Origin: Candidatus Nomurabacteria bacterium
GTDB taxonomy: Bacteria; Patescibacteriota; Minisyncoccia; Phycocordibacterales; UBA9973
Length of the DNA stretch: 64,000 bases
Direction: 5' to 3'
Assembly: GCA_943359485.1 (NCBI GenBank)
Contig: CALRHR010000001.1
Span: 51,141 to 115,140 of the forward strand
Part shown: piece by piece, positions 1-64,000 of the stretch
Layout of the letters: the number at the start of each line of letters is the position of its first letter
How positions within the stretch are numbered: position 1 is the stretch's first letter
Notes under the pieces: generated by a model
What the model was told of the DNA's origin: nothing
Databases searched by the model: none
What the model saw: the letters and a program-made list of their open reading frames with translations, nothing else
Made by a program: the position numbers and the translations under genes

Positions 1-1276
1 TATCAATAACAAAAGCACTGTGCACAAAGTCCCCGAGGGGAAATCTTACGGACCAGTAGAAGTGAGTTTGAGGAAAAGTAAACTTTTTGTAAACCTGTCG
101 AGTCAGATAAATGCTTGGTCAAGTCATGGAGATTCAGTAAAAAAAGCACCGACTGGTTTCAAAATTATTGCGACTTCTAAGGGTGGCAAAGTAATCGAAG
201 CGATGGAAAATACCAAAGAAAAACTTTACGCGGTGCAGTTCCATCCGGAAGTCGAGCAGACAGAAGATGAAAATATTATTTTAAATAATTTTGTAAAGAA
301 AATTTGCGCTTGTAAACAAGACTATTTTAAAAAAGATGCAATAAAAACCATTTGTAAAGAGATAGGCGAGAATACAAAAAATATTTTAGGTGATAAAGGC
401 GTAGCCATCATAGGAGTTTCCGGTGGAGTGGATTCTACGACACTTGCGGCGATACTGACGCCAGTACTAGGTAAACAATTGAAGGCATTCTTGGTAGACA
501 CTGGTGGAATGCGGAAGGGTGAAATAGAAAAAGTTAAAAGTATTGCAAAGAAAGCAAAAATAAATCTGGAAGTGATAAGTAAATACAAAAACAAATTTAT
601 CGAAAATGTGGGAAAAAGCATAAATGCGGAAGAAAAAAGAAAAAATTTTCGTGAGGTTTATGGGGAAGTTTTTAAAGAAGTGGCAAAATTTTACGGAGCG
701 ACGCACATGATCCAAGGCACTCTTGCCACTGATTTGATAGAGTCAGGATCTACGGGAAAATCTGCATTGATCAAAACTCATCACAATGTGGATTTGAAAT
801 TGGGACTCAAAGAAATAATGCCGTTCGCTGACTTTTTTAAATTTGAAGTGCGTGATATAGCGCGGTCATTTGGTTTAGGAGAATTAGTTTCAGGGCGTCA
901 GCCATTTCCTGGACCAGGATTGTATTTACGGGTAGTGGGGGTACCGGTAACCACAGAATTACTGGAGATTGTGCGTGAAGCCGATGACGAAGTAAGAAAA
1001 ATTTTAGAAAAACATAATTTATATAATAAAATTTCACAAACGATAGTAGCTCTTCTCGGCACGAAGACTGTTGGTGTTAAAGGCGACGGGCGAGTTTACG
1101 GATATTCTTTGGTGGTTCGCACAGTAGAGACGGCAGATTTTATGACAGTTAAAGGTTTTTATTTGCCACCTATTGTCTGCGAGGAAATCACCAATACTTT
1201 AGTCAAACATCCAAAAATTGTCCGTGTTCTTTACGACTGGACGACCAAACCCCCAGCCACGACAGAATTTGAATAA
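1..1276 (+). CDS. guaA: GMP synthase (glutamine-hydrolysing), 5'-truncated by window edge
   Basis: The frame is open from base 2, so the start lies off-window. The end of the GATase domain (YAVQFHPE) is followed by the ATP-PPase P-loop SGGVDSTT and a conserved C-terminal domain ending TTEFE. Confidence 0.9.
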   Translation, partial: INNKSTVHKVPEGKSYGPVEVSLRKSKLFVNLSSQINAWSSHGDSVKKAPTGFKIIATSKGGKVIEAMENTKEKLYAVQFHPEVEQTEDENIILNNFVKKICACKQDYFKKDAIKTICKEIGENTKNILGDKGVAIIGVSGGVDSTTLAAILTPVLGKQLKAFLVDTGGMRKGEIEKVKSIAKKAKINLEVISKYKNKFIENVGKSINAEEKRKNFREVYGEVFKEVAKFYGATHMIQGTLATDLIESGSTGKSALIKTHHNVDLKLGLKEIMPFADFFKFEVRDIARSFGLGELVSGRQPFPGPGLYLRVVGVPVTTELLEIVREADDEVRKILEKHNLYNKISQTIVALLGTKTVGVKGDGRVYGYSLVVRTVETADFMTVKGFYLPPIVCEEITNTLVKHPKIVRVLYDWTTKPPATTEFE

Positions 1277-1322
1277 GGTGGTATAATACATTTATGATTA
1301 AGAATATTATTTTATAAATTTT

Positions 1323-2018
1323 ATGGAGAAAAAATCTTTTCAAGAAAATCCTGACAATCACTTTGACACTGAAATGCGTTTGAGGGCATTAGAGGGTGCT
1401 GAAGCAAGCCATAGTGCAAAAATGGCTGATGAAGACCGTTTGGGCGTACCAAGCTACGATGAAAGTATGGTTTCAGATTGGATTAGAAACAGGATAGATA
1501 TACCAAAGGATATGATAGGGGGGAAAGGTGTATTTAAAGTTGAAACAAGTGCACAACCAGAAGGGGATTATGAAAGAGATTTAAAAATACTTCAAGCTCT
1601 TACAAAAGATCAGCTAGACAAACTTTTAGCCACAGTAGAAAATGAAAGCAAGAAAGACAAAGGGCTTTTTTCTAAAGGCGATTTACTAAATGGATATGCA
1701 ATTGATCCTGAAACCTTACAATCTTTACAAACTAGGGACCACCATGGGACGGCGAAAGATCTTGCGCTAAGCATATTGTATAGTATGGATGATGAAAAAA
1801 TTACTGAAAATACAGAAAATTATTTAATGAGAAGAATCATAGCGGGCATGGTTTTTTTTAAGGTGCCTGGTTTTAGAACTCCCATAATAAAATTTAACCC
1901 ATTCGTTTCAGTAAAAACAAACGATAAAGTACCTGAAGACAATGTTAAAAAAATTTCAAACCACCTAAAGCGAGAAAGAAAATTATTGCCCATTACTTCA
2001 GATTTTCAAGTACTTTAG
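1323..2018 (+). CDS. hypothetical protein
   Basis: A 231-aa ORF in an intergenic-free slot. I recognise no motif. Confidence 0.5.
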   Translation: MEKKSFQENPDNHFDTEMRLRALEGAEASHSAKMADEDRLGVPSYDESMVSDWIRNRIDIPKDMIGGKGVFKVETSAQPEGDYERDLKILQALTKDQLDKLLATVENESKKDKGLFSKGDLLNGYAIDPETLQSLQTRDHHGTAKDLALSILYSMDDEKITENTENYLMRRIIAGMVFFKVPGFRTPIIKFNPFVSVKTNDKVPEDNVKKISNHLKRERKLLPITSDFQVL

Positions 2019-2033
2019 GATGTTTTTCTTCCT

Positions 2034-2064
2034 ATCTCTAATTCGCGCGAATAGACGAATAGAT
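2034..2064. promoter_or_regulatory. putative ArsR operator, copy 1 (contains perfect palindrome ATTCGCGCGAAT)
   Basis: ATCTCTAATTCGCGCGAATAGACGAATAGAT lies upstream of the arsR-like gene. A near-identical copy sits at 2372-2402. Confidence 0.5.
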
Positions 2065-2105
2065 ATAGTGTGTTATGTTATATAAAGTTTTGGTATAATA
2101 AAAGA

Positions 2106-2372
2106 ATGAACGAGAAGGAACTCGAAAAAGTTTTAAAAGCGCTTGCTAATAAGCGCCGGGTTGCGATTTTAAAATTTCTCAAGCATACCAAGCAGGCATC
2201 GGTGGGGGAAATCGCAGACGCTATAAAATTGTCTTTCAAAGCAACATCAAAACATCTAATGATTCTTTCAAATACAGATATAGTTGAAAAAGAGCAGAGT
2301 AGTCTCACGATGCTTTATTTTGTACCCAAGACCAATCATCCAATAGTTTCTAAATTATTATCCATTATCTAA
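2106..2372 (+). CDS. ArsR/SmtB-family winged-helix transcriptional regulator
   Basis: LKALANKRRVAILKFL...ASVGEIADAIKLSFKATSKHLMIL is the typical ArsR HTH. TATAAT at 2094-2099 lies 6 nt before the ATG at 2106. Confidence 0.8.
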   Translation: MNEKELEKVLKALANKRRVAILKFLKHTKQASVGEIADAIKLSFKATSKHLMILSNTDIVEKEQSSLTMLYFVPKTNHPIVSKLLSII

Positions 2373-2402
2373 TCTCTAATTCGCACGAATAGGCGAATAG
2401 TT
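2372..2402. promoter_or_regulatory. putative ArsR operator, copy 2
   Basis: ATCTCTAATTCGCACGAATAGGCGAATAGTT is a direct repeat of 2034-2064. It lies immediately upstream of the ATG at 2408. Confidence 0.5.
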
Positions 2403-2407
2403 TAAAT

Positions 2408-3049
2408 ATGCAGGATTTTACTAAAAAAGAAAAAGCTTTATTAAAGAAATTGGATACTCCAGCGAAGGTGCAGGATTTTTTAAATGGAATTCCTTTTAAT
2501 TTTGAAAAAAGGGGAGAGACATTAAAATCCCCATTAATGGTTTTACGAACAAAAAGCGCGCATTGTTTCGAGGGGGCGCTTTTGGGCGCATATATTTTAT
2601 CTCTTCATGGTTTCACTCCATATGTTTTGCATTTAAAAAGTATCAAAGATGACTACGATCATATCATAACGCCATTTAAGATTGAGGGATTGTGGGGCGC
2701 GCTTTCTAAAACCAATCATGCGGTCTTGCGTTATCGCGAGCCAATCTATAAAAATATTCGTGAGCTCGCGATCTCGTATTTTCATGAATATTTTTTAAAT
2801 GATGGAAAGAAAACTTTGAGACAGTACTCCCAACCTTTAAATTTAAATACTTTAAATAAACCCACCCGACCGAACGGTCGTCCGGGCGGGAATTGGGTAA
2901 CTAGTGAAAAAGATTTGTGGTATATAGATAAAAAATTAGATAAAATAAAACACTATGACATCATACCTAAAGCGCACATAAAAAATCTGCGCAAAGCAGA
3001 CAAAATTGAAATCAAGGCAGGGAAGGTGGTAGAATACAAGAAGCCATAA
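2408..3049 (+). CDS. hypothetical protein (possible transglutaminase-like Cys-His-Asp fold)
   Basis: A 213-aa ORF. The segment SAHCFEGALLGAYIL...DYDHIITPF resembles a Cys/His/Asp catalytic arrangement, but the functional call is weak. Confidence 0.4.
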   Translation: MQDFTKKEKALLKKLDTPAKVQDFLNGIPFNFEKRGETLKSPLMVLRTKSAHCFEGALLGAYILSLHGFTPYVLHLKSIKDDYDHIITPFKIEGLWGALSKTNHAVLRYREPIYKNIRELAISYFHEYFLNDGKKTLRQYSQPLNLNTLNKPTRPNGRPGGNWVTSEKDLWYIDKKLDKIKHYDIIPKAHIKNLRKADKIEIKAGKVVEYKKP

Positions 3050-3081
3050 ATTCTTGAGGGCTACAAAAATGAGATGTAATC

Positions 3082-3113
3082 CTTACTTCACTAACGGCCG
3101 TCAGTGTGGTAAG
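3082..3113. promoter_or_regulatory. palindromic hairpin/operator overlapping the -10 of the PaaX-like gene
   Basis: CTTACTTCACTAACGGCCGTCAGTGTGGTAAG is centred on ACGGCCGT. It overlaps TAAGAT (3110-3115), which lies 6 nt before the ATG at 3122. Confidence 0.55.
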
Positions 3114-3121
3114 ATAATCAC

Positions 3122-3697
3122 ATGAGGGGACAAATACTTTTAAAGGCTCTGGAAGTGCTCACAGATTGCGCATTGACTCAAGTTGATTTTATTGAGGCAG
3201 TGCTTGCGAGTGGTTACGGGGCGGGTTTAGGGAAACTTGATTATGAATTTAGAAAAAGGCGAAGTGTAAGAGAGCGGGCAAATCTCAGAGAAGAGTATAA
3301 AACAGAACGCCGAAGGAGATTACAAAATTTTTTATACCAGATGAAACATGACGGATTGCTGGATGCTACTAAAGATAATAAATTGACCGTTTCTATAAAA
3401 GGAAAACAAAAAATAAAGGAACTAAAAAATAAATTACCTGGGCGTTACTACCTTAAAACAAAGACAACACAGATCACCATCATTAGTTTTGATATACCAG
3501 AGAAATTAAGGAGAAAGCGAAACTGGTTACGGGAAGTGATTAGGAATCTTGGGTTTAAAATGATACATCAGAGTGTTTGGATGGGGAAAAACAAAATCCC
3601 TGCAGAATTCATAGAGGATCTTGAGAACTTAAGAATTTTGGAATATGTTGAGATTCTGGAAGCTACTAAGAGCGGAAGTTTGAAGAAATTGGTATAA
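3122..3697 (+). CDS. PaaX-like regulator with Cas2-fold C-terminal domain (paralogue 1)
   Basis: ITIISFDIPEKLRRKRNWLREVIRNLGFKMIHQSVWMG matches the PaaX_C/Cas2-like beta-alpha motif. A paralogue lies at 32676-33221. Confidence 0.6.
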   Translation: MRGQILLKALEVLTDCALTQVDFIEAVLASGYGAGLGKLDYEFRKRRSVRERANLREEYKTERRRRLQNFLYQMKHDGLLDATKDNKLTVSIKGKQKIKELKNKLPGRYYLKTKTTQITIISFDIPEKLRRKRNWLREVIRNLGFKMIHQSVWMGKNKIPAEFIEDLENLRILEYVEILEATKSGSLKKLV

Positions 3698-3698
3698 T

Positions 3699-3730
3699 CT
3701 TACTCTACTAACGGCCGTCAGTTGGGTAAG
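3699..3730. repeat. second copy of the 3082-3113 palindrome, downstream of the gene
   Basis: CTTACTCTACTAACGGCCGTCAGTTGGGTAAG is again followed by TAAGAT. Confidence 0.6.
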
Positions 3731-3966
3731 ATTTGGATAATTGCTAGATTGCTAGATTGCTAGGAGTCTTCTTTTCTTCTTTTTCATGGCAGTATTCTTT
3801 TTGGGTTTTCTGTATTGTTCGTTTTTTTTATTTTCAGTATTTTTAATTATTACGACATTTAAAATGCATCAATATTAGACGATACAGGATGGGGCGGCGA
3901 GAATTGGGGAGATGGTTAATTTTCACAAAAATCTTGCTCTTCTCGGAGCCTTGCTGATGCTTTTGT

Positions 3967-4413
3967 CTATTCCTTTGCCTTGGGTGGTCTCTCTAGCTCT
4001 GCAATAGCTTGATCTAAAAAATCATTTGCTTTTTTTATCTCTTCTGCCGTAATTCTATTTTCCCCTGTCTTTCTATCTTCTCCTGTACGTAATCCTTCTT
4101 CAAATACTTTAAAATTTTCAAAATCAACTAGCAAACTTGCACTTAAATCTATCCTTGATTCTATCGCATGTAAAAAATATCTAACTATCTTCAGAAAAAA
4201 ACTTTTTCTGCATTTATATATAGCAAATTCTGGATTTGTTTTTGGAGTTAATAAGTATTCTGGTATTTCATCAATAAAATCATTACGAAAAATACGAAAT
4301 ATTTCTAAATATCGTTCTTTTGGACTTTCTATATTTTTTGTAGCAAGAAATTTTTGATTTAGCGCTCGTGTTTTAGACGTACCCTCATATGCAGTTGTTT
4401 GTCGAGCTTCCAT
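3967..4413 (-). CDS. hypothetical protein
   Basis: A 148-aa ORF downstream of nrdB. No motif recognised. Confidence 0.45.
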   Translation of the reverse strand: MEARQTTAYEGTSKTRALNQKFLATKNIESPKERYLEIFRIFRNDFIDEIPEYLLTPKTNPEFAIYKCRKSFFLKIVRYFLHAIESRIDLSASLLVDFENFKVFEEGLRTGEDRKTGENRITAEEIKKANDFLDQAIAELERPPKAKE

Positions 4414-4471
4414 TTTTTTATTTTAATACATCCTTAAATGAATATTTTTATAGGAATTTAATTTACTTCTA

Positions 4472-5491
4472 TTATTTTTCTTCTCTTTTTTCTTCCTTTT
4501 TCTTTTCTTCCTTTTTGTGTCCGTGAGCGTCGACTTCGTAAGAAGTGTTTTGTTGTTCGAAAAAGTTTACCAGTTCAAATACATCGGTCGCTGTAGACAT
4601 CCATTTTGCAGGATTAGTAACACCGAAATGTGGTTCAAGTCCTAGTTCTTCCAGCCGGCGGTCGGCCACATACTGTACATATTGGTTCACATAGTCGGCA
4701 TTGAGTCCTAGAATCCCTTTAGGGAACATATCTTTGTTGTAATTATTTTCAAGACTTACTCCTTCAATAATAATATCTCTTATTTCCTTCGCAAATTCTT
4801 CAGTTAGGAGTTCTGGATTTTCTTCAAGAATTGTATGGATGAGCTGAATGCCAAATTTTAAGTGTAGAGATTCATCACGCAAGACCCAATTAATCATTGA
4901 ACCTAGATTGCGAAGCTGATTTCTCTGGCGGAAAGAAAGAGCTACCATAAAACCAGAATAAAACCAGGTGCCTTCCATTACTATGTTAGTGGCGACTAAG
5001 TTCCGCAAGAAATCTTTTTTGCCTTCAGTGGTTTCAATGTTGAGCGTGTCTTCTGTCATTCGGATAAGATATTTATTTACAAAATTTTCTTTTTTTACGA
5101 TCGAATCAATCTCTAAATGCACACCATAGACTCGGTCGCGGTCAAGCGGGAATGTTTCGAGCACATATTCAAAGGCGACACAGTGGTTCGCTTCTTCAAA
5201 CATTTGCTTGGCAATGTAGAGGTGGCATTCAGGAGATTTTAGATAGGGATAAATTCCAAGTGCCAGCGATCTGTTGACGATAAGTTCTGTAGGATTAAAA
5301 AATGCCATCAAAAATTCTACAGTATGTCTTTCATCCTCAGTCATATTTTTCCAGTCGGACAAATCTTCACCTAGTGGGATTTCGTGCGGGAACCAGCTGT
5401 TTCTAACTGCCTGATTGTAAAGGTCGTAAGCCCATTTATAATTCATGGGGTGTAGATTCATGTCTGTTGGGGATGCTTTTCCTAATATCAT
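4472..5491 (-). CDS. nrdB: ribonucleotide reductase class Ia beta subunit (R2)
   Basis: Di-iron ligand motifs are present (EEANHCVAFEYV, RDESLHLKFG). It lies downstream of nrdA. Confidence 0.9.
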   Translation of the reverse strand: MILGKASPTDMNLHPMNYKWAYDLYNQAVRNSWFPHEIPLGEDLSDWKNMTEDERHTVEFLMAFFNPTELIVNRSLALGIYPYLKSPECHLYIAKQMFEEANHCVAFEYVLETFPLDRDRVYGVHLEIDSIVKKENFVNKYLIRMTEDTLNIETTEGKKDFLRNLVATNIVMEGTWFYSGFMVALSFRQRNQLRNLGSMINWVLRDESLHLKFGIQLIHTILEENPELLTEEFAKEIRDIIIEGVSLENNYNKDMFPKGILGLNADYVNQYVQYVADRRLEELGLEPHFGVTNPAKWMSTATDVFELVNFFEQQNTSYEVDAHGHKKEEKKKEEKREEK

Positions 5492-5497
5492 AAAAAT

Positions 5498-5582
5498 TAG
5501 TTTCTAGTTGCTAGGTTCTAGGTTCTAGCAGTTTATTTATTAATCTTTTCTAGTCCCTAGAAGCTAGTCCCTAACACCTAAC
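5498..5582. repeat. TAGG-heptad palindromic element (nrdA-nrdB spacer)
   Basis: The left arm is TTAGTTTCTAGTTGCTAGGTTCTAGGTTCTAGCA and the right arm is TCTAGTCCCTAGAAGCTAGTCCCTAACACCTAA. Together they form an imperfect inverted repeat. Confidence 0.55.
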
Positions 5583-8141
5583 TCATTGGCAACTCTCGCA
5601 CAATAACGCATCCTGCGGGTCTTCAGGCAAGTGTATACGCATTGGTTCTGTGTTTTCTTTTTTGATGTTCTCTGATGCTTCAGGGAGAGATGTTGGTGTT
5701 TCTATATTTTCAATTATTGGGGTTGCTTGTATTGTTTTATCGCGTAATACTGAGAAGCCTTTTTTACCCAAAGCAGTCCCTTTGTTGACTGTCGTTGTGG
5801 ATTGCTCGGCGCTGTGGCGTGGTTTCATGTGGAGATAGTAAGTGGTCTTTAGTCCTTTATCCCACGCGCTCGTATAAACATTCATGATTTCATCGATGTC
5901 GCGAATTTCTAGATACATGTTGCGAGAAATTCCCATATCTACCCATTTTTGTGCACGCGCGGCGACTTCAATGTAGGCATAAGGGGAAACAGAAAAAGAA
6001 GTTTTGTAGATTCTTTTAATATGATCTGGAATTTTCTCAATACTCTCGATGTCTCCGTGATTCTCGAGTATTTGTTCGCGTGTATTTTCCCACAAGTTTT
6101 CTTTTTGCAGAGCTTCCATCATATTTGGATTTACCTCAAGATACTTGCCGGAAATTTTATTTCGGGAAAACATCTGGGTGAACCTCGGGTCGATTCCCGG
6201 AGAAGTCCCTGCCACTAGTCCAATGTTGGCATTCGGCGCGATGGCTAGGAGTGTGGCGTTCCGCATACCTCTTTTTACTTTGGCACGCAGAGTATCCCAG
6301 TCTAAAAGCGGAAGCAATTTTGCTGATTCTTTTTTCACAGTTAATTCGCGTTCGCGATCCACTTCGAGTACTGCTAGAGTGTCTATCGGTACTTGTCCTT
6401 TTGACCAGCCCGAACCCTTAAAATTTTTATAACTTCCTCGTTCTTCTGCTAAATTTGCGGATTCATCTATGGACATGTAAGAGATAAATTCAAAAACTTG
6501 GTCCGCAAAATCTGCAGCCCCTGTGTCTTCATAAGAATAGCCAAGTTGTTCGATCGAATCAGCGAAGCCCATTAGTCCCAAGCCGACGGCGCGGTTTTCG
6601 GAATCTGCGCGAATTGCTTCCGGAATTGGAAGTTTATTAATGTCTACTAAGTTATCAAGCTGGCGAGTGGCTAGACGCACGGATTCTTCTAACCGGTGCC
6701 AGTCAATCTGTCCGTTTACAATATGCCGTGGAAGATTTATTGAAATTAAATTACAAACAGCAATGTTGTCTCCATCTGTCGGTAAAGTAACTTCGGTGCA
6801 AAGGTTGGAACAATGAATAGTGCCAGTGTTGTTATTGAGCGCGCGCATATTTATAGTATCTTTCCAAGTAAGCCACGGATGGGAAGTCGTTTCAAGCGAA
6901 ATTAGGATATTCTTGTATTGCTGGCGAGCTGGCATTACACTGAACATCTTCATTTTTCCCTGTTTTGCCAAAGCTACATATTCATTATATCTCTTAGAAA
7001 ATTCTTTACCCACAAGCTCGTTTAAGTCTTTAACTTCATTGGGGTCGAACAGATACCATTCGTCACTGTTTAAAACACGCTTCATAAACTCATCCGAAAT
7101 AAATACTGCAGTGTTGGCAGTACGAGTTCTCCTGTAGTCGTCTCCGTTGTTTTGTTTTAAATCTAAAAAATCTTGAAAATTTAAATGCCAATTTTCCATA
7201 TAAAAACACAACGCGCCCTTTTTTTTGCCACCTCGTTGGACTGCGCGCACAGCGGAATCAATGATGTGCATGAAAGGAACCGGTCCAGAAGAAATGGTAT
7301 TGTTGGATTTTAGAACTGATCCCTCGGCGCGGAGTTTGGTTACCGCAAGTCCGATACCACCGGTCGCTTTAGATAAAAGCAAAACATCTGAAACAGTTTT
7401 TCCGATATGTTCCATGTTGTCGTGAATTTCCATTAGGAAACAATTGGAAAGTTTTGGATTCGGAGTGCCGGCACCGATGTTGGAACTTCCAGCCGAGAGG
7501 TACTCCAGTTTAGACATCTTGTCGTAAAATTTCTTAGCCCACCCTGTAGCGTCTTTTTCATTCAGCGACATTCCCATAGCGACGCGCATCCAGAAATATT
7601 GTGGCGTTTCGAGTGGAGATTGTTTTTCATTCTTCATCAAGTAGCGATTCTGCATTGTGGAGAGTCCAGAATATTTATACAGTTCATCGTTTTCTATTTT
7701 CAAGTGCGAAGCGAGCACTTCTAGATCAAAAATTGTTACCATTCTTTTATCCAAAAGTCCTTTTTCAACTGCATTTAAGATGTAATTTTTAAAATGAGCA
7801 CTGTGAAGTTTGGCAAATTCTTCTTTTGATATGTTTTTTGACTCGTCGTGATCGTAATCCCCAATGACTTTCTTGTAAATGTCCTTCAAAAGTAGGCGAG
7901 TAGCTATTTTGTCGAAATCTCCGCTGTATTGAGTGTTCTGTAGGGCGGCGTTTATGGTCGCCGCGTCCATTTCTTCGGTAGTAATGCCGTCATATAAGGT
8001 GAGTTGTGTTTCTGATGCTATTTGGATAACTTTACTGATTGGGTCACTCAATCCATAACACGTCCTTTCGATTGATTTGTTGATTCGGTCGGCATTGAAG
8101 GGAACTTTTGTGCCGTCTCTTTTAGTAATTGTGAGTGTCAT
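5583..8141 (-). CDS. nrdA: ribonucleotide reductase class Ia alpha subunit with N-terminal ATP-cone
   Basis: An 852-aa ORF with an ATP-cone (KRDGTKVPFNADRINKSIE), active-site NLCTE and a C-terminal CESCQ tail. TATAAT lies 8 nt upstream of the ATG. Confidence 0.92.
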   Translation of the reverse strand: MTLTITKRDGTKVPFNADRINKSIERTCYGLSDPISKVIQIASETQLTLYDGITTEEMDAATINAALQNTQYSGDFDKIATRLLLKDIYKKVIGDYDHDESKNISKEEFAKLHSAHFKNYILNAVEKGLLDKRMVTIFDLEVLASHLKIENDELYKYSGLSTMQNRYLMKNEKQSPLETPQYFWMRVAMGMSLNEKDATGWAKKFYDKMSKLEYLSAGSSNIGAGTPNPKLSNCFLMEIHDNMEHIGKTVSDVLLLSKATGGIGLAVTKLRAEGSVLKSNNTISSGPVPFMHIIDSAVRAVQRGGKKKGALCFYMENWHLNFQDFLDLKQNNGDDYRRTRTANTAVFISDEFMKRVLNSDEWYLFDPNEVKDLNELVGKEFSKRYNEYVALAKQGKMKMFSVMPARQQYKNILISLETTSHPWLTWKDTINMRALNNNTGTIHCSNLCTEVTLPTDGDNIAVCNLISINLPRHIVNGQIDWHRLEESVRLATRQLDNLVDINKLPIPEAIRADSENRAVGLGLMGFADSIEQLGYSYEDTGAADFADQVFEFISYMSIDESANLAEERGSYKNFKGSGWSKGQVPIDTLAVLEVDRERELTVKKESAKLLPLLDWDTLRAKVKRGMRNATLLAIAPNANIGLVAGTSPGIDPRFTQMFSRNKISGKYLEVNPNMMEALQKENLWENTREQILENHGDIESIEKIPDHIKRIYKTSFSVSPYAYIEVAARAQKWVDMGISRNMYLEIRDIDEIMNVYTSAWDKGLKTTYYLHMKPRHSAEQSTTTVNKGTALGKKGFSVLRDKTIQATPIIENIETPTSLPEASENIKKENTEPMRIHLPEDPQDALLCESCQ

Positions 8142-8273
8142 AGGATAGTATTATAATCTTTCCGCAAGATACAAAGCAAGTTGATATCTTTAAAATTATC
8201 ACAACAAAAAATAATCGTCACCTCGTCAATACGAGGGCTAGAAAATCCTTTAAAATTTTGGTAAAATGACCTT

Positions 8274-8741
8274 ATGTTTAGAAAAAACAAACAAGAGAGG
8301 ATTATGGTCTTTGGAACTTTCGATGGATTACACCCAGGACACCTTAATTTTTTCAAACAAGCGAGAAAATTATCCAAAACTCCCTTTTTGATCGTTTCGG
8401 TGGCGCGTGACCGCAATGTTTTTCGGATAAAAAAACAATTTCCAATTCTTCCCGAGAAGAACAGAGTAATTTTAGTTGAAAAATTAATTAAAAAAAATTT
8501 AGTAAACAAAGTTATACTCTCCGGAATAAAAAACCATATTCCGCATATTATAAAAGAGCGCCCTGATATAATTGCGCTTGGTTATGACCAAAAAGCTTAT
8601 ACTAAAAATCTTCAAAAAGATTTGAAAAATAAAGGCATCTTGATAAAAATAGTTCGTTTGAAGTCCTACAAAGAAAAAATCTACAAAAATAGTTTGCTCC
8701 GACCACTTCGCCCGAAAATAATCACCACCCCCTTCGCCTGA
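8274..8741 (+). CDS. cytidylyltransferase-like nucleotidyltransferase (FAD synthetase / FMN adenylyltransferase-like)
   Basis: FGTFDGLHPGHLNFF is the (H/T)xGH nucleotidyltransferase motif. TGgTAAAAT (8262-8267) lies 6 nt before the ATG. Confidence 0.6.
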   Translation: MFRKNKQERIMVFGTFDGLHPGHLNFFKQARKLSKTPFLIVSVARDRNVFRIKKQFPILPEKNRVILVEKLIKKNLVNKVILSGIKNHIPHIIKERPDIIALGYDQKAYTKNLQKDLKNKGILIKIVRLKSYKEKIYKNSLLRPLRPKIITTPFA

Positions 8742-8775
8742 AGCGAAGCGCCCCTCCTTTAAAAGGAGGGGAGGG
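8720..8775. repeat. GC-rich CCCCTCC/GGAGGGG hairpin element
   Basis: AATCACCACCCC...GCCCCTCCTTTAAAAGGAGGGGAGGG overlaps the 3' end of the 8274-8741 ORF. It is homologous to 56305-56344 inside the island leader. Confidence 0.6.
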
Positions 8776-8843
8776 TTACCACCTTGCTTGAGTTTTCCAC
8801 ATTTGTACTTGTGCAGAAGGTTATCTTAAGGTAAACTTCAGGT

Positions 8844-9116
8844 ATGTCTATAAAAACAAACAATATGTCAAGCATTATTGGATTAAAAGATTTGCGTCTC
8901 AACACCGGTAAATATGTTTCTGCTATCGAAAAGGGCAGGTCTTTTACCGTTGTTCGTCGTTCTAGGCCCATATTTAAAATGATGCCAGTGGATGAATGGG
9001 GGGATGAGGGTGTCTGGAAAACCTTAGTAGACTTTAGGGATAAAAATGGTAATGGTATCAACGCAAGGGATTTGCTTAAAATGTTAAACAAAATAGATAA
9101 GAATGAAAAAGCATGA
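8844..9116 (+). CDS. Phd/YefM-type antitoxin
   Basis: A 90-aa ORF. IGLKDLRLNTGKYVSAIEKGRSFTVVRRSRP is typical of the family. It overlaps the downstream toxin gene by 14 nt. Confidence 0.65.
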   Translation: MSIKTNNMSSIIGLKDLRLNTGKYVSAIEKGRSFTVVRRSRPIFKMMPVDEWGDEGVWKTLVDFRDKNGNGINARDLLKMLNKIDKNEKA

Positions 9117-9336
9117 GAAGTTGCTAAGAAAACTTTCCTCTCAAGATAGAAAGCGTGTCACGCTAGCAGTTGGTTTGATATACGCAAATAATTATCAGAT
9201 GCTTGATGTGAAAAAATTATCTGGTTTTGAAACATATAGAATACGAGTAGGAAAGTTTCGCATTAAATTCATTAAGCATGAAACCTTTAATGAAATAATT
9301 GAAATTGTAAGACGCGACGACAATACTTATTCTTAA
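9103..9336 (+). CDS. RelE/ParE-family toxin
   Basis: A 77-aa ORF containing YRIRVGKFRIKF...IIEIVRRDDNTY, the RelE/ParE signature. Confidence 0.7.
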   Translation: MKKHEKLLRKLSSQDRKRVTLAVGLIYANNYQMLDVKKLSGFETYRIRVGKFRIKFIKHETFNEIIEIVRRDDNTYS

Positions 9337-9377
9337 ATTTCTACCATCTCAAGCATATGCGTGGGATAGTAGAAAAG

Positions 9378-11186
9378 TTAAACAAGTTTGGCAGGCGCGG
9401 CGCCCTTGGTGGATATTTCTTCCAATAATTTTTTTAATAATTCTTCTTGTGACACATTCGACTTGCTAGTCTCAGTGCCATTCTCGCCTTCGCTCGTCGG
9501 CATTTGCCCTCCATCTCTAGATTCTAAAGTTAGTTTTCCACTTTCTATTTCTTTGTCTCCAATGACTACCCAATAAGGGATTTTATTGTTTTTTGCGTCG
9601 CGGACTTTTTTACCGAGATTTTCGTCTTCATTTGCTAGTTCTACTCGAATATTGTTTTCTTTTAATAACTCAAAAATATTTTTTGCATATTCATTATGAT
9701 TTTCTCGCACGGGTATGATTTTGATTTGCACCGGAGAGAGCCAAAGGGGGAAGTTCCCAGAGTAGTGTTCAATAAGTATTCCCATAAATCTTTCTGGAGA
9801 GCCTACAATTGCTCTGTGTATCATGACTGGAGTTTTTTCCTTGCCATCAGCATCGGTATAAGTTAGTTTAAATCTTTGAGGCATTATGAAATCAAGTTGT
9901 ATTGTAGAAATTTGCCACTCTCTTCCCAGAGAGTCTTTTGTAATTATATCCATTTTAGGTCCGTAAATTGCGGCTTCTCCAACACCTATTTCATATTTGA
10001 TCTTGTTTTCTTTTAAAATATTTTCAAGAATTTCTTGAGATCTTTCCCAGACTTCAGGACTACCTAGATATTTTTCTGGTTTTTCAGGATCCCAGAGAGA
10101 GAGTCTTATTTTGTAATTCATTTTGTAAGTCGTGAGAGCTTTCTTAACTACTCCAAGAATATTCTCAAACTCACTTTTTATTTGATCTTCTCTGCAAAAT
10201 GCGTGACCATCATCTTGGCAAAAGCATCTGAGTCTGGTTAATCCACTAAGTTCTCCTGGTCGTTCATCTCTATAAAGATTTGCAAAATCTGCATACCGGA
10301 TGGGTAGGTCGCGATAACTTCTCGGACGAGAAGCATATATTTGGGTGTGTTGTGGGCAGTTCATTGGTTTCAGAAAAAAGTCTTCTTCACTGTATTGTGA
10401 ACGAACAGTAAGCATGTCTTCTTTATATTTTTCATAATGACCAGAAATTTTAAATAATTCTGCTTTATTAAAATTTGGAGTATGTACTTCACCAAAACCA
10501 AGTTCAGCATTAAGTTCTCTACAGAAGTTTATTATGGAGTTACGAATAAAAGCTCCTTTTGGTGTGAACATTGGCATACCGCTTCCGACTAAGTCAGAAA
10601 ATACAAATAAGTCTAATTCTTTCCCTAATTTCTTATGATCCCTTTTTTTAGCTTCTTCTCTTTGGTCTATATATTTTTCCAATTCTTCTTTTGTTTCAAA
10701 TGCTAAACCATAAATACGGGTAAGCATTTTGTTTTTTTCATCTCCGCGCCAGTAGGCGCCGGCGACACGGTCGAGTTTGAAAGCATCAATGGGAAGATCT
10801 TTGTTTGGATGTTCTAAATGTCCTCCTTTGCATAAATCAACTAAAGTTCCAGATGTATAAAAAGTTAATTTTTTCCCCTCGGAGGCAAATTCCTCAAGCA
10901 GTTCAGTTTTGTATTCATTCCAGGCAAATTCCGCTCTAGCTTCTTCTAGTGTTACTTCGCGGCCGGTAAATGTATCCCAAGTCTTTATAATTTCCCGCAT
11001 TTTCTTTTCTATTTTAGGAAAATCTTCGACAGAAACTGCCTTTGGTAAATCAAAGTCTTGATAAAAACCATCATCAATAGCTGGACCAATGGCATTCTTG
11101 GCTCCTGGGTAGAGTTCTTTTATGGCTGTTACCAAAAGGTGTGCCAAGGTGTGTCTTATTTTGTAGGCATTAGTTACTTTTTCCAT
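9378..11186 (-). CDS. thrS: threonine--tRNA ligase
   Basis: An editing-domain remnant (HTLAHLL) and class II motifs (RDERPGELSGLTRLRCFCQDDGHAF) are present. The start is chosen at the MEKV codon, with TATTGT 6 nt upstream. Confidence 0.9.
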   Translation of the reverse strand: MEKVTNAYKIRHTLAHLLVTAIKELYPGAKNAIGPAIDDGFYQDFDLPKAVSVEDFPKIEKKMREIIKTWDTFTGREVTLEEARAEFAWNEYKTELLEEFASEGKKLTFYTSGTLVDLCKGGHLEHPNKDLPIDAFKLDRVAGAYWRGDEKNKMLTRIYGLAFETKEELEKYIDQREEAKKRDHKKLGKELDLFVFSDLVGSGMPMFTPKGAFIRNSIINFCRELNAELGFGEVHTPNFNKAELFKISGHYEKYKEDMLTVRSQYSEEDFFLKPMNCPQHTQIYASRPRSYRDLPIRYADFANLYRDERPGELSGLTRLRCFCQDDGHAFCREDQIKSEFENILGVVKKALTTYKMNYKIRLSLWDPEKPEKYLGSPEVWERSQEILENILKENKIKYEIGVGEAAIYGPKMDIITKDSLGREWQISTIQLDFIMPQRFKLTYTDADGKEKTPVMIHRAIVGSPERFMGILIEHYSGNFPLWLSPVQIKIIPVRENHNEYAKNIFELLKENNIRVELANEDENLGKKVRDAKNNKIPYWVVIGDKEIESGKLTLESRDGGQMPTSEGENGTETSKSNVSQEELLKKLLEEISTKGAAPAKLV

Positions 11187-11278
11187 ACTTCTACAATAGC
11201 ACATTTTTAATTTTTACAAAACATTTCGTTTGCTTTTAACCTTGAATATGCTAATATGTATTCATTATGGTAGTAAGA

Positions 11279-11491
11279 ATGAGACATACAAAATCGCATA
11301 CGAAGAATCGTCGAAGTCATCATGCTTTGGAGAGTACAAGCTTTACAAAATGTGAAAACTGTAAAGTATTGAAAAGGCGTCACACTGTGTGCTCTCTCTG
11401 CGGATTTTATCGCGGTAAAAAAGTATTGGATTTAGTAAAAAAAGCTGAAAAGAAACAAAAGAAAGAAAAAGCAAAGAAGGCACAAGCATAG
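11279..11491 (+). CDS. rpmF: 50S ribosomal protein L32
   Basis: MRHTKSHTKNRRSHHAL plus CxxC...CxxC. TATGGT lies 7 nt upstream of the ATG at 11279. Confidence 0.85.
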   Translation: MRHTKSHTKNRRSHHALESTSFTKCENCKVLKRRHTVCSLCGFYRGKKVLDLVKKAEKKQKKEKAKKAQA

Positions 11492-11493
11492 CG

Positions 11494-11561
11494 ATTAGGC
11501 CTTAGGCACTAGGCACTAGCAAATTAACGCTAAAGCCTAACGCTTAGAGCCTAACGCCTAA
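11494..11561. repeat. TAGGC-heptad palindromic element
   Basis: ATTAGGCCTTAGGCACTAGGCACTAGC-AAATTAAC-GCTAAAGCCTAACGCTTAGAGCCTAACGCCTAA. The two arms are imperfect reverse complements. Confidence 0.6.
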
Positions 11562-11565
11562 ACAA

Positions 11566-12534
11566 ATGGCAAATAGGCACCTTTCAAGATCAATAGTGCT
11601 TCAGACTCTTTTTGAGTGGGATTTCTTGCTTGCCTCGCAGAAGCAGAGCGAAGGCGGGCCTGCAGAAAAAAAGGGTGCAAATTCTCGGGCTGGCCAAATT
11701 AAAGAAATATTAAATAAAAATCTAAAAGAATTTGCTTCCGGACTCGAGGATGATAATTTTGTTTTATCTCTCATTGACCAAGTATTGGAAAAACAATCCA
11801 AAGTTGATGAAATCATAGAAGCATCCGCACCAGACTGGCCAATAGACAAGATTTCTGTGGTGGACAGAAATATCCTGCGAATTGGGTTGACGGAGCTTCT
11901 TTTTGGTGACAGGTCGCAGGTGCCTCCGAAGGTGGCGATAAATGAAGCCATAGAATTGGCAAAAACTTTTGGCGGAGAAAATTCCGGTAAATTTATAAAT
12001 GGCGTGCTTGGCTCAGTTTATAAGGAGATAGGCTCTCCGGGCAAGGAACAAATTAGTAAAAATACATATGCTGATAAGCCACTCGACATCTCAGAACTTC
12101 CAGTAGAAAAAAAGGGCGGAGCGTTGGTTTATACTAAAGGAGAAGATGGTCAATTTTTATTGGCTTTAGTGCATGATGTTTTTGGTTACTGGACTATATC
12201 CAAGGGAGGTATTCTAAATGAAGAAAATGAAAGAGAGGCGACAAAGAGAGAAATAAAAAAAGAAATTGGAATCGACATAGAGATAGAAAAAAAACTTGGA
12301 GAGAATGAATATGTGGCTTCTCACCCATCCAAGGGAAAAAGTTTAAAAAAAGTAGTTTACTTTTTGGCATATAGCGAGTATAAAGAGTTGGTGCTCGAAA
12401 AGTCGAGCGGACTAGACGGGGCCAGGTGGTTTGAACTTTCTCTTATACCAGAATTGCGTATATATAACGACATCATTCCACTTATCAGTAAAGCAGTCGA
12501 AATACTGGGTAGTGAAAAGTCACAAAGTTTATAA
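11566..12534 (+). CDS. nusB: NusB antitermination factor fused to a C-terminal Nudix hydrolase domain
   Basis: The N-terminus is NusB-like ([13 protein letters not shown]...[27 protein letters not shown]). The C-terminus has a near-consensus Nudix box, [23 protein letters not shown]. Confidence 0.75.
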
Positions 12535-12550
12535 AGTAGAAAGTAATAAA

Positions 12551-13258
12551 ATGACAAATAAAACAACAGATCTCGCAGATTTTGAGAAAAAAATAAAAAT
12601 AATTTTTAAAGACAAAAATTTACTTAAGCAGGCTTTCATTCATCGTTCTTACATTAATGAAAACACCGGCACAAAACTTTCACACAATGAAAGGCTTGAG
12701 TTTTTGGGTGATGCCGTGCTAGAGCTCATTGTCACCGACTTTTTGTATAAAAAATATCCGAGCTATACCGAAGGGGAACTGACGGCTCTGCGTTCGGCCT
12801 TAGTCAATGCCGTTATTATTTCTGAAATGGCTCTTGCTGTCGGTATGAATGATTATTTGTTTTTATCAAAGGGTGAATCCAAAGATAACGGCAAAGCAAG
12901 GCAATACATTTTAGCAAATACCTATGAAGCATTTATTGGGGCTTTGTATTTAGATCAGGGTTATGATGCGGTGGATAAATTTGTTTACAAAACTTTACTT
13001 GGCAAGACAGATGAAATAGTAAGTAAAAAACTTTGGCGTGACGCCAAGTCTTTGGTACAGGAACGAGCGCAAGAATTTGTAAATGTTACGCCTGCATACA
13101 AAGTTCTATCCGAGTCTGGCCCTGATCATGACAAGCATTTTACTGTTGGTATTTATTTCGGGCTTAATTTAATTGCTCAGGGTAAAGGTAAGTCTAAACA
13201 AGAAGCCGAGCAGAAAGCAGCCGAAGCTGCCCTAAAGGTGAAGGATTGGATGGATTAA
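12551..13258 (+). CDS. rnc: ribonuclease III
   Basis: The signature ERLEFLGDAVLE is present, followed by a C-terminal dsRBD (GPDHDKHFTVGIYF...GKSKQEAEQKAA). Confidence 0.92.
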   Translation: MTNKTTDLADFEKKIKIIFKDKNLLKQAFIHRSYINENTGTKLSHNERLEFLGDAVLELIVTDFLYKKYPSYTEGELTALRSALVNAVIISEMALAVGMNDYLFLSKGESKDNGKARQYILANTYEAFIGALYLDQGYDAVDKFVYKTLLGKTDEIVSKKLWRDAKSLVQERAQEFVNVTPAYKVLSESGPDHDKHFTVGIYFGLNLIAQGKGKSKQEAEQKAAEAALKVKDWMD

Positions 13259-13277
13259 ATATGGTAAGATAAGCATC

Positions 13278-15413
13278 ATGCGGCTTAAACATCTCGAACT
13301 AAATGGTTTTAAATCTTTTGCTCAAAAAACAGTTTTGGAATTTGAGACTCCAGTTGTGTGTGTAGTTGGACCAAATGGTTCTGGAAAATCAAATGTAGTG
13401 GAGGCATTTCGTTTTGTCTTGGGTGAGCAGTCTATGAAGTCTATGCGTGGTAAATCCGGCCTAGACCTTGTTTTCAAAGGTTCAAAAAATTTACCGAAAG
13501 GTAGCCGAGCGAGTGTATCTATTTATTTCAATAACCCTGATAAAGTTTTTAAGCTTGAAAATGACGGTGGGGAAAATATAAATTTAAATTACGATACTAT
13601 CAGTATTTCCCGTGAAGTTTATATAGATGGACGGAATATTTACACTTTAAATGGTAGCGAAGTTCGTTTGAAAGATATTCATCAGCTTCTTTCTTCGGTT
13701 AACATAGGCGCAAGTGGGCACCATATCATTTCGCAAGGTGAGGCCGACAGAATCTTGAATGCAAATCCGAAAGAGAGGAAAGAAATGGTGGAAGACGCAT
13801 TGGGGCTGAAAATTTATCAATATAAGATCAAGGAGAGTGAGCGCAAGCTTGAGCGAACAAATACAAACATGAAAGAAGTGTCGATGTTGCGACGAGAAAA
13901 TGCTCCGCATCTTAATTTTTTAAAAAAACAAGTAGAAAAATTTGAAAAGGTAAAAGAAATGCAGGCTGAGCTTGCAACTCTTTACATGGAGTATCTGGGG
14001 AAAGAAAATGTTTATTTAGAAAAAGCAAAGAAAAATCTCTTACTAGAAAGAAAAAATATTACAAGTGAGCTTGAGAGTGTAACCAAAAAAATCTCTGAGA
14101 CTAAAGAAGAAAAGGAAAATAAAAAAATAGAAGAATTAAAAATAGTTGAGTCAAAATTAAACGAACTTCGCTTACAAAAAGGTGAACTAGAACGAAAACT
14201 TGGTCGCATTGAGGGAATACTGGAAGCTAAAGAGCACAAGGTTAATCTTGCTGGCAGGTGTCCTTTGTGTGGCAGTGTTATCAAGAAAATAGATCCGGAA
14301 CAGATAGAAAAAAAAGACCACGAAGAAAAAGAATTAGCTGAATTGAAAAATTCGCAAGTGGAGATTCTTGCTCTGATTGAAAAAATAAAAATCGAAGAAG
14401 ATATGCAGTTGAGTTTTGTTGAAAAGTTGAAAACAGAAATAAATCAAGAAATGGAAGCCTTGCGAGACCTGGAGCGAGAAAAGTTTACCTGGAAAGTTAG
14501 AAATCAAGAGCTTCATTCTGCCCTCGATCTTTTACTTATAAAAGAAGGGAATTTGAAAGTGCGCACGGAGTCTTTTGAAAATGAAATCAAGGAAGGTGTG
14601 GCTCTGGTGGGGCAAAACATTTTGGCTTTTCGTAACTCTGTTATTTCAGCCGACACATTGGACATAAATGAGGTTGAGCAGACAGAACTCAAGAAAAGAA
14701 TCGAACGGTTAAAAATAAAATTAGAAGACGCGGGTCTTAGTAACGGGGCTGAACTGATAAAAGAATTTGAAGATATGTCGCAGAGGGATCTATTTTTAGC
14801 GAAAGAGCTCCTCGATCTTACTAAGAGCATTGAGTTCTTAGAGAAACTAATTGCAGACTTGAAAGAAAAAATTGATAAAGAGTTTAAAGAAGGAGTAAAA
14901 AAAATAAATGTGGAATTTCAAGAATTCTTTACACTTCTCTTTGGTGGGGGACACGGCGCGTTAGCTATTGTGGTAGAAAACAAAAAGAAGAGACGGAGTG
15001 AGGATGAATCTCTCGAAATCTCTCGAGATGATTCTACTGAATCAGATATTGTTTTTGAACAGGGGATCGAGATCAATGTTTCGCTTCCGCGCAAAAAAGT
15101 TAAAGAACTACATGCATTGTCCGGAGGGGAACGGTCACTCACATCTATTGCACTCCTTTTCGCTATGTCGCAAGTCAATCCACCACCATTTTTAGTACTA
15201 GACGAAACAGATGCTGCGCTTGATGAAGCGAATTCGCGTAAATATGGCGATATGCTGGAGAAACTTTCCAAAAGTTCCCAACTTATTGTTGTGACTCACA
15301 ATCGTGAGACTATGTCTCGCGCTGGAGTGATTTATGGGGTGACCATAGGGAGGAACGAAGCCTCCAAGCTTCTCTCTGTTAAATTCGATGAAGCTGCCGC
15401 GATTGCAAAATAA
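13278..15413 (+). CDS. smc: SMC-family chromosome segregation ATPase, short (711 aa), hinge replaced by a CPLCGS motif
   Basis: SMC-type head: Walker A GPNGSGKSN, ISQGEADRIL, signature LSGGERSLTSIALLFA and Walker B FLVLDETDAALD. It has long coiled coils and sits in rnc-smc synteny. Confidence 0.8.
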   Translation: MRLKHLELNGFKSFAQKTVLEFETPVVCVVGPNGSGKSNVVEAFRFVLGEQSMKSMRGKSGLDLVFKGSKNLPKGSRASVSIYFNNPDKVFKLENDGGENINLNYDTISISREVYIDGRNIYTLNGSEVRLKDIHQLLSSVNIGASGHHIISQGEADRILNANPKERKEMVEDALGLKIYQYKIKESERKLERTNTNMKEVSMLRRENAPHLNFLKKQVEKFEKVKEMQAELATLYMEYLGKENVYLEKAKKNLLLERKNITSELESVTKKISETKEEKENKKIEELKIVESKLNELRLQKGELERKLGRIEGILEAKEHKVNLAGRCPLCGSVIKKIDPEQIEKKDHEEKELAELKNSQVEILALIEKIKIEEDMQLSFVEKLKTEINQEMEALRDLEREKFTWKVRNQELHSALDLLLIKEGNLKVRTESFENEIKEGVALVGQNILAFRNSVISADTLDINEVEQTELKKRIERLKIKLEDAGLSNGAELIKEFEDMSQRDLFLAKELLDLTKSIEFLEKLIADLKEKIDKEFKEGVKKINVEFQEFFTLLFGGGHGALAIVVENKKKRRSEDESLEISRDDSTESDIVFEQGIEINVSLPRKKVKELHALSGGERSLTSIALLFAMSQVNPPPFLVLDETDAALDEANSRKYGDMLEKLSKSSQLIVVTHNRETMSRAGVIYGVTIGRNEASKLLSVKFDEAAAIAK

Positions 15414-15517
15414 TTGTTTTGTTTTGTTATTGTAATTTACGATTTTTTAGAAAAACATGGCACTTTCCTTTAAATAGTGTTATACTATAGATATTAACAG
15501 TAATAACTTTAAAAAAT

Positions 15518-15706
15518 ATGGCAGATTTACAAGCTTTGTGTATGAAGTGCAGGACTAATAATAAGCCGACCATGCAGAAGATGACTAACCCAGTGGTTAC
15601 TAAAAACGAAAAGGGGAGGTATTCAGCTAAGGGCACTTGTGCCGTATGTGGAGGCAATATGTTCAAGTTTATGTCTGCGGTTGATGGAGAGGCGATGATG
15701 AAATAA
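15518..15706 (+). CDS. small zinc-ribbon protein (DUF5679-like)
   Basis: A 62-aa ORF with CMKC...CAVCG. A terminator follows it. Confidence 0.45.
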   Translation: MADLQALCMKCRTNNKPTMQKMTNPVVTKNEKGRYSAKGTCAVCGGNMFKFMSAVDGEAMMK

Positions 15707-15728
15707 AGGTATAAAATTCCAAAAAAAC

Positions 15729-15760
15729 AAAAAGCCTCCATAGGGGCTTTTTGTTTTTTT
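15729..15760 (+). terminator. rho-independent terminator
   Basis: The hairpin AAGCCTCCATAGGGGCTT is followed by a T-run. Confidence 0.7.
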
Positions 15761-15785
15761 GGTGTATAAGTGGTAAAATTAGCTT

Positions 15786-16760
15786 ATGATAAAAAATATT
15801 CTGTTTACCAGGGTGATTCCCAACATTACTATTTCAATGTTGAAAGAGAAAGGTTATGAGGTAGATGTAAACGAAAAAGACCAAGTCCTAACTCAACCTG
15901 AATTAATTAACTTACTAAAACAAAAACCATATGACGGAGTAGTGACACTACTGACTGATAAAATTGACAAGAAAGTCTTTGACGCAACGCCCTCAACAAA
16001 AATATTTGCTAATTATGCTTCTGGCTTTGACAATATTGATATTGTTTTAGCGAAAGAGCGTGGGGTGACGGTTACAAATGCACCCACGGATCTGACGTCT
16101 ATATCTGTGGCCGAACACGCTGTCGCATTTATGTTTGCTTTAGCCAAGAGACTCGTGGAGGCAGATAAATTTGTACGAGAAGGTAAGTACGACGGCTGGG
16201 CGCCGATGAAATTTCTGGGGAATAGTTTATCTGGTAAAACTATTGGCATAGTGGGTACTGGACGAATAGGAGAGAAGGTGGCTAGTCTTTGTAAAGGTTT
16301 GGGTTTAAAAATAATTTATACCAATAATTCTAAAAATGAAAACATTGAGAGAGAAACTGGAGCGACTTACTGCAATTCCCTAGATGAACTTTTAAGAGAA
16401 GCGGATTTTGTGAGCCTGCATGTGCCACTCTTGCCTTCAACCACACATTTGATAAATGAAACTAATTTGAATTTAATGAAGCCGACTAGTTTTCTCATAA
16501 ATACTTCTCGGGGGGCGGTGATAGATGAAGTGGCGCTGGAGAAAGCCCTCAGGGGGAAAGTTATTGCTGGTGCCGGGCTCGATGTTTTTGAATTTGAACC
16601 GAAAGTCACTCCGGGGCTAACTTCTCTTTCTAATGTTATTCTCACTCCTCATATTGCCTCTGCAAATCTAGACGCTCGTGAGGCTATGGGGAGAGTCGTC
16701 GCCGAAAATCTAATTGACTTTTTTGAAGGCAGGGTTCCAAAAGATATAGTGAGTAAATAA
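15786..16760 (+). CDS. D-isomer-specific 2-hydroxyacid dehydrogenase (glyoxylate/hydroxypyruvate reductase-like)
   Basis: NAD-binding GIVGTGRIGEKVA and the catalytic region NTSRGAVIDE...LTPHIAS are present. TAAAAT lies 6 nt upstream of the ATG. Confidence 0.8.
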   Translation: MIKNILFTRVIPNITISMLKEKGYEVDVNEKDQVLTQPELINLLKQKPYDGVVTLLTDKIDKKVFDATPSTKIFANYASGFDNIDIVLAKERGVTVTNAPTDLTSISVAEHAVAFMFALAKRLVEADKFVREGKYDGWAPMKFLGNSLSGKTIGIVGTGRIGEKVASLCKGLGLKIIYTNNSKNENIERETGATYCNSLDELLREADFVSLHVPLLPSTTHLINETNLNLMKPTSFLINTSRGAVIDEVALEKALRGKVIAGAGLDVFEFEPKVTPGLTSLSNVILTPHIASANLDAREAMGRVVAENLIDFFEGRVPKDIVSK

Positions 16761-16778
16761 AATTAATCTAGAACTTTG

Positions 16779-18086
16779 ATGCCGATAATTTCCAATACAA
16801 AAGAATTGAGTTTAAACTTATTGCGAGAAAAAGCCTTAGCTATTGCTGAGGCAGGATTATCTGCGCTTGATTCCTCTATAGTTATCAGAAATTCTCTAAA
16901 ACTTGAGAACAATAATATTTATGTCGGTGATAAAATTTTTCCTATTTTGGCATCAAGCAAATTAATAGTAATTGGTGTAGGTAAATGCGCTATCAATGCG
17001 GTTTCGGAGGTAGAAAAAATTTTAGGTGACCACATAACTTCTGGTATTGTATTGGATGTTCATGAAAACACTACCTGTAAATTTAAAAAGATTAAATGTA
17101 TTACCGGCTCTCATCCAACTCCGACCGAGAAAAATGTTGTAGCAACAAAAGAAATTGTTGCCATGCTTTCTGACCTTACTCCTTCTGACTTAGTTTTATT
17201 TATTATCTCTGGTGGAGGCTCGGCGCTCTTGTGTCTACCTGAAGAAGGTTCAGTTTACCTAGATGAATCATTGATTGTTTCTGAACTTTTTCGTGTCGGG
17301 GCCTCCATTAAAGAATTGAATACACTTCGCAAACATATCTCTCTGGCTCGCGGAGGGTATTTGGCTAAATACGCATATCCCGCTCATGTAGTATCACTTA
17401 TTTTCTCTGATGTTCCTGGGAATGATATTAATTTCATTTCTTCGGGGCCGACGGTAAAAGATATGACTACAATTGTCGATGCGGAGGCAGTTCTATCCAA
17501 GTATCAAATTCTAAAAAAATGTAATATTCTACATTGTGGATTGATTGAAACTCCCAAAGATGAAAAATATTTTTCTAATGTATATAATTATCTTGTTCTT
17601 TCAAACGAACATGCCCTTAAAGCAATGTCTCTCAAGGCGAAAAGTCTTGGTTTGCGCCCTTCGATTCAAGATACCAAAATGGTGGGTGAAGCCAAGGTCG
17701 TTGGTGAAAGAATTGCTAAAGAAATTTCCCAAGCGGACGAGGGCAGAGTACTTCTTTACGGAGGCGAAACTACTGTGGTAATCCATGGCCATGGACGAGG
17801 TGGTCGAAATCAAGAGCTAGCGCTGGGAGCGTTAAAAAATATTCAAACTGATACCTTAGTCCTTTCTCTGGCTTCTGATGGAAAAGACAATGGTCCTTAT
17901 GCTGGAGCGATAATGGATCGAGAAATTTTAGAGAATTCAAATTCCAAAGGACTTGATTCGCAGATATTTTTTGCAGAAAATAATGTAAGTGAGTTTTTTG
18001 AACAAAGTGGTGGGCTTTTGAAAACGGGTGATACAGGTTCGAATGTTTCTGACCTGATTATCGCCATAAAAGATATACAAACTTAG
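16779..18086 (+). CDS. glycerate 2-kinase, MOFRL family
   Basis: DUF4147/MOFRL architecture with the motif GGETTVVIHGHGRGGRNQELAL. Confidence 0.75.
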   Translation: MPIISNTKELSLNLLREKALAIAEAGLSALDSSIVIRNSLKLENNNIYVGDKIFPILASSKLIVIGVGKCAINAVSEVEKILGDHITSGIVLDVHENTTCKFKKIKCITGSHPTPTEKNVVATKEIVAMLSDLTPSDLVLFIISGGGSALLCLPEEGSVYLDESLIVSELFRVGASIKELNTLRKHISLARGGYLAKYAYPAHVVSLIFSDVPGNDINFISSGPTVKDMTTIVDAEAVLSKYQILKKCNILHCGLIETPKDEKYFSNVYNYLVLSNEHALKAMSLKAKSLGLRPSIQDTKMVGEAKVVGERIAKEISQADEGRVLLYGGETTVVIHGHGRGGRNQELALGALKNIQTDTLVLSLASDGKDNGPYAGAIMDREILENSNSKGLDSQIFFAENNVSEFFEQSGGLLKTGDTGSNVSDLIIAIKDIQT

Positions 18087-18114
18087 TCGATTAATTTTAA
18101 TTTTTAATAAACAT

Positions 18115-20568
18115 ATGCCAAACGAATTAATTAATTTAAAAAAAAATGTGGTCTGGATGGAAAAAGTAGGGATTAAAGATGTGCCGGAAGTCGGAGGGAA
18201 GAATGCGTCTCTAGGAGAGATGATAAGTAATCTGATACCACAGGGAGTTAATATTCCTTCTGGCTTTATTGTGACGGCGAGTGCTTATCGTTATTTTTTA
18301 AAAACAACTAAGCTTGATGAATTTATAAGAAACACCCTGGAAGGATTAAATACAAGTAACTTAAAAGATTTAAATAAAAGGGCGCTTGCGGTGCGTAAAG
18401 AAATCGTGCAAAAGCAATTTTCTAAAGATCTTGAAGATGAAATAAAACAAGCTTATGTTGAGATGGAAAAACGTTACGGAAAAAATATTGATGTGGCGGT
18501 GCGTTCTTCGGCCACGGCGGAAGATTTACCTGGAGCTAGTTTTGCCGGTGAACACGACACATACTTAGGTATCAGAGGTGCGCAAAATATCATAAAAGCG
18601 GTGAAGTCGGCTATGGCGTCACTTTTTACTGTGCGAGCGATCTCGTATAGAGTTGATAAGGGATTTAGTCATTTTGATGTTGCGCTTTCAGTTGGGATAG
18701 AGAGGATGGTTCGTTCCGACAAAGGATGCTCGGGCGTGATGTTTACTCTGGATACTGAGTCTGGTTTTCGTGACAGTATTATTATAAACGGTTCTTGGGG
18801 TCTGGGTGAAATGATTGTGCAAGGAGAAGTGACACCTGATGAATTTATTGTTGCTAAAAAAACTTTACGCACGGCCAGCAATCCGATAATTTTTAAAAAA
18901 CTAGGCACTAAGGCCAAAAAAATGATTTATGCGACAAATAAGGTTACATTTAATCAAACTAAAGTACTTAATACCACAGACAAAGAACGAAATAATTTTG
19001 TATTGACTGATAAAGAAATAATCAAGCTCTCGGAGTGGGGATTAAAAATAGAGGAACATTATACAACTTATAATAAAGGAAAGTGGACTCCGATGGATAT
19101 CGAGTGGGCCAAGGACGGTAATACCGGCGAATTGTTTATCGTACAAGCTAGACCAGAGACTATTCACGCTGGCCGAGATTTTTCTACTGTTCGCGAATAT
19201 CAAAGGAAAGAAGAAGGCAAACTTATCGTCAAAGGAGCTTCGGTGGGTAGTAAGATTTCTATTGGAAAAGCTCGAGTGATTTTAAATGTAAAAGAAATCG
19301 GTCAATTTAAAAAAGGAGAAGTTTTAGTGACGGATATGACTGATCCAGACTGGGAGCCGATTATGAAAATTGCTTCGGCTATCGTCACCGATAAAGGCGG
19401 TCGGACTTCTCACGCGGCTATCGTCTCGCGGGAGCTTGGGATTCCGGCAGTTGTCGGTTCAGAGTTTGCGACCAAGAAAATAAAAACAGGACAGATGTTG
19501 ACGGTGGATACTAGCGGTTCGGATGGTCTGGTTTTTGAAGGGGCGTTGAAATTTGAAGTGATGGAACACAACATAAAAGATATTCCTAAAACCAAAACCC
19601 ACATCATGATGAACATCGCCACCCCGGATACGGCTTTTGAAAAATCATTTTTACCCAATAAGGGAGTGGGTCTGGCACGCGAAGAATTTATCATTGCTTC
19701 GGTTATCGGTATTCATCCAATGGCTTTAATTAACTATAAGAAACTTGAACCGTTACTTAAGAAAAAAATTGATGCGCGAACTCTCGGCTGGGATAGTAAG
19801 ACAGATTTTTATATCGATAATTTGGCGTATGGTATAGCCAAAATCGGTGTCGCCTTTGCGCCCAATCCAGTTATTGTTCGTTTTTCTGATTTTAAAACAA
19901 ACGAGTATCGAACTCTTCTTGGAGGTGATCTTTATGAACCGAAAGAAGAAAATCCAATGATTGGTTGGCGTGGCGCTTCACGATATTATGATCCAAAATT
20001 TATAGAAGCCTTTCGTTTGGAATGTAAGGCAATCAAAAAGGTTCGTGATGGAATGGGAATTACAAATATTATTCCGATGGTGCCTTTTTGTCGCACACCA
20101 GAAGAAGGTCAAAAAACTTTAGAGGTTATGGCAGAAATGGGGTTGCCGACAGCCTGGAGTTCTCGTAAAAAAAACGATCAAAATATTAGCCAGATTGTTC
20201 CCGTTTATGTTATGTGTGAAATTCCTTCCAATGTTTTATTAGCTGATGAATTTCTGGAAATTTTTGATGGAATGTCTATTGGCTCGAATGATCTTACTCA
20301 GCTTGTGTTGGGACTGGACCGAGATTCAGGTATTGTGTCGCATGTAGCCAACGAAAAAAATGAAGCTGTTAAAAAAATGATTAGTACTATCATTAAAAAA
20401 TGTAAGGAAAAAGGAAAATACATCGGCATTTGCGGACAAGCTCCTTCCGACCATCCGGATTTCGCCAAGTTCTTAGTACAAGAGGGTATTGAAAGTATGT
20501 CGCTCAATCCTGATACTGTCGTAAAGACAACTCTCGCTGTTTTCGAAGAAGAAAAAAACTTGGTCTAA
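18115..20568 (+). CDS. ppsA: phosphoenolpyruvate synthase (pyruvate, water dikinase)
   Basis: An 817-aa ORF with the phosphohistidine motif GGRTSHAAIVSRELGIPAVVG and a C-terminal PEP-utilising TIM barrel. Confidence 0.9.
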   Translation: MPNELINLKKNVVWMEKVGIKDVPEVGGKNASLGEMISNLIPQGVNIPSGFIVTASAYRYFLKTTKLDEFIRNTLEGLNTSNLKDLNKRALAVRKEIVQKQFSKDLEDEIKQAYVEMEKRYGKNIDVAVRSSATAEDLPGASFAGEHDTYLGIRGAQNIIKAVKSAMASLFTVRAISYRVDKGFSHFDVALSVGIERMVRSDKGCSGVMFTLDTESGFRDSIIINGSWGLGEMIVQGEVTPDEFIVAKKTLRTASNPIIFKKLGTKAKKMIYATNKVTFNQTKVLNTTDKERNNFVLTDKEIIKLSEWGLKIEEHYTTYNKGKWTPMDIEWAKDGNTGELFIVQARPETIHAGRDFSTVREYQRKEEGKLIVKGASVGSKISIGKARVILNVKEIGQFKKGEVLVTDMTDPDWEPIMKIASAIVTDKGGRTSHAAIVSRELGIPAVVGSEFATKKIKTGQMLTVDTSGSDGLVFEGALKFEVMEHNIKDIPKTKTHIMMNIATPDTAFEKSFLPNKGVGLAREEFIIASVIGIHPMALINYKKLEPLLKKKIDARTLGWDSKTDFYIDNLAYGIAKIGVAFAPNPVIVRFSDFKTNEYRTLLGGDLYEPKEENPMIGWRGASRYYDPKFIEAFRLECKAIKKVRDGMGITNIIPMVPFCRTPEEGQKTLEVMAEMGLPTAWSSRKKNDQNISQIVPVYVMCEIPSNVLLADEFLEIFDGMSIGSNDLTQLVLGLDRDSGIVSHVANEKNEAVKKMISTIIKKCKEKGKYIGICGQAPSDHPDFAKFLVQEGIESMSLNPDTVVKTTLAVFEEEKNLV

Positions 20569-20597
20569 AATAAGTTGTAATATTTTTGCAAATTAAA

Positions 20598-21854
20598 ATG
20601 CCGATTATTAAAAATCTTAAAGCCAAAGAAATTCTGGATTCACGGGGGAATCCGACAGTCAGTGTAATTTGTGAGCTCGAAAGTGGTGCTTCGGGCGAGG
20701 CCTCAGTGCCGTCTGGGGTGAGCACTGGTGAAGGCGAAGCCTATGAACTCAGAGACAACGATGGTACAAGATATAACGGCAAGGGTGTATTGAAAGCAGT
20801 CGAAAATGTAAATACTCAAATCAGTGAATCGTTAATTGGCCAAGAATTAAATCAAAAAACTTCAGACCAAGCATTGATAGATTTAGATGGCACGAAGAAT
20901 AAAAAAAGATTAGGGGCCAATGCCATACTCGCAGTATCACTGGCTTTTGCTCGCGCTTGCGCTAGAGAGAAAAAAATCCAACTTTATGAACACATTGCTA
21001 ATTTATATTTTAAAAATGGAGAGGCACGAATGTATGACTTACCTCAACCTTCCTTCAACACTATTGAGGGTGGTCGGCATTCTGAGAGTGGGCTTTCATT
21101 TCAGGAGTTTATGCTCTTGCCGACAGAATTTAAAACTATGAAAGAAAAAGTAGTCGTAGAGCAAAAAGTCATGAAAGCATTACAGGATATTCTTTTAAAA
21201 GATGGCGAGGAAGTGACGATGGGGGACGAAGGAGGACTTGCACCCAAGCTCTCGTCAAACGAAAACGCGCTTGAATATTTAGAAAGAGCGATAGTTTCGG
21301 CTGGTTACGATACAAATCAAATAAAAATTGGGCTAGATGTGGCGGCCACTTCGTTCTTTGAAAATGGTCAGTATTTTTTTGAAAATAAAATAGTTAGCCG
21401 AGAAAAGATGATTTCAGTGTATGAAGATTTGTGTAGCCGGCACAATATAATTTCTATTGAAGATGGTCTTGAAGAAAAAGATTTTGAAGGATTTTCACAA
21501 ATAACACAAAGATTAGGTGGAAAAATAAATGTAGTGGGGGATGACCTTACTGTCACAAATGTGGGATTAATAAAAAAAGCAATTCAAGAAAAATGCATCA
21601 ATGCGGTTGTAATAAAACCAAATCAGATTGGTACGCTAAGTGAAACTTTGGAAGCTATAAAACTAGCTAAGGCCAACAATATTAAAATTTTTGTGTCACA
21701 TCGAGGCGGGGAGACAGAAGACACTTTTATTGCCGATTTAGCTGTGGCTGTGGGAGCAGATTTTATAAAAGCTGGGGGTCCGACTAAAAAAGAGCGTATA
21801 TGTAAGTATGAGAGATTAATTGAAATTGAACAGGTTTTAACTATAAAAATATAG
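20598..21854 (+). CDS. eno: enolase
   Basis: Contains AKEILDSRGNPTV, IKPNQIGTLSETLEAI and SHRGGETEDTFIADLAV. Confidence 0.93.
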   Translation: MPIIKNLKAKEILDSRGNPTVSVICELESGASGEASVPSGVSTGEGEAYELRDNDGTRYNGKGVLKAVENVNTQISESLIGQELNQKTSDQALIDLDGTKNKKRLGANAILAVSLAFARACAREKKIQLYEHIANLYFKNGEARMYDLPQPSFNTIEGGRHSESGLSFQEFMLLPTEFKTMKEKVVVEQKVMKALQDILLKDGEEVTMGDEGGLAPKLSSNENALEYLERAIVSAGYDTNQIKIGLDVAATSFFENGQYFFENKIVSREKMISVYEDLCSRHNIISIEDGLEEKDFEGFSQITQRLGGKINVVGDDLTVTNVGLIKKAIQEKCINAVVIKPNQIGTLSETLEAIKLAKANNIKIFVSHRGGETEDTFIADLAVAVGADFIKAGGPTKKERICKYERLIEIEQVLTIKI

Positions 21855-21878
21855 CTTTTTTCTACACGACAACTAGTC

Positions 21879-21907
21879 TTGACTTCCATCTATGCTTGGC
21901 ATATACT
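21879..21907 (+). promoter_or_regulatory. sigma70-type promoter of the rRNA leader (TTGACT-N17-TATACT)
   Basis: TTGACT lies at 21879-21884 and TATACT at 21902-21907, with a 17-nt spacer. Confidence 0.6.
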
Positions 21908-21971
21908 CTTCTGAGCGTCTTTCCATTGGTTGGATAGGCGTTTTGATTTACTCCACCAAGTCGGGGTAAAA

Positions 21972-21985
21972 TACTCTTTGACAAA
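21972..21985 (+). promoter_or_regulatory. boxA-like antitermination element
   Basis: TACTCTTTGACAAA resembles the rrn boxA consensus TGCTCTTTAACAA. It lies in the leader upstream of the 16S gene. Confidence 0.5.
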
Positions 21986-22037
21986 AGAATAGGTTTTTTA
22001 GAACAGGTGCAAGTCTGTTCTGTTTTTTTGAGTAAAT

Positions 22038-22103
22038 CCGCACACTTATATTTTGATCGTTTTTCAAACGCGCTTTTAGCGCAATCAAAAAATAAGTGTG
22101 CGG
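22038..22103. repeat. long hairpin with conserved 12-bp termini (CCGCACACTTAT...ATAAGTGTGCGG), copy 1
   Basis: A second copy lies at 29264-29331. The interiors differ but still pair. The tail GTAAA-T-TAA-TAATTT is conserved. Confidence 0.6.
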
Positions 22104-22267
22104 GTAAAGTATAAATAATTTTTAGAGCAAAGATTGAACTCTAACGAATCCAACAAAAATAATACGAATCGTAACATCCAAGGGTCGACGATGCAAAGCA
22201 TCGGAGATACTGAGGAGCGAAGCGACGAATGTACTGTTTTTTGTTTTGTTTCGTTCTAATTAACTTT

Positions 22268-23910
<1,643 letters not shown>

Positions 23911-24138
23911 TTGAAAACTATCCCGGTCCTCTTCGGAGGGCTGAGTGTCAGACCCGTTCTGACCGGATTTATTGAGTCGGTATTGTGTCGCTCAATTGAC
24001 GACACAATAGTTTTTGCTCAAACTTAAAATGAGCTAGACTATATGGAAAGACATATAAAATAAAAAAGTTTCAGCCTTCGGGCTGATCCGCCTCTGGCGG
24101 AAAAAAGGAACGAAACAAAACAAAGGACAGTAACAAAA

Positions 24139-24168
24139 AACACCACATGGAAACATGTGGTGTTTTTT
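24139..24168 (+). terminator. rho-independent terminator after the 16S unit
   Basis: The hairpin ACACCACATG-GAAA-CATGTGGTGT is followed by TTTTTT. Confidence 0.7.
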
Positions 24169-24185
24169 GTTATAATAAAATTATC

Positions 24186-24869
24186 ATGAAACAAGGACCA
24201 CCAGAAAGACCAAAAATAAATGAAATATTTAGTCAAATTGAATGGAATTCTGGACAATCAAAGATACCAGAAGAGGTTTCAGATTCGCTTAAAATACTTT
24301 GTGAAACTGGCATAGTTACTAGATGGTCTACTGATCATAGATTTAAAATCCCAGAAAATTTTATGGTTGATGGAGTATTTGTAAAATTCGATTCAACTTT
24401 ACCCCTTGAAATAGGTGATAAAAGTCAAAGAAAAGCCTTTTTTCAGTTAGCTCAACCGTTTTCAAAGAAAAAACTTTTAGAAGCAGTCAAAGCGTACAAG
24501 AAGTTGGAAAATTTTGCATCACCAGATAATAAGGAAGAGCCAGTGATGTCTTTTGAGTTATTTACTTATCCTACTGGCTCAGCTCGTGGTATAGGACGAA
24601 ACAATTTTTATTTTAGATTTTCAGTTTCACCAACTGACATGTATGCAAATAAAGAGTATGTTATAAGATTTAGAAAAGAACATCCAGAAAAATATAAATC
24701 TATATGCGATAAATTGTATTCAAAAAAGGAAGGTAGCCTAGAAGAATTATTTGATGAAAGTTATCTGGCCCATAAAAAACAACTGCAAGAAGAATTAGAT
24801 AGAGAAGTTTACGAGGCTTATAAAATAATGCGTGGTTATGGGTTTTCAGACCACGACCTTTGTGGTTAA
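24186..24869 (+). CDS. hypothetical protein
   Basis: The start is moved to MKQGPPE because the ORF-track start at 24147 lies inside the terminator hairpin. Confidence 0.5.
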   Translation: MKQGPPERPKINEIFSQIEWNSGQSKIPEEVSDSLKILCETGIVTRWSTDHRFKIPENFMVDGVFVKFDSTLPLEIGDKSQRKAFFQLAQPFSKKKLLEAVKAYKKLENFASPDNKEEPVMSFELFTYPTGSARGIGRNNFYFRFSVSPTDMYANKEYVIRFRKEHPEKYKSICDKLYSKKEGSLEELFDESYLAHKKQLQEELDREVYEAYKIMRGYGFSDHDLCG

Positions 24870-24889
24870 TTTTTTGATATAATTCATTT

Positions 24890-25810
24890 ATGCCAACCGA
24901 TACTAAAAAAAGAATTGGAATATTACGAGGAGGGACAGGGAGACATTATAAATCTTCTTTACAAAAAGGAGGGGATATTATTTCGCATATTTCGGAAAAA
25001 TTATCGGACAAATATAAACCAGTTGATATTTTGATCGATAAAGATTATGTCTGGCATGTAAATGGCGTACCCGTAAATCCTGGAAATTTAGTTAATAAAA
25101 TTGATGTGGCTTGGAATCTTTCTCACCCAAGCTTTTCAAATATCTTAACGAGTTTTTCTATTCCGACCATTGGAGTTGGAACTTTCCTCTCCACCCTTAT
25201 GAACAATAGAGAAATGTTTCGCAACCATGTGAAAAGTATCGGAATCTCTATGCCTCGGCATATTGTGTTGCCAGTTTACCAGAAAGATTTCGATGGTCCG
25301 CAGGAAAAATATGCCATAAAAAAAGCTAAAGAAATTTTTGATAAATTTTCTTCGCCGTGGATTGTAAAATCTCTCACTCCGGACTATGACATGGGTATTC
25401 ATGTGGCGAAAACTTTTCCAGCGCTTGTAAATGCGATAGATGACGGAGTAGCTCACAAGCAAAGTATTATCGTTGAAGAATTTATTTCAGATAAAATCGC
25501 CAGTATTCATTCTGTGCCTGCGTTTCGTGGGGAGGATATTTATGCTTTTCCAGCAGTTAGTGTTTCTGGAAGTTTTTCTAGTACAGAGAGGGAGAAGCTC
25601 GCTAGCATCGCCAGATATTTACATAGGCACATTGACGCCAAGCATTATTTAAAATCTGACTTTGCTCTGAATTCTCGAGGGAAAGTTTATCTATTAAGTG
25701 TGGAATTAACCCCAGACCTAAAAAAAGATTCTCATCTCCATTTTGCTTGCGAATCTGTCGGCTCCGATACGCGCCATGTGGTGGAACATATTCTCGAGAG
25801 AGTTTCGTAA
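24890..25810 (+). CDS. ddl: D-alanine--D-alanine ligase-like ATP-grasp protein
   Basis: The N-terminus KKRIGILRGGTGRHYKSSLQKGG resembles Ddl, followed by an ATP-grasp body. TGaTATAAT (24878-24883) lies 6 nt before the ATG. Confidence 0.6.
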   Translation: MPTDTKKRIGILRGGTGRHYKSSLQKGGDIISHISEKLSDKYKPVDILIDKDYVWHVNGVPVNPGNLVNKIDVAWNLSHPSFSNILTSFSIPTIGVGTFLSTLMNNREMFRNHVKSIGISMPRHIVLPVYQKDFDGPQEKYAIKKAKEIFDKFSSPWIVKSLTPDYDMGIHVAKTFPALVNAIDDGVAHKQSIIVEEFISDKIASIHSVPAFRGEDIYAFPAVSVSGSFSSTEREKLASIARYLHRHIDAKHYLKSDFALNSRGKVYLLSVELTPDLKKDSHLHFACESVGSDTRHVVEHILERVS

Positions 25811-25819
25811 AATTATTTA

Positions 25820-25891
25820 CGGGCCGTAGTATACTGGGTCGTACGCATCCTTCGGGAGGATGTAGCCCCTGTTCGATGCCGGGCGGCCCGA
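25820..25891 (+). tRNA. tRNA-Pro (anticodon CGG)
   Basis: Hand-folded cloverleaf. It has a 7-bp acceptor stem CGGGCCG/CGGCCCG and a D-loop with GG. The anticodon stem is CATCC/GGATG with loop TTCGGGA, and the T-loop is TTCGATG. No CCA is encoded. Confidence 0.85.
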
Positions 25892-25931
25892 CAAGTTGCT
25901 TTACTATTTTTAGTGGATTATAATAAAAAGT

Positions 25932-26273
25932 ATGAAGAAAGTCGTAAAAGATACAAACAAAGAAATGAAGCATTATCTGGGGGTACTTAACGAAATGCAT
26001 GGTGAAAACCTAAAGGGAATTAGAGAGGGTTTTATTCCCATAAATAGAAAACTAGATACTATTACAGAGACCTTAGATAAGCATACAAAAAAACTGGGCT
26101 CTCATTCTGAGATGATAGGTTCTTTGATGAAGGATGTTTCTACTTTAAAATCTGATATGACGATAGTTAAAGGAGATCTCTCTACTATAAAAGGTGATTT
26201 AAAGAAAAAAGTTGACTATGATGATTTTCTTTCTCTAGTACGAAGAGTTCAAAAAATAGAGGCGAAGATATAA
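25932..26273 (+). CDS. hypothetical coiled-coil protein (paralogue of 27589-27855)
   Basis: A 113-aa ORF ending VQKIEAKI. TTGCTT-N17-TATAAT lies 7 nt before the ATG. Confidence 0.55.
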   Translation: MKKVVKDTNKEMKHYLGVLNEMHGENLKGIREGFIPINRKLDTITETLDKHTKKLGSHSEMIGSLMKDVSTLKSDMTIVKGDLSTIKGDLKKKVDYDDFLSLVRRVQKIEAKI

Positions 26274-26288
26274 AATATAACCAAAATA

Positions 26289-27143
26289 ATGAGCAGAAAA
26301 TTTATTATAATCATTTCAATAATTCTTGTAGCCTTTTTTACGACAGAGATTTTTGTCTATAAAAGTAGTTCTTGGGTGTCCGAAAACGAAACAACTACCT
26401 CTTCTGCGCTAGATTCTACAAAACACAGCTCGCTTTTATTTTCAGGGATTTTATTATCTGGGGAAATTCAGGGTCACATATCTCATGGAGAAAAATTCCA
26501 AAAAGATATTGGCCATGGTTTGGTTTTTGAGTTGGTGCCTGATGATTACGGATGGAAAGTTGTTATATCTGCAAAAATAAAGAAAGTTAATGATTATAAT
26601 TTTACTCTGTCTACACCTTCATTCCATGGCGATAATCCAACTTATATTCAAGGGAGAGACTTTACTGATTTAGTCGGTTTTGTTCCAGATCCACTGAATA
26701 ACTTCACCAGAAACATACGAGACTTTTCTTTTGTTCTAAGTAGTGCTGACGCAGATGCTATGGCTATTGCTATCAATAATCTTACTTCGGGTAAAGTTTC
26801 AGATTTTTCACCAGATATTCCTACGGGTCAAGGTAAATTAACCTTTGCAAACACGGAACTCGGCCCTATTGTGCCTGGCCAAGACACATTCATTAAGTCA
26901 ACAGATTTTAGTGTTGATGTAACATTTCCAGAAGTAAACAAGGATTTAAATCCTTTCCCTGTAAAATCAATTAATATGAACTCTTCAGATGGAGGTTTAG
27001 TGAAGGTGACTGCTTATCAGGTTCCCACAAGAGTTCGGTATGCTGCAAATAATTATAGAATTGAGGCTACATCTGCTGGCGTGAATGATAAACTTTACTA
27101 TATAAAGAAATTCTGGTTCCTTTTGCTGGTGATCCAGACTTAA
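26289..27143 (+). CDS. hypothetical membrane-anchored protein, probably frameshifted into 27092-27496
   Basis: It has an N-terminal TM helix (FIIIISIILVAFFTTEIFVY). The frame changes near 27090-27110. Confidence 0.5.
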   Translation: MSRKFIIIISIILVAFFTTEIFVYKSSSWVSENETTTSSALDSTKHSSLLFSGILLSGEIQGHISHGEKFQKDIGHGLVFELVPDDYGWKVVISAKIKKVNDYNFTLSTPSFHGDNPTYIQGRDFTDLVGFVPDPLNNFTRNIRDFSFVLSSADADAMAIAINNLTSGKVSDFSPDIPTGQGKLTFANTELGPIVPGQDTFIKSTDFSVDVTFPEVNKDLNPFPVKSINMNSSDGGLVKVTAYQVPTRVRYAANNYRIEATSAGVNDKLYYIKKFWFLLLVIQT

Positions 27144-27280
27144 AGTTAGTTAGAAGTACTAATGGAAAGGAAGGTGTCGTTGTCATAGAGTATCCATCCG
27201 CCGCCGATGGCGGGCGGGAGGCTTGGCATATTCTTACCAGTAAGAACGGGAAAATAGTTCGACTTGATAGGTCGGAATTT

Positions 27281-27496
27281 TTGAAAAAACCTATTTTACA
27301 AGCTGATTCGGAGAATTGGAGTAGTGTTAGCGATTTTTATGTTATGGCTTATGCTGGAGTTGAAGTTCACGGGGACGAAATAATAGAAACAATTCCAACC
27401 AATCCTTTAAATGGCGCCAAGAATACTACTTTAGAATTTCATTTCAAGTTTACTGGCGATGCAATAGAACTAATGTCAGTCAAGAAAGTCCAGTAG
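27281..27496 (+). CDS. hypothetical ORF, probably the C-terminal part of the 26289 gene
   Basis: Its frame is open back to 27092 and overlaps the end of the upstream ORF. Confidence 0.35.
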   Translation: MKKPILQADSENWSSVSDFYVMAYAGVEVHGDEIIETIPTNPLNGAKNTTLEFHFKFTGDAIELMSVKKVQ

Positions 27497-27588
27497 TAAG
27501 TGCGATAGATTGTTTTTATTTAGCCTAGACAGAGGCTTAGGCTCTGTCTAGTTTGCTTTGATAGTTTGAGTGGTCTATAATACAAGAC

Positions 27589-27855
27589 ATGAAGGTTAAA
27601 AGTAATGATAAAGGATCTAAGATGACAATAGATAAATTGGCGATAATGGTTGCCAAAGGTTTTGCAAATGTGGCTACAAAAGAAGATTTCAAGAGTTTAG
27701 AAGCAAGAATGGCAACTAAAACGGATGTTGAAGGTATAAAAAACCAGCTTGCCGGCATGAATAAAAGAATAGATGATTTTGCAGAAACTAAAGTTTCTAA
27801 AATTATGTATAAAGGACTTGAAAGTCGAGTTCAAAAAATTGAAGCTAAAATATAA
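27589..27855 (+). CDS. hypothetical coiled-coil protein (paralogue of 25932-26273)
   Basis: An 88-aa ORF ending RVQKIEAKI, followed by the same TAAAATATAAxCAAAATAAT trailer. TATAAT lies 7 nt before the ATG. Confidence 0.55.
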   Translation: MKVKSNDKGSKMTIDKLAIMVAKGFANVATKEDFKSLEARMATKTDVEGIKNQLAGMNKRIDDFAETKVSKIMYKGLESRVQKIEAKI

Positions 27856-27882
27856 AATATAAACAAAATAATTCAAGTTAAT

Positions 27883-28803
27883 TTATAATTTTACTAACTC
27901 TTTTTCTAACGAAGAAATAGATCGCTCCAAGTATTTCTGTAGTAATTTATCACTTACTCTTAATAACCTTAAATTATTTAAAGGAAGTTCTATTTCTTGT
28001 TTTTGAAAAACTTTTGCTGAAACTTTACTGTCCACTTTTTCTGTATAAACGTCTTTCCCTTGATGGTATTTTATACTCAAAAAAAGTTTACGTATTGTAG
28101 TGATTATAAATTGTTCTAATTCTCCACTTATCATTTCTTTGGCCAACTCTTTTTTGTCATCAATTTCATCTTTAAGAATATCGTTTCCACTTTCTAGATA
28201 TGTATAAAGTCTTTGCGCATATTCTTTTTCTTGTAAATTGCCTCTTTTTAAATCATTAATAAAATCACCTAAAATTTTATCTAACGCGGGGGTTGGCATT
28301 AAAGCCATTTTGATTTGTTCTGGTGGAATTACATCTTTTTGAGCAGAAATCCTTGTTGCACCATCCCTTAGTCTTTCATTCAACAGAACTTTATTTTGTG
28401 GTTTATGTAATGCTTGATGATGTCTTTCCCAATGATTTCTAAAAAATACTTGTTCTGCTGTTTCCCTAGGAAAACTTGAAATATGTGATACAGAATATTC
28501 TTTGGGCTCCATGATTAAAATCATTCCTCGGTTTTCTCCCGTATCTAAATTATCATATACTTTACCACGGCCAGATTTTCTTCTTTGGTCTATAATTTGT
28601 TCTGCTTTAGTCCAATGTTTTATGCAAAAACTAGGAGCTACTGACAAAGTAGCTAAACCTTCTCTAAAGCGAAAACCTTCAGTATTAATGGCCTCAAAAT
28701 CTTTAGCAAGAGTATCGTGATAGTAATACTTCCGGGGGTTTGCCCGCTCTTTTGATTCTTTTTTTTCTAAGCTAGGATTTGTGAAATTATCTTCAATTCT
28801 CAT
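27883..28803 (-). CDS. hypothetical protein
   Basis: A 306-aa ORF. No motif recognised. Confidence 0.5.
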   Translation of the reverse strand: MRIEDNFTNPSLEKKESKERANPRKYYYHDTLAKDFEAINTEGFRFREGLATLSVAPSFCIKHWTKAEQIIDQRRKSGRGKVYDNLDTGENRGMILIMEPKEYSVSHISSFPRETAEQVFFRNHWERHHQALHKPQNKVLLNERLRDGATRISAQKDVIPPEQIKMALMPTPALDKILGDFINDLKRGNLQEKEYAQRLYTYLESGNDILKDEIDDKKELAKEMISGELEQFIITTIRKLFLSIKYHQGKDVYTEKVDSKVSAKVFQKQEIELPLNNLRLLRVSDKLLQKYLERSISSLEKELVKL

Positions 28804-28960
28804 ATATGAATTATAACACTAATTTATGTATTCCCATTGGCTCGAATTTTTGATACAATATAGTAAAGAATTGTTTTTATCTGTAGCGGGTGGTCGCACT
28901 CACATAGGCACATATGTTGGAGTTTCGCCATCACCCGCTTCAAATGAAAATAATAAAATA

Positions 28961-28992
28961 AAAAATCACAAAATATTTTTTGTGATTTTTTA
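28961..28992. terminator. bidirectional hairpin terminator
   Basis: AAAAAATCACAAAATATTTTTTGTGATTTTTT. Confidence 0.6.
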
Positions 28993-28993
28993 T

Positions 28994-29092
28994 TTTGTAC
29001 ACTTCACTTCGTTCAGTGTCCTCAATTTTGTAATTTGCTACGCAAAAATAAAATTGGTTTGTACATTCACTTCGTTCAGTGTCCTCAATTTT
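28994..29092. repeat. tandem ~64-bp repeat (2 copies)
   Basis: TTTGTACA(C)TTCACTTCGTTCAGTGTCCTCAATTTT occurs at 28994 and 29058. The partial motif CACTTCGTTCA recurs at 29425. Confidence 0.7.
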
Positions 29093-29263
29093 TTAAATTT
29101 TCTTCGAAAATAAAAAATTGGGAGTTATCCACAGTTTTGTGAAAAAAGTATTGTATTTAATTTCTATATGCGGGATAATTAAAGAGTTCCCGCAATAATT
29201 ATTGAAAATATTTTTTCTTTAATTTTAAAAAAATGTTTTCAGGTCGTTTTATTGCAAACTAGA

Positions 29264-29331
29264 CCCGCACACTTATTTGCTTGAAGCGCCATAGACGCAA
29301 GTTGCAAATATCAAGCACATAAGTGTGCGGG
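29264..29331. repeat. long hairpin with conserved termini, copy 2
   Basis: CCCGCACACTTAT...ATAAGTGTGCGGG followed by TAAAATTTAATAATTT. Confidence 0.6.
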
Positions 29332-29465
29332 TAAAATTTAATAATTTAATTAAAAATCATATGGCAGCAAAAAAAAAGAAAGTAGCAAAGAAGGCAGCAA
29401 AGAAGGGAAAGAAACGAGCGTAGTTTTTCACTTCGTTCAAGATCACGACAAATGTCGAGATCTTT

Positions 29466-29498
29466 AAAAAACTTCCGTCGAACGACGGAAGTTTTTTT
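29466..29498 (+). terminator. rho-independent terminator
   Basis: The hairpin ACTTCCGTCG-AA-CGACGGAAGT is followed by TTTTTT. Confidence 0.7.
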
Positions 29499-29592
29499 AT
29501 TTTGCCTGTTCCGTACCAAAATCAACGATATCCAGAAATAGGTAAAAATAAAAAGCTTTTATATTTTGGTGTAGGATGCTAGTATTATACTT

Positions 29593-32121
29593 ATGGGTCT
29601 ATTCAGTAAAATATTTGGCGACGAAAGCTCGAAATTCATCGGTCAAGCTGAGAAAATAGTAGTCAAAATCAATGCTCTCGAGGCGGGTATTTCAAAGTTG
29701 GCTGATTCTGATTTTCCCCAAAAAACGCAGGAATTCAAGGATAGACTGGGTAAGGGTGAGACCTTGGATGATATCTTGCCGGAAGCCTTTGCTCTAGTAA
29801 GAGAAGCCCAAAGAAGAACTTTGGGAATTCGGCTTTATGATGTTCAACTTATTGGAGGATTAGCTCTCCATCAAGGTAAAATTGCCGAAATGAAAACAGG
29901 TGAAGGAAAGACAAATGTTGCTACGCTCCCGCTTTATTTAAATGCTTTGACGGGAGAGGGCACACACCTTGTTACTGTGAATGATTATCTGGCGCGTCGT
30001 GATGCGGTTTTGATGGGTCAAGTTTATAATTTCCTTGGTCTCTCCATTGGTGTTATAAATTCAAATAATATTTCTTATCTTTATGATCCCTCGCACAAAG
30101 AAGAAGATAAAGAACGAGATCAAGTTGGTGAGTTTAAAATTATTTATGATTTTTTAAAACCATCTACTCGCAGAGGTGCATATGCCGCTGATATCACATA
30201 TGGCACGAATCATGAATATGGGTTTGATTATCTACGAGATAATTTAGCAGTATCAATCGAAGGTCTGGTTCAGCGTGGACATCATTTTGCTATTGTCGAC
30301 GAAGTGGATTCTATTTTAATAGACGAAGCGCGTACTCCGCTTATTATCTCAAGTGTGGCTGGAGACTCGGAAGATTTTTATGTAAAATTTTACCAAATCG
30401 CCAAACAGTTGAAGCGAGATACAGATTATGAAGTGGATGAAAAATTGCGCACGATAACTTTAACCGATACGGGTATAACTAAAGCTGAACAACTCCTCGG
30501 AGTGGGAAATATTTACACGGAAAAAGGCATAAAATATGTGCATCATTTAGAAACCGCAGTCAAAGCGCAAGCTATTTTTGAAAAAGATAAAGACTATGTG
30601 GTCAAAGAAGGGGAGGTGGTCATTGTTGACCCCTTTACTGGACGCTTGCAACCGGGACGGCGTTGGAGTGAGGGAATACATCAGGCGATTGAAGCCAAAG
30701 AGGGCGTAAAGATCGAAAAAGAAACTCGCTCGTCCGGCTCGATTACTTTTCAGAACTATTTTAGATTCTATAAAAAGCTCTCAGGTATGACAGGCACGGC
30801 AGCAACTTCTGCCGAAGAATTTTTGAAAGTTTATGGGCTTGATGTTGTTGTGATTCCGACCAATCGTCTGGTGGTGCGTAAAGATTTAAATGATTTAATT
30901 TTTCAAACTGAGAAGGGCAAGTTCCAAGCAATAGCCAAAAAAGTGAAAGAATTAAATATCCAAGGTCAGCCGGTTTTGATTGGTACTATATCTATTGAGA
31001 AGAATGAACTTTTGTCCGTATACCTAAAACAAGAAGGCGTACAGCATACGATTTTAAATGCCAAGAACCATGAGAAGGAAGGTGAAATCATCGCTCAAGC
31101 TGGGAAGCGTGGTGCGGTCACTATCGCTACGAATATGGCTGGGCGTGGTATAGATATAAAACTTGGTGGCAATCCAATTGTCAAAGAAGAATATGAATTT
31201 GTAAAAAGTGTTGGTGGACTGTTTGTGTTAGGAACAGAAAGGCATGAAGCTAGGAGAATTGACAATCAGCTTCGAGGTCGTTCCGGCCGGCAGGGTGACC
31301 CGGGCGAGACGCAGTTTTTTGTTTCGCTAGAAGATGATTTGATGCGTGTTTTCGGATCGGAGAAAATTAAAACTATGATGGGTAGATTTGGTATACCAGA
31401 AGATATGCCGATTGAAAATCGCTTTATCGGCAAAACTCTTGAAGGAGCACAGTCAAAGATAGAGGGTTTTCATTTTGATGCTCGTAAGCATACTCTGGAA
31501 TACGATGATGTGATGAATCATCAAAGAAAAATAATTTATGAGAGACGGCAGAAGATGCTTTTTGCTGACAAGGAGGGTATCGAAAAAGTTTTAGAGGATA
31601 CCTCAGCCGGACGCGAAAATGCGGAAAATATTATAAAAGAAAAAAGAGAAAAGCTGGGCGAGGCCGGATTTCTAGAAACTGTCAGGCGAATTGCTTTATA
31701 CACAACTGATACATTATGGATGGAACATCTGGAAGCGATGGATTATTTGCGTAGTTCGGTTAACTTGCGCGCGTATGGTCAACGGGAACCGATAGTGGAA
31801 TATAAGAAAGATGGCTTGGCGATGTTTAAAGAAATGGAAGAAGTTTTCAAAGAACAAGTTTTTTCATTAATTACTACAATTCAAGAAGCTCCAAAGGGAG
31901 ACGATGTAGGAATGAAGCAAACTCTGGTGACCAGTCACGCTGAACCTAGTGAAATGGGAGGTGCGAAAGATTTATCGGATGTAGCTGGGGTAAAAAATGA
32001 AGTCGGCCGCAATGATCCTTGCCCATGTGGAGCTATCAATCCCGCTACCGGTGAAGTCTACAAATACAAAAAATGCGGCCTCATAAACGCTTCGCAACAC
32101 AGAAAATCATTAATTAATTGA
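29593..32121 (+). CDS. secA: preprotein translocase ATPase SecA
   Basis: An 842-aa ORF containing MKTGEGKT, DEVDSILIDEARTPLIIS and a C-terminal zinc motif CPCG...KKCG. Confidence 0.93.
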   Translation: MGLFSKIFGDESSKFIGQAEKIVVKINALEAGISKLADSDFPQKTQEFKDRLGKGETLDDILPEAFALVREAQRRTLGIRLYDVQLIGGLALHQGKIAEMKTGEGKTNVATLPLYLNALTGEGTHLVTVNDYLARRDAVLMGQVYNFLGLSIGVINSNNISYLYDPSHKEEDKERDQVGEFKIIYDFLKPSTRRGAYAADITYGTNHEYGFDYLRDNLAVSIEGLVQRGHHFAIVDEVDSILIDEARTPLIISSVAGDSEDFYVKFYQIAKQLKRDTDYEVDEKLRTITLTDTGITKAEQLLGVGNIYTEKGIKYVHHLETAVKAQAIFEKDKDYVVKEGEVVIVDPFTGRLQPGRRWSEGIHQAIEAKEGVKIEKETRSSGSITFQNYFRFYKKLSGMTGTAATSAEEFLKVYGLDVVVIPTNRLVVRKDLNDLIFQTEKGKFQAIAKKVKELNIQGQPVLIGTISIEKNELLSVYLKQEGVQHTILNAKNHEKEGEIIAQAGKRGAVTIATNMAGRGIDIKLGGNPIVKEEYEFVKSVGGLFVLGTERHEARRIDNQLRGRSGRQGDPGETQFFVSLEDDLMRVFGSEKIKTMMGRFGIPEDMPIENRFIGKTLEGAQSKIEGFHFDARKHTLEYDDVMNHQRKIIYERRQKMLFADKEGIEKVLEDTSAGRENAENIIKEKREKLGEAGFLETVRRIALYTTDTLWMEHLEAMDYLRSSVNLRAYGQREPIVEYKKDGLAMFKEMEEVFKEQVFSLITTIQEAPKGDDVGMKQTLVTSHAEPSEMGGAKDLSDVAGVKNEVGRNDPCPCGAINPATGEVYKYKKCGLINASQHRKSLIN

Positions 32122-32124
32122 TCT

Positions 32125-32592
32125 ATGCAAAAAATCATTACCAATCTTTGTATTATTCACCAGCATCCAAAGATTTTACTTGGTATGAAGAAAAGGGGAT
32201 TTGGATCGGGGCGTTGGAATGGTTTTGGTGGGAAGGTAGCAGACCATGAGAGTGTGATTGGTTCATTACACAGAGAATTAAAAGAAGAGGCAAATATTGA
32301 AGTTGAAAATCCAGTAAAGTTGGGTATCTTGGAATTTGAATTTATTAAGAATGGCGAAGTGATAGAAGTACATATATTTAAAGCCAGTAAATTTAAAGGA
32401 GAACCAACTGAAACCGAAGAAATGTCTCCGAAATGGTTTTATGTGGACGAGATTCCTTTTGCTGACATGTGGCCGGATGATATTTATTGGATGCCACTTT
32501 TTTTAAAAAATAAAAAATTTAAAGGCAAATTCACATTTGGAGAGAATGATTCTGTTTTAGAATCTAATTTAGAAGAGGTGGAAGATTTATGA
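32125..32592 (+). CDS. Nudix hydrolase (MutT/MTH1-like)
   Basis: Nudix box GGKVADHESVIGSLHRELKEEANI. Confidence 0.7.
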   Translation: MQKIITNLCIIHQHPKILLGMKKRGFGSGRWNGFGGKVADHESVIGSLHRELKEEANIEVENPVKLGILEFEFIKNGEVIEVHIFKASKFKGEPTETEEMSPKWFYVDEIPFADMWPDDIYWMPLFLKNKKFKGKFTFGENDSVLESNLEEVEDL

Positions 32593-32630
32593 AAATACCA
32601 GAAAAAGATTTTATTATCATAAAAAAATCT

Positions 32631-32664
32631 ACTACAAAAATACACGGCCGTGTTGTTTTATAGT
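32631..32664. promoter_or_regulatory. palindromic hairpin/operator abutting the -10 of PaaX-like paralogue 2
   Basis: ACTACAAAAATACACGGCCGTGTTGTTTTATAGT is centred on CACGGCCGTG. TATAAT (32664-32669) lies 6 nt before the ATG. Confidence 0.55.
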
Positions 32665-32675
32665 ATAATAGGAAT

Positions 32676-33221
32676 ATGCGTAATAGGATTGATTATAAAA
32701 GAATTATTTTAACGACGGTTGCAACTGCAGGAATTTTAGCGGTGGCGGTTCTTGCACCGAATGTCCTGCAAGTTCTAAAGCCTTTTTTAAAGCAAAAGAA
32801 AAGATATAACCTTAAATACTATTTAAATCAAAAAGCAAAGAAACTTATAAAAAATGGTTTTCTTAAAATAGGCACTGAAGACGGGAAACAATTTTTATCG
32901 CTCACAGAAAAAGGAGAGTCTAAATTGAAATTTTATAAGGTTATAGAAAAAAAGAAAAATATTAAATGGGATGGCAAATGGAGGGTAGTTATTTTTGATG
33001 TATGGGAAAAAGCCAGATCAAAAAGAGATCTTTTACGCATGGAAATTAAAAATTTTGGATTTATCCAGCTCCAGCAAAGTGTATGGATTTATCCTTATCC
33101 GTGCGCAGAATTCATTGAGCTTTTAAAGGCAGATTTATCTTTTGGTAAAAATATTAGATATATGGTTGTGGAAAAATTAGATCACGATGAGAATTTGAAG
33201 AAAAAGTTTGGTTTTGGGTAA
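32676..33221 (+). CDS. PaaX-like regulator with Cas2-fold C-terminal domain (paralogue 2, N-terminal TM helix)
   Basis: WDGKWRVVIFDVWEKARSKRDLLRMEIKNFGFIQLQQSVWIYPYP. Confidence 0.6.
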   Translation: MRNRIDYKRIILTTVATAGILAVAVLAPNVLQVLKPFLKQKKRYNLKYYLNQKAKKLIKNGFLKIGTEDGKQFLSLTEKGESKLKFYKVIEKKKNIKWDGKWRVVIFDVWEKARSKRDLLRMEIKNFGFIQLQQSVWIYPYPCAEFIELLKADLSFGKNIRYMVVEKLDHDENLKKKFGFG

Positions 33222-33233
33222 ATTATAGATATG

Positions 33234-33264
33234 CTACAAAATTACACGACCGTGTAGTTTTGTA
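33234..33264. repeat. second copy of the paralogue-2 palindrome, downstream of the gene
   Basis: CTACAAAATTACACGACCGTGTAGTTTTGTA. Confidence 0.55.
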
Positions 33265-33312
33265 TTGCGGATGGTTTTGTGATATTGTTTATGTATAGTT
33301 TTTAAATAGAAA

Positions 33313-33978
33313 ATGAATAATCAGGAGCCACAACCAGGATTTTATTATCATTATAAGCATGACCCGAAAGAGGATGTCAGGAATTATGCCTACGAAGTCC
33401 TGAATATTGCGCATCATACAGAAATCGAGGACTTGGATGAAAATGCAATGGTGGTGTATAGACCGCTATATGAATCAGGTGTTTATAAATTGGGCAAGCA
33501 TTGGGATGCCAGACCGATGAAGATGTTTCTGGAGAATATACTGAAAGATGATAAAGAAATAAAGCGTTTTACGAAAATTACTGACCCCAAAATAATTTCT
33601 GAATTAGAAAAAATTAAAAATCAAATGTATGGAAATAACACTACGACTATTACCTATCAGGATTTTGAAAAAGTTGATATACGGGCGGGGGAGATTTTAA
33701 AGGCGGAAGATTTTCCAGAAGCCAGAAAGCCGATGTATAAAATAACAGTGGATTTTGGCGCAGAGATCGGAATAAAGATGTCTTCCGGGCAATTTACGCA
33801 TCACTATACCAAAGAAGAATTAGTGGGGAAAATGATTATTGGCGTGCTGAACTTTCCACCCAAAAAGATCGGTCCATTTTTCTCGGAATTTTTAACCTTA
33901 GGACTTGCCGATGAAGAAGATAAAGTAGTACTTCTCATGCCTACCCAAAAAGTTCCAAAGGGTGCAAAAATGATGTAA
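33313..33978 (+). CDS. DUF1653-like domain fused to a CsaA/EMAP-type tRNA-binding domain
   Basis: The N-terminus FYYHYKHDP...VVYRPLY is DUF1653-like. The C-terminus VDIRAGEILKAEDFPEARKPMYKITVDFG...GVLNFPPKKIG is a tRNA-binding OB fold. Confidence 0.65.
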   Translation: MNNQEPQPGFYYHYKHDPKEDVRNYAYEVLNIAHHTEIEDLDENAMVVYRPLYESGVYKLGKHWDARPMKMFLENILKDDKEIKRFTKITDPKIISELEKIKNQMYGNNTTTITYQDFEKVDIRAGEILKAEDFPEARKPMYKITVDFGAEIGIKMSSGQFTHHYTKEELVGKMIIGVLNFPPKKIGPFFSEFLTLGLADEEDKVVLLMPTQKVPKGAKMM

Positions 33979-34086
33979 GAATTAAAACAAGAAATAGATA
34001 AATTTAATACAGAAATTTGGTGGGAGGTTGTTGTTGAAAAATAAGAATTATTCTAGACATAAATAGAATTATGTTATAATCATTTT

Positions 34087-34827
34087 ATGATGAGTAAATC
34101 ATATTATACTTCAAAAAATAACAATAAAATTTTAGACAATCAAGACAAGCCATACCATTTAAAAATAAGAGATTTACCGCAAGATGAAAAGCCTCGTGAG
34201 AAACTTCTTAAACATGGTCTTTCTTCTGTTTCTGTCTCTGAGTTATTGGCTTTAGTCTTGAACACTGGAACAAAAAAAGAAGGTGTTTTGGAAATGTCTT
34301 CTAGGGTTATCAAGGATTATGGTGAGGGAAGTATTATGAATGAAAAGAATCCAGTAAATTTGGCTAAAAATTTTAATGTTCCCATCATTAAAGCAATTGC
34401 CATCGTTGCCTGCGCTGAATTAGGTAGAAGATTTTTTCAAAAAAATAATTCTTCTTTTCCTGTTATCAGGACTGCTCGCGAAGTTTATGAATATGTTGCC
34501 GATATGCATAATCTTTCCAAGGAACACATAAGAGGTATTTATTTAAATGCGCATTTCAAAGTGATTCATGATGAAATTATTTCCATTGGCACGGTCGATG
34601 CCAACATCATTCATCCGCGTGAAGTTTTTAAGCCCGCGCTCGAACATTGCGCCGTCGCTTTGATTTTAGTTCACAATCATCCCTCTGGTGTTACTACGCC
34701 TTCTTTGGCTGATTTATCTATTACTAAACAGCTTATTGAAGCGGGTAAATTTTTGGGAGTTGATTTGATAGATCACATTATTGTTACGCATGATGCCTTC
34801 GCTAGTATTCCCGGGAATTATCGTTAA
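34087..34827 (+). CDS. radC: RadC-like JAB-domain protein
   Basis: It has an HhH N-terminus (EKPREKLLKHG) and a JAMM motif HNHPSG. TATAAT (34075-34080) lies 6 nt before the ATG. Confidence 0.85.
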   Translation: MMSKSYYTSKNNNKILDNQDKPYHLKIRDLPQDEKPREKLLKHGLSSVSVSELLALVLNTGTKKEGVLEMSSRVIKDYGEGSIMNEKNPVNLAKNFNVPIIKAIAIVACAELGRRFFQKNNSSFPVIRTAREVYEYVADMHNLSKEHIRGIYLNAHFKVIHDEIISIGTVDANIIHPREVFKPALEHCAVALILVHNHPSGVTTPSLADLSITKQLIEAGKFLGVDLIDHIIVTHDAFASIPGNYR

Positions 34828-34865
34828 TTTTTAGTCGAAATATTATTTAATAATTTTTTTATTTT

Positions 34866-35198
34866 ATGTCTACATCTGCAATTTTGTCTAGCTATTATCA
34901 AGTGTATCAAATTCGTTTGCCGAAATACTGGCTGGTGCGGGATGAGCCAGTTGATTTGAATGATTTTAATCACAAGAAATTGTTGTTTCATGTTAGTCAA
35001 AATGATTATTTTTCCACCCTAGCTACCATCTTAAGATTTTATGAAGAATCAGTAAATGACAAAAATATAACAGAGGAAGAGATGCGTCTGCTCCAGAGTA
35101 AAATAATTAAAAATATTATTCAAGACCTTCTATATCTTGAGAAAAATTATGTTATAGTACCGAAAGATAGAAATAGATTAGATGAAAAACTTAATTAA
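34866..35198 (+). CDS. hypothetical protein
   Basis: A 110-aa ORF that overlaps the murE start. Confidence 0.45.
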   Translation: MSTSAILSSYYQVYQIRLPKYWLVRDEPVDLNDFNHKKLLFHVSQNDYFSTLATILRFYEESVNDKNITEEEMRLLQSKIIKNIIQDLLYLEKNYVIVPKDRNRLDEKLN

Positions 35199-36423
35199 AA
35201 TATTTAAAATTATATATTGGAGAATCAAATCTTTTATTATTAGATATTATTTTGGCAACCCAGCAAGAAAATTAAAAATCGTGGGAGTTACAGGCACCAG
35301 TGGCAAGACGACGACAGCGACGCTTTTGTATAAAATCGCTCTTCAACTCGGATACAAAGCTGGACTAATAAGTACAGTGGAAATTTTAGCTAATGGAATA
35401 GATTTACAAATTGAACACAAAACACCAACAACCCCAGACTCTGTAACTCTAACTAAAATTTTTAAAAAAATGGTAGATGAAAAATGTGAATATGTTTTTA
35501 TGGAAGTCTCCAGTCATGCTGTCGTCCAAGGGCGCGTCGCTAATGTTGATTTTATTGGCGGGATCTTTACGAATTTTTCACAAGACCACTTAGATTACCA
35601 TAAAAACATGGAAGAATATTTTGAGGCCAAAAAGAAATTTTTTAAAATGCTTTCTCCGGGTGCTTTTGCTCTTGCGAACGCTGACGATAAATATGGCGAC
35701 AGGATGCTAGAGGGGATAGTGGCCAAGCCATCTCTGTATGGCATAGAAAATAAAGATGTAAAATTTTACGGACAAATTTCTAAACTTGATTTTTCTGGTC
35801 TTGAGTTGATTTTTAACGGACAAAAAATTAACTCCAAAATGCTCGGTAAATTCAATGCTTACAATCTACTTGCAGTCTGGAGCACATGTTCACTCTTGGG
35901 TTTTGATATGGATAAGGTGAATAAAATTTTAGAAAATGTAGAACCACCTCGCGGACGGTTCGAACATTTTACTTCAAAGGGAGGAGTTCTTATTATTGTC
36001 GATTATGCTCACAAACCGGATGCTCTTGAAAAAGTACTTTCTGCAGTAAAAGAAATTAAGTCTGGTTCCGGTAAAATAATTTCTGTTTTCGGCTGTGGAG
36101 GAGACCGCGATCCATTTAAGCGTCCAGTAATGGGAAAAATCGGGGTTAGCATGTCCGATATTGCTATATTTACTTCTGACAATCCACGCAGTGAAGATCC
36201 AGATGTAATTATTGCTCAAATGAAAACAAATTTATCTGTTGAAGATTTGCAAAAAGTGAAAACAATTCCAAACCGACACGAAGCAATTCGGGAGTCTGTA
36301 AAAATTGCTCAAAATGGAGACATTATCCTAGTTGCCGGCAAGGGTCACGAAGACTATCAAATAATTAAGGGCGTCAAGAGCCACTTTGACGATATGGAGG
36401 AGTTGAAGGAGGCATTTCAATAG
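35182..36423 (+). CDS. murE: UDP-N-acetylmuramoyl-L-alanyl-D-glutamate--2,6-diaminopimelate ligase
   Basis: Contains GVTGTSGKTTT and the DNPR motif (FTSDNPRSEDP). Confidence 0.85.
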   Translation: MKNLIKIFKIIYWRIKSFIIRYYFGNPARKLKIVGVTGTSGKTTTATLLYKIALQLGYKAGLISTVEILANGIDLQIEHKTPTTPDSVTLTKIFKKMVDEKCEYVFMEVSSHAVVQGRVANVDFIGGIFTNFSQDHLDYHKNMEEYFEAKKKFFKMLSPGAFALANADDKYGDRMLEGIVAKPSLYGIENKDVKFYGQISKLDFSGLELIFNGQKINSKMLGKFNAYNLLAVWSTCSLLGFDMDKVNKILENVEPPRGRFEHFTSKGGVLIIVDYAHKPDALEKVLSAVKEIKSGSGKIISVFGCGGDRDPFKRPVMGKIGVSMSDIAIFTSDNPRSEDPDVIIAQMKTNLSVEDLQKVKTIPNRHEAIRESVKIAQNGDIILVAGKGHEDYQIIKGVKSHFDDMEELKEAFQ

Positions 36424-36575
36424 AAATAAATTTTATAAAGCAATCTATCTAGGCAAGCTTGCCTAGCGAACTGCTCGTCGCTCAAGAAAATAATAAATAG
36501 AATACTATTTTTATTTTCTAAGCTCCTGTGCAAGGCTTTCTAAAACTTATTTCTATTTTATGCTAGTATATTTTT

Positions 36576-37904
36576 ATGGTTGATTACAAGCAATATTTCA
36601 AAGGTAAAAAGATCACAGTCATGGGTCTAGGGCTTTTGGGGCGTGGTGTGGGAGACACGGCCTTTCTTGCTGAATGTGGAGCACAACTCACAGTTACTGA
36701 TTTAAAAACAAAAGAACAATTAAAAGAATCACTAAAAAAGCTCAAGAAATATAAAAATATCAAATATGTTCTGGGTGAACACCGCCTAGAAGATTTCAAG
36801 AATAAATACATGATTTTAAAAAATCCAGACATACCACTTGATTCTGTCTATATAAAAGAGGCTAGAAAAAATAAAATTCCAATAGAGATGAGTGCTTCAC
36901 TTTTTGTTAAACTTTCTGGTCTCAAAACAATTGCTGTGACTGGTACTCGCGGTAAATCCACAGTAACACACCTAATTGCCCACATTCTTGAATCTGCGGG
37001 TAAAAAAATAATTCTAGGAGGAAATGTGCGCGGTGTTTCAAATTTGCAGTTATTGAAAAATGTAAAAGGTGGTGAAATGACAGTTCTAGAATTAGACTCC
37101 TGGCAGTTGCAAGGATTCGGTGACGCTAAAATGTCCCCAAATATTTCTGTCTTCACCACTTTTTTTTCAGATCATATGAAATATTACAGGGGTAGTATGC
37201 AGAAATATTTCAAAGATAAAGCAAATATTTTTAAATTCCAGCAAAAAAATGATGTTTTGGTTGTTGGAAAACAAGCCCTACCTTTTATTAAAAAATGGCA
37301 AAAAGAAAACAAAGAAAGAATTAAAAGCAAAATAATCACAGCAGGAGAAAAGCTGCCAAAAAATTGGAAATTAAATTTACCCGGTGTTCATAATGAATAT
37401 AATGCCATGCTGTCAGTCGATGTTGCTAGGCTGGTTAATATTCCAGACGATAAAATAAAAAAATACCTTACTACTTTTATAGCCCTACCTGGTAGATTGG
37501 AATTTTTACGTTCTGTCAGTGGTATAGAAATATACAATGATAATAGTTCAACTACTGCAGAAGCTACCTTGGTTGCCTTGCGTGCTTTGGGTAAGCAAAA
37601 AAATATTATTCTTATAGCTGGTGGTTTCAATAAAGGGCTAAACATGAATGATTTAATTAAAGAAATTCCAAAATATTGCAAAGAGGTGATATTGCTCTCT
37701 GGTACTGGAACAGAATTAATAAAAAATAAAATAAAAAATTCACTAGAAGTGGACAGTATGAAAAAAGCAGTGACGGAAGCACGAGCTCTGGCCAAGGTGG
37801 GGGATATCATACTTCTTTCTCCAGCTTTTGCTTCCTTTGGAATGTTTAAAAACGAATATGATCGTGGAGATCAGTTTGTAAATTTAGTTAAAAAACTTAA
37901 ATAA
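36576..37904 (+). CDS. murD: UDP-N-acetylmuramoylalanine--D-glutamate ligase
   Basis: It has a Rossmann N-terminus GLGLLGRGVG and the P-loop VTGTRGKSTV. TAGTAT lies 6 nt before the ATG. Confidence 0.85.
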   Translation: MVDYKQYFKGKKITVMGLGLLGRGVGDTAFLAECGAQLTVTDLKTKEQLKESLKKLKKYKNIKYVLGEHRLEDFKNKYMILKNPDIPLDSVYIKEARKNKIPIEMSASLFVKLSGLKTIAVTGTRGKSTVTHLIAHILESAGKKIILGGNVRGVSNLQLLKNVKGGEMTVLELDSWQLQGFGDAKMSPNISVFTTFFSDHMKYYRGSMQKYFKDKANIFKFQQKNDVLVVGKQALPFIKKWQKENKERIKSKIITAGEKLPKNWKLNLPGVHNEYNAMLSVDVARLVNIPDDKIKKYLTTFIALPGRLEFLRSVSGIEIYNDNSSTTAEATLVALRALGKQKNIILIAGGFNKGLNMNDLIKEIPKYCKEVILLSGTGTELIKNKIKNSLEVDSMKKAVTEARALAKVGDIILLSPAFASFGMFKNEYDRGDQFVNLVKKLK

Positions 37905-38682
37905 GGTTTATTTTAACTTTTCCAAACCATTTTTTCACTAAAAATTCTAGGTTTTGCGTTTTGTCGGTGACTAGTATTTTTATACTTTTATTTTTGGAAA
38001 GCTTTTTGGTTATCTCTGGGTGTTTCGCAAAATATTCGTTTAGTTTCTTAGGGATTATTTCATCTTGAGAAATCAAGGTTACATTTTTTGGTATTATTTT
38101 TTTTATTTCTTTTTTAAAAATAGGGTAGTGAGTACAACCTAATATAAGAGCATCTATATTTTTATTCATTAGTGGCCTTAGATATTTTAAAAGGAAAAAT
38201 GTGGCTAATTTATGTTCTCCTTCTTCTATTAGTGGCACTAGAATTGGTGCAGGATTTTGAAATATTTTTATGTTTTTATTTAATTTATTTATTTCTAATG
38301 GAAAAGTATTAGAAGCTACTGTGCCCAGAGTGGCGAGTATCCCAACTTTCTTATATTTAGAAGCCTCTTCGGCAGCGGGAATTAAAACACCAAGGACTTT
38401 TCTGTCTTTGAAGTTTTTTGGTAGATAGTCTTGTTGTATTTGTCGCAGGGCTCTGGCTGAAGCAGTATTGCAAGCGATGATGATGACAGCGCAGTTTTCT
38501 TTACGGAAAAGATAGTCCACAGCTTCCTTGGTAAATTCATAGACGGCTTCGTGAGATTTGTTGCCGTAAGGAACCCTTTTAGTGTCTCCAAAGTAGACAT
38601 AGTCATATTCCGGCATCATTTTTCGTATTGCTTGTGCGATAATTAGGCCCCCCAAGCCCGAATCAAATATTCCAATTTTCAT
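37897..38682 (-). CDS. murI: glutamate racemase
   Basis: Contains IGIFDSGLGGL, IACNTAS and LGCTHYP. Confidence 0.92.
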   Translation of the reverse strand: MKIGIFDSGLGGLIIAQAIRKMMPEYDYVYFGDTKRVPYGNKSHEAVYEFTKEAVDYLFRKENCAVIIIACNTASARALRQIQQDYLPKNFKDRKVLGVLIPAAEEASKYKKVGILATLGTVASNTFPLEINKLNKNIKIFQNPAPILVPLIEEGEHKLATFFLLKYLRPLMNKNIDALILGCTHYPIFKKEIKKIIPKNVTLISQDEIIPKKLNEYFAKHPEITKKLSKNKSIKILVTDKTQNLEFLVKKWFGKVKINLI

Positions 38683-38731
38683 ACCTGTATTTTAACATAT
38701 TACTCATTTGTGGTATATTGACTATGAATTT

Positions 38732-40000
38732 ATGAATCTAGACCTATCAAAAATTAACACTTCTAAAATACTCAGTGCAAGAAAAGTATTCTTCATAGGT
38801 ATCGGAGGGATTGGTATTTCGGCTATTGCGCGGATGATGCATTTGGAGGGCAAAGATATTTCTGGTTCGGATATGTCAGAAGGAGAACTTACACGTGAAT
38901 TGCAAGAACTTGGGATAAAGATAACTATCGGGCAGGGATTTGAACTCATACCTAAAGATACAGACCTCATCGTATATACCATCGCCATTCCGCATTATGA
39001 CCCAAAGCTCTTCGAGCAGATCAAGAACTCTGGAATAGAGATGCGGAGCTATCCACAGACCCTCGGCATTGTTACTGCTAATAAATTTACTATTGCTGTC
39101 GCCGGTACTCACGGCAAGACCACAACAACTGCGATGATTGCAAAGATTCTTGTAGACGCAGGACTAGATCCATCTGTTGTTGTCGGCTCCTTACTCAAAG
39201 ATTACAAATCTAATCTTATCGTAGGTCACAGCGAATACTTTGTCGTCGAGGCCTGCGAGTACGAACGTTCATTTTTAAATATTCATCCCAAGCTCTTGGT
39301 GATCACCAACATTGAGGCAGACCATCTCGACTATTACAAAGATTTGGAAGATATCCAGGGTGCATTTAAAGAGCTCGAGGGTCAGAGTGAGAATGTTATT
39401 AAAGACTACTCTAGGTATCTCGACAAGGTTCCGAAGCTTCTGGTTCCTGGGGTTCACAACCGCTTGGATGCGGCTGCATCTTTAGCTGTGGCGGATTTTC
39501 TCAAGATTGATCTCAAGGTTGCCCAAAATTCCCTCGAAACTTTCCAGGGCACTTGGCGCAGGCTCGAGAAAAAGGGTACAACATCCGAGGGAACTATTGT
39601 CTACGATGACTATGCCCACCACCCGACAGAAATCAAAGCAAGCTTGCAAGGGCTTCGAGAGCTTTACCCCAACAAAAATATTACAGTCTTGTTCCAACCC
39701 CACCTTTACAGCCGAACCAAGGCACTTTTTGATGATTTTGCTAAAAGTTTTAAAGGAGCGGATAGGATATTACTCCTTCCCATTTACTTTGCTCGTGAAG
39801 CTAAGGATGAAAGTATTTCAAGCGAGAAATTAGGGGAGGCTATCTCTAAAAATGGTGAAAATGCGCAGGCTTTTCCTGACTTTGAATCTGCTGAGAGGGT
39901 AGTTTCTTCCTTGAATCTAGGTAAAGATGACATATTTGTGACGATGGGAGCGGGGGAGGCGTACAAAGTTGCCGAGAAAGTTTTCAACACCCAAAATTAA
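38732..40000 (+). CDS. murC: UDP-N-acetylmuramate--L-alanine ligase
   Basis: Contains GIGGIGISAIARMM and AGTHGKTTTTAM. Confidence 0.88.
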   Translation: MNLDLSKINTSKILSARKVFFIGIGGIGISAIARMMHLEGKDISGSDMSEGELTRELQELGIKITIGQGFELIPKDTDLIVYTIAIPHYDPKLFEQIKNSGIEMRSYPQTLGIVTANKFTIAVAGTHGKTTTTAMIAKILVDAGLDPSVVVGSLLKDYKSNLIVGHSEYFVVEACEYERSFLNIHPKLLVITNIEADHLDYYKDLEDIQGAFKELEGQSENVIKDYSRYLDKVPKLLVPGVHNRLDAAASLAVADFLKIDLKVAQNSLETFQGTWRRLEKKGTTSEGTIVYDDYAHHPTEIKASLQGLRELYPNKNITVLFQPHLYSRTKALFDDFAKSFKGADRILLLPIYFAREAKDESISSEKLGEAISKNGENAQAFPDFESAERVVSSLNLGKDDIFVTMGAGEAYKVAEKVFNTQN

Positions 40001-40241
40001 CCCATTTCTAGTAAGTTCTGTCAAGTAGATAATTCTAAAAAATCCTTATTTTATAAGGCTTTTTTGACTTGACAGAGCCATAAATCATGGTATAACTATT
40101 GACTTTTAAATCAAAGTATGCTACTATATCTGTATAACCTTATTTTATAGGTGCAAGCCTATTAAATAACGGTTTTTTTAGTTTTAGGGCAACTTAATAC
40201 TAAATATCAGTACTGGGTTTGGCGGAGCATAACCGCTATAT

Positions 40242-40910
40242 ATGAAAAATAAAAAATTAATACATTTCGTGGAATCGTTGATTCTCTTACCAATGATTAC
40301 CGTGTCGCAAGCACCTATGGGCCCTACCCAAACTGCTTTAAACACTGTATCTTTTCCCCAAATTGTATTATCACAAAAACTAAATAAGACTGCGGATTCT
40401 ATGAATTCCATCTTTGCTGTTGATAGCACAGAAAAAGATGCTAAAAATCTTAAGGCTTTGGAATTAGAGAATCTAAAAATCAAAGAAACTAAAGCAGGCC
40501 TGATCGATGCTTATTTCCAGAGACGCGATATGCCACTTTATGGCTATGGTATGAAGATGGTAGAAGAAGCCGACAAGAATGAAATCGATTGGCGTCTTTT
40601 ACCAGCGATTGCTGTTCGAGAATCCACAGGCGGGAAATTTGCTTGCAAGAAAGCTACTTGTAACTCTTTTGGGTGGGGTTCATGTAAAATTGGGTTTAAG
40701 TCGAATGACTTAGCCATCGAAACGGTAGCCAGGAATCTCGGGGGGAACAATCCAAAAACAGCGAACCATTACGATAAAAAGACTACTCTGCAGATTTTGC
40801 GTGCTTACAATCCGCCGTCCATCGTGCCTCTTTATGCTGAGCAAGTGATCTCCATCATGAATATAATCGGCCTTGAAGAGCCAACAGAAACCCCTGTTGT
40901 AGCTATATAA
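40242..40910 (+). CDS. secreted hypothetical protein, possible peptidoglycan hydrolase/lytic transglycosylase-like
   Basis: It has an N-terminal hydrophobic segment. The stretch LLPAIAVRESTGGKF resembles an SLT-type E-S motif, but the functional call is weak. Confidence 0.35.
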   Translation: MKNKKLIHFVESLILLPMITVSQAPMGPTQTALNTVSFPQIVLSQKLNKTADSMNSIFAVDSTEKDAKNLKALELENLKIKETKAGLIDAYFQRRDMPLYGYGMKMVEEADKNEIDWRLLPAIAVRESTGGKFACKKATCNSFGWGSCKIGFKSNDLAIETVARNLGGNNPKTANHYDKKTTLQILRAYNPPSIVPLYAEQVISIMNIIGLEEPTETPVVAI

Positions 40911-40981
40911 TAAAAAACCTAAAATAAAAAATCTCTGTGAAAGGCTCCAGCTAGGCTGGAGGAATGTAGAGATTTTTTATT

Positions 40982-42172
40982 TTAGGTTTTTATGTTCCAC
41001 AAATCCCAAACATTTTTTGCTAAATTTATTTTCGGTCCTTCCATAGCAAAATAATGCAGGTCAATGAAGGGCAGGGAGTTACATTCAATAATTCCCCATC
41101 TTTGCGTATCTGGATCCTTGGTTGGATCTTCCATAATTAAATCAAAACCCGCCACTGGTGCTTCTACTATTTTACCAGCTTTTTGGAAAATTTTGTGAAT
41201 CCTTGGGTGTATTTCTGGGAGCATTTCTTTAGTATAGCTACCGTACATTCGGCCTGTCTTGGCTGAGAGGTTAATGGTTGTGCCAAGAGGTGGCACGGTT
41301 TCAATGGTCTGACCCTGCCTTTTTATAAAATTTAGTAAATCTTCGTTGATCAAAATCTCGGATAGTTTTTCGTGACGGTTGGCATTTTTATTTTCTATAT
41401 GTTCTCGGATAGTTTTTTTACCGTCCCCAGTGATTTGTGGCGGGTCTCCACGGAAAAATCCTACTAGCTCGCCATTAATGACGGTAGCTCTATAAATACT
41501 ACCATGGAGATGTTCCTGTATTACTACAGATGGAGTAATCTCCTTAGCTAAATTAAATGCATTTTTTAATTCTTCCTCGGTATTTATGTTAGTTGTAGTG
41601 TGTCGTCCTCGTGAGCCATGTCTTGGTTTGATGATTACCGGTTTGCATAGTTCATGGAAGGATCCTTTGGCAAACTTCCATAGGTAAGTTTTTTTTGTTT
41701 TTGGGACGGAAATGCTATTTTCATTTAGCATATTGAAAAGAATAAATTTGTCATCTAGCCATCTGTAGCCACCTTGATTCATCCATGGTGGGATTGGCAG
41801 ACTTTCGAAATAGAAAACTTTATTATTTATTTTTGCCTTATATAGCTCAATAGGCTTACCAAATATAACGACTTGGGACATGTGAATATCCCGCCTTATT
41901 GCTTCTTCCCAAATTAATTTCGAACGGCCAGTTAAGGCCTTTTCGACATCAAAGTTAAATCTGACTATTCCGATATAAGACATTCCCGTAAATAATATTT
42001 TCTCAACCAAAGACGCAAAATTTCGTCTTCTATTGGTCGAAGATAAATTAAAAATTTTAGTGTCAAACTGGTCAGTAACTTCATTCAAGAAGTTTCCAAT
42101 CAACAAGAGTTTGTGATTAATCGGGCTAGTTCCGCAAGCGCTACATTTATGGCGGGTATTGTCTTCTCTCAT
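40982..42172 (-). CDS. ATP-grasp ligase resembling the cyanophycin synthetase N-terminal module
   Basis: VIIKPRHGSRGRHTTTNINTEEELKNAF...GSIYRATVINGELVGFFRGDPPQITGDGKKTIREHIE. Confidence 0.55.
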   Translation of the reverse strand: MREDNTRHKCSACGTSPINHKLLLIGNFLNEVTDQFDTKIFNLSSTNRRRNFASLVEKILFTGMSYIGIVRFNFDVEKALTGRSKLIWEEAIRRDIHMSQVVIFGKPIELYKAKINNKVFYFESLPIPPWMNQGGYRWLDDKFILFNMLNENSISVPKTKKTYLWKFAKGSFHELCKPVIIKPRHGSRGRHTTTNINTEEELKNAFNLAKEITPSVVIQEHLHGSIYRATVINGELVGFFRGDPPQITGDGKKTIREHIENKNANRHEKLSEILINEDLLNFIKRQGQTIETVPPLGTTINLSAKTGRMYGSYTKEMLPEIHPRIHKIFQKAGKIVEAPVAGFDLIMEDPTKDPDTQRWGIIECNSLPFIDLHYFAMEGPKINLAKNVWDLWNIKT

Positions 42173-42339
42173 AATATCTTTTTAGTTTAAATTTAAAAAA
42201 GACAAACAAAAAACCAAGGAGAGAGTTTAAGTTTCCCTAAACTAACCACTTGGTTTTTGTAAAATCTTAGTGTCCTCCCAACATAGTATTTTTGTAATTA
42301 CAAAACACTACTAAATCGACCAGTACATTATACCACCTC

Positions 42340-43461
42340 CTATTCCAAATGCACAAGTGTCATCTTTTGATCCTTTGGTTCAAACAGGGTGATCTGGAAA
42401 TTATAGTTCTTCCCGAGCTCCAATTTCTCACGGAGCTTTGCCTCAGTTGGAAAGGTAGAGTTGTGTACTAGTCCAGCTACGCCTTCTTTTATAGACACCA
42501 GAGCACCATGCTTATTATATTTTATAACAACACCTTTTATAATATCACCCTTTTTTAGTTTACCCTCGAACTCTTTCCATGGGTTTTCTTTCAAAGCTTT
42601 TACTGAAAGAGAAACTTTTCCGTCTTTTATTTCGATGACTTTGGCGCGGGTTTTGTCGCCGACTTTAAATATATTGCGAGGGTCTTCCACTAACCCCCAA
42701 TCAAGCTCCGAGATGTGAACCAATCCTTCCAGACCATCTTCGAGCTTTAGGAATATTCCGAAGTCAACTATTCCTGCTACAGTACAGTCGAGTTCATCGC
42801 CAATACTATACTTGCTTAAAATTTCCTTCTTTTCTTCTGGGTTGTTGTTTTTCTCTGAGAAAATTAATTTACCTTCTTTTGGAAGTGTGGAAATGATCAT
42901 TACCTCTATGTAAGTGTTGACGAGCTTTTTCAATTCTTTTAATATTTTATCTTTATCCGAATCAAGCACGCGAGGGTAGTGTTCGGCCTTGAGCTGGGAA
43001 GCGGGTAGGAATCCCTGGATGCCTTGCCATTCTAAAATGAGTCCACCCTTGTTGGCATCTTTGACTTCCAGATTTAGTATCGTTTTTTCTTTGATTGCCT
43101 TTTCAGCTTCGTTCCAGGTCAATGCTTGTTTGGCTTCTTTCAGAGACAGTTCTACATACCCATCTTCGTTTTCTGTATCGACAATCTTTGCTTTAATTAT
43201 GTCGCCGATGCTGATTTTTTTGATTATGTCCCTAGCATTGATAAATTCTCGGCCGTAAATAATTCCCGTGCCGAAAGGTGAGAGGTCAACGAAAACAGAT
43301 GATTTTTCGACACTAATTACTGGACCTTCAACAAGGGCATCTACTTCTGGTTTACTTCCACTTCGGTCTAGAATGGATTTCAAAACTAAATTTTCCTCAC
43401 CTGCATCAGCTATACCTGAAGCATTGCGGGCAGGTTCTACTATTTCTTTGTCTTTTGTCAT
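42340..43461 (-). CDS. rpsA: 30S ribosomal protein S1 (multiple S1 domains)
   Basis: It carries repeated S1 OB-fold motifs (GDIIKAKIV, GIVDFGIFLKLEDGLEGLVHISEL, GVVIKYNKHGALVSI). The ATG at 43461 is preferred over the TTG at 43482. Confidence 0.8.
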   Translation of the reverse strand: MTKDKEIVEPARNASGIADAGEENLVLKSILDRSGSKPEVDALVEGPVISVEKSSVFVDLSPFGTGIIYGREFINARDIIKKISIGDIIKAKIVDTENEDGYVELSLKEAKQALTWNEAEKAIKEKTILNLEVKDANKGGLILEWQGIQGFLPASQLKAEHYPRVLDSDKDKILKELKKLVNTYIEVMIISTLPKEGKLIFSEKNNNPEEKKEILSKYSIGDELDCTVAGIVDFGIFLKLEDGLEGLVHISELDWGLVEDPRNIFKVGDKTRAKVIEIKDGKVSLSVKALKENPWKEFEGKLKKGDIIKGVVIKYNKHGALVSIKEGVAGLVHNSTFPTEAKLREKLELGKNYNFQITLFEPKDQKMTLVHLE

Positions 43462-43602
43462 ATAAATTAAAAAATCCGCCAAACAAAAATTTTGAAGCGG
43501 ATATAAGGTCTAGGTTCTTAAGACAAAAGGTCAAAAGGGTTACCCTAAATCCTGCTATTAATTACTTTGAGTCTATCAAAAAACCTGCTATAATGCAAAT
43601 CG

Positions 43603-44229
43603 ATGATAATAACATATTTCGGTAAACAGTTTTTTAAGATCCAGAAAGGAGAGATGGCTCTGGCCTTTAATCCTGTCAGCAAAAATTCCAAATCAGGCAT
43701 TTCGGCGCATTTTGGAGCAGACATTGCTCTTGTGACCACGAACCATCCGGATTATAACGGTATAGATCAATTAAGCCATGGTGAGAGAGTGCCCTTTGCA
43801 GTGACTGGTCCGGGTGATTACGAAGTTGAAGAAATTTTTATAAAAGGGGTGATGTCGGAGGCCACCCTGGCAGGCAAAAAATATATTAATACAATTTATT
43901 CTCTCTCTGTAGACAATATCAAGATTGTATTTTTGGGGGCTCTTTCGAATGCCGAACTTGGGAAGGAGGCGCATGAAGTTATCGGTAATCCTGACATTCT
44001 TTTTATTCCGGTTGGAGGCAGTGACTTGCTTGATGCAAAAACTGGAGCTAAACTGGCACTATCATTCGAGCCGAAACTCATTATTCCTATGGACTACGAT
44101 AGTGTTTCCCTTAAAGCATTTTTAAAGGAAATAGGAGAAGAGGCATCCGAAGTATCCGAGAAATTGACTCTTAAGTTAAAAGATTTAGAAGGTAAAGAAG
44201 GTGAGGTAGTCGTTTTATCAGCAATATAA
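43603..44229 (+). CDS. MBL-fold metal-dependent hydrolase (UPF0173-like)
   Basis: The N-terminus MIITYFGKQFFKIQ and the overall pattern fit. TATAAT lies 8 nt before the ATG. Confidence 0.5.
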   Translation: MIITYFGKQFFKIQKGEMALAFNPVSKNSKSGISAHFGADIALVTTNHPDYNGIDQLSHGERVPFAVTGPGDYEVEEIFIKGVMSEATLAGKKYINTIYSLSVDNIKIVFLGALSNAELGKEAHEVIGNPDILFIPVGGSDLLDAKTGAKLALSFEPKLIIPMDYDSVSLKAFLKEIGEEASEVSEKLTLKLKDLEGKEGEVVVLSAI

Positions 44230-44262
44230 TCAGATAGCGCTCCAAGTGCTACTTGTAAAAAT

Positions 44263-44517
44263 ATGCGAAAAATTATTCACAATTTAAGACAACAGCCAGA
44301 AGAAGTAAGGAGGAATATTTTACATATCCTGACCATTGTCTGTGGAGTCATTCTTTTATCTTTTTGGGTTTATTCCTTGGGGACAAATTTAGGAAGTGAA
44401 GATACGCAAGCAAAAATAGAGAATGGTTTAAAGCCACTGTCTGCGCTTAGGGGTAACATTATTGGTGGGTACAACAGTATTTCAAATCCAGATCCAGATT
44501 TAACTTTACCGGAATAG
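44263..44517 (+). CDS. small membrane protein, unknown function
   Basis: An 84-aa ORF with one TM helix (ILHILTIVCGVILLSFWVY). Confidence 0.45.
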   Translation: MRKIIHNLRQQPEEVRRNILHILTIVCGVILLSFWVYSLGTNLGSEDTQAKIENGLKPLSALRGNIIGGYNSISNPDPDLTLPE

Positions 44518-44551
44518 TAAAATATGTCAGAGTAATTTATTTTAATTTAAA

Positions 44552-47011
44552 ATGGCGAAAAAAATTTTAGAATCAAACCAAGAAAAAGCACGAGACACAG
44601 TTTTACCTGTTGATGTTGTGACTGAAATGAAAGAGTCCTATTTGGCTTATGCCATGTCGGTCATTACTTCGCGTGCCCTACCGGATGTACGAGATGGGTT
44701 AAAACCTGTGCATCGTCGCATACTTTTTGCTATGCATGAAATGGGGCTGACCGCTTCCGCTAGGTTTAGGAAATCTGCGGCAGTAGTCGGAGATGTGCTC
44801 GGAAAATATCACCCACACGGGGATGTGGCAGTTTATGATTCGATGGTGGGCATGGCCCAAGAATTTTCTTATCGTTACCCATTTATTTTAGGACAGGGAA
44901 ACTTTGGATCCATAGATGGGGACAACGCTGCGGCAATGCGTTATACCGAAGCCAAGATGTCCAAAATTTCGAGTGAACTTCTGCGAGATTTAGAAAAAGA
45001 AACAGTAGACTTTCGTCCGAACTATGACCAGACCCGCAAAGAGCCGATAGTTTTTCCTTCGAGTGTGCCAGCGTTATTATTAAATGGTACTCTTGGTATC
45101 GCTGTTGGTATGGCGACTAATATTCCACCTCATAATTTAGGAGAAGTACTAGACGGAGCGTTGGCCTTGATCGAAAACGAAGATGCCACAACCGAAGACT
45201 TGATGCAGTTCATCAAGGGCCCTGATTTTCCAACCGGTGGAATTGCTTATGGGTCTAAAGACATGCTACACGCATATTCATCTGGTCGCGGAGGGGTGGT
45301 TTGTCGAGGTGAGGCAGAAATTACAGAAGATAAAAATGGCAATCCGCAAATCGTTATTACTTCGATTCCTTTCCGGGTAAACAAATCTAACTTGATCATG
45401 GCGATAGCGGAGTTAGTGCAAGAAAAAAAATTGGAAGGTATCAAAGGTCTGCGAGATGAATCCACCAAAGATATCAGAGTCGTTATTGATTTAAAGAACA
45501 ATGCTCATCCGGAAAAAGTTTTAAATTATATTTATAAAAATACTCAACTTGAATCCAACTTCAATTTTAATATTGTTGCCTTGGTGGATGGTGTTCCACA
45601 GACCCTTTCACTCAAGTCAATTTTGACCGAATTTATTTCTCATCGAAAGGAAGTGGTAAAGAGGCGGAGTATTTATGATCTACGCCGTGCCGAGGAGCGT
45701 GAGCATATTCTGCTTGGTTTAAAAAAGGCGTTGGATAAAATAGATCGAGTCATCACAATCATTCGTGGTTCAAAAGATTCACACATTGCTAAAGTTAATT
45801 TAATAAAAGAATTCAAATTTTCCGACTTGCAGGCGATCGCGATTTTGGAAATGAAACTTTCCAAGCTCGCCGGACTGGAGAGAAAAGCCGTGGAAGACGA
45901 ACTAAAAGAAAAACAGAAATTTATTGCCGAGATGAAAGAAATTTTGGCCAGTACAAAAAGAGTTTTGAAAATAATTTCCGATGAATTAAAAGAAATTCGT
46001 GAGAAGTATGCTGATGAACGCCGCACCAAGATAGTCAAAGGTGGGGTTAAAGAAATTTCTGATGAAGACCTAGTTCCAGAAAAAGAAACCATGCTTGTAC
46101 TCACCGCTGGTGGATATGTAAAGTGTACAGATCCTTCTGAATATCATGCCCAAAAGCGTGGTGGGGTTGGCGTAATTGATTTAGAAACCAAAGAAGAGGA
46201 TTTTGTTACTAAACTTGTCTCAGGTTCGACGCACGATGATATGCTTTTTTTCACAAATCTGGGTAAAGTTTATCAAATTAAAATGTATGATATCCCAGAG
46301 GGTAGGAGAGCTACAAAAGGTAAGTCCATTATGAATTTCTTAGCTCTTTCTGCCGAAGAAAAAGTGAGCTCAATATTGGCAATGCCGAAAGATAAAGGTC
46401 TAACCACCACCTCTCTAATGCTTGTAACAAAAAATGGTATAGCTAAAAAAATGTCTTCAGGTGGTTTCAAAGATGTGCGTCGTAGTGGTATTATAGCCAT
46501 TCGTTTAGATAAAGGAGATGAATTAATTTCTGCGCTTTTAACAGAAAAAGGTGATGAAGTGATTTTAGCAACTACAGAAGGACAATCTATTAGATTTAAA
46601 GAGTCCGATGTGCGTGAGATGGGTCGCACTGCAGGTGGCGTCACAGGTATAAAAATGAAAAAAGATGATGAAGTTATCAGTGTTGATGTTATTAAAAAAG
46701 ATCAAAAAGACGGAACCTTCCTAGTAATGAGCGCCAACGGTTTTGGTAAAAAAACTAATTTAAAAGAATATAAAGTTCAGCGTCGTAGTGGTTCAGGCAT
46801 AAAAACAGCCAAAGTTACAGCTAAAACCGGTAAACTCATCGTCGCTAAGGTTTTAACCGGCAATGAATTAGAATTGATAGCCATGTCAAAAAAGGGGCAG
46901 GTTATTCGCACACCCCTAAAAGACATTTCATCTTCAGGCCGTCAAACTCAAGGAGTAACCATCATGCGTCTCCGTCCTGGAGATGGCATAGCGTCACTTA
47001 CCTGTATTTAA
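44552..47011 (+). CDS. gyrA: DNA gyrase subunit A
   Basis: [24 protein letters not shown], the active-site region AAMRYTEAK and C-terminal beta-pinwheel repeats are present. Confidence 0.95.
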
Positions 47012-47013
47012 CC

Positions 47014-47034
47014 TGTCAAAGGCGGGCTTTGACA
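47014..47034. repeat. REP hairpin TGTCAAAGGCGGGCTTTGACA
   Basis: A perfect palindrome that overlaps both the gyrA stop and the last codons of the RAYT ORF. Confidence 0.8.
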
Positions 47035-47642
47035 TCAAAATTCAGTGTTTGCTCTATAAAGTTTTTAGTGTCTCCAAAAGTTTCCAGTAAGAATTCTTTA
47101 CTAACTATTGGCAAGTTTCGGTCTGATGCATAATCATTATAACTACCCCACTGATATTCTTTTGGATGTTTCACTAATCCATCTTTTACTGGATTCATGT
47201 GAATATAAGATGATGTCCACATCAGCTGAGGATCGCCTTTAATAAGTACTGCCTTAAATTTGTCTTGAAAAACATGCCCAACTTTTTTATATTTTTTATT
47301 AATGTATCTAGAATAACTAGTACAAAGTTTTAACATTAATTTTGAAATTGGCATGTCTACAATTTGTTCAATTAGAAAATGGAAGTGGTTTGGCATCAGA
47401 CAAAAAGCATACAAATTAAAAGCCCCTTTTTCCATTTTAGTTATCCTGATTCTAGAGTAGGGTAGGGCAGTTAATTTTTCTTTGTTTAATTCTTCTTCAG
47501 TAAATCCCAAAGACAGTCCCAGTCTAAAGAGGAAAGCTCTATAATCCTGCTCATCGAAAAATATCTTCTCCTTATTATTGCCACGATTATAGATGTGATA
47601 AATACCACCAGGAGCAAATTCTTTAAAGTCTCTATTATTCAT
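47016..47642 (-). mobile_element. REP-associated tyrosine transposase (RAYT, IS200/Y1 transposase family)
   Basis: IYHIYNRGNNKEKIF...FCLMPNHFHFLIE...YIHMNPVKDGLV matches the HUH plus Tyr pattern. REP hairpins flank it. Confidence 0.8.
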
Positions 47643-47655
47643 ACTTGTAAGTATA

Positions 47656-47676
47656 TGTCAAAGGCGGGCTTTGACA
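47656..47676. repeat. REP hairpin copy 2
   Basis: TGTCAAAGGCGGGCTTTGACA. Confidence 0.8.
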
Positions 47677-47731
47677 AGGGGAAGTTATCAACAGGGCATA
47701 TAAAATGTGTCAAAGTGTGCCAAGGGCGATG

Positions 47732-47752
47732 TGTCAAAGGCGGGCTTTGACA
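47732..47752. repeat. REP hairpin copy 3 (degenerate half-copy at 47707-47720)
   Basis: TGTCAAAGGCGGGCTTTGACA. Confidence 0.8.
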
Positions 47753-47800
47753 CACAGTTTTGAGCTTGTTTGCTTTTTTATAAAAGGTTATAATTAAACA

Positions 47801-48319
47801 ATGTTCTCCGATCCGGTAAAAAATTTAAAAGCTTTGGGGTTGCGGGAGACTGACATTGTGGCGGATTTGGGTGCCGGGACAGGATACTATGCTATTGCCG
47901 CAGGTCACATTGTGACCAAGGGGAAAGTTTATGCAGTTGAAATAGCGGAAGACTTCCTTCATACAATAAAAAATAAAACTAAAGAAGCACATCTCTCTAA
48001 TGTCGAAATTCTCTGGGGAGATGTTGAAAAGATAGGTGGCACAAAAATCGGTGACGGCATTGCTGATGCAGTTATTGCCTCAAATGTGCTTTTCCAAGTT
48101 GAGGATAAAGATGGATTTATTAATGAAACAAAACGAATTTTAAAGCCGAAAAGCAAAGTCTTGCTAGTAGACTGGTCTTCAGATTCTCCACTTATGGGGT
48201 TAAAACATTCCGTACATAAAGACAAAGCACGGGAGATGTTTGAAAAAAAGGGTTTTGTTTGGCAACGGGACATTGACGCTGGAGCGCATCACTATGGTAT
48301 GATATTAATCAAGAATTAA
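47801..48319 (+). CDS. class I SAM-dependent methyltransferase
   Basis: Motif I is VADLGAGTGYYA. TATAAT (47789-47794) lies 6 nt before the ATG. Confidence 0.75.
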   Translation: MFSDPVKNLKALGLRETDIVADLGAGTGYYAIAAGHIVTKGKVYAVEIAEDFLHTIKNKTKEAHLSNVEILWGDVEKIGGTKIGDGIADAVIASNVLFQVEDKDGFINETKRILKPKSKVLLVDWSSDSPLMGLKHSVHKDKAREMFEKKGFVWQRDIDAGAHHYGMILIKN

Positions 48320-48325
48320 TTTGCA

Positions 48326-49624
48326 ATGAAAAGCAATTTTCAAATTATAGTTTTAGTTGTCTTTATTGTATTTGCCATTTTCGGCGTTTTGGTTTTTTCT
48401 GGCACTATACCGATAGGTGACAATGGTGAGCCGGGGTCTTTGGGCACAGTTACTTTATGGGGGACAGTCAAAAGCGAGGCGATGATTCCTATTCTCGAAG
48501 AATTCAATCTTGCCAACCCGACTTTTATCTTAAAGTATGTTCAGAAATCTACAGATTCGTTCGACCAAGACCTACTTGAAGCTTTAGCTGAAGGTAGGGG
48601 TCCCGACATTGTTTTCATGACAGATGAATTAGCATTTCACTATAATAATAAAATTTTTACCATTCCATTTGCCAGTTATCCGCTCGCTTCATTCAAAAAT
48701 AATTTCGCTAGTGCTGGAGAAGTTTTTCTGACTTCAAAGGGTATTATGGCTTTTCCTATTTCTATTGATCCGCTTGTGTTGTATTACAATCGTAGTATTT
48801 TAGATGCAAATGGTGTGGTGTATCCCCCAGTCTATTGGGACGAAGTCTCTCTACTTATTCCCACTTTAACCAAAAAAGACGATAGCAACAGAATATCAAA
48901 AAGCACCATAGCGTTGGGGCATTTTTCAAATATAGCTCATGCCAAGGACATTATTTCCACTTTATTTATGCAGGCGGGTAGCTCCATTGTAGCCGAGAAA
49001 AGTGGCATTTTTAGCTCTAGCTTGGATGTACCAGGTAGGCAAGATAACCCTAGTGCAAGTTTGAAATTTTACACTGACTTTGCCGACCCAAACAGCGAGT
49101 CGTATTCCTGGAATAAATCTTTTTCAAACTCCAGAGACAGCTTTTCCAAAGGGGACTTGGCATTTTATATTGGTTACGCGAGCGAGCTTTCATCGCTCAT
49201 AAATAAAAATCCGAATCAAAATTTCGGAGTGGCACCACTTCCACAAAAACGAAATGCTAATTTTAAATTAACCGGAGCTCACATTACTGGTGTTTCTCTT
49301 TTGTCATCTTCCAAGAACTTTTCTACCGCCCTTACTGCGGCGAGTCTCATAGCTACGAGCAACTTCGCTTCCAAATTTGCCACGATTTTTGGGGTAGCCC
49401 CAGCCCGCCGGGATCTGCTTGCCGTCAAAAAGGCGGATGATAGCTTTATGCCGACGGTGTACAATTCCGCGCTCTTCGGAAAGAGCTGGCTCGATCCTTC
49501 CCCCAAAGATACAGATGTTATCTTCCGCCTTATGGTCGATGGAGTTCTTTCCAACAGTATAACTCCGGACAATGCCGTATCCGATGCAGATAGCAGACTT
49601 AACATTTTATTGCTTCAGCCATAG
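48326..49624 (+). CDS. extracellular solute-binding protein (ABC-type, family 1-like), membrane-anchored
   Basis: It has an N-terminal TM helix, then TLWGTVKSE...FDQDLLEALAEGRGPDIVFM typical of sugar-type SBPs. Confidence 0.6.
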   Translation: MKSNFQIIVLVVFIVFAIFGVLVFSGTIPIGDNGEPGSLGTVTLWGTVKSEAMIPILEEFNLANPTFILKYVQKSTDSFDQDLLEALAEGRGPDIVFMTDELAFHYNNKIFTIPFASYPLASFKNNFASAGEVFLTSKGIMAFPISIDPLVLYYNRSILDANGVVYPPVYWDEVSLLIPTLTKKDDSNRISKSTIALGHFSNIAHAKDIISTLFMQAGSSIVAEKSGIFSSSLDVPGRQDNPSASLKFYTDFADPNSESYSWNKSFSNSRDSFSKGDLAFYIGYASELSSLINKNPNQNFGVAPLPQKRNANFKLTGAHITGVSLLSSSKNFSTALTAASLIATSNFASKFATIFGVAPARRDLLAVKKADDSFMPTVYNSALFGKSWLDPSPKDTDVIFRLMVDGVLSNSITPDNAVSDADSRLNILLLQP

Positions 49625-49654
49625 GCTGATCCGCCTTGGGCGGAAAAATCAATC

Positions 49655-50050
49655 ATGAAAAATATAAAAAAAATTCTCATAAATATCACGGCATTCCTGA
49701 TTGTATTTATGTTGCTTGTTACACCAGTATTGTCTTTTGCGTATAATATCAGGGATCCGATAGTGCCACCTTGTCCGGCGACTGGGTGTGGGTGGAATGA
49801 ATTTTTAATGCTTATAAACAATGTAATTTATTTTATTCTGTATGGTTTGGCTATGCCTATTGCTGCCATTATGTTTGCGTATGCCGGAGTTCTTCTCGTC
49901 CAAGCGCAAGGTGGGGAAGCCAAAACTAAAGCCAAAGAAATTTTCCTGAACGCTGTGTACGGCCTGGCCATAGCCGCCGCTGCCTGGCTGATAGTCAAAA
50001 CCTTACTCGCTGTGTTGGGTTACAAAGATGCCGCTTGGATTGGATTTTAG
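49655..50050 (+). CDS. T4SS-pilin-like (TrbC/VirB2-like) small membrane protein 1
   Basis: It has a signal peptide plus two TM helices. These flank the loop LLVQAQGGEAKTKAKEIFLNAVYGLAIAAAAW. Confidence 0.6.
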   Translation: MKNIKKILINITAFLIVFMLLVTPVLSFAYNIRDPIVPPCPATGCGWNEFLMLINNVIYFILYGLAMPIAAIMFAYAGVLLVQAQGGEAKTKAKEIFLNAVYGLAIAAAAWLIVKTLLAVLGYKDAAWIGF

Positions 50051-50074
50051 TGTGTGTATGTTATAATAAAAGCA

Positions 50075-50482
50075 ATGAAATTTATTAAGAAAAATTTTTA
50101 TATCATAGTACTGCTGACTTTTTTGGTTGTTATGCCTATCCTTTCTTTTGCGCAAGCTACGCCTGGCGGGAACCCTATAAGTACACCTGGTGGAAATGCC
50201 GGATGTGACCCCTCGAAGAAAATCTGCAATCCGATAAAAACCGACACCTTAAATGGCTTTATCAGGGCTATCCTTGAAGGCGTCTTCAAGATCGGCTTGC
50301 CTATTTTAGCGTTGGCATTTGTTTTTGTTGGTTTTCTGTTTGTGCAGGCCAGGGGTAATTCGGAAGAATTGACCAAGGCCAAAGATGCTCTGTTGTATAC
50401 TTTAATCGGTGCAGCGGTGATCCTCGGGTCGTGGGCTATCGCACAGCTTATCACTGAAACAGTGACCGCATTAAAACCGTAA
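50075..50482 (+). CDS. T4SS-pilin-like small membrane protein 2
   Basis: It has a signal peptide ending SFAQA and the loop FVQARGNSEELTKAKDALLYTLIGAAVILG. TATAAT lies 7 nt before the ATG at 50075. Confidence 0.6.
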   Translation: MKFIKKNFYIIVLLTFLVVMPILSFAQATPGGNPISTPGGNAGCDPSKKICNPIKTDTLNGFIRAILEGVFKIGLPILALAFVFVGFLFVQARGNSEELTKAKDALLYTLIGAAVILGSWAIAQLITETVTALKP

Positions 50483-50517
50483 GGTATGGTTGATTATTAA
50501 TAAAAATAAAAATAAAT

Positions 50518-50820
50518 ATGATGTGTAATCAAGAAGGTTTAATTGAAATGGTGTGTAGGTTGGGTGATCTTTTCAGTATTGTTGTTCCGGTATTAGTGGG
50601 CTTGGGAGTTGTTTACTTTGTCTGGGGTGTCGTTCAATATGTTATTGCTGATGATGTAGAGGCAAAGTCGAAGGGCAAAGACAGGATAATCTTTGGCATT
50701 ATCGGTTTGGCTGTGATTGTTAGTTTGTGGGGGTTAGTGTTCATTCTTACGGATACTTTTTTTGGTGTAGATGCAGGCATGGAAGGTGCCCCTGATTTTC
50801 AAGGTCTACTTCCTGAATAA
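50518..50820 (+). CDS. T4SS-pilin-like paralogue 3 (no obvious signal peptide)
   Basis: YFVWGVVQYVIADDVEAKSKGKDRIIFGIIGLAVIVSLWGLV. Confidence 0.5.
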   Translation: MMCNQEGLIEMVCRLGDLFSIVVPVLVGLGVVYFVWGVVQYVIADDVEAKSKGKDRIIFGIIGLAVIVSLWGLVFILTDTFFGVDAGMEGAPDFQGLLPE

Positions 50821-50825
50821 AAAAT

Positions 50826-51563
50826 ATGAAAAAATACGCACAAAAAATAGTAAAATTTATTCCAATACTTTTTATTTTAACCTTTGTTCCATTTTTAGTT
50901 TTTGCCCAACCCATACCCCCTTCTGCGCCTTCCGGTTTGGCTGCTGTAATAAATAAAATCAGTGCTTTGCTTAGCTCACTTCTCCCCGTACTTATTTCCC
51001 TAGGAGTACTCTATTTTATTTGGGGAGTTATTATTTATTTTATTGCTGACGATGCAGAGGCAAAGTCGAAGGGCAAAGACAGGATAATCTACGGCATTAT
51101 CGGCCTTGCTGTCATTGTCAGTGTTTGGGGACTGGTTGCCATCTTAAATCAAACTCTTGGTTTGAGTGGGAACTCTGGTTTATCTGGCGTGAGTGCTCCT
51201 TCTAGTATTTCAAATTTGGCACCCTCTTCCAATGTATTACCTTCATGTTCATATATGATAAGTAATAAACCAAAGCTGGCGAATTATCTGGAGTACTTTA
51301 CTTGTATAATTGCTCAATCAGTCATCCCACTTATCTTTGCCATAGCTGTCGTGACCTTTATCTGGGGTGCGGTAAAGTTCTTTATCATCAATGCGGAAGA
51401 GGAAGCCAAAAGAGATCAGGGCAAGCAGTTCATGCTCTGGGGTATTATTGCCCTCGCGGTGATGATCAGTGTTTGGGGTTTGGTCAAAATTCTGGGAGAG
51501 ACCGTGAATATAGATACAAACTATCTGCCTTCAGTTCAGCCGTACAGTTCATCCCGGCCGTAG
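50826..51563 (+). CDS. T4SS-pilin-like paralogue 4, tandem double-domain
   Basis: It has a signal peptide and two copies of the two-helix module (…ADDAEAKSKGKDRIIYGIIGLAV… and …NAEEEAKRDQGKQFMLWGIIALAV…). Confidence 0.55.
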   Translation: MKKYAQKIVKFIPILFILTFVPFLVFAQPIPPSAPSGLAAVINKISALLSSLLPVLISLGVLYFIWGVIIYFIADDAEAKSKGKDRIIYGIIGLAVIVSVWGLVAILNQTLGLSGNSGLSGVSAPSSISNLAPSSNVLPSCSYMISNKPKLANYLEYFTCIIAQSVIPLIFAIAVVTFIWGAVKFFIINAEEEAKRDQGKQFMLWGIIALAVMISVWGLVKILGETVNIDTNYLPSVQPYSSSRP

Positions 51564-51628
51564 CCCTTGCTTTTATTATTAGTATGTTTGTGTTAGAATT
51601 AACAGGTCGTTTATTAATTAAGTCAGGT

Positions 51629-51699
51629 ACTAGGTGTTAGGCGCTAGGCATTAGCATAAAATCAAGCTAAAGCTTAAAGTCTAAATTCCTAAAGCCTAA
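51629..51699. repeat. TAGGC-heptad palindromic element
   Basis: ACTAGGTGTTAGGCGCTAGGCATTAGC-ATAAAATCAA-GCTAAAGCTTAAAGTCTAAATTCCTAAAGCCTAA. Confidence 0.55.
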
Positions 51700-51703
51700 A
51701 AAA

Positions 51704-52090
51704 ATGAAAAATAAATTAATGGTTTTGTCGGGTTTTGTTATGGGTTTGGTTCCGGTCGTGGCGTTAGCGCAGAATACTGGTGGTACTCCTACTGTGTGTA
51801 CTGCGGGTCCTGTGACAACCTTTCAGGGTGCCTTGTGTAAAATTGGGGAGATTATGAATGCAATCATTCCGATTTTGATAACACTGGGTGTACTGTACTT
51901 TGTCTGGGGAGTTATTTCGTATGTTATTGCTGATGATGAAGAGGCAAAGTCAAAGGGACGAGACAGGATAATCTACGGTATTATCGGCTTGGCTGTTATC
52001 ATTTCTGTTTGGGGATTGGTGAAGATTTTGTCAAATACTTTTGGGCTTACAAATGTACAGCAAATTACTTTTCCGACTGTTTCTTACTAA
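51704..52090 (+). CDS. T4SS-pilin-like paralogue 5
   Basis: It has a signal peptide ending VALAQN and YFVWGVISYVIADDEEAKSKGRDRIIYGIIGLAVIISVWGLV. Confidence 0.55.
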   Translation: MKNKLMVLSGFVMGLVPVVALAQNTGGTPTVCTAGPVTTFQGALCKIGEIMNAIIPILITLGVLYFVWGVISYVIADDEEAKSKGRDRIIYGIIGLAVIISVWGLVKILSNTFGLTNVQQITFPTVSY

Positions 52091-52140
52091 TCTATAAAGT
52101 GTCGCACCAAGAATCGTGCGACATGATTTCGTAAAATCAC

Positions 52141-52488
52141 ATGAATTTATTTCTCGGTCTTTTCTCTGCCAGGGTGGCTTATGCGAGCGTTGATACCTTT
52201 ATGAATAGCGTAGGCGAGCTTATCATAAATCCGCTCATCAATTTTCTTTTTGCTCTAGCGGTGGTGTATTTTCTGTATGGCGTGTTTGAATTTCTGTCCA
52301 ATCAGGAAAATGAAGACAAGAGAACAGCCGGCAAGAGCCACATGCTTTGGGGAATTGTCGGCATCACCATCATGATGGGTGTGTGGATCATCTTTGGTCT
52401 TATTCTGGACACTTTTAACTTAAGAGGTGACATAGATGTCAGTTCAGGAGGGGTTATAAATGTGAAGTTGCCACCATACAATCCTTAA
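52141..52488 (+). CDS. T4SS-pilin-like paralogue 6 (divergent)
   Basis: VVYFLYGVFEFLSNQENEDKRTAGKSHMLWGIVGITIMMGVW. Confidence 0.5.
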   Translation: MNLFLGLFSARVAYASVDTFMNSVGELIINPLINFLFALAVVYFLYGVFEFLSNQENEDKRTAGKSHMLWGIVGITIMMGVWIIFGLILDTFNLRGDIDVSSGGVINVKLPPYNP

Positions 52489-52624
52489 TAGAGAATTCAT
52501 CTCAAGAGAATAAATTCAAATTAGAGACATAAAAAGGGCGACTTCGCAAAAGCGAAGTCGCCCTTTTAGGTTCTGGAGTCAGTTTACTTTGCACAGCATA
52601 GATCTTTTGTGGTATACTGCAACT

Positions 52625-52855
52625 ATGAAAAATATCATTCAATTTTCAATCGAAAAAGGGCAGGATGGGTATTACATTGCTACAGCAAATGATTTTGCTA
52701 TTATTACCCAAGCGAAAAATTTAGAAGATTTGTTTGTAAATATTAAAGAAGCCACCGAGCTTCACTTTGAAGAAATTTTAGAAGAAGAAACATCTCTGAG
52801 CCGCAATCCTTCAATTTTTATAAACTACGAAATGCCTATCGCGCTCTATGCCTAA
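52625..52855 (+). CDS. hicB: HicB-like antitoxin
   Basis: MKNIIQFSIEKGQDGYYIATANDF...DLFVNIKEATELHFE is UPF0150/HicB-like. TATACT (52613-52618) lies 6 nt before the ATG. Confidence 0.65.
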   Translation: MKNIIQFSIEKGQDGYYIATANDFAIITQAKNLEDLFVNIKEATELHFEEILEEETSLSRNPSIFINYEMPIALYA

Positions 52856-53090
52856 ATTAAAGCGACTTTCTGGCAAAGAAGTCATAACTTTTTGTGAACA
52901 ACACAATTTTAGTATCAGTAGACAGAAAGGAAGCCATATTAATTTGGTACGAATTGTTTCAGAGAAAAAACAAGTGGTGACCGTGCCAAATCATAAAGAA
53001 ATAGACAGAGGAACATTGCATAATATTTTCAAGAAACTGTCTTCATTCATTCCTGAAGAAGATTTAAGAAAATTTTTCTTTACTGACTAG
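52848..53090 (+). CDS. hicA: HicA mRNA-interferase toxin
   Basis: KLKRLSGKEVITFCEQHNFSISRQKGSHINL is the YcfA/HicA signature. It overlaps hicB by 8 nt. Confidence 0.75.
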   Translation: MPKLKRLSGKEVITFCEQHNFSISRQKGSHINLVRIVSEKKQVVTVPNHKEIDRGTLHNIFKKLSSFIPEEDLRKFFFTD

Positions 53091-53098
53091 GTAAAATC

Positions 53099-53140
53099 AA
53101 AAAGGCGGTCGTTCATCGCTGAACGGGTCCGCCTTTTGTT
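53099..53140. terminator. bidirectional terminator at the left edge of the GC-rich island
   Basis: AAAAGGCGG-(CGTTCA-GCGA-TGAACG)-CCGCCTTTT has T-runs on both strands. Confidence 0.65.
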
Positions 53141-53248
53141 TTGCGCGTGGGGCTCGCACGCGCGATGTTTTCATGAGCCCTCCTTTCTCCGAAGTTGATC
53201 TGCTTCGGGCAGAGACCTTCTTTGCGCTGGTCAGGCGCTCCGAGAGAA

Positions 53249-54253
53249 TTACTCCCGGATGTATACACCTGTGGCTGGGGTTGCCCCCTCGCCACAGAAC
53301 TTCCAGATCCCCGCCATCCCGATGGACGGCGGGGGGGTGGTGCCGAAGGTCTCTGTATGAGATCCTCCGTCCGGGTCAAACACCTTCATGGAGCCCCGAT
53401 CGGGACCCCACTGGCTGTTGATCCGTAGGTTCCGTTCGTAACAGCCATCTGTTCCGAACGGGTAGAGGGTGGGTGTCGGCCCTACCTTCGCGGGCGCCGG
53501 GGCTGTCGAGGCCACCGGCGTGGATGTCCGGCTACCTGCCGGTGAGGGGGGTGCGGGAGGTAACAATCCCCCAAAAAATCCACCCACTGTCTCCCGGATC
53601 TCGGTCCCGACCCGTTGGGCTACTTTGTCGCCGACTACAGCCTTTTTTGCTGTGTCGATAGCCACTGGGCCGATGCCGCGCCCCTCGGATGCCGCCTGAT
53701 CTGCTTCCTCCCACTTCGTCGTGGGGGCGGGAATCGCGGGGACCGTCATTGGCGTCGCCGACTTCGGCCGAGCCATCTCGGCCGATCGTGGCATTTCCCT
53801 TGCCACGAAAAGGGAAATCAACACTATTCCGAAGATGGTGAGCGCTGGCTTCACTCGGCCGTGTGCCGTCATTGCGGCGATCACGACCGAACAAAAAAAC
53901 AGCGCTACCCAAATTAAGATATCCGTACTGGCTGTTGGGTATAGCCATGGGCGTGGTCCCGTGGTGAGAAAGTAGCTGAAGGCGAAGTTATTGCTAACTC
54001 CGACAACAGTAGTTCCCACCATCATGACGAATGTAAGCGTAGAGAACCCGACGATGAATTTCTTCATTCCATCGGAAATTCCGCCGCCGTGTGCCGCCGC
54101 GGGTCGCGAGAGGCCGCCCCAGCCTTGGTGCTGGGCCAGCTTGTAAAGGCCGTACAGCACTCCGCCGACGATAGCGACGGTCCAGGGGTTCCAGCCGAAT
54201 GAGCTCGACACCCAATACACTCCCAGGGCCGCGATTGCAAATTTCCAAAACAT
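53249..54253 (-). CDS. GC-rich polytopic membrane protein A1 (unknown function; Pro-rich linker plus small Cys-containing C-terminal domain)
   Basis: A 334-aa ORF with an ATG preceded by AAGGAAG. Third codon positions are G/C-rich. There are about 5 hydrophobic helices, then PAIPAPTT...PPAPPSPAGSRTSTPVASTAPAPAKVGPTP. Confidence 0.65.
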   Translation of the reverse strand: MFWKFAIAALGVYWVSSSFGWNPWTVAIVGGVLYGLYKLAQHQGWGGLSRPAAAHGGGISDGMKKFIVGFSTLTFVMMVGTTVVGVSNNFAFSYFLTTGPRPWLYPTASTDILIWVALFFCSVVIAAMTAHGRVKPALTIFGIVLISLFVAREMPRSAEMARPKSATPMTVPAIPAPTTKWEEADQAASEGRGIGPVAIDTAKKAVVGDKVAQRVGTEIRETVGGFFGGLLPPAPPSPAGSRTSTPVASTAPAPAKVGPTPTLYPFGTDGCYERNLRINSQWGPDRGSMKVFDPDGGSHTETFGTTPPPSIGMAGIWKFCGEGATPATGVYIRE

Positions 54254-54545
54254 TTCATTTCTTCCTTAACTCCGTCCCCTTGACTGGGCAACATGGAGTT
54301 GGAGCAGACTGATCAGAGTACTACAACCGCTTGCGCGTTTGTCTTACTTTGAATAGTCTGCCCGCTAGGAAGCCGGATTTTTTCTCTCCTCTCCTTACCC
54401 CCTCCGCTTTCAGCACCTCCCCCTAAATAGGGGGAGGCCGGGTAGGGGTACAAAGGGGTGAGGGTTCAGCTACATGGCGGGCAAACCATTCATTTTGCTC
54501 GAAATTCTACTTACTTCTTATTTAATTTTCGAAGGTCAGCTTTAC
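54254..54545 (-). promoter_or_regulatory. ~290-nt structured 5' leader of cassette 1
   Basis: A 13-bp long-range stem (54351-54363 with 54479-54491) encloses a GC-rich variable domain. A GCAA-tetraloop hairpin lies at 54328-54337. Confidence 0.55.
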
Positions 54546-54551
54546 CTATGT

Positions 54552-54580
54552 ATTGTATCACACTTATGACAAAAAGTCAA
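54552..54580 (-). promoter_or_regulatory. promoter of cassette 1 (TTGACT-N17-TACAAT on minus strand)
   Basis: The -35 lies at 54575-54580 and the -10 at 54552-54557. The sequence is identical to cassette 2. Confidence 0.7.
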
Positions 54581-54626
54581 GCCCTTTGGGCTGAATTTGT
54601 CCTTATTTTGTAAGGTTAAAATGATA

Positions 54627-54658
54627 AAAGGGCCGCCTCAGTGAAGAGACAGCCCTTT
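54627..54658 (-). terminator. terminator of cassette 2
   Basis: On the minus strand, AAAGGGCTG...CGGCCCTTT is followed by TATCATTTT. Confidence 0.55.
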
Positions 54659-54783
54659 GTTTTGCGCTGGGCCTGTGCGCGATTTGGGCCCTGGGTTGAC
54701 GAGTCCCCGTTGCGTCACTCTGGTTTGTTCCCTCCAGACGGGAGACCTCTATTTTGTAAGCGCTGGTCAGGTGCTTTGTCTTT

Positions 54784-55281
54784 TTAGGGGCAGTACCGGC
54801 TTGCCCCCTCTTCGAGGGGGTTGAACGGCCGTTTCTTCCCGTCCTCCCCGACGATCTCGTCGGGGCAGCCGAATTTCTTGTGTTTGGGGGTCCCTACCCC
54901 CAGAATTTTGTCGACGGCCTGGTCGAGCGCTTGCCCGACAGAGACCGCCGACTTGCCGTCGCCGAGTCCAAGACTCCCGAGGACCTTGTTGATCCCCTCG
55001 AGGGCCGCGTTCCCGGCGGTCTTTCCGATCTCAAGCGCGCGCCGATTGCGCAGCGCGCGGGCCTTGGCTAGAATCGTCGGAGTGCTGTCCTCCGGATGCG
55101 CCTCGAGCCAGGCCAGCGTCTTGCTGGCCCCGTCATAGAGCGCCTTCGCTCCCTCGATTGTTGTAGCGGCTGGAGCCTTCTCCAGAGCCGCCACTTTCTG
55201 CGCCATTTTTTCTTGTCGGCTGGCGCCACAACCGACCGCCGTGAGTGCCACGGCGAGCACGAACGTCAAGAGGAAATTCAT
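54784..55281 (-). CDS. GC-rich putative lipoprotein B2 (helical, unknown function)
   Basis: The signal peptide MNFLLTFVLAVALTAVGC is lipobox-like. GGAGGGGGAGGGAAGAA lies immediately upstream. The start overlaps the upstream stop as ATGA. Confidence 0.65.
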   Translation of the reverse strand: MNFLLTFVLAVALTAVGCGASRQEKMAQKVAALEKAPAATTIEGAKALYDGASKTLAWLEAHPEDSTPTILAKARALRNRRALEIGKTAGNAALEGINKVLGSLGLGDGKSAVSVGQALDQAVDKILGVGTPKHKKFGCPDEIVGEDGKKRPFNPLEEGASRYCP

Positions 55282-56153
55282 TTCTTCCCTCCCCCTCCAA
55301 ACATTCCCTTGACTATCCACTCCAGGGGCTGGGTGACTACCTCACCCAGGGAGTGTTTGGCGGCCAACTCCCCAATGCCGCCAATCTTCCATTTCCTAAT
55401 ACCCCCGAGGACCTCGTCCCAACGGGAGCAGACGATGGCTCCGACGAGCGCTATCATCTGCCACCCGAGAACTCCCCACCCCATAGCCTTCTCCCCGAAG
55501 AGAAACGAGTTAATGGTTGCCCAAAAACCGAATTCCCCCAGGGGATCCTCGAGCGGAGTCGTTGCCACAGCCCAGAACTGGGCTTTGGCGATTTCGATGG
55601 GGTTTAGGGTTGCTGGCGCCGCGGTAGGGTCCACCCACCACAAAAACACCACCCCTAACACCATCCACACCGTCGTGCGAAGTACCCAGTTGTTGTCGCC
55701 GAGCCGGATCAGGACACTCCGCCCGATCTCCGCAGCCCCACGGCCGTGAGTCTCGATTCCCGCGAAGATGGCGAAGACCGCGAGCGTGGTCACGAGGGCA
55801 ACTAGCGTAAAGGCTGGGTAGCCGAACCAAAAACCGAAGACGATCCAGTAGAGTACTATGAACAGCGCCCCCCAGAATCCCACGGTCTTCGGCTTGATCA
55901 CTACCTCGCCTTCGTCGCAAGCGCCATCGCCTACGACTTCGGCCCTAATGATGTGTCGTCCCGGTTTGAGGTCTTTGAGCTCGAAGCTCGCGACCCCGCC
56001 TTCCGTCTTTACGGCGCGCTTGCGCTTGCCGTCGACCGAGAAACGAACCTGGACTTCTTTCTCGCCACCTTTTTTCCCGGCGGTGGCCGGCCGGTCTGAC
56101 ACGACGGCTTCCGCCACCGTGTCTTTCTCTACTAAACTCAAAGTCAAAATCAT
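55278..56153 (-). CDS. GC-rich membrane protein A2 (N-terminal beta-rich soluble domain plus multiple TM helices)
   Basis: The start is chosen at MILTLS, with TAGGAG 7 nt upstream. The hydrophobic core is FWGALFIVLYWIVFGFWFGYPAFTLVALVTTLAVFAIFAGI. Confidence 0.6.
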   Translation of the reverse strand: MILTLSLVEKDTVAEAVVSDRPATAGKKGGEKEVQVRFSVDGKRKRAVKTEGGVASFELKDLKPGRHIIRAEVVGDGACDEGEVVIKPKTVGFWGALFIVLYWIVFGFWFGYPAFTLVALVTTLAVFAIFAGIETHGRGAAEIGRSVLIRLGDNNWVLRTTVWMVLGVVFLWWVDPTAAPATLNPIEIAKAQFWAVATTPLEDPLGEFGFWATINSFLFGEKAMGWGVLGWQMIALVGAIVCSRWDEVLGGIRKWKIGGIGELAAKHSLGEVVTQPLEWIVKGMFGGGGKK

Positions 56154-56462
56154 TATCTTTCTCCTAATCAAATTTTTTCTCGAGCACACGATTCAGAATA
56201 CTACAACCACTTGCGTGTTTGTCGTTTCCTGAATAGTCTGCCCATCAATGAGCCGATGCATTTCCTCTCCCTGCGAAGGGGGAGATTTGAGAGGGGGTCT
56301 CAAGAATTACCACCCCTAGCCCCTCCTTAATCAAGGAGGGGAGGAAACATAAAATACTCAGCTTCTTAACGGGCAAACCATTCATTTCCCCGCCAGTCTG
56401 GCCGGGGTAAATTGCTCGAAATTCTACTTACTTCTTATTTAATTTTCGAGTAACAGCTTTAC
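56154..56462 (-). promoter_or_regulatory. ~310-nt structured 5' leader of cassette 2
   Basis: It has the same architecture as 54254-54545. The stem joins 56231-56243 with 56371-56383, and the GCAA hairpin lies at 56208-56217. There is an extra 24-nt hairpin insert. Confidence 0.55.
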
Positions 56463-56468
56463 CTATGT

Positions 56469-56497
56469 ATTGTATCACACTTATGACAAAAAGTCAA
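56469..56497 (-). promoter_or_regulatory. promoter of cassette 2 (TTGACT-N17-TACAAT on minus strand)
   Basis: The -35 lies at 56492-56497 and the -10 at 56469-56474. Confidence 0.7.
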
Positions 56498-56626
56498 GCC
56501 TAAATGCTCCAAAACAGCCTTATTTTACAGGCTATTTTGGGGCATTATTGACATTAGTCTTGTATTGTGTTTTTAAAAAAGTCTATAGTTCTTGTCTTAA
56601 TCTAATTCAAATGATATTATATAAAT

Positions 56627-56857
56627 ATGAACACCGTAACCTTACCCAAAAATCAATACATGCAAATTTTAAGCACTCAAGACAAATTTCAAGTGGATTT
56701 GTCTCGCTTGGAGAGAATGGTTTCTTATATGGTTCAAGATGAAGTTAGTCCGGTGTATATGACCAGACTTTCTAAGATAGAGAAAGGTCTTTCCGCTGGC
56801 AAAGGTGTTAAGTTTAAAAATAAAAGTGAACTCAAAAAATTCTTTCGTTCTTTATAG
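56627..56857 (+). CDS. putative antitoxin (partner of the RelE/ParE-like toxin)
   Basis: A 76-aa ORF lying 2 nt upstream of the toxin gene. TATTAT (56615-56620) lies 6 nt before the ATG. Confidence 0.5.
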   Translation: MNTVTLPKNQYMQILSTQDKFQVDLSRLERMVSYMVQDEVSPVYMTRLSKIEKGLSAGKGVKFKNKSELKKFFRSL

Positions 56858-56859
56858 TT

Positions 56860-57144
56860 ATGAATAATTTAGAGAAGATGAATTTTATTTTTTCTCTGGA
56901 ATTTAAAAAAATTCTAGAGAAAATGGCAAAGAAAGATAAATTAGGATTAAAAAAAATAGAAGACCAAGTATATAAAATAATCTCTAATCCACTCATAGGT
57001 AAACCTCTTCGTAATGTTATGAAAAGTTATCGACGAGTTCATATAGGGCATTTTGTTTTGATTTATAAAATAGAGAACGGAGAGATAACATTTGCAGATT
57101 ATGACCATCATGATCGCATTTATAAAAAATATTCTCTAACCTAA
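56860..57144 (+). CDS. RelE/ParE-family toxin
   Basis: YRRVHIGHFVLIYKIENGEITFADYDHHDRIY. Confidence 0.65.
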   Translation: MNNLEKMNFIFSLEFKKILEKMAKKDKLGLKKIEDQVYKIISNPLIGKPLRNVMKSYRRVHIGHFVLIYKIENGEITFADYDHHDRIYKKYSLT

Positions 57145-57145
57145 T

Positions 57146-58057
57146 ATGCTACTTTCTGCCATCATCACAATAATCGGCCTCTCGCTCTTTGAAGCAGTTT
57201 CTTCGGTTGACAATGCCATCATCAATGCGGAAGTTCTCTCGACCATGGGGGCCAAGGCACGGCGCTGGTTTTTGACTTGGGGGATGTTCATTGCGGTCTT
57301 TCTAGTTCGCGGGCTTTTACCTTTTGCAATAATCTGGGCTTTTAATACATCTCTCTCACCACTCCAAGTTTTATCTGCGGCCTGGTCTTCAGATCCGCTC
57401 GTTTTGGCGTCCATAGAAAAGTCCGCGCCGATACTCCTCGTCGCCGGGGGAGTTTTCTTGTTATTTTTATTTTTGCATTGGCTTTTCTTGGAAGAAAAAC
57501 ATTTGGGTTTGCCTATGGCAGAGAAATTCTTTATGAAGAATGGGGTTTGGTTTTATGCCACTGTATCAGTCCTTCTTTCAATTATCGCTTGGTTTGCATT
57601 AAAGGAGAGCAACCTGATGGGCTTTGGTGCTGTTGTTGGTTCCAGTTTATTTTTTATTACGCATGGTTTCAAGCAAAATGCCGAGGAGCAAGAAAAAAAA
57701 CTGCTCGGGTCGGCACACTCTGATCTCTCCAAGCTTTTTTTCTTGGAAATAATTGATACTACATTTTCTATCGATGGTGTGCTCGGCGCTTTTGCTTTTA
57801 CTCTTTCGGTGCCACTCATTCTGCTTGGCAATGGTTTCGGAGCGCTCTTGGTGCGGGAGCTGACGATTCGCAATATCGAACGAATAAAAAAATATGTTTA
57901 TTTAAAAAATGGGGCGATGTATTCCATTCTGGTTTTGGGGATGATTATGATACTGCACAGCTTTGGGTTTCACATACCGGAATACGCTTCGCCACTTTCT
58001 ACTTTTATCATTATTGGATTCTTTTTTTGGAAGTCGCGAAAATCGTTGCAGGTGTAG
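57146..58057 (+). CDS. DUF475 / TerC-like integral membrane protein
   Basis: LFEAVSSVDNAIINAEVL is followed by multiple TM helices. Confidence 0.6.
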   Translation: MLLSAIITIIGLSLFEAVSSVDNAIINAEVLSTMGAKARRWFLTWGMFIAVFLVRGLLPFAIIWAFNTSLSPLQVLSAAWSSDPLVLASIEKSAPILLVAGGVFLLFLFLHWLFLEEKHLGLPMAEKFFMKNGVWFYATVSVLLSIIAWFALKESNLMGFGAVVGSSLFFITHGFKQNAEEQEKKLLGSAHSDLSKLFFLEIIDTTFSIDGVLGAFAFTLSVPLILLGNGFGALLVRELTIRNIERIKKYVYLKNGAMYSILVLGMIMILHSFGFHIPEYASPLSTFIIIGFFFWKSRKSLQV

Positions 58058-58200
58058 TTTTTGAGAGGCCTTTCGCAGGTCGTTCGACTCTGAGAGTCTC
58101 AGACTCGATGAGCCGACGGGCCGAGAAGTTCGCTCCGCAAGCTTGCGGAGACAGATTGCCTATCAAAAACTATACCAAGAAAGATTTTCACAACTAAAAC

Positions 58201-58228
58201 AAAAAAATCCCCGAGCGGGGATTTTTTT
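58201..58228. terminator. bidirectional terminator
   Basis: AAAAAAATCCCCGAGCGGGGATTTTTTT. Confidence 0.75.
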
Positions 58229-58235
58229 GTTTCGG

Positions 58236-58745
58236 TTATGCATGCTTTAGGGGTGTGTCGTGATAGTTTTGCTCTCCGCGGAATACCCTCCTAACTAAGA
58301 TGACTATCAAGAGAATTAATATCGCAAGAAGAATCCATTGAACAAGCCCAGAAGGCATGAAACTATTTGAACCATAGATGACATTGGCAGCAAGTTCTTT
58401 GACATCTTCCGCAGTCTTGACTGGTTCGTCGGCAGTAGAAGTTGTGGCAACTTTGTTCGTAGCAGGCGCTGCTTTTCTCACGGTAGTCGTAGTGGTAGTT
58501 GCCTGTGGAGCATAAGCGTTAGTATTTCCTGAGTAAATAGTAGGCGCGTCGGAATACTCAGTATTAGTATTTACTCCCGCAGAATTGTCTCGTACAGTAG
58601 CCCACTTAGTGCTGTTGTAAGGGGTAACATACCCGGCTCTGTCGGCACTTGCTTCTGTGGGTACAAACATGACCCCTAGAGCCAAAATAGTGAATGCTTG
58701 TAAGCCATAAAATGCTATATTTAATTTTTGATTATATTTATTCAT
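58236..58745 (-). CDS. hypothetical secreted protein with C-terminal TM anchor
   Basis: It has a signal-like N-terminus, a poly-Thr tract and the C-terminal helix WILLAILILLIVILV. Confidence 0.5.
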   Translation of the reverse strand: MNKYNQKLNIAFYGLQAFTILALGVMFVPTEASADRAGYVTPYNSTKWATVRDNSAGVNTNTEYSDAPTIYSGNTNAYAPQATTTTTTVRKAAPATNKVATTSTADEPVKTAEDVKELAANVIYGSNSFMPSGLVQWILLAILILLIVILVRRVFRGEQNYHDTPLKHA

Positions 58746-58783
58746 ACTTATAGTATAGCATATATAAAAACAAATGTCAAGTT

Positions 58784-59653
58784 TTAACGGCTCCTGCTGC
58801 CACCTTGAGGATTTCGACGTCCTGAAGAACTGTCAGCACTGCGAGTTTGCGGAGAAGTAGTAGTTCTTTCTGCTCCTCCCGTTCCTCCTGTTGTTCCCAT
58901 TGTGCCCGTTCTTGCCTTTGTTCCTGTGCGTGCGGGGCTCCCAGTGTGTCCAATGCTTCCAGTGTGTCCGGTGTCCACTCGATTTCGAATCACTCCAGGT
59001 CTATATACAACTCCTCGGCTTCCATAACCACTCCTATGAATGATCACTGGACGAGAAGCGTCTGCTTGTTTCTTTGCAACACCAGCTGCAATTTTAGCTA
59101 ATTTCTCGTCATGTTTTAATTGCGCCTTTGTTTTTTCGCTAGTTGTTAATTCAGATATCAAGTTGCCATCAGCATCGTACTTTCTTTTTAAAGCACCTCT
59201 TCCGGCAGCTACTTTTTCAGTATTAGCTGTGGTAAAAAGTTTTTCATCGTCTTCTTGAGTTCTAGATAATTTTTCTTCATCTTCATCTTCAGCTTTAGCT
59301 ATTTCTACATCCGCTTTCGCCAAAGCAAGTGCCTTTTCAGCTGCTTGAATATCAGCTTTATTTTCTGGATCTTCCTTAGCAACACTAAGGTCATAGGTAG
59401 CTTCCACAACAGCTTTTTCAGCTTTAGCAATAGCTGCCTTACTTGCTTGCATTTCTGGAGACAAAAAAGTTCCTGCTGCTATGGCGGCAGTAGCGAATTT
59501 TCTTCCAATTCCGCTATGATTATTTTTAGTTCTTGCTATTTCTCTAGCCCTCAGCTCTGAAGCTGTTAACTCCGTAGTTCCTTCTTCTGGAATAAATTCA
59601 CGTCTAGAACCTCCTATATTTTCCATTCCCATAGTATTTTTAGTTTCAGCCAT
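58784..59653 (-). CDS. hypothetical protein (Ala/Lys/Glu-rich helical region, Gly/Thr/Arg-rich tail)
   Basis: A 289-aa ORF. No motif recognised. Confidence 0.45.
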   Translation of the reverse strand: MAETKNTMGMENIGGSRREFIPEEGTTELTASELRAREIARTKNNHSGIGRKFATAAIAAGTFLSPEMQASKAAIAKAEKAVVEATYDLSVAKEDPENKADIQAAEKALALAKADVEIAKAEDEDEEKLSRTQEDDEKLFTTANTEKVAAGRGALKRKYDADGNLISELTTSEKTKAQLKHDEKLAKIAAGVAKKQADASRPVIIHRSGYGSRGVVYRPGVIRNRVDTGHTGSIGHTGSPARTGTKARTGTMGTTGGTGGAERTTTSPQTRSADSSSGRRNPQGGSRSR

Positions 59654-59810
59654 AGGTCATCGACTCTGAGAGTCTTAGACTGATGAGCTGATCCGCCTTT
59701 GGCGGAAATTATTAATAAATTAAACTTTCCTAAATTATACTTTATATTGCAAGATTTTACAACCTTATACTAAGATAAGTGTATTATGGTATATAAAACC
59801 TTTTTGTCAA

Positions 59811-59895
59811 TGGTGCTGGAGGGGGGACTCGAACCCCCAAGCCTTGCGGCACTAGTTCCTAAGACTAGCGCGTATACCAATTCCGCCACTCCAGC
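59811..59895 (-). tRNA. tRNA-Leu (anticodon UAG), CCA encoded
   Basis: The reverse complement reads GCTGGAGTGGCGGAATTGGTA...CTAGT-CTTAGGA-ACTAG, then a long variable arm, GGGGGTTCGAGTCCCCC and CTCCAGCACCA. Confidence 0.9.
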
Positions 59896-60036
59896 GTCTT
59901 TTCAAATATACTTCGTATTTGAAATTTCGATTCACGAAACCGACGCTGGAGTGTCGGCCTCCTCACTTTGTTCGGATGAAAAATAAAGCAGTTTATTTTT
60001 CATCCACTCCAGCTTCTAAAGTGCTCATGCACTTTG

Positions 60037-60109
60037 TGCGTCCAGAAGGGATCGAACCTTCGACCTTATCCTTAAGAGGGATCTGCTCTACCAGCTGAGC
60101 TATGGACGC
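60037..60109 (-). tRNA. tRNA-Lys (anticodon CUU)
   Basis: The reverse complement reads GCGTCCATAGCTCAGCTGGTAGAGC...CTCTTAA...GAAGGTTCGATCCCTTCTGGACGCA. Confidence 0.9.
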
Positions 60110-60251
60110 AAATATATTCAATTTTAAAACAAGACTTTACCATTAATAATCTTTCGACCTACCAAAACAGCTATGGACGCAAATATATTTAATTTTTAAA
60201 CAAGACTTTACCACCAACAATCTAACGATTTACCAAAACAGCTAAGGGCGC
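60098..60251. repeat. 71-bp tandem repeat duplicating the tRNA-Lys upstream region plus the first 12 nt of a tRNA
   Basis: AGCTATGGACGC occurs at 60098 and 60169, and AGCTAAGGGCGC at 60240. The intervening ~59 nt are about 85% identical by eye. Confidence 0.75.
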
Positions 60252-60292
60252 ATGTTTAATTTTCTAAAATAATTACAAATTTATAATTATTC

Positions 60293-60377
60293 TGGTGCTC
60301 GGGATGGGAGTCGAACCCATACCCCTTACGAGATTCGATTTTAAGTCGAACGCGTATACCAATTCCGCCACCCGAGC
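60293..60377 (-). tRNA. tRNA-Leu (anticodon UAA), CCA encoded
   Basis: The reverse complement reads GCTCGGGTGGCGGAATTGGTA...TTCGA-CTTAAAA-TCGAA, then a long variable arm, ATGGGTTCGACTCCCAT and CCCGAGCACCA. Confidence 0.9.
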
Positions 60378-60570
60378 AGTTGTCTAAGTCTAACTGAAAA
60401 AAGTATTTTTTTCAATCCCTATTTACAGATTACATATCAGGTTATATAATATTCAGATGAGTATGGAAACTTCCGATCCCCAACTATCATTAGGAAATTC
60501 TGAGCTCTTGGAAGACCTAAAGTCACTCGTTGCTAAAAGATTATAAAAAATGAGATAGTATATTATTTAT

Positions 60571-61089
60571 ATGTCGGAAAAACTATTCAAAAGTGTCCCT
60601 AGTGCAGTTATTGAGAGAACTGAAATGGGTATGGTGGGACAAGTAAGAGAACTCGTAAGATTGATTCTTTGGGATAAAGTTCTGCGCGATAAACTTGTAG
60701 ACAATCCAATTGGAAAAGAAGGTCTGGATGCACTCAAGAGGCTCGGCAAAAATTTTTCTATTGTTCTTGCGGATAGTGTCCCCGTCTTAGGATCCGTTGT
60801 TCATTGGAGTGCAGATGTCTTAAAATTATCAAAACATGATGCAACTCCGGATGTTTCCAAATTAACAGCATGGGGAGCAAATATAATTGATGTATTAACT
60901 CTTGATACTATTCCCTCATATTGGATTCAAGCAGCTCTTCAATTGAGAAAAGATCTACCTAAGCTTCAGGCATTATTGAAACTTATTCAGAAGATACGCA
61001 CAGAAGAGATGGAAGATTATGAGGAAAATCAATCTCAAGTTGATGGTGCAATAAGAGTTTTTGGCACCGAAGAAAGAGATGAAAAATAA
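60571..61089 (+). CDS. hypothetical protein
   Basis: A 172-aa ORF. TATATT (60559-60564) lies 6 nt before the ATG. Confidence 0.5.
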   Translation: MSEKLFKSVPSAVIERTEMGMVGQVRELVRLILWDKVLRDKLVDNPIGKEGLDALKRLGKNFSIVLADSVPVLGSVVHWSADVLKLSKHDATPDVSKLTAWGANIIDVLTLDTIPSYWIQAALQLRKDLPKLQALLKLIQKIRTEEMEDYEENQSQVDGAIRVFGTEERDEK

Positions 61090-61092
61090 AAT

Positions 61093-61323
61093 ATGGATAA
61101 AAAAGAAGCTTTAAAAATACTTATAGAACACAGTTTTGTCTTCACTAAAGATGTGCAAGAAAAATTGATTGCGGGTATTCCCGCTATGACTTTGCGAGAT
61201 GTTGATGCTCTGGGCAAGCTTTTAGCGTCACTAAAACAAAAGAGTATTATTTCTTATGATGCTGACATGAAGAAAATAAATCAAATGATTTTGGTGGTTG
61301 AAAAAGAAAAGGGAAGTGTCTGA
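61093..61323 (+). CDS. hypothetical protein
   Basis: A 76-aa ORF lying 3 nt after the upstream stop. Confidence 0.45.
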   Translation: MDKKEALKILIEHSFVFTKDVQEKLIAGIPAMTLRDVDALGKLLASLKQKSIISYDADMKKINQMILVVEKEKGSV

Positions 61324-61341
61324 TGTTTTTCTGTTTCTTTG

Positions 61342-61413
61342 AGGCGTGGGTGGGAATCGAACCCACGCATGTCGGTTTTGCAGACCGAAGCGTTACCATT
61401 TCGCCACCACGCC
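61342..61413 (-). tRNA. tRNA-Cys (anticodon GCA)
   Basis: The reverse complement reads GGCGTGGTGGCGAAATGGTAACGC-T-TCGGT-CTGCAAA-ACCGA...GTGGGTTCGATTCCCACCCACGCCT. Confidence 0.88.
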
Positions 61414-62133
61414 TTTTAAATGAAAATCGATTATTTTTCTAATTTTCCTATCAACAACCTTTGGTCGTAATTCAAAGTAGTTATTGAATATTTTAAATTT
61501 TCGCATAAAAAATGAATTAATGCTAGTGCCTTTGTATATTAGTTTGAATATTTGTAGAGAATCTTTTGTGTTGTATATTGCTTGGAAAGATCTCTTACTT
61601 GAATAAATTTTACCTTCTTTAATCCCAATTTTTCTAAAAACATGATTCATTTTTTCAAGAAATATTTTACTACCACTAGTAAATATCACACGAACCCTTT
61701 TTATTATTAATTTTTGGGTTTTACCTTTGGTTTGTGCAAAGTGAACACATCCATCTCCATCAAAATATCCCCTCATAAAATGACCTAAGTATTTTTGTGG
61801 AACTTTTGGGAACTTTATAGTTAGAGATTTGTTTGGATATAGACCTAATCTAAAAAGGTCATTGTATATTTTATGACTACCTATTCTTAACGCAAAGCAA
61901 ACTTTTCCTCTGATAAAATTCGACCTTTTCTGGTTTGTTTTGTGTTCTGAACCCAACCATGTTTTTATTCTTTCTATGGAATCTTTATCTGTGCTAGCTA
62001 TTTGGATATATTTACCACGCATATAAGGTGAATCATCCAAACTTCCATCAGCATAAATATATCCCAAAACATAGGCCATATTCGGGGACCATTTTTCGAA
62101 GAATTTTTCATTAACTTTATATTTTATTCCCAC
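61393..62133 (-). CDS. LAGLIDADG-family homing endonuclease-like protein (double motif)
   Basis: Two motifs are present: LGYIYADGS and MRGYFDGDGC. The start is GTG with TATAAT 6 nt upstream. The last 21 nt overlap tRNA-Cys. Confidence 0.75.
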   Translation of the reverse strand: MGIKYKVNEKFFEKWSPNMAYVLGYIYADGSLDDSPYMRGKYIQIASTDKDSIERIKTWLGSEHKTNQKRSNFIRGKVCFALRIGSHKIYNDLFRLGLYPNKSLTIKFPKVPQKYLGHFMRGYFDGDGCVHFAQTKGKTQKLIIKRVRVIFTSGSKIFLEKMNHVFRKIGIKEGKIYSSKRSFQAIYNTKDSLQIFKLIYKGTSINSFFMRKFKIFNNYFELRPKVVDRKIRKIIDFHLKGVVAKW

Positions 62134-62173
62134 TTTTATATTATAAGTGGTAATTAATTATACTGCAACTTGA

Positions 62174-62494
62174 TTACTTTTCTCGTAGCAATTCGTCAAT
62201 TTTTTGGCGGTTTTTTTCACCCAGATCAATGGCAATGTCGACAAAGGGGATGGTCTTGACGGGCATGTTTTTTTTCAAGTATTCCCGCAGTTCTGGTCTT
62301 TTGCGTTTGGCAAATTCTAGCGCGGTTTTTTCTTTTGAATCTGGAAGTACTGTAATAAATATCGTTGCCCGTTTTAAGTCGGGGGAACAGGTGGCGGCTA
62401 TCACGGTAATAAGTGAAGTTTTATTGTTTTCTCTTCCCAAAAAAATTGCCGCTAATTCTTTTATTTGATTTGCAACTTTATTATTTCTCTCCAT
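62174..62494 (-). CDS. rbfA: ribosome-binding factor A
   Basis: RNNKVANQIKELAAIFL...ATIFITVLPD is an RbfA-like pattern. It lies downstream of infB, in conserved synteny. Confidence 0.8.
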   Translation of the reverse strand: MERNNKVANQIKELAAIFLGRENNKTSLITVIAATCSPDLKRATIFITVLPDSKEKTALEFAKRKRPELREYLKKNMPVKTIPFVDIAIDLGEKNRQKIDELLREK

Positions 62495-62521
62495 AATTTT
62501 AGATTAAGAATGTTTAAAAAA

Positions 62522-64000
62522 TTATTTCTGCGCCACACTAAATAATTCCACGACATCACCCGCTACGATTTCTATTTTAGATTCTACCATCATGCCAAAT
62601 TCCTTTCCCTCGGATACTTCGCTGGTTTTCATTTTACCTTGTTCCAAGTTTACGATTTTTCCACGACCGATTTCGAAATCTCGACGCATGATTTTAACCG
62701 TTCCATTTAGAACCATGGTTCCCTCGATTACTTTTCCGCCAACGATTTGGCGCTCGCGGGTTCGACTGAAAGCTCGGATGATCTTTGCTTTGCCAGTTGT
62801 TAACATGGTTTCGATCCTCGGCCGGCGGTTTTCCATTTCGACTTCCAGCCACTCGGTCAGTTTATAGATAATATTAAATAAGTTAATCCGGAGGCCTCTT
62901 TTTTGGGCAAGTTCTGTAGCATTTTTATCTATTTTGACATTGAAGCCAATAACGATGATGTTTCCACTGTCGGAAATATTTTTTATGTCTGATTCGCCGA
63001 TAGTTCCTACGCTCTTACTAATGATTTTAAATTCTGCTCCCTCGGTTTTTATCTTTGCTATTTCTTTTTCGATGGCTTCGAGAGTCCCGGAGACATCGGC
63101 TTTTAATATTATTGGAATTATTTTTTTTGTTGATTCTGTTTCGCGAGTAGAAAGGTCAGACCTTTTTGAATTCTCAAGGTCAGACCTTGGGGAATTATTT
63201 TTTATATATTCTTCGGCATCTTTTTTATTTTGAAAAGATTTAAAGATTGCTCCAACTCTCGGCATTTTGTCGAAGCCGACAATCCGTACCGGGGAAGACA
63301 TGGAGACAGAATCCATCATACTCCCTTTGAAATTTTCTATGATGCGCGTGGAGCAGATACAATCTTCTACCACAACCGTCATTCCTTTTTTCAAGGTTCC
63401 ATTTTTAACAATTAGCGTCGCCACGATTCCACGCTTAGAATCCAAATTTGCTTCAATGACGACTCCGGAGGCAGCTTCATCGATATTTCCAGTAAAGTTT
63501 TCCATCTCGGCCATAATTAAGATAAGTGACAGGAGGTTATCCACTCCTGTGCCTGTCTTTGCAGAAATTTCTACGCACGGGATCTTGCCACCATAATTTT
63601 CCAGATAAATTTCTTTTTCTACTAATTCTGTTTTTGTTTTTTCTACATTTGCGCCTGGCTTGTCTATCTTGTTGATTGCTACGATGCACACAGTGTTGCT
63701 TTCATTTATAGTTTTCCAGGCTTCCAATGTCTGTGGCTTGACGCCATCTTCTGCAGAAACTACCAATATTGCGATGTCGGCCACGGCTGCTCCGCGCTCG
63801 CGCATTTTCGAAAAAGCTTCATGGCCAGGTGTATCTAGAAAGGTGATTTTGCGACTAGCAAAATCATCCCGAGATTTTCGAGGGATAGCTCGATTCACTT
63901 CGTTCTCTCGGGATTTCGGTTCCTCTTGAGGAACCTCAACTTCATAGGCAGAAATATTTTGAGTTATGCCACCGATTTCACCTTCTGTCACATTTGTTTT
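62522..64000 (-). CDS. infB: translation initiation factor IF-2, N-terminus beyond window edge
   Basis: G-domain motifs are present ([24 protein letters not shown]), followed by C-terminal beta-barrel domains. Confidence 0.92.

Follow-up and report, generated by a model that had tools for sequence, protein, structure and literature searches.

Are six tandem, pilin-like genes on a Patescibacteria chromosome interchangeable versions of one pilin, or are they distinct parts of one structure? The question is raised by six open reading frames on the + strand at positions 49655-52488 of a 64-kb stretch of DNA (the window), which carries housekeeping genes and comes from a Patescibacteria chromosome of the Nomurabacteria/Paceibacteria type. 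A life attached to host cells is assumed for Patescibacteria, whose T4SS is essential in the sole species tested. What this system does in these bacteria, and whether it builds a pilus, are questions on which the locus bears; no pilus has yet been seen in any Patescibacterium (PMC12857230). An earlier note on this DNA had proposed that the six genes are T4SS-pilin-like paralogues undergoing concerted evolution, with a homogenized core and diversifying surfaces.

Family membership of the array genes

The six open reading frames encode seven two-helix modules. All six proteins exceeded the gathering threshold of the Pfam family PF18895 (T4SS_pilin; 26.6 bits), with whole-protein scores of 32.2-63.2 bits, and matches to the same family are precomputed for the array orthologues in relatives. 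The HMM comparison thus bore out the description as six tandem small T4SS-pilin-like paralogues, with T4SS_pilin positive for 6/6 genes and TrbC/VirB2 (PF04956) sub-threshold.

Gene 1 (type T1; 49655..50050, 131 aa, 34.9 bits against PF18895) has a signal peptide ending ...VLSFA before Y, a Cys pair (CPATGC) and the loop AQGGEAKTKAKE; T1 orthologues occur in nearly all loci, and the Cys pair is present in 58/61 of them. Gene 2 (type T2; 50075..50482, 135 aa, 40.2 bits) probably starts at the ATG at 50075, as in the NCBI record, whereas the mechanical open reading frame begins at the GTG at 50054. Gene 3 (50518..50820, 100 aa, 38.2 bits) is an extra A-type copy, termed A3, in which inspection of the sequence revealed no signal peptide. 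Gene 4 (50826..51563, 245 aa, 63.2 bits over two matched stretches) encodes a fused two-module protein, in which a signal peptide is followed by an A-type module (about nt 50931-51170), a linker rich in Gly, Ser and Pro, and a T4b module (about nt 51270-51509). Gene 5 (A-type, A5; 51704..52090, 128 aa, 41.6 bits) has a signal peptide ending ...VVALA before Q and a Cys pair. Gene 6 (type T6; 52141..52488, 115 aa, 32.2 bits) has a short, atypical N-terminal leader and no Cys; T6 is the final array gene in nearly all loci, and Cys is found in the same segment of 0/61 orthologues.

Classical signal peptides, ending in SFA, VFA or ALA, were recognized by inspection in genes 1, 2, 4 and 5, in agreement with the four clear signal peptides previously claimed, and the loop motifs were found as they had been described. 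The loop is net neutral and not clearly positive. T1, A3, T4b and A5 have conserved Cys pairs ahead of the first helix, and in an 81-sequence alignment of gene 4 C141 is invariant and C160 nearly invariant (at least 90%). Homologues of gene 4 numbered 763 at E <= 0.001; among the best 120 of these, most are about 230 aa long and span almost the whole query.

Gene 2 (T2) is the array type nearest to canonical TrbC/VirB2. Its score against PF04956 was 24.6 bits (E 3e-5), below the cut-off of 27.9 bits, while gene 1 reached 12.3 bits, also below the cut-off, and genes 3, 4, 5 and 6 had no match to PF04956 in the Pfam HMM search. Most gene 2 orthologues have precomputed PF04956 matches and some are named TrbC/VirB2 family by NCBI, so the relationship between T2 and PF04956 is real, although the proteins of the window are sub-threshold. 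Against NCBIfam NF045849 (Mbov_0395; cut-off 40 bits), genes 2, 3, 5 and 6 scored 24.5-29.8 bits and gene 1 had no match; gene 4 alone exceeded the cut-off, at 42.4 bits, and did so only because of its two modules. No holin, immunity or phage family matched any of the six proteins at E <= 1 in Pfam or NCBIfam, which leaves the holins and bacteriocin immunity proteins that had been named as alternatives without HMM support.

AF2 models contained helix hairpins with pLDDT values of 70-94 within the helices. The predicted helices are at 38-73/77-110 and 151-188/193-226 in gene 4; in gene 2 (pLDDT 75 overall) the hairpin is at 59-91/96-133, with pLDDT 85-94 in the helices. The hallmark of PF18895, a pair of long hydrophobic helices with a short polar loop between them, is therefore present in the models of both genes. 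Since a helical hairpin resembles thousands of structures, fold searches did not single out the solved T4SS pilins. Compared with PDB sequences, the alignment profile of gene 4 gave no match and that of gene 2 no solved T4SS pilin, only a spurious transmembrane similarity to a GPCR.

A fixed set of module types in related species

The array is present in 80 species-level genomes (at least 80 related species), the relatives carrying the names Nomurabacteria or Paceibacterota. Its modules fall into five old types, T1, T2, A, T4b and T6. The commonest layout is T1, T2, A+T4b, A, T6 (n=42), and the layout of the window, T1, T2, A, A+T4b, A, T6, has one additional A gene (n=20). This additional copy, A3, is a stand-alone gene in 20 species and is fused to gene 4 in 5. 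T1, T2, T4b and T6 share 22-42% identity with one another and with the A-type copies, while three modules of the window are 58-62% identical across an 80-aa core.

Fusions were seen only between adjacent A and T4b modules, occasionally as A+A+T4b, and the A+T4b fusion occurs in nearly all 80 species. These observations modify the claim that gene 4 contains an internal domain duplication: the protein does carry the module twice, as its two PF18895 stretches indicate, but as an old, near-universal A+T4b fusion. A recent duplication was rejected because the two halves share just 38% identity and represent different module types.

Across the 80 species the modules cluster by position, orthologue with orthologue. 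The nearest relative of A3 was the A3 of another genome in 17/25 cases, and that of A5 was the A5 of another genome in 65/67 cases. Paralogues are somewhat more alike within genomes than between them, in the loop (0.73 vs 0.62) as in the second helix (0.76 vs 0.69). Since the modules cluster by position and the similarity between genomes is almost as high as that within genomes, the similarity of the paralogue cores mostly reflects conservation. Wholesale concerted evolution, with a homogenized core beneath diversifying surfaces, was accordingly abandoned as an explanation: A-type modules cluster by position, and core identity within a genome barely exceeds that between genomes. Judged from these alignments, the copies evolve overall as separate orthologous lineages, and the array appears as a fixed set in at least 80 related species that is not rapidly changing.

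An alternative reading is that the locus is a variation system, in which the paralogues would be interchangeable major pilins whose exposed parts diversify and are shuffled by conversion, leading to a change of host range or an escape from recognition. This idea has been put forward for Patescibacteria arrays by analogy with the VirB2 paralogues of Bartonella and Anaplasma (PMC12102498). It would fit the tandem paralogues with conserved cores and variable N- and C-terminal exposed segments, as well as the copy number of A and T4b, which differs between species. However, the five types keep their order in about 80 species and cluster with their positional orthologues, and two of them are permanently fused. 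This constancy of type, order and positional orthology suggests distinct, non-redundant roles for the five types.

Short gene-conversion tracts

The variation system also draws on short identical DNA tracts between paralogues, which were seen in several genomes. In the window, the earlier note had pointed to near-identical loop-coding DNA in non-adjacent copies. The 34-nt string at 50659-50692 and 51057-51090 is indeed exact, with 0 matches in 100 shuffles, and the run is really 35 nt: it extends from 50658 to 50692 in gene 3, where it encodes the loop EAKSKGKDRII, and from 51056 to 51090 in module A of gene 4, both on the + strand. The close variant in gene 5, at 51941-51974, differs at 4/34 positions. 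When codons were sampled according to the codon usage of the window, with the two protein sequences left unchanged, 0/20,000 simulations attained 35 nt (largest 32-34; P < 5e-5), and the identity is therefore beyond chance. Selection at the nucleotide level is an unlikely source of it because the corresponding site in other genomes has identical tracts of its own that differ from this one, such as a 41-nt tract in the locus of a relative (L002).

Conversion was restricted to the A-type copies (genes 3, 4a and 5) and, in other species, to duplicated T4b copies; none was seen among T1, T2, T4b and T6 within the window. The excess of codon identity within genomes is small (0.50 vs 0.43), and it is the buried loop and the second helix, not the exposed segments, that contain the tracts. 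From these comparisons, gene conversion is considered to be real, but short-tract and sporadic. The sign of conversion between genes 3 and 4 thus stood, while the wider spread that had been suggested did not. For the variation system, the consequences are largely adverse: types that are only 22-42% identical show no conversion in the window, the within-genome excess is small, and the tracts miss the segments that would have to vary. Within one large lineage, a frozen set of several types, in which one subunit is always a fusion and a solute-binding protein is the constant neighbour, argues for a defined heteromeric structure over antigenic variation, and we consider the variation system unlikely.

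Genomic neighbourhood

The location of the array is fixed: gyrA, a methyltransferase gene and a solute-binding protein (SBP) gene precede it, and the infB region lies on the other side. The SBP gene (48326..49624, + strand) encodes a membrane-anchored protein with Pfam matches to SBP_bac_1/SBP_bac_8 and a weak MalE-like match, and ends 30 nt before gene 1. In 74/76 species loci a homologue immediately precedes the array in the same orientation, the median gap being about 26 nt; in the remaining 2/76 it is near-adjacent, at a distance that the gap threshold did not capture. Co-transcription of the array with the SBP gene is probable. At the other end, a perfect 16-bp inverted repeat (100% complementary) followed by TTTT at 52532..52567 (+ strand) forms a hairpin that is likely, from its sequence, to be the terminator closing the array. 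The contig that NCBI lists for this organism stops within the hairpin. A scan for promoters and terminators gave counts not above those in shuffles and does not define an operon.

This constant neighbour invites a second alternative, in which the two-helix proteins would stay in the membrane and form a complex with the SBP for uptake or sensing of a host-derived solute, with or without a VirB4 machine. Its attraction is that the SBP gene stands directly upstream in essentially all loci and is locally an orphan, as neither the window nor the flanks of relatives contained an ABC permease or ATPase gene, and that no T4SS gene is nearby; reviews also speculate that the Patescibacteria T4SS serves uptake. 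On the other hand, the adjacency may be a frozen gene order, for gyrA and the methyltransferase gene are equally conserved there (gyrA-methyltransferase-SBP in 78/78 loci), genes for the ABC partners may lie at other genomic sites, and the HMM relationships favour conjugative pilins. Such two-helix subunits are not known from any transporter family, and a complex of this kind seems to us rather improbable.

A GC-rich cassette, convergent on the array, lies at 53100..56500 on the - strand, with open reading frames at 53249-54253 (334 aa), 54784-55320 (178 aa) and 55278-56189 (303 aa). Its GC content is 0.54-0.62 vs 0.38, and its GC3 0.67-0.75 vs 0.34-0.40. In several species the three-gene cassette is again found beside the last pilin gene; it is given here as context, not as a demonstrated part of the pilin system. 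The cassette proteins had no match in Pfam, NCBIfam or PHROG, and 0 of the 12 homologues of the 334-aa protein are annotated. The suggestion that the membrane proteins of this island take a T4SS role, as stand-ins for VirB6 or VirB4, accordingly found no support, since they match neither T4SS nor other families.

T4SS pilins are usually found on conjugative elements, and an IS200-type transposase gene (47016-47642) and toxin-antitoxin pairs were observed near the array. Together with the GC-rich island, these features could be taken to mean that the locus is a remnant of a mobile conjugative element or phage and the pilins leftover cargo with no cellular role. However, the same housekeeping neighbourhood is kept in about 80 species, across which the array proteins are 50-70% identical and their reading frames intact, and the GC content of the array is native. 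No array relatives were found on viral contigs, genes 1 and 4 had no PHROG match, and relaxases are rare in Patescibacteria. A remnant of this kind is very unlikely, and a phage or mobile-element origin of the array or of the GC island was rejected, with 0 relatives on viral contigs.

Proposed role of the six genes

In the explanation towards which we lean, the products of the six genes form a fixed set of VirB2-like subunits, out of which a T4SS encoded elsewhere in the genome would build a pilus or conduit. Each subunit would be a small protein that enters the membrane through the Sec pathway, with the signal peptide bringing a short N-terminal segment, often with a disulfide bond, to the cell exterior. 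A turn of 3-4 residues, within a charged loop facing the cytoplasm, would then connect two long hydrophobic helices, and the C-terminal tail would lie outside. The five old module types would not be interchangeable. The subunits might then be pulled from the membrane and co-assembled into one pilus-like filament or envelope-spanning conduit by a monoderm-type (MPF-FATA-like) VirB4 T4SS. The fused A+T4b, and the occasional A+A+T4b, would represent neighbouring protomers, and occasional conversion would copy about 20-80 nt of loop or second-helix DNA between similar A-type copies. We infer the co-assembly of the five types only from their conservation and from the fusions.

The link to a T4SS comes solely through family membership, because a VirB4, VirB6, VirB3 or VirD4 gene was found neither in the window nor, in three relatives (L002-L004), at a distance of up to 10 kb from the array. 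The earlier observation that the window has no recognizable VirB4, VirB6 or VirD4 thus proved correct; every open reading frame of at least 600 aa encodes a housekeeping enzyme. VirB4 is listed as present in 4/5 relatives carrying the array (Table S1, PMC12102498), and in many assemblies the VirB2-like genes are found at a distance from virB4 (PMC12102498).

A more elaborate proposal is that a heteropolymeric monoderm T4SS pilus or conduit of fixed composition, with five types of which two are always fused, works with the co-expressed orphan SBP in capturing host-derived nutrients and with the GC-rich cassette as a swappable accessory; we regard this combination as doubtful. The locus gives concrete subunits that can be co-modelled and co-expressed in testing for a monoderm T4SS pilus.

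Comparison with known systems

Arrays of VirB2-like pilin genes are already known in the phylum, and the locus adds no new kind of system. A total of 441 Patescibacteria arrays of 2-11 genes have been catalogued (Quinonero-Coronel et al. 2025, PMC12102498), most abundantly in Microgenomatia and Saccharimonadia, not in Paceibacteria (PMC12102498). With six tandem genes, the present array falls within the definition of at least two tandem PF18895/PF04956 genes in a Patescibacteria genome, and it resembles the catalogued arrays in phylum, family, tandem two-helix proteins, signal peptides, divergent sequences and the lack of a relaxase context. It differs from them in holding a permanently fused two-module pilin, and the 58-62% identity of its three similar modules, measured over the 80-aa core, exceeds the 54% maximum reported for whole proteins (PMC12102498).

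In Ca. Southlakia epibionticum ML1, a pilin series within the T4SS cluster is essential (Wang et al. 2023, PMC10633639), and it comprises six sequence-divergent VirB2-like pilins (review PMC12857230); essentiality for epibiotic growth is known only for this species. The window array likewise has six genes but lies outside a T4SS cluster, with no virB4 within 10 kb in relatives. Location in a virB4 cluster is not required by the wider definition of the catalogue, since the catalogue reports many pilin genes away from virB4.

Compared to the TrbC/VirB2 pilins of diderm T4SSs (Agrobacterium VirB2, RP4 TrbC), the array proteins share a small size, a long signal peptide, two hydrophobic helices and a short charged loop, as well as the weak but specific HMM similarity of gene 2 and its orthologues to PF04956. 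Unlike those pilins, they are sub-threshold, belong to a monoderm host and are unlinked to virB genes; several subunit types take the place of one major pilin, and N-terminal Cys pairs are present. The Mbov_0395 pilin-like conjugal transfer proteins of Mycoplasma ICEs (NF045849), the best NCBIfam match for five of the six genes, are likewise small two-helix proteins of a wall-less or monoderm conjugation system. The window genes, in contrast, are chromosomal and not on an ICE, and gene 4 alone passes the cut-off. Finally, Bartonella and Anaplasma have several tandem virB2-like genes for which surface variation was proposed, a likeness taken from PMC12102498; compared to these, the copies in the window are old, positionally conserved types and not recent variable duplicates.

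Pilin Gene Array

The array consists of six open reading frames arranged head to tail on the forward strand with intergenic gaps of 3 to 140 nt: gene 1 (49655–50050), gene 2 (50054–50482, with a likely start at ATG 50075), gene 3 (50518–50820), gene 4 (50826–51563, 245 aa), gene 5 (51704–52090), and gene 6 (52141–52488). All six proteins matched Pfam T4SS_pilin (PF18895) at 32 to 63 bits against a gathering cut-off of 26.6, and the gene 4 protein has two separate matches. The pilin assignment made in the earlier note is supported. The canonical TrbC/VirB2 family (PF04956) gave a sub-threshold match to gene 2 only (24.6 versus 27.9 bits). The best NCBIfam family was NF045849, a Mycoplasma ICE pilin-like protein, and gene 4 alone passed its cut-off. 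A hidden Markov model built from the seven modules (types T1, T2, A, T4b, and T6, with A copies A3 in gene 3, A4a in the first half of gene 4, and A5 in gene 5) found no further pilin-like genes in the window.

AlphaFold2 models that drew on 81 and 70 homologues show each module as a hairpin, its two helices being about 35 residues long with a turn of 3–4 residues between them. The loop motifs are as previously described, and the four clear signal peptides are the classical ones of genes 1, 2, 4, and 5; gene 3 lacks a signal peptide, and the leader of gene 6 is short and atypical. T1, A3, T4b, and A5 have a conserved cysteine pair ahead of the first helix and T6 has none, a pattern that fits an extracytoplasmic N-terminal segment.

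Conservation in Related Genomes

The gene 4 protein has 763 homologues at E ≤ 0.001, and the best 120 of these are mostly about 230 aa with nearly full query coverage, indicating that the two-module form is widespread. What had been taken for an internal duplication is an old fusion, and triple-module proteins are also found among the database matches. With each species represented by one genome, the scan yielded 80 loci, and all of them carry the array. When 518 modules were typed against the seven of the window, the layout T1, T2, A+T4b, A, T6 was found at 42 species loci, the window's own layout (T1, T2, A, A+T4b, A, T6) at 20, a layout with an A+A+T4b triple fusion at 5, and one with an extra T4b gene at 6, the remaining loci being cut by contig ends.

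The frame of the array is conserved as well, with the gene for a solute-binding protein (SBP; 48326–49624, forward strand) upstream and a probable terminator hairpin (52532–52567) after gene 6. In 74 of 76 loci the SBP gene is the immediate upstream neighbour of the array and has the same orientation (in the other two it is near-adjacent and was missed through the gap threshold), and the order gyrA, methyltransferase, SBP is kept in 78 of 78. Three long contigs of relatives share the order gyrA, methyltransferase, SBP, pilin array, rbfA–infB, clpB, with no T4SS genes found within 10 kb of the array. In relatives, gyrA and the methyltransferase gene are adjacent; in the window, an inserted IS200-type Y1 transposase gene (47016–47642, reverse strand) lies between them and parts gyrA from the array's upstream genes.

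Gene Conversion and Purifying Selection

The earlier note had proposed concerted evolution of a shared core with diversification of the surface parts. In a nearest-relative test on the 80-residue core of A-type modules across genomes, the nearest relative was the positional counterpart from a different genome for A3 in 17 of 25 cases, for A4a in 62 of 67, and for A5 in 65 of 67. Paralogues are almost as similar between genomes as within them, both in the loop (identity 0.62 versus 0.73) and in the second helix (0.69 versus 0.76), so the shared core mostly reflects purifying selection on an old family.

At the DNA level, a local signal of gene conversion is nevertheless real. The 34-nt string reported for genes 3 and 4 is exact at both places (50659–50692 and 51057–51090) and absent from shuffles, and a 35-nt identical run between these genes was not reached in any of 20,000 simulations that preserved both proteins and the window's codon usage. 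Exact runs of at least 30 nt occur in 9 of 130 within-genome A–A pairs versus 0 of 3000 pairs taken between genomes. At this place, the identical tracts of other genomes are different ones, particular to each genome (e.g., 41 nt in locus L002 and 80 nt in L052), which argues for conversion rather than selection for one given nucleotide sequence. Taken over all species, the within-genome excess is small: where residues are identical, codon identity is 0.50 within and 0.43 between genomes (bootstrap interval 0.47–0.53). The A copies are 58–62% identical to each other, other type pairs 22–42%. Collectively, these comparisons support conversion that is local, short-tract, and sporadic, limited to the similar A copies and the duplicated T4b copies. 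The A–A tract of L052 and the T4b–T4b tracts of loci L053 (74 nt) and L072 (54 nt), all between neighbouring modules, are much longer than those of the window and well suited to dating conversion or recent duplication.

Proposed Role

The array most likely provides VirB2-like subunits of several types as a fixed set. They would be inserted through Sec, leaving the loop inside and the two ends outside, and an unlinked T4SS of monoderm type would build them jointly into a pilus-like filament or conduit. The data show family membership, the hairpin fold, positional orthology, the fusions, and the conserved frame; that VirB4 drives assembly, that the types assemble with one another, and that the SBP has any part in this is inferred. 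A system for generating variation is disfavoured, as modules are orthologous by position, some are fused, and the conversion tracts fall in buried parts. The proteins might instead form a membrane complex linked to the SBP, for which adjacency is the sole evidence. Against a mobile-element remnant stand the conserved synteny, the native composition, and the lack of any match to the array among viral contigs; a fixed set of VirB2-like subunits is the reading preferred here.

Genomic Setting

The window is low-GC chromosome (about 38%) with housekeeping genes, including guaA and those for ribonucleotide reductase, ThrRS, SMC, PPDK, enolase, 16S rRNA, SecA, Mur ligases, S1, GyrA, tRNAs, and IF-2. 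Every open reading frame of at least 600 aa is a housekeeping gene, so VirB4 is absent, and no VirB6 or VirD4 family match was found in the 64 kb, as the earlier note had observed. The NCBI MAG GCA_965045245.1 and a 180-kb contig encode identical proteins, and the homologues carry the labels Nomurabacteria, Paceibacterota, or Patescibacteria.

Several other features were observed. The 16S rRNA gene (22266–23911) spans 1646 nt against a 1533-position model, which suggests an insertion of about 110 nt; rRNA gene insertions are often reported for Patescibacteria. A LAGLIDADG-type homing endonuclease frame (61393–62133, reverse strand) overlaps the start of tRNA-Cys (61341–61413, reverse strand) by about 20 nt. 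Two proteins (3122–3697 and 32676–33221) have the PaaX central Cas2-like domain (PF20803), with no CRISPR context in the window.

Convergent on the array lies the GC-rich island that the earlier note had mentioned (53100–56500), which at 53.1–56.2 kb has a GC content of 0.54–0.62 in a 38% GC genome and a GC3 of 0.67–0.75 versus 0.34–0.40 in neighbouring genes. Its three reverse-strand frames (53249–54253, encoding 334 aa; 54784–55320; 55278–56189) gave no family matches, and nothing supports the suggestion that they act as VirB4 or VirB6. The 334-aa protein has only 12 homologues; wherever the context is informative, its gene faces the last pilin gene convergently, immediately or closely downstream of it. 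More distant cassette homologues occupy the same place (loci L009, L013, L076, L036, L031, L034, and L039) and are GC-rich too, even at 30–35% protein identity. The island's two transcription units share a 5′ leader of ~300 nt (54302–54583 and 56182–56500, 81–96% identical) with a predicted near-consensus promoter on the minus strand (TTGACT, 17 nt, TACAAT). More than 20 species conserve the core of this leader 2–3.5 kb downstream of the array, there ahead of other convergent genes, e.g., a Band_7 operon. The island may be a site-specific mobile cassette or an accessory module.

Two toxin–antitoxin pairs flank it: HicB-like/HicA (52589–53090) and an antitoxin with a ParE-like toxin (56627–57144), the ParE call being taken from the NCBI record in locus L086. 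At the junction after gene 6 (window about 52558; loci L001, L086, and L087), the organism's NCBI MAG has one contig that stops inside the terminator hairpin and another that stops in the HicB gene, before HicA and the island are reached. A short-read contig, L087, spans genes 5 and 6 together with HicBA and the island. The junction is therefore real, but assemblies break there, possibly because of strain variation.

Comparison with Known Pilin Arrays

In Ca. Southlakia epibionticum ML1, an essential series of pilins belongs to the T4SS cluster (Wang et al. 2023, PMC10633639), and a review counts six sequence-divergent VirB2-like pilins there (PMC12857230). Among 3,035 surveyed genomes, 441 arrays of 2–11 VirB2-like genes were found, with a mean identity of 25% and a maximum of 54%; in many assemblies the pilin genes lie away from virB4, and according to Table S1 of the survey four of five relatives carrying the present array have VirB4 (PMC12102498). 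This kind of feature is thus already known, and what the present array adds is evidence for a frozen, heteromeric parts list in which one subunit is obligatorily fused and the SBP gene is a conserved neighbour.

Follow-up and report, generated by a model that had tools for sequence, protein, structure and literature searches.

Two toxin-antitoxin cassettes of probably separate origin flank a GC-rich cargo operon in a variable slot of a Candidatus Nomurabacteria contig

The closest described counterparts of the genes considered here are the HicAB systems of Escherichia coli K-12 and Burkholderia pseudomallei, with HicA3B3 of Yersinia pestis, and the RelBE, DinJ-YafQ and YefM-YoeB systems of the RelE/ParE superfamily. 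In E. coli hicAB the toxin gene comes first, hicA then hicB. Embedded toxin-antitoxin (TA) cassettes are known to stabilise variable DNA in superintegrons and ICEs. The window, a 64,000-nucleotide stretch of a Candidatus Nomurabacteria contig, carries one pair of each type around a GC-rich island at 53.1-56.4 kb, and an earlier note read the 52.6-57.1 kb segment as one accessory unit. We consider it likely that the pairs are instead two compact type II TA cassettes, acquired independently at permissive junctions of a variable slot, and not partners of the island between them (Table 1).

Table 1. Features of the slot and its two anchors (window positions).
Feature	Position	Strand	Details
Last pilin gene of six-gene T4SS-type array	52141-52488	+	PF18895 T4SS_pilin, E 1.2e-7; left anchor
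Terminator 3' of pilin array, 5' of hicBA	52532-52567		Perfect 16-bp hairpin
Promoter-like site of hicBA	52590-52618	+	TGCACA-17-TATACT with TG
hicB-like antitoxin	52625-52855	+	76 aa; UPF0150-type, without C-terminal DNA-binding domain
hicA toxin	52848-53090	+	80 aa; PF07927; intact G-S-H motif (KGSHINL)
Bidirectional terminator	53100-53137		Common to hicA (+) and ORF A (-)
ORF A, cargo unit 1	53249-54253	-	334 aa; GC 0.60, GC3 0.67
Promoter and structured leader of unit 1	54254-54583	-	TTGACT-17-TACAAT (54580-54552); leader ~300 nt
Terminator of cargo unit 2	54627-54658	-	Fold -22.7 kcal/mol, z -5.6
ORF B, predicted lipoprotein	54784-55281	-	165 aa from ATG 55281; GC 0.63
ORF C	55278-56153	-	291 aa from ATG 56153; GC 0.58
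Promoter and structured leader of unit 2	56154-56497	-	Promoter 56497-56469
Promoter-like site of right-hand TA cassette	56592-56620	+	TTGTCT-17-TATTAT with TG
Putative antitoxin	56627-56857	+	76 aa; all-helical, unclassified, weakly DUF2683-like
RelE/StbE-YafQ-like toxin	56860-57144	+	94 aa; PF05016, TIGR02385
DUF475/TerC-family membrane protein	57146-58057	+	PF04332, E 1.3e-46; right anchor

The left pair, hicB-hicA, is intact on the + strand at 52625-53090 and, as the earlier note had it, ends at a bidirectional terminator: the hairpin 3' of the hicA stop codon folds well on either strand (z -4.25 and -4.32). Like the described toxins of this family, HicA has the G-S-H motif, and it lies well above the Pfam cut-off for PF07927 (52.3 bits against 27, E 6e-14); many of its 326 homologues are 76-85% identical and are found in Parcubacteria/Minisyncoccia. 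The partner bears the N-terminal fold signature of HicB/UPF0150. Alone it matches PF15919 weakly (18.3 bits, under the cut-off) and structure 2yzt with E 0.004, and together with its homologues, as a profile, it matches two UPF0150/HicB-like structures, TTHA0281 with E 1.6e-6 and TTHA1756 with E 9.4e-6. Its start at ATG 52625 fits the 76-aa homologues; TTG 52589 does not. As in known HicAB systems, the two genes overlap and form an operon under a promoter of its own; the overlap is 8 nt, and is identical in L111-L122, where hicB always lies directly 5' of hicA. Unlike E. coli, the window has the antitoxin gene first, and its HicB is only 76 residues long and lacks an RHH or HTH DNA-binding domain, so that classical HicB autorepression is doubtful. 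A further difference is that the hicBA mRNA is probably leaderless, judging from an ATG placed 6 nt past the -10 box.

The right-hand pair is also intact (56627-57144, + strand), with the small partner gene 2 nt 5' of the toxin gene, as in RelBE-type systems. The distance from ATG 56627 to the right-hand promoter of the island (-35 hexamer at 56497) is 130 bp, in agreement with the spacing first reported. The earlier description of the toxin as RelE/ParE-like can be narrowed, as the RelE/YafQ/YoeB mRNA-interferase branch is closest and the gyrase-poisoning ParE part of the label falls away. With about 90 residues, the size of known RelE-type toxins, it scores 39.2 bits against PF05016 (cut-off 23) and 33 bits against the NCBIfam RelE/StbE model TIGR02385 (cut-off 27.9). 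The nearest solved relatives are YafQ, RelE, Rv2866 and YoeB, at marginal E values of 0.008-0.09, and His and Tyr residues of the toxin line up with the YafQ segments RDAHVE and GTHAALF. The partner departs from RelBE-type systems in not being RelB, DinJ, ParD or Phd/YefM, and an AF2 model (pLDDT 83) gives it three helices. It matched no recognised antitoxin family, has neither an RHH nor any other recognised DNA-binding motif, and had no PDB match by sequence or by fold; DUF2683 is matched by 9 of 18 members of its family (best E 7e-5). Its homologues fall into 38 clusters (63-80% identity), nearly all of 76 aa. We call it a putative antitoxin because its pairing with the toxin is conserved: in L094-L105, too, its homologue precedes a RelE/ParE toxin. 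This mRNA too may be leaderless, with the ATG 6 nt past the predicted -10 box.

Among the small ORFs of the window, Pfam recognises no TA toxins other than those of these two pairs, and both sit precisely on the borders of the slot. Chance alone is unlikely to have placed them so, and some link with the slot therefore exists, through insertion preference or selection. TA pairs do stand on both flanks, as had been claimed, but the arrangement is not mirror-symmetric: because both are on the + strand, the left pair is convergent with the island and the right pair divergent from it. Such close bracketing of the island by the only TA pairs of the window would be expected of a single horizontally acquired element of 52.6-57.1 kb, whose terminal addiction modules came along with it and retain it in the genome. 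Against this stands the composition of the interval, with a GC fraction of 0.26-0.35 in the TA genes and 0.58-0.63 in the island genes (0.41-0.44 in the flanking genes). The interval holds no recombinase, integrase or transposase, no flanking direct or att-like repeat and no adjacent tRNA that could serve as target, the nearest being 2.7 kb off, and no relatives were found among IMG/VR viral contigs.

The island itself has 55-65% GC against 39% for the window. ORF A, which has no Pfam match, combines a conserved N-terminal membrane domain with a hypervariable C-terminal domain, and its homologues form 12 clusters at 46-65% identity. ORF C has an N-terminal Ig-like (Big) domain followed by a multi-pass membrane domain, and about 25 full-length-like homologue clusters; Ig-like repeats are also found in giant proteins. 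Its stop overlaps the start of ORF B by 4 nt, and ORF B homologues occur in L012, L038, L086, L088, L108 and L109. The leaders of the two units share an 89-nt block (96% identity) and a 62-nt block (81%); both leader and promoter have a low GC content and are conserved between species. In its conserved promoter, its leader RNA with a long hairpin and its cargo, GC-rich across species, the slot operon is more unusual than the TA pairs, which are themselves ordinary.

Could the island be an assembly artefact, a GC-rich fragment of another organism that was fused through repeats to a low-GC Nomurabacteria contig? Public assemblies do break at the perfect palindrome of the terminator (52532-52567) and at the leader repeat of 89 nt (L001 begins near 52555, L004 ends and L002 begins in the leader repeat). 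We nevertheless reject a chimera as barely conceivable, given that three assemblies, among them a second public assembly and a Logan assembly, share an identical hicA-terminator-ORF A junction, that homologous GC-rich islands occupy the same locus in other species, and that the leader and promoter are so conserved.

The slot, 52489-57145, is variable, with the last pilin gene and the DUF475/TerC gene as conserved anchors on its two sides. On the left the setting comprises gyrA, a methyltransferase, a solute-binding protein and the pilins, and on the right rbfA, which the longer contig L001 shows to be followed by infB; L094 has the same setting. Orthologues of the last pilin (52-67% aa identity) close the pilin array in L009, L012, L018, L037, L038, L094 and L110, and the inverted repeat 3' of it in the window is 100% complementary (-29.9 kcal/mol, z -8.4). 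The DUF475 gene starts 1 nt past the stop codon of the right-hand toxin, and on this side nucleotide similarity to relatives begins at 57142-57146. DUF475 homologues are 74-92% identical in nearly all of 80 species genomes (68% in two), most of them labelled Nomurabacteria or Paceibacterota.

In L009 and L018 the slot is empty, the pilin gene being followed directly by DUF475 (75 nt and ~3 nt between them), and the L009 terminator 3' of the last pilin gene resembles the post-hicA terminator of the window. This absence of the entire interval agrees with a single element and upholds the earlier description of the segment as accessory DNA; its description as one unit does not survive, as relatives have each of its components in the absence of the rest. 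At least seven other genomes or contigs carry homologues of the GC-rich genes with pilin genes on one side and DUF475 on the other, and no relative with such homologues has either of the window's two pairs. L088 and L038 have A/B/C cargo with both junctions visible and a TA gene at neither, and L037, another relative with cargo, likewise has no TA gene at either junction; L012, and the short contigs L087 and L110 in which one junction each is visible, have GC-rich cargo and no TA gene at the pilin-side junction. Conversely, the right-hand pair is found in the same position in L094-L099 (68% aa identity for the antitoxin, 85% for the toxin), where an SPFH-like gene and a 183-aa gene replace A/B/C and both hicBA and DUF475 are missing. 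The synteny of this pair is thus conserved in relatives that lack the island.

The cassettes also recur alone elsewhere, as copies with 76-81% nt identity in three other unrelated chromosomal contexts each, and similarity stops at the cassette edges: 52598/52624-53089 for hicBA and 56609-57144 for the right pair. The hicBA copies (HicA 80-85% aa identity) lie beside an FtsK gene and a giant PG_binding_1-domain protein, beside peptidase M29 and ribosomal S30AE genes, and beside LeuRS and TsaD genes. The RelE-type pair is found with PanD followed by a second RelB-YafQ pair and in the syntenic slot with SPFH-type cargo; flanked by an ABC transporter and a cold-shock gene, it is present as an orphan antitoxin and the remnant of a toxin. 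Flanking pairs would moreover outlast a deletion of the island alone, and therefore cannot penalise it. Taken with the composition, this makes a single, self-retaining element very improbable.

TA-type genes nevertheless recur at the slot junctions of relatives. At the DUF475 side are the RelE-type pair (window, L094), a UPF0150-HicA pair in L086, a diverged hicBA in L016 beside SPFH-type cargo, Fic in L107 and DUF6922 in L012, where L016 and L107 are short contigs with one visible junction each; the pilin-side junction of L086 has an unclassified 98-aa ORF. This variety, together with an IS element (rve transposase) inside the slot of L086 between A and B, is what a small hotspot for defence or selfish genes would produce, in which insertions between terminator and promoter are tolerated and some are kept for abortive-infection-type phage defence. 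Such a hotspot overlaps with independent acquisition and differs only in the selective reason; as a reading it is possible but less likely than not, as junctions are empty in several relatives and decayed toxins (a 44-aa remnant in L091-L093, 71-75 aa in L100-L102 and L104) point to weak selection in certain lineages. It is rather unlikely that the cassettes, though acquired independently, are kept as a guard of the whole slot against large deletions, loss of a TA pair killing the cell. Empty slots indicate that whole-slot loss or gain occurs, and superintegrons and ICEs offer a precedent. The empty state of L009 and L018 may, however, be either loss or ancestral, slot-internal deletions carry no penalty, no cargo-bearing relative has both window pairs, and L088, L038 and L037 do without a TA gene at either junction.

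We therefore return to two separately acquired cassettes, one per junction of the cargo slot, each running from its own -10 box to the toxin stop codon (~0.5 kb). HicA is predicted to act as a small ribosome-independent mRNA interferase, neutralised by its short UPF0150-type HicB, which has no DNA-binding domain; the right-hand cassette would encode a RelE/YafQ-type ribosome-dependent mRNA endonuclease, preceded by its helical putative antitoxin. The slot between pilin array and DUF475 is found in a subgroup of the recovered relatives, most of them labelled Candidatus Nomurabacteria or Paceibacterota, and its resident cargo operon, with conserved promoter, structured leader and genes A and C-B, has a history of its own. 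Into it, hicBA appears to have been inserted between the last pilin gene and an old shared terminator, and the RelE-type cassette in the gap from the divergent promoter of the slot to the start codon of DUF475, so placed that DUF475 is now probably co-transcribed with it.

Beyond the HicAB and RelBE families, the closest parallels are the relBE, parDE and higBA cassettes of Vibrio superintegrons and mosAT of the SXT ICE. The window differs from these in having no integron integrase, attC sites or ICE machinery, in having one fixed promoter and leader where a superintegron has a cassette array, and in that its TA pairs flank the variable cargo and are not embedded within it. What it has in common with them is the use of small, self-contained TA modules at or in a hypervariable segment, with different TA families taking up equivalent positions in related genomes.

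Two toxin-antitoxin (TA) pairs do lie at the flanks of the GC-rich island: their reading frames are in place, both toxins pass family thresholds, the terminator at which hicBA ends folds well on both strands, and the DNA between the pairs, which forms two transcription units in tandem, both of them minus-strand, has a GC content of 55-65%. The further claim of the earlier note, that 52.6-57.1 kb forms a single accessory unit stabilised by its TA genes, is refuted. The segment is not present or absent as one block among relatives; its components vary across the compared loci L009, L012, L016, L018, L037, L038, L086-L088, L094-L099, L107 and L110, and in L094-L099 the right-hand pair sits in synteny without the island. 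The hicBA pair, the island cargo and the RelE-type pair thus vary independently, and what survives of the claim is a variable slot in which selfish cassettes accumulate. The TA pairs are also poorly placed as stabilisers of the island, because a deletion of 53.1-56.5 kb would spare both. Pfam recognises no other TA toxin among the window's small ORFs, and the positions of these two at both island edges are not as random scatter would give.

Features of the window discussed in the text
Feature	Position	Strand	Remarks
16S rRNA match	22266-23911	+	1646 nt against a 1533-position model
IS200-like Y1 transposase gene	47016-47642	-	PF01797; between gyrA and a methyltransferase gene
T4SS-type pilin array	49655-52488	+	PF18895; six tandem paralogues
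hicB	52625-52855	+	76 aa
hicA	52848-53090	+	80 aa; 8-nt overlap with hicB
Terminator after hicA	53100-53137	both
Unit 1, ORF A	53249-54253	-	334 aa
Unit 1 leader	54254-54545	-
Unit 1 promoter	54580-54552	-
Unit 2, ORF B	54784-55281	-	165-aa predicted lipoprotein; start overlaps C stop by 4 nt
Unit 2, ORF C	55278-56153	-	291 aa
Unit 2 leader	56154-56462	-
GC-rich hairpin element CCCCTCCTTGATTAAGGAGGGGCTAGGGGTGGT	56309-56341	-	33 nt; in unit 2 leader
Unit 2 promoter	56497-56469	-
Putative antitoxin ORF	56627-56857	+	76 aa
RelE/YafQ-like toxin gene	56860-57144	+	94 aa; starts 2 nt past the 76-aa ORF
DUF475 gene	57146-58057	+	TAA-T-ATG at 57144-57146
Nearest tRNA	59811		2.7 kb away

The slot, with its true limits now set at 52489-57145, lies within core chromosome. 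The window (39% GC) is part of a low-GC chromosome segment with a 16S rRNA gene, and its closest relatives make Candidatus Nomurabacteria (Parcubacteria/Paceibacterota) the most likely affiliation; gyrA, a methyltransferase, a solute-binding protein and the pilins stand to the left of the slot, and DUF475, tRNAs and rbfA to the right, with infB past the window end and visible in the longer contig L001. L094 shares this setting, and has a DUF559 gene at the position equivalent to that of the IS200-like gene. The length of the 16S rRNA match implies an insertion of ~110 nt, of a kind common in CPR. The pilin array, downstream of the solute-binding-protein gene, is chromosomal and is kept in L009, L012, L018, L037, L038 and L094; no VirB4- or VirD4-type gene was found among the large ORFs scanned in the 13 kb before it (36.5-49.6 kb). 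The ORFs of 52.5-57.2 kb include no recombinase, integrase or transposase, the nearest being the IS200-like gene, and no direct repeat was found bridging the two ends of the interval. There is no tRNA-gene insertion. Nor is the composition of the block uniformly foreign, with GC contents of 26-35% for the TA genes and 58-63% for the cargo, beside 41-44% for the flanking genes.

Searching species-representative genomes with the DUF475 protein gave 80 loci, mostly labelled Nomurabacteria or Paceibacterota; their identity to the query is 74-92% in nearly all cases. Most have truB-like or cupin genes upstream in place of the pilin array and are therefore uninformative on the slot. Additional loci came from look-ups of homologues of A, the antitoxin and HicA, and slot states were assigned from tblastn searches, lists of ORFs and Pfam scans. 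When DUF475, HicA and the RelE-type toxin were looked up as exact proteins, only the same strain came back, in three assemblies; these confirmed the junction, that between hicA and the island being identical in a second NCBI assembly and a Logan assembly, and added nothing to the comparison.

States of the slot in loci of relatives
Locus	Pilin-side junction	Cargo	DUF475-side junction
L009, L018	last pilin gene followed directly by DUF475 (75 nt; ~3 nt)	none	no TA
L088	no TA	C-B-A, the only case as one tight operon	promoter ~30 nt from DUF475, no TA
L038	no TA	A/B/C, 29-36% aa identity, 60-67% GC	no TA
L012	no TA	A/B/C	DUF6922 ORF
L086	unclassified 98-aa ORF	A/B/C, rve transposase between A and B	different UPF0150-HicA pair
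L087, L110	A abuts pilins, no hicBA	A (contig ends)	outside contig
L107	outside contig	A (contig ends)	Fic gene between A and DUF475
L037	no TA	SPFH-like gene and 146-aa gene, normal GC	no TA
L094-L099	no hicBA	SPFH-like gene and 183-aa gene	same antitoxin-toxin pair as window (68%, 85% aa identity); no DUF475
L016	outside contig	SPFH-type cargo	hicBA (42-45% identical to window's) between slot promoter and DUF475

Both TA pairs add ordinary members to known families, one of them with an uncharacterised partner antitoxin; Patescibacteria have many HicAB and RelE-type modules. The left-hand toxin contains a dsRBD-like HicA domain (PF07927, 52.3 bits against a cut-off of 27, E 6.2e-14) and carries the G-S-H motif (RQKGSHINLV) whose histidine is catalytic according to published work on HicA. 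As a single sequence HicB falls below the Pfam cut-off (PF15919, 18.3 against 27) and was marginal in a PDB search. A family profile helped: built from HicB and its homologues, it matches the UPF0150/HicB-like structures TTHA0281 (1.6e-6) and TTHA1756 (9.4e-6), and the 76-aa HicB is predicted to possess the HicB/UPF0150 N-terminal fold. The protein stops right after this domain and has no C-terminal DNA-binding domain of the RHH or HTH type, a domain common in the HicB family, though not universal. Close HicB homologues are 76 aa long in all cases, and the pairing of a 76-aa HicB with an 80-81-aa HicA recurs in three other contexts (loci L111-L122), in unrelated chromosomal neighbourhoods, at 80-85% amino acid identity for HicA and 76-82% for HicB.

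The right-hand toxin exceeds the thresholds of the RelE/ParE family (PF05016, 39.2 against 23) and of the NCBIfam RelE/StbE model (TIGR02385, 33 against 27.9), and scores 54 bits against the YafQ model TIGR00053, under its cut-off of 87.25. The single toxin sequence was marginal against the PDB and a family profile improved the result only slightly, most of its best matches being YafQ, RelE, Rv2866 or YoeB at marginal E values of 0.008-0.09. Since most of the nearest solved relatives are of these kinds, the toxin is tentatively placed with the RNase branch, as RelE/YafQ-like, in preference to the gyrase-poisoning ParE branch. Its 76-aa partner has no Pfam or NCBIfam match to a recognised antitoxin family (RelB/DinJ, ParD, Phd/YefM or HigA), and neither a PDB profile search nor a comparison by fold (AF2 model with Foldseek) produced a significant match for it. 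Weak matches to DUF2683 occur in 9 of 18 relatives, and the one paper naming DUF2683 assigns it no function; identification as DUF5646, which rested on a single weak match, was rejected. In L094-L099 and L100-L105 a ParE_toxin-family gene comes after the 76-aa gene, which in L091-L093 stands as an orphan beside a toxin remnant; in another genomic context, the antitoxin-RelE pair adjoins panD and a second RelB-YafQ pair. The RelE-type toxin has decayed in several lineages, to a 44-aa remnant in L091-L093 (L091 8234-8365) and to versions of 71-75 aa in L100-L102 and L104, and the 76-aa partner is intact in all of them. This helical protein family (63-80% identity, ~38 clusters) is likely a new antitoxin partner of RelE/YafQ-type toxins.

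Given the families to which they belong and the conservation of the pairing, we read both pairs as standard type II systems, in which a HicA and a RelE/YafQ-like mRNA interferase would each be held in check by the upstream partner. Both behave as typical selfish cassettes. Nucleotide similarity to all copies elsewhere (76-81%) is confined to 52598/52624-53089 and 56609-57144, which in both cassettes corresponds to the stretch from the -10 box to the stop codon. In each, the ATG lies 6 nt past the -10 hexamer and is not preceded by a Shine-Dalgarno sequence, which suggests that the cassette mRNAs are leaderless. The terminator now found after hicA resembles that after the last pilin gene in L009; hicBA was probably inserted between the last pilin gene and this shared terminator. 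On the other side, DUF475 resembles its orthologues only from the start codon onward, which lies 1 nt past the toxin stop codon, and we infer from this that the RelE-type cassette replaced the native upstream region. The cassette would now supply DUF475 transcription, making co-transcription with the TA pair probable, and in the window's genome the transcription of DUF475 seems to have come to depend on a TA cassette.

Each unit of the island consists of the same strong promoter (TTGACT-17-TACAAT with an extended -10), a leader of ~300 nt, GC-rich ORFs and a hairpin terminator. The genes are real, as the homologues of A (12 clusters, 46-65% identity) and C (~25 full-length-like relatives) indicate. 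Comparison of proteins A and C reveals no homology, so neither cargo unit is a gene duplicate of the other. C has an N-terminal Ig-like domain. Family A has a well conserved N-terminal multi-pass membrane domain of ~200 aa, followed by a hypervariable, Cys-containing C-terminal region of ~100 aa, similar to the C-terminal domain on the 146- and 183-aa proteins of L037 and L094; this points to a diversifying module, exposed at the surface, beside the pilin array. A metagenome scan with family A returned five short loci only. Phage origin found no support in scans of IMG/VR, which gave no viral relatives of family A, C or the toxin.

The GC-richness of the cargo persists across species. In at least six genomes of 37-44% GC, cargo A, B and C have a GC3 of 0.58-0.83 (window 53249-56153; L012 6596-9297; L038 6869-9517; L086 858-4360; L087 529-1602; L088 1013-3455), with proteins just 30-65% identical. 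Recent transfer followed by amelioration, at least in simple form, fails to explain this pattern, which may stem from GC-biased conversion, selection, or repeated replacement out of a GC-rich pool.

These comparisons remove the tempting inference that flanking TA pairs are the limits of a mobile island. The TA pairs in themselves carry little weight, and the slot operon beside them is of more interest: an operon with a conserved structured leader, present in several species, has the GC-rich island as its resident cargo, and attention shifts to how that cargo is exchanged and what keeps it rich in GC. One speculative reading, to which we give a rather low probability, is that the stretch from the pilin array to DUF475 is, in this Nomurabacteria lineage, a dedicated cargo-expression slot, and that the TA pairs mark a new kind of exchange hotspot at a CPR pilus locus instead of acting as stabilisers. 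The parts conserved across species are the promoter, the hairpin leader and a short 3' trailer motif, and the genes they drive differ by species, being interchangeable, fast-evolving membrane or surface-protein genes. In this reading the conserved ends would serve as homology arms by which the cargo is replaced again and again from a GC-rich gene pool, or the locus would undergo strong GC-biased conversion, and the same recombination-prone junctions would attract TA, Fic and IS insertions. When aligned, the 3' trailers of units 1 and 2 share a single short motif, GCxCCTGACCAGCGC.

The promoter and leader of the slot operon are kept where the cargo differs, occurring twice in the window and in L016, L038, L087, L088 and L094-L099. 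In L086 the leader arms are present and the promoter-like site is more diverged, and on the truncated contig L034 the promoter alone is visible. The two leaders in the window share a block of 89 nt (96% identity) and one of 62 nt (81%). Low-GC spacers of 330-440 nt separate B and A in L012, L038 and L109, those of L012 and L109 bearing short leader-like matches; the idea that the internal leader between B and A is a window-specific duplication was dropped in view of these similar spacers. In L088 a low-GC coiled-coil ORF of 107 aa (545-868, + strand), with no significant Pfam match, lies within the apical portion of the leader hairpin, ahead of C-B-A. The hairpin element CCCCTCCTTGATTAAGGAGGGGCTAGGGGTGGT occurs once within the window and recurs in intergenic positions in the genomes of other species at ~81-93% identity (L018 10933-10974, L031 4370-4411, L006 2836-2877, L007 and L014); it may be REP- or MITE-like.

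The leaders themselves fold far better than shuffled sequences (z -5.4 and -7.6). They contain a conserved long-range stem of ~28 bp, with arms UGAAUGGUUUGCCC... and ...GGGCAGACUAUUCA, around a variable apical insert of 30-418 nt. In an alignment of seven leaders, 88.8% of cells pair, compared with 29-47% when the partner is slid. Six stem pairs have changed on both sides, as compensatory changes across species, and many of the G.U pairs are valid on the transcribed strand only. Rfam searches of the leaders, at gathering thresholds and at E<=1, returned no known RNA family. The leader stem resembles a processing stem of the RNase III type.

Follow-up and report, generated by a model that had tools for sequence, protein, structure and literature searches.

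The window, by which we mean the whole 64-kb stretch of DNA that was analysed, contains a GC-rich island (58-66% GC) in a Patescibacteria chromosome of about 38% GC. GC content rises from 0.31-0.36 at 52.6-53.1 kb to 0.58-0.66 at 53.1-53.8 and 54.8-56.1 kb and drops to 0.29-0.33 beyond 56.4 kb, the remainder of the window lying at 0.32-0.45 (rRNA gene excepted), which bears out the jump noticed in an earlier sequence-only reading. Two minus-strand units make up the island; they have the same promoter sequence, a leader of about 300 nt each and common trailers, and their cargo proteins are unrelated. The neighbours that reading had named, a six-gene T4SS-pilin array together with hicBA and a RelE/ParE-type pair, were found as six PF18895 genes on which the units converge, with HicB/HicA and a ParE-family pair as the flanks. 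The genes concerned are as follows.

49655..52488, plus strand: six-gene VirB2-like pilin array (PF18895, T4SS_pilin), convergent on the units
53249..54253, minus strand: unit 1 ORF for a 334-aa membrane protein (GC 0.60, GC3 0.67)
54784..55281, minus strand: unit 2 ORF for a 165-aa lipoprotein, lipobox LTAVGC (GC 0.64, GC3 0.77)
55278..56153, minus strand: unit 2 ORF for a 291-aa membrane protein (GC 0.59, GC3 0.72)

A chimeric assembly, in which GC-rich segments of another organism had been joined at AT-rich repeats, would fit the sharp GC boundaries, which coincide with repeats. Against this, a contig of another assembly (NCBI GCA_965045245.1) is identical (100%) to window positions 52555-64000 and crosses every GC boundary; Logan unitigs break exactly within the 89-nt repeat of the leaders, as expected of a true repeat, and one of them links the pilins to the 334-aa gene by way of hicBA; and syntenic loci of many other samples repeat this GC contrast, the GC-rich genes having the same AT-rich neighbours on either side in about 20 loci whose samples are unrelated. 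Chimeric assembly of the island is thus unlikely, and as a rival explanation it is effectively refuted.

Promoters, leaders and trailers of the two units

The non-coding elements of the units are listed below.

53097..53248, minus strand: unit 1 trailer, with a hairpin box at 53224-53235 and a GCGCG...CGCGCAAAACAAA hairpin at 53135-53165
53097-53174, minus strand: small ORF of 25 codons in the unit 1 trailer, basic, with SD-like GAAAGGAGG plus AUG
about 53100-53140, minus strand: unit 1 terminator AAAAGGCGG...CCGCCUUUUU, in the unit 1 trailer
54254..54342, minus strand: unit 1 distal leader, with hairpin ACAAACGCGCAAGCGGUUGU at 54323-54342, a further GC hairpin and SD-like AAGGAAG
54351..54494, minus strand: unit 1 leader long stem, with the arms of unit 2 and an 89-nt GC-rich apical insert containing CCTCACCCCTTT
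54526..54534, minus strand: unit 1 boxA-like element CUUCGAAAA, at position +17 as in other leaders
54552..54580, minus strand: unit 1 promoter TTGACTTTTTGTCATAAGTGTGATACAAT, identical to that of unit 2
54610..54783, minus strand: unit 2 trailer, with hairpin box AGCACCUGACCAGCGCU at 54760-54771, AAAUCGCGC...GCGCAAAACAAA at 54656-54690 and an intrinsic terminator at 54627-54658
56157..56222, minus strand: unit 2 distal leader, with GNRA-type hairpin ACAAACACGCAAGUGGUUGU at 56203-56222 and purine-rich SD-like AGGAGAAAG at 56157-56165
56231..56386, minus strand: unit 2 leader long stem, 5' arm GAAUGGUUUGCCCGUUAAGAAGCUGA, 3' arm UCGGCUCAUUGAUGGGCAGACUAUUC, with a 101-nt GC-rich apical insert
56443..56450, minus strand: unit 2 boxA-like element CUCGAAAA, inside GCUGUUACUCGAAAAUUAAAUAAG, position-locked
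56469..56497, minus strand: unit 2 promoter TTGACTTTTTGTCATAAGTGTGATACAAT, sigma-70-like, TTGACT-N17-TACAAT with TG extension

Both promoters are the best sigma-70-like sites of the region (10/12 plus an extended -10), their sequence occurs 2 times in the window where 0 occurrences are expected, and a GGCTTGACTTTT...TAyAmT architecture is kept in relatives. The sequence-only reading had given both units the same AT-rich promoter, a near-identical proximal stretch and a leader of about 300 nt; all three were confirmed, the proximal repeat being 89 nt long at 96% identity with its four differences in one cluster, and more of the leader, in blocks 62 nt (81%) and 30 nt (87%) long, being common to both units. 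About 10-20 nt into the transcript lies a boxA-like motif: YYUUGAAAAY is found +12 to +21 nt past the -10 box in 13/13 leaders examined, stemless ones included. The motif is short; as YTTGAAAAY it shows no enrichment in the AT-rich window, with 19 matches versus 12.5 expected, and the window copies CUCGAAAA and CUUCGAAAA differ from the CUUUGAAAAC of relatives, which argues against a boxA reading.

The leader is a new conserved RNA element. In a covariation test on alignment A7, of which the unit 1 stem is a member, 93.5% of the cells of its 24-bp helix were paired versus 26-44% in slid controls, 8 pairs had compensatory double changes, and the covariation score was reached by 0 of 500 shuffles. 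G·U combinations outnumber A·C (25 versus 9) and covariance model scores are 2-25 bits higher for the sense than for the antisense strand, which points to selection on the stem as an RNA and not on a DNA site. Covariance model R1 matches the unit 2 stem at 60.2 bits (E 1e-14), and covariance searches detected untrained leader copies in related loci L022, L023 and L025 and no further copy in the rest of the window. Whole leaders fold with z = -5.3 (unit 1) and -6.3 (unit 2), and the distal-leader hairpin common to both units shows a compensatory A-U/G-C change. The palindromic element CCTCACCCCTTT of the unit 1 apical insert also occurs outside leaders in L010 and L018. Two leaders (L020 and L010_up271) lack the long stem, which is therefore dispensable for some units.

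At the 3' end, the earlier reading had described a box after the stop codon and a shared string beside the terminator, and both lie where it placed them: CCTGACCAGCGC follows each stop codon by 12-13 nt (53224-53235 and 54760-54771), and GCGCAAAACAAA adjoins each terminator (53135-53146 and 54656-54667), that of unit 2 having been detected by scan. Trailer blocks D8 and D9 are common to both units. Relatives have a homologous GCGC-CUGrCCA-GCGC hairpin, including the compensatory variant GCGU...ACGC, and a GCAAAAGGGC terminator, so that the trailer architecture is conserved there; the frame of the 25-codon small ORF of the unit 1 trailer is not.

Cargo proteins, their relatives and their composition

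The cargo types recognised by eye, a polytopic membrane protein with a Pro-rich linker in unit 1 and a membrane protein with an ATGA-coupled lipobox protein in unit 2, were confirmed as ORFs, and the main proteins of the two units are unrelated (hhalign probability 1.3%), as had been claimed, which speaks against a simple duplication. The 334-aa protein has a conserved N-terminal half with 4 TM segments, a basic, Pro-rich linker and a variable Cys-containing C-terminal beta-sandwich (pLDDT ~85 in the AF2 model); a word-indexed search of 5.8 billion proteins gave 12 clusters of homologs, about 45 full-length relatives were retrieved when 1.84 billion representatives were searched with a profile, and the C-terminal domain alone is present in about 80 small proteins. 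The 291-aa protein (7 clusters in the 5.8 billion proteins, with conserved motifs and pN < pS) combines an N-terminal Ig-like beta-sandwich, modelled at pLDDT ~70-76, with a poorly modelled remainder containing a helical transmembrane domain. Its stop is overlapped (ATGA) by the start of the 165-aa gene, which has 6 clusters of homologs and in relatives always follows the 29x-aa gene. Overall the AF2 models are weak (pLDDT 60 and 49). The three proteins would be a membrane protein with an Ig domain, a lipoprotein and a stalk that is anchored in the membrane and bears a variable disulfide beta-sandwich.

The cargo had also been proposed to comprise VirB6/TrbL- and VirB7-like partners of the pilins. 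Homology of this kind was not supported, the three proteins having no match in Pfam, NCBIfam, PHROG or PDB sequences. The functional half of the proposal fared better: the units hold a fixed chromosomal site across the roughly 20 related loci compared, gene order and synteny are conserved, and adjacency to the pilin array (also in L005-L008, L011, L017-L020 and L022-L025) is invariant in every recovered locus, which supports a functional link. Most plausibly, the cargo proteins would act as partners of the pilins at the cell surface or in contact with a host. A search of related genomes for the frame around other cargo, which the sequence-only reading had proposed, was successful in L018, L020, L022 and L023, where leader and trailer enclose an SPFH-like and a small beta-sandwich protein.

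Between genomes, synonymous sites are saturated in cargo and flanks alike (pS 0.62-0.75, pN < pS). Despite this, cargo GC3 at the same syntenic site is 0.60-0.85 versus 0.21-0.61 for adjacent genes, an excess of about 0.2-0.4 that is present in every locus and for both cargo types, which shows that the GC excess is old and maintained and not merely un-ameliorated. Island coding regions also fold more stably than protein-preserving shuffles and GC-matched natural genes: folding z-scores were -1.98 versus -0.01 in the flanks after dinucleotide shuffling (p = 1.5e-11), -1.58 versus -0.05 after synonymous-codon shuffling and -2.02 versus 0.04 after codon permutation; the sense strand is more structured than the antisense; and gene-level structure exceeds that of E. 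coli and phage L5 genes (p = 2e-4 to 4e-4). Genes of GC-richer natural genomes fold beyond their shuffles as well (z -0.6 to -0.9), so the signal is partly generic and equally compatible with foreign ancestry.

An SD-like motif precedes all GC-rich genes versus 3 of 50 ordinary genes, its chance rate within island sequence being 21%. The host 16S tail has no anti-SD and ordinary genes have no SD, and in such a genome the SD-like sites and long leaders give the units a foreign look. How a ribosome without an anti-SD uses these sites is unexplained, a point against the expression frame proposed below.

A proposed expression frame and its alternatives

Each unit has its GC-rich, structured genes set in a dedicated RNA frame, which occurs across the clade and with at least two cargo sets. 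Its 5' part comprises the strong sigma-70 promoter, the boxA-like motif, the 24-bp covarying stem, GC hairpins and the purine-rich SD-like site, and its 3' part the small hairpin with conserved CUGrCCA loop followed by the terminator. We propose, with a probability of about 0.5, that the island is not a fresh import but an old clade-specific pair of units for envelope proteins that go with the VirB2-like pilins of Paceibacterota-type Patescibacteria, the frame serving to express their highly structured mRNAs; read so, its odd composition would be a long-kept feature of a small clade of ultra-small bacteria and not new foreign DNA.

A different view of the ends follows from the earlier suggestion that they allow cargo swapping by recombination: leader and trailer would be recombination handles through which cargo of a shared gene pool is exchanged, duplicated or deleted at a pilin-side hot spot, and the GC-richness would be that of the pool rather than of the resident genome. 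Some of this stands, as two unrelated cargo sets occupy the same frame at one chromosomal site; leader copies are homogenised within genomes (96% over 89 nt here, 91% over 200 nt in L015) and are more alike than orthologous copies; leader number varies, the second being absent in L007, L011, L014 and L017; the locus has IS and toxin-antitoxin insertions within it or nearby; several members of the 334-aa family have swapped C-terminal domains; and L013 equals L015 minus one unit with its junction inside the leader, resembling a leader-to-leader deletion, although this could be an assembly skip over the repeat. However, only two cargo sets were seen, in fixed gene order, no recombinase or att-type site is associated with the units among the loci (integrase, relaxase or att-like sites are not consistently adjacent), cargo divergence is large, is saturated as in the flanks and gives no hint of a recent transfer, no plasmid, phage or other taxon turned up as a GC-rich reservoir, and the signs of selection on the stem point to RNA. 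We consider mobile cassettes doubtful.

Acquisition from a high-GC organism, possibly the host, had likewise been suggested. In this view the genes came, once or repeatedly, from a GC-rich donor that uses SD sequences, for instance the host, and would still show its composition, its codon usage, its ribosome-binding sites and its kind of mRNA structure. The GC and GC3 anomaly, the SD-like sites and long leaders atypical of the genome, folding z-scores that agree in sign with those of natural GC-rich genes and the nearby toxin-antitoxin and IS elements speak for it. The donor itself was not supported: no homolog outside the clade was found in 5.8 and 15 billion proteins, 185,579 species genomes (one of which has a relative) or metagenome contigs, nor any relative in viral contigs; synteny extends across lineages with saturated dS and no amelioration; the AT-rich promoter and leader are clade-specific parts of the conserved unit; and both cargo types share the GC excess. 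Recent import is thus unlikely, and foreign origin in general quite improbable. We think still less of a metabolite- or protein-sensing riboswitch or attenuator for envelope genes, with the stem in its aptamer or expression platform: the strong, conserved and covarying 5' UTR structure and, on inspection of relatives, possible alternative pairings among GC hairpins upstream of the SD-like site would suit it, but the leaders match no Rfam family, the conserved part is a simple rod, with inserts at its tip ranging from 4 nt to an ORF-bearing segment of 392 nt and with no multi-helix junction or conserved unpaired core typical of aptamers, and some units lack the stem.

Under the RNA frame that we favour, GC-richness would be tied to, or serve, an unusually structured and probably long-lived mRNA, and the leader would supply what such a transcript needs in an SD-less, largely short-leadered genome. 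Its likeliest function would be rRNA-operon-like processive antitermination (boxA/Nus), alongside RNase III-type processing at the long stem, which would enable RNA polymerase to pass through a weakly translated message full of hairpins and would determine how stable that message is and how it is translated. BoxA antitermination protects long untranslated structured transcripts, and its consensus drifts between phyla (PMC7665894); the BoxA site of NusB-NusE directly adjoins a dsRNA site (PMC3177189); and CPR bacteria are reported to retain RNase III, RNase J and PNPase (PMC12641178). The boxA-like motif of the units resembles elements in the rrn leader and spacer of the window, but this resemblance is not statistically significant, being no better than that of shuffled sequences.

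Anatomy of the island and its relatives

The GC-rich island is real. G+C content is 0.31-0.36 up to about 53.1 kb, where it rises to 0.58-0.66; it drops to 0.42-0.46 near 54.5 kb and, after a second rise, returns to about 0.3 past 56.4 kb, with the remaining window at 0.32-0.45 except for the 16S gene. The sequence-only reading of the island as two minus-strand transcription units with common regulatory ends and unrelated cargo (the coding genes of the units) was borne out, and the genes concerned are:

53249-54253, minus strand: unit 1, ORF of the 334-aa gene
54784-55281, minus strand: unit 2, ORF of the 165-aa lipoprotein gene, with an ATGA start/stop overlap with the 291-aa gene
55278-56153, minus strand: unit 2, ORF of the 291-aa gene

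The two promoters are identical, occur exactly twice in the 64 kb and are the top sigma-70-like match of the region. The promoter-proximal 89 nt are common to both units (96% identical), as are more leader blocks and the trailer blocks CCTGACCAGCGC and GCGCAAAACAAA, which adjoin the terminators. Simple duplication of one unit from the other was ruled out, the cargo families being unrelated (hhalign probability 1.3%). An assembly chimera was excluded for practical purposes, as an NCBI contig is 100% identical over window positions 52555-64000, and in Logan unitigs the path from the pilins into unit 1 is continuous, with breaks only within the 89-nt repeat.

The flanks are also as had been described, namely six PF18895 pilin genes, HicB/HicA and a ParE-family pair; the neighbours of the units further include a methyltransferase, a solute-binding protein and TerC. 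An IS200-like Y1 transposase (47016-47642, minus strand) lies between gyrA and the methyltransferase, and a free-standing LAGLIDADG-like ORF (61393-62079, minus strand) adjoins tRNA-Cys.

Word-indexed searches of 5.8 billion sequences returned 12, 7 and 6 clusters for the 334-, 291- and 165-aa proteins, respectively, whose families are tiny; a profile search over the full 1.84 billion representatives recovered approximately 45 full-length members of the 334-aa family. A relative was present in only 1 out of 185,579 species-representative genomes, and a scan of viral contigs gave no relatives of the cargo proteins. The source labels of the relatives read 'Patescibacteria group bacterium' and 'Candidatus Paceibacterota bacterium'. 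In every related locus with sufficient flank the GC-rich genes are convergent on a VirB2-like pilin array, and longer contigs share the order of the window, with S1, a beta-lactamase-fold protein, gyrA, the methyltransferase, the solute-binding protein and six pilins on one flank and infB-rbfA at the opposite end. A toxin-resistant mRNA was another possibility considered, given the HicA and ParE/RelE neighbours; the toxin-antitoxin genes do not adjoin the units in every locus, and L007 and L011 lack them.

Because the gene order 29x-aa, 16x-aa, 33x-aa is conserved among the relatives, the 'two cassettes' are normally one gene trio. This trio is split by a second leader in the window and in L005, L006, L010 and L015; in L007, L011, L014 and L017 the 16x-to-33x junction holds a short GC hairpin only. 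In L005 an rve-family IS transposase (2155-3102) also sits between the two GC-rich units.

Age and maintenance of the GC excess

Within the window the cargo has a GC content of 0.59-0.64 (versus about 0.38) and a GC3 of 0.67-0.77 (versus 0.21-0.48), the anomalous composition of a genomic island. Across all loci the corresponding ranges are 0.51-0.67 for cargo versus 0.30-0.47 for flanks, and for GC3 0.60-0.85 versus 0.21-0.61. Amino-acid composition was ruled out as the source of this richness, because GC3 is the most raised codon position.

It had been proposed that these are envelope genes imported from a high-GC organism. As stated this is unsupported, because one ancestral import would by now be expected to have ameliorated, and a donor lineage could not be detected. 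Between genomes synonymous sites are saturated in cargo and flanking genes alike (pS 0.62-0.75; dS saturated in both), and no amelioration is seen at this divergence. Nor did we find homologs outside the clade among the protein, species-genome and viral-contig searches. The marks of a recent island (donor relatives, patchy presence, divergence below that of the flanks) were not found, the genes being syntenic in all related loci. The cargo comprises real genes under purifying selection, since pN is 0.33-0.36 with pS saturated, and it evolves faster than the pilins, the solute-binding protein and gyrA (dN 0.43-0.49 versus 0.12-0.33 in the flanks).

The translation signals of the island likewise differ from those of its surroundings. 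The 3' tail of the window 16S gene (23898-23911) ends in GGAAUAAUUCAAUU where the Rfam consensus has GGAUCACCUCCUUU, and is without the canonical CCUCC anti-Shine-Dalgarno (anti-SD); the stretch 22,000-26,000 of the window contains neither ACCTCC nor CCTCCT, and nothing close to GATCACCTCCTT was found anywhere in the window. The 16S gene itself (22266-23911) measures 1646 nt against a 1533-position model, and probably carries one or more insertions. An SD-like 4-mer precedes only 3 of 50 ordinary window genes versus a 12% background, and in many ordinary genes a TATAAT-like box stands a few nucleotides before the ATG (a raw observation). These features suggest a genome that is largely SD-less, with leaders that would be short or lacking altogether. 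In the related loci SD-like sites were found at 7/110 low-GC genes versus 16/17 GC-rich ORF calls (duplicate loci included), the sole exception, an antisense ORF, being spurious; by chance 21% would be expected in island sequence. This poses a translation puzzle, in that SD-like sites are conserved though the organism's 16S is without an anti-SD.

Messages from the island are also unusually structured. Folding z-scores were computed in 150-nt windows over 8 genes from 5 genomes, with both cargo types represented (dinucleotide shuffle), and the difference from the flanks persisted when protein and codon usage were kept.

Folding z-scores of island and flanking genes (control; island mean; flank; Mann-Whitney p)
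Dinucleotide shuffle; -1.98; -0.01; 1.5e-11
Synonymous-codon shuffle (protein and codon usage kept); -1.58; -0.05; 8e-7
Codon permutation; -2.02; +0.04; 6e-9
Antisense strand; -1.14; -0.2; 0.003

As a complete explanation of the GC-richness, mRNA structure was only partly sustained, given that GC-matched natural genes are also z-negative. Under the synonymous shuffle and codon permutation these scored -0.59 and -0.63 in E. coli and -0.88 and -0.89 in mycobacteriophage L5. Part of the folding signal is thus what any native gene of a GC-rich genome shows, and the island lies beyond such genes at the gene level (p = 4e-4 and 2e-4). GC, GC3, ribosome-binding signals and mRNA structure all stay anomalous at this single syntenic site, which argues that something maintains the anomaly actively, and on these sequence comparisons we regard the GC excess as old and maintained. 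The units are therefore a clear exception to the usual practice of reading a GC-anomalous island as recent horizontal transfer.

A conserved leader and trailer around alternative cargo

Across the relatives the leader consists of five parts: the promoter, a YYUUGAAAAY motif, a long stem, one or two GC hairpins and a purine-rich SD-like site. The two window leaders fold far more stably than their shuffles (z = -5.3 and -6.3). In 13 of 13 leaders the motif (YYUUGAAAAY or CUUUGAUAA) begins and ends within the interval +12 to +21 nt counted from the -10 box, a constant position near the 5' end of the transcript as in a boxA-type leader. The stem is a 24-bp helix with one 2x2 internal loop, in which 93.5% of positions are paired versus 26-44% in slid controls; compensatory double changes occur at 8 stem pairs, and the covariation score was reached by 0 out of 500 shuffles (pairing and covariation figures computed on nine alignable leaders). 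It supplies the roughly 20 bp or more of near-continuous, covarying double-stranded RNA expected of an RNase III stem.

We considered whether the stem might be a DNA-level inverted repeat or MITE. This is disfavoured by the excess of G·U over A·C pairs (25 versus 9) and by covariance-model scores that are 2-25 bits higher on the sense strand than on the antisense. The same model also picks up copies outside its training set, in L022, L023 and L025; in the rest of the window it finds none. Because of the pair asymmetry, the sense-biased scores and the recovery of untrained copies, the stem is taken to be selected at the RNA level.

The tip of the stem accepts inserts of 4-13 nt (L010, L005, L006, L018) and GC-rich palindromes of 46-101 nt (the window, L015, L005). 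In L007 the insert is 392 nt long and includes a 107-aa ORF together with a promoter-like sequence; as this ORF lies within the apical loop, the tip is an insertion-tolerant site. The L007 ORF (545-868) is AT-rich, coiled-coil and preceded by promoter-like sequence, between stem arms at 460-472 and 891-903. A GC-rich palindromic element, CCTCACCCCTTT...GGAGAGGGG, was seen at 54452-54463 in the window, 1050-1061 in L010 and 8741-8752 in L018. The CCTCACCCCTTT palindrome is within the stem tip in the window and upstream of the promoter in L010 and L018; this small palindrome behaves like a movable hairpin of REP or MITE type. The stem is absent from the leader of L020 and from one leader of L010 (L010_up271), in both of which box, GC hairpin and SD-like site are retained.

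The relatives' trailers have in common, after the stop codons, the sequence (U)GUUCUUU...GAAAGGAGGUG, a GC stem of 4-6 bp with the loop CUGrCCA and a compensatory GCGU/ACGC variant, and the terminator GCAAAAGGGC...GCCCUU. In the window (53097-53174, minus strand), L005, L006, L010, L015, L017, L018 and L022 the trailer contains GAAAGGAGGUG(AUC), a very strong site of SD type that complements a canonical 16S tail perfectly. An AUG often follows 5-7 nt past this site and opens a short basic ORF that overlaps the terminator (25 aa in the window). A conserved trailer small ORF was rejected, since by inspection the reading frame is not kept between loci.

At the gathering threshold Rfam 15 returned only rRNA and tRNAs over the whole window, leaving leader and trailer without a family, and the best hit of a permissive scan of the island was ftsZ-DE at 26.8 bits versus a gathering score of 72.2. 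The strongly covarying leader stem and the 3' hairpin represent a new conserved RNA element that is searchable by covariance model. To our knowledge almost no cis-regulatory RNAs are known in this phylum.

In seven related loci (L018, L019, L020 and L022-L025) this leader and trailer, at an unchanged chromosomal position, surround a different cargo, likewise GC-rich (0.54-0.60), that encodes a 273-317-aa SPFH/Band_7-like membrane protein and a protein of about 133 aa. The latter has an N-terminal anchor, a Pro-rich stalk and a C-terminal beta-sandwich as in the 334-aa family. The 309- and 317-aa membrane proteins are mutually orthologous (45% identity) and unrelated to the 291-aa family; the 273-aa protein of L020 has a precomputed PF01145 match and a weak HflK match (E 1.7e-4) far below cut-off, and the 309-aa ortholog of L018 has no Pfam match. 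Upstream of the L018 unit (643-7706 and about 7780-7890) are an N6/N4 methyltransferase, a serine recombinase, a 1346-aa TPR protein and a tRNA gene, which may be an integrated element or defence island at the locus border.

The earlier suggestion that the conserved ends allow cargo to be swapped by recombination fits in part. The same frame (leader and trailer) surrounds another cargo, leader copies within one genome are homogenised, and in L013 (2758-3437, compared with L015 1-282 and 1911-2506) the 33x-aa gene stands behind a hybrid leader with the 29x/16x unit missing, consistent with leader-to-leader recombination that deleted one unit or with an assembly skip across the repeat. Against it, only two cargo sets were found, and no recombinase is associated with the units. 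The cassette-like frame itself is real. As in integron and other cassette arrays, the units are short, tandem and modular, have common ends with apparent recombination between them, and vary in cargo by genome. Unlike integron cassettes, each has its own strong promoter and leader, and the common structured element is 5' and RNA-selected; there is no attC or attI, and no integrase among the neighbours, the 3' hairpin (4-6-bp stem, 7-nt loop) is not of attC type, and the two cargo sets occupy one fixed locus.

Cargo proteins, proposed role and known systems

The 334-aa family combines a conserved half of four transmembrane segments, with invariant VSNN and RPWLYP motifs, a linker and a C-terminal domain that varies and in several members has been replaced altogether. 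The C-terminal beta-sandwich occurs alone in about 80 clusters of small anchored proteins (among P0054-P0145), and also matches, as repeats, the fibre-like proteins P0068 and P0143 (951 and 1134 aa). In the 291-aa protein an N-terminal Ig-like sandwich is combined with a helical membrane domain, though the structure model is poor. Searches of all cargo proteins against Pfam, NCBIfam, PHROGs and PDB sequences gave nothing significant.

The proposal that these proteins are VirB6/TrbL- and VirB7-like partners of the pilins fails as a claim of homology, as no family match was obtained. The 334- and 291-aa proteins lack sequence or profile similarity to TrbL, VirB6 or PrgH. The 165-aa protein has the signal peptide and LTAVGC motif of a small lipoprotein (LCAGC, VACN and SVACG in homologs) and no VirB7-family similarity in Pfam, NCBIfam or PHROG; VirB7 is about 50 aa, so that this protein is about three times that size. 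No VirB4/VirD4 was found within about 15 kb of the window units, nor in L018 or L011. The invariant adjacency to the pilin array nevertheless argues for functional partnership of the cargo proteins with the pilins. The epibiotic lifestyle of Patescibacteria probably depends on VirB2-like arrays. In this group arrays of 2-11 genes have been described, variable and in one Saccharibacterium essential (Microb Genom 2025, PMC12102498), and the units always adjoin one (PF18895, six genes here). The GC-rich partner genes, leader and trailer are apparently not among the T4SS components searched in that study (PMC12102498). The cargo comprises previously unnoticed, clade-restricted envelope proteins invariably tied to VirB2-like pilin arrays.

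We propose that the units form a dedicated expression frame for unusually structured messages, in which leader box and stem would direct rRNA-operon-like antitermination and processing. By analogy this is the leader role that we favour, tentatively, because the motif is short and unenriched in the window and its similarity to rrn sequences falls within shuffle range. The spacer sequence GTTCTTTGAAAACT of the Mollicutes is presumably a spacer boxA. It is conserved in that group (PMC3019172). The unit-leader box resembles it, as it does boxA of E. coli (UGCUCUUUAACAA) and, in the organism itself, the rrn leader (CUCUUUGACAAAAG, 21974-21987) and the 16S-23S spacer (UUUGAAAACUAU, 23909-23920) (PMC3019172, PMC7665894); the likeness spans about 8-11 nt and is not statistically significant. 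Local alignments with the organism's own rrn leader and spacer were no better than shuffles, and the boxA-like 9-mer is not enriched in the window. The rRNA-operon leader (22091-22131) and the unit leaders (54494-54567 and 56414-56484) contain four collinear exact blocks, ATAAGTGTG, GGTAAAG, TAAATAA and GAGCAAA. BoxA/Nus antitermination shields long, structured, poorly translated transcripts from Rho, and boxA varies in consensus from phylum to phylum (PMC7665894); in NusB-NusE a dsRNA site adjoins the BoxA site (PMC3177189). RNase III is reported to be retained in CPR generally (PMC12641178), and the 24-bp leader helix would be a plausible substrate.

A very different reading is that the units stay foreign-looking for expression in a GC-richer, SD-using host cell after T4SS-linked transfer. 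It draws on the GC-rich codons, the SD-led and structured messages, the generic sigma-70 promoter, own genes without SD, an own 16S without anti-SD and the pilin adjacency, and would have its analogue in Agrobacterium T-DNA, with genes or stable structured mRNAs being delivered to the host. Were it true, parasite-encoded membrane proteins would be inserted into the host envelope, and leader and trailer would be transfer or stability signals. We consider it very improbable, and prefer the dedicated expression frame.

Among known systems, that frame resembles rRNA-operon leaders and BoxA-led CRISPR arrays, which share a strong promoter, a U-rich CUUUGA(A/C)AA-type element within about 20 nt and then a long helix, followed by a long GC-rich structured transcript in an AT-rich genome, and in which one leader serves several genes, as here where the second is absent. 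Unlike in those systems the RNA downstream is protein-coding, and no leader-trailer helix bracketing the cargo was found, in contrast with rRNA operons. Systems of operon-specific processive antitermination in envelope or polysaccharide operons (RfaH/ops, LoaP, EAR RNA) similarly place a dedicated 5' element before horizontally mobile, compositionally atypical envelope gene clusters. The present units, with 1-1.4 kb of coding sequence, are short by comparison; the window and island scans gave neither an Rfam match nor an ops or EAR sequence, and no RfaH/LoaP-type gene was seen beside them. With classical GC-anomalous islands they share a sharp break in GC and codon usage, toxin-antitoxin and IS neighbours and tRNA genes a few kb off. 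They differ from such islands in their synteny, without amelioration, across lineages with saturated synonymous divergence, in having no known donor and in a promoter and leader native to the clade. Neither a recent high-GC ancestry nor a VirB6/VirB7 identity finds support. The units belong to known kinds as a leader-controlled envelope operon and a compositional island, and are new in their RNA element outside Rfam and in the maintained 'foreign' signature.
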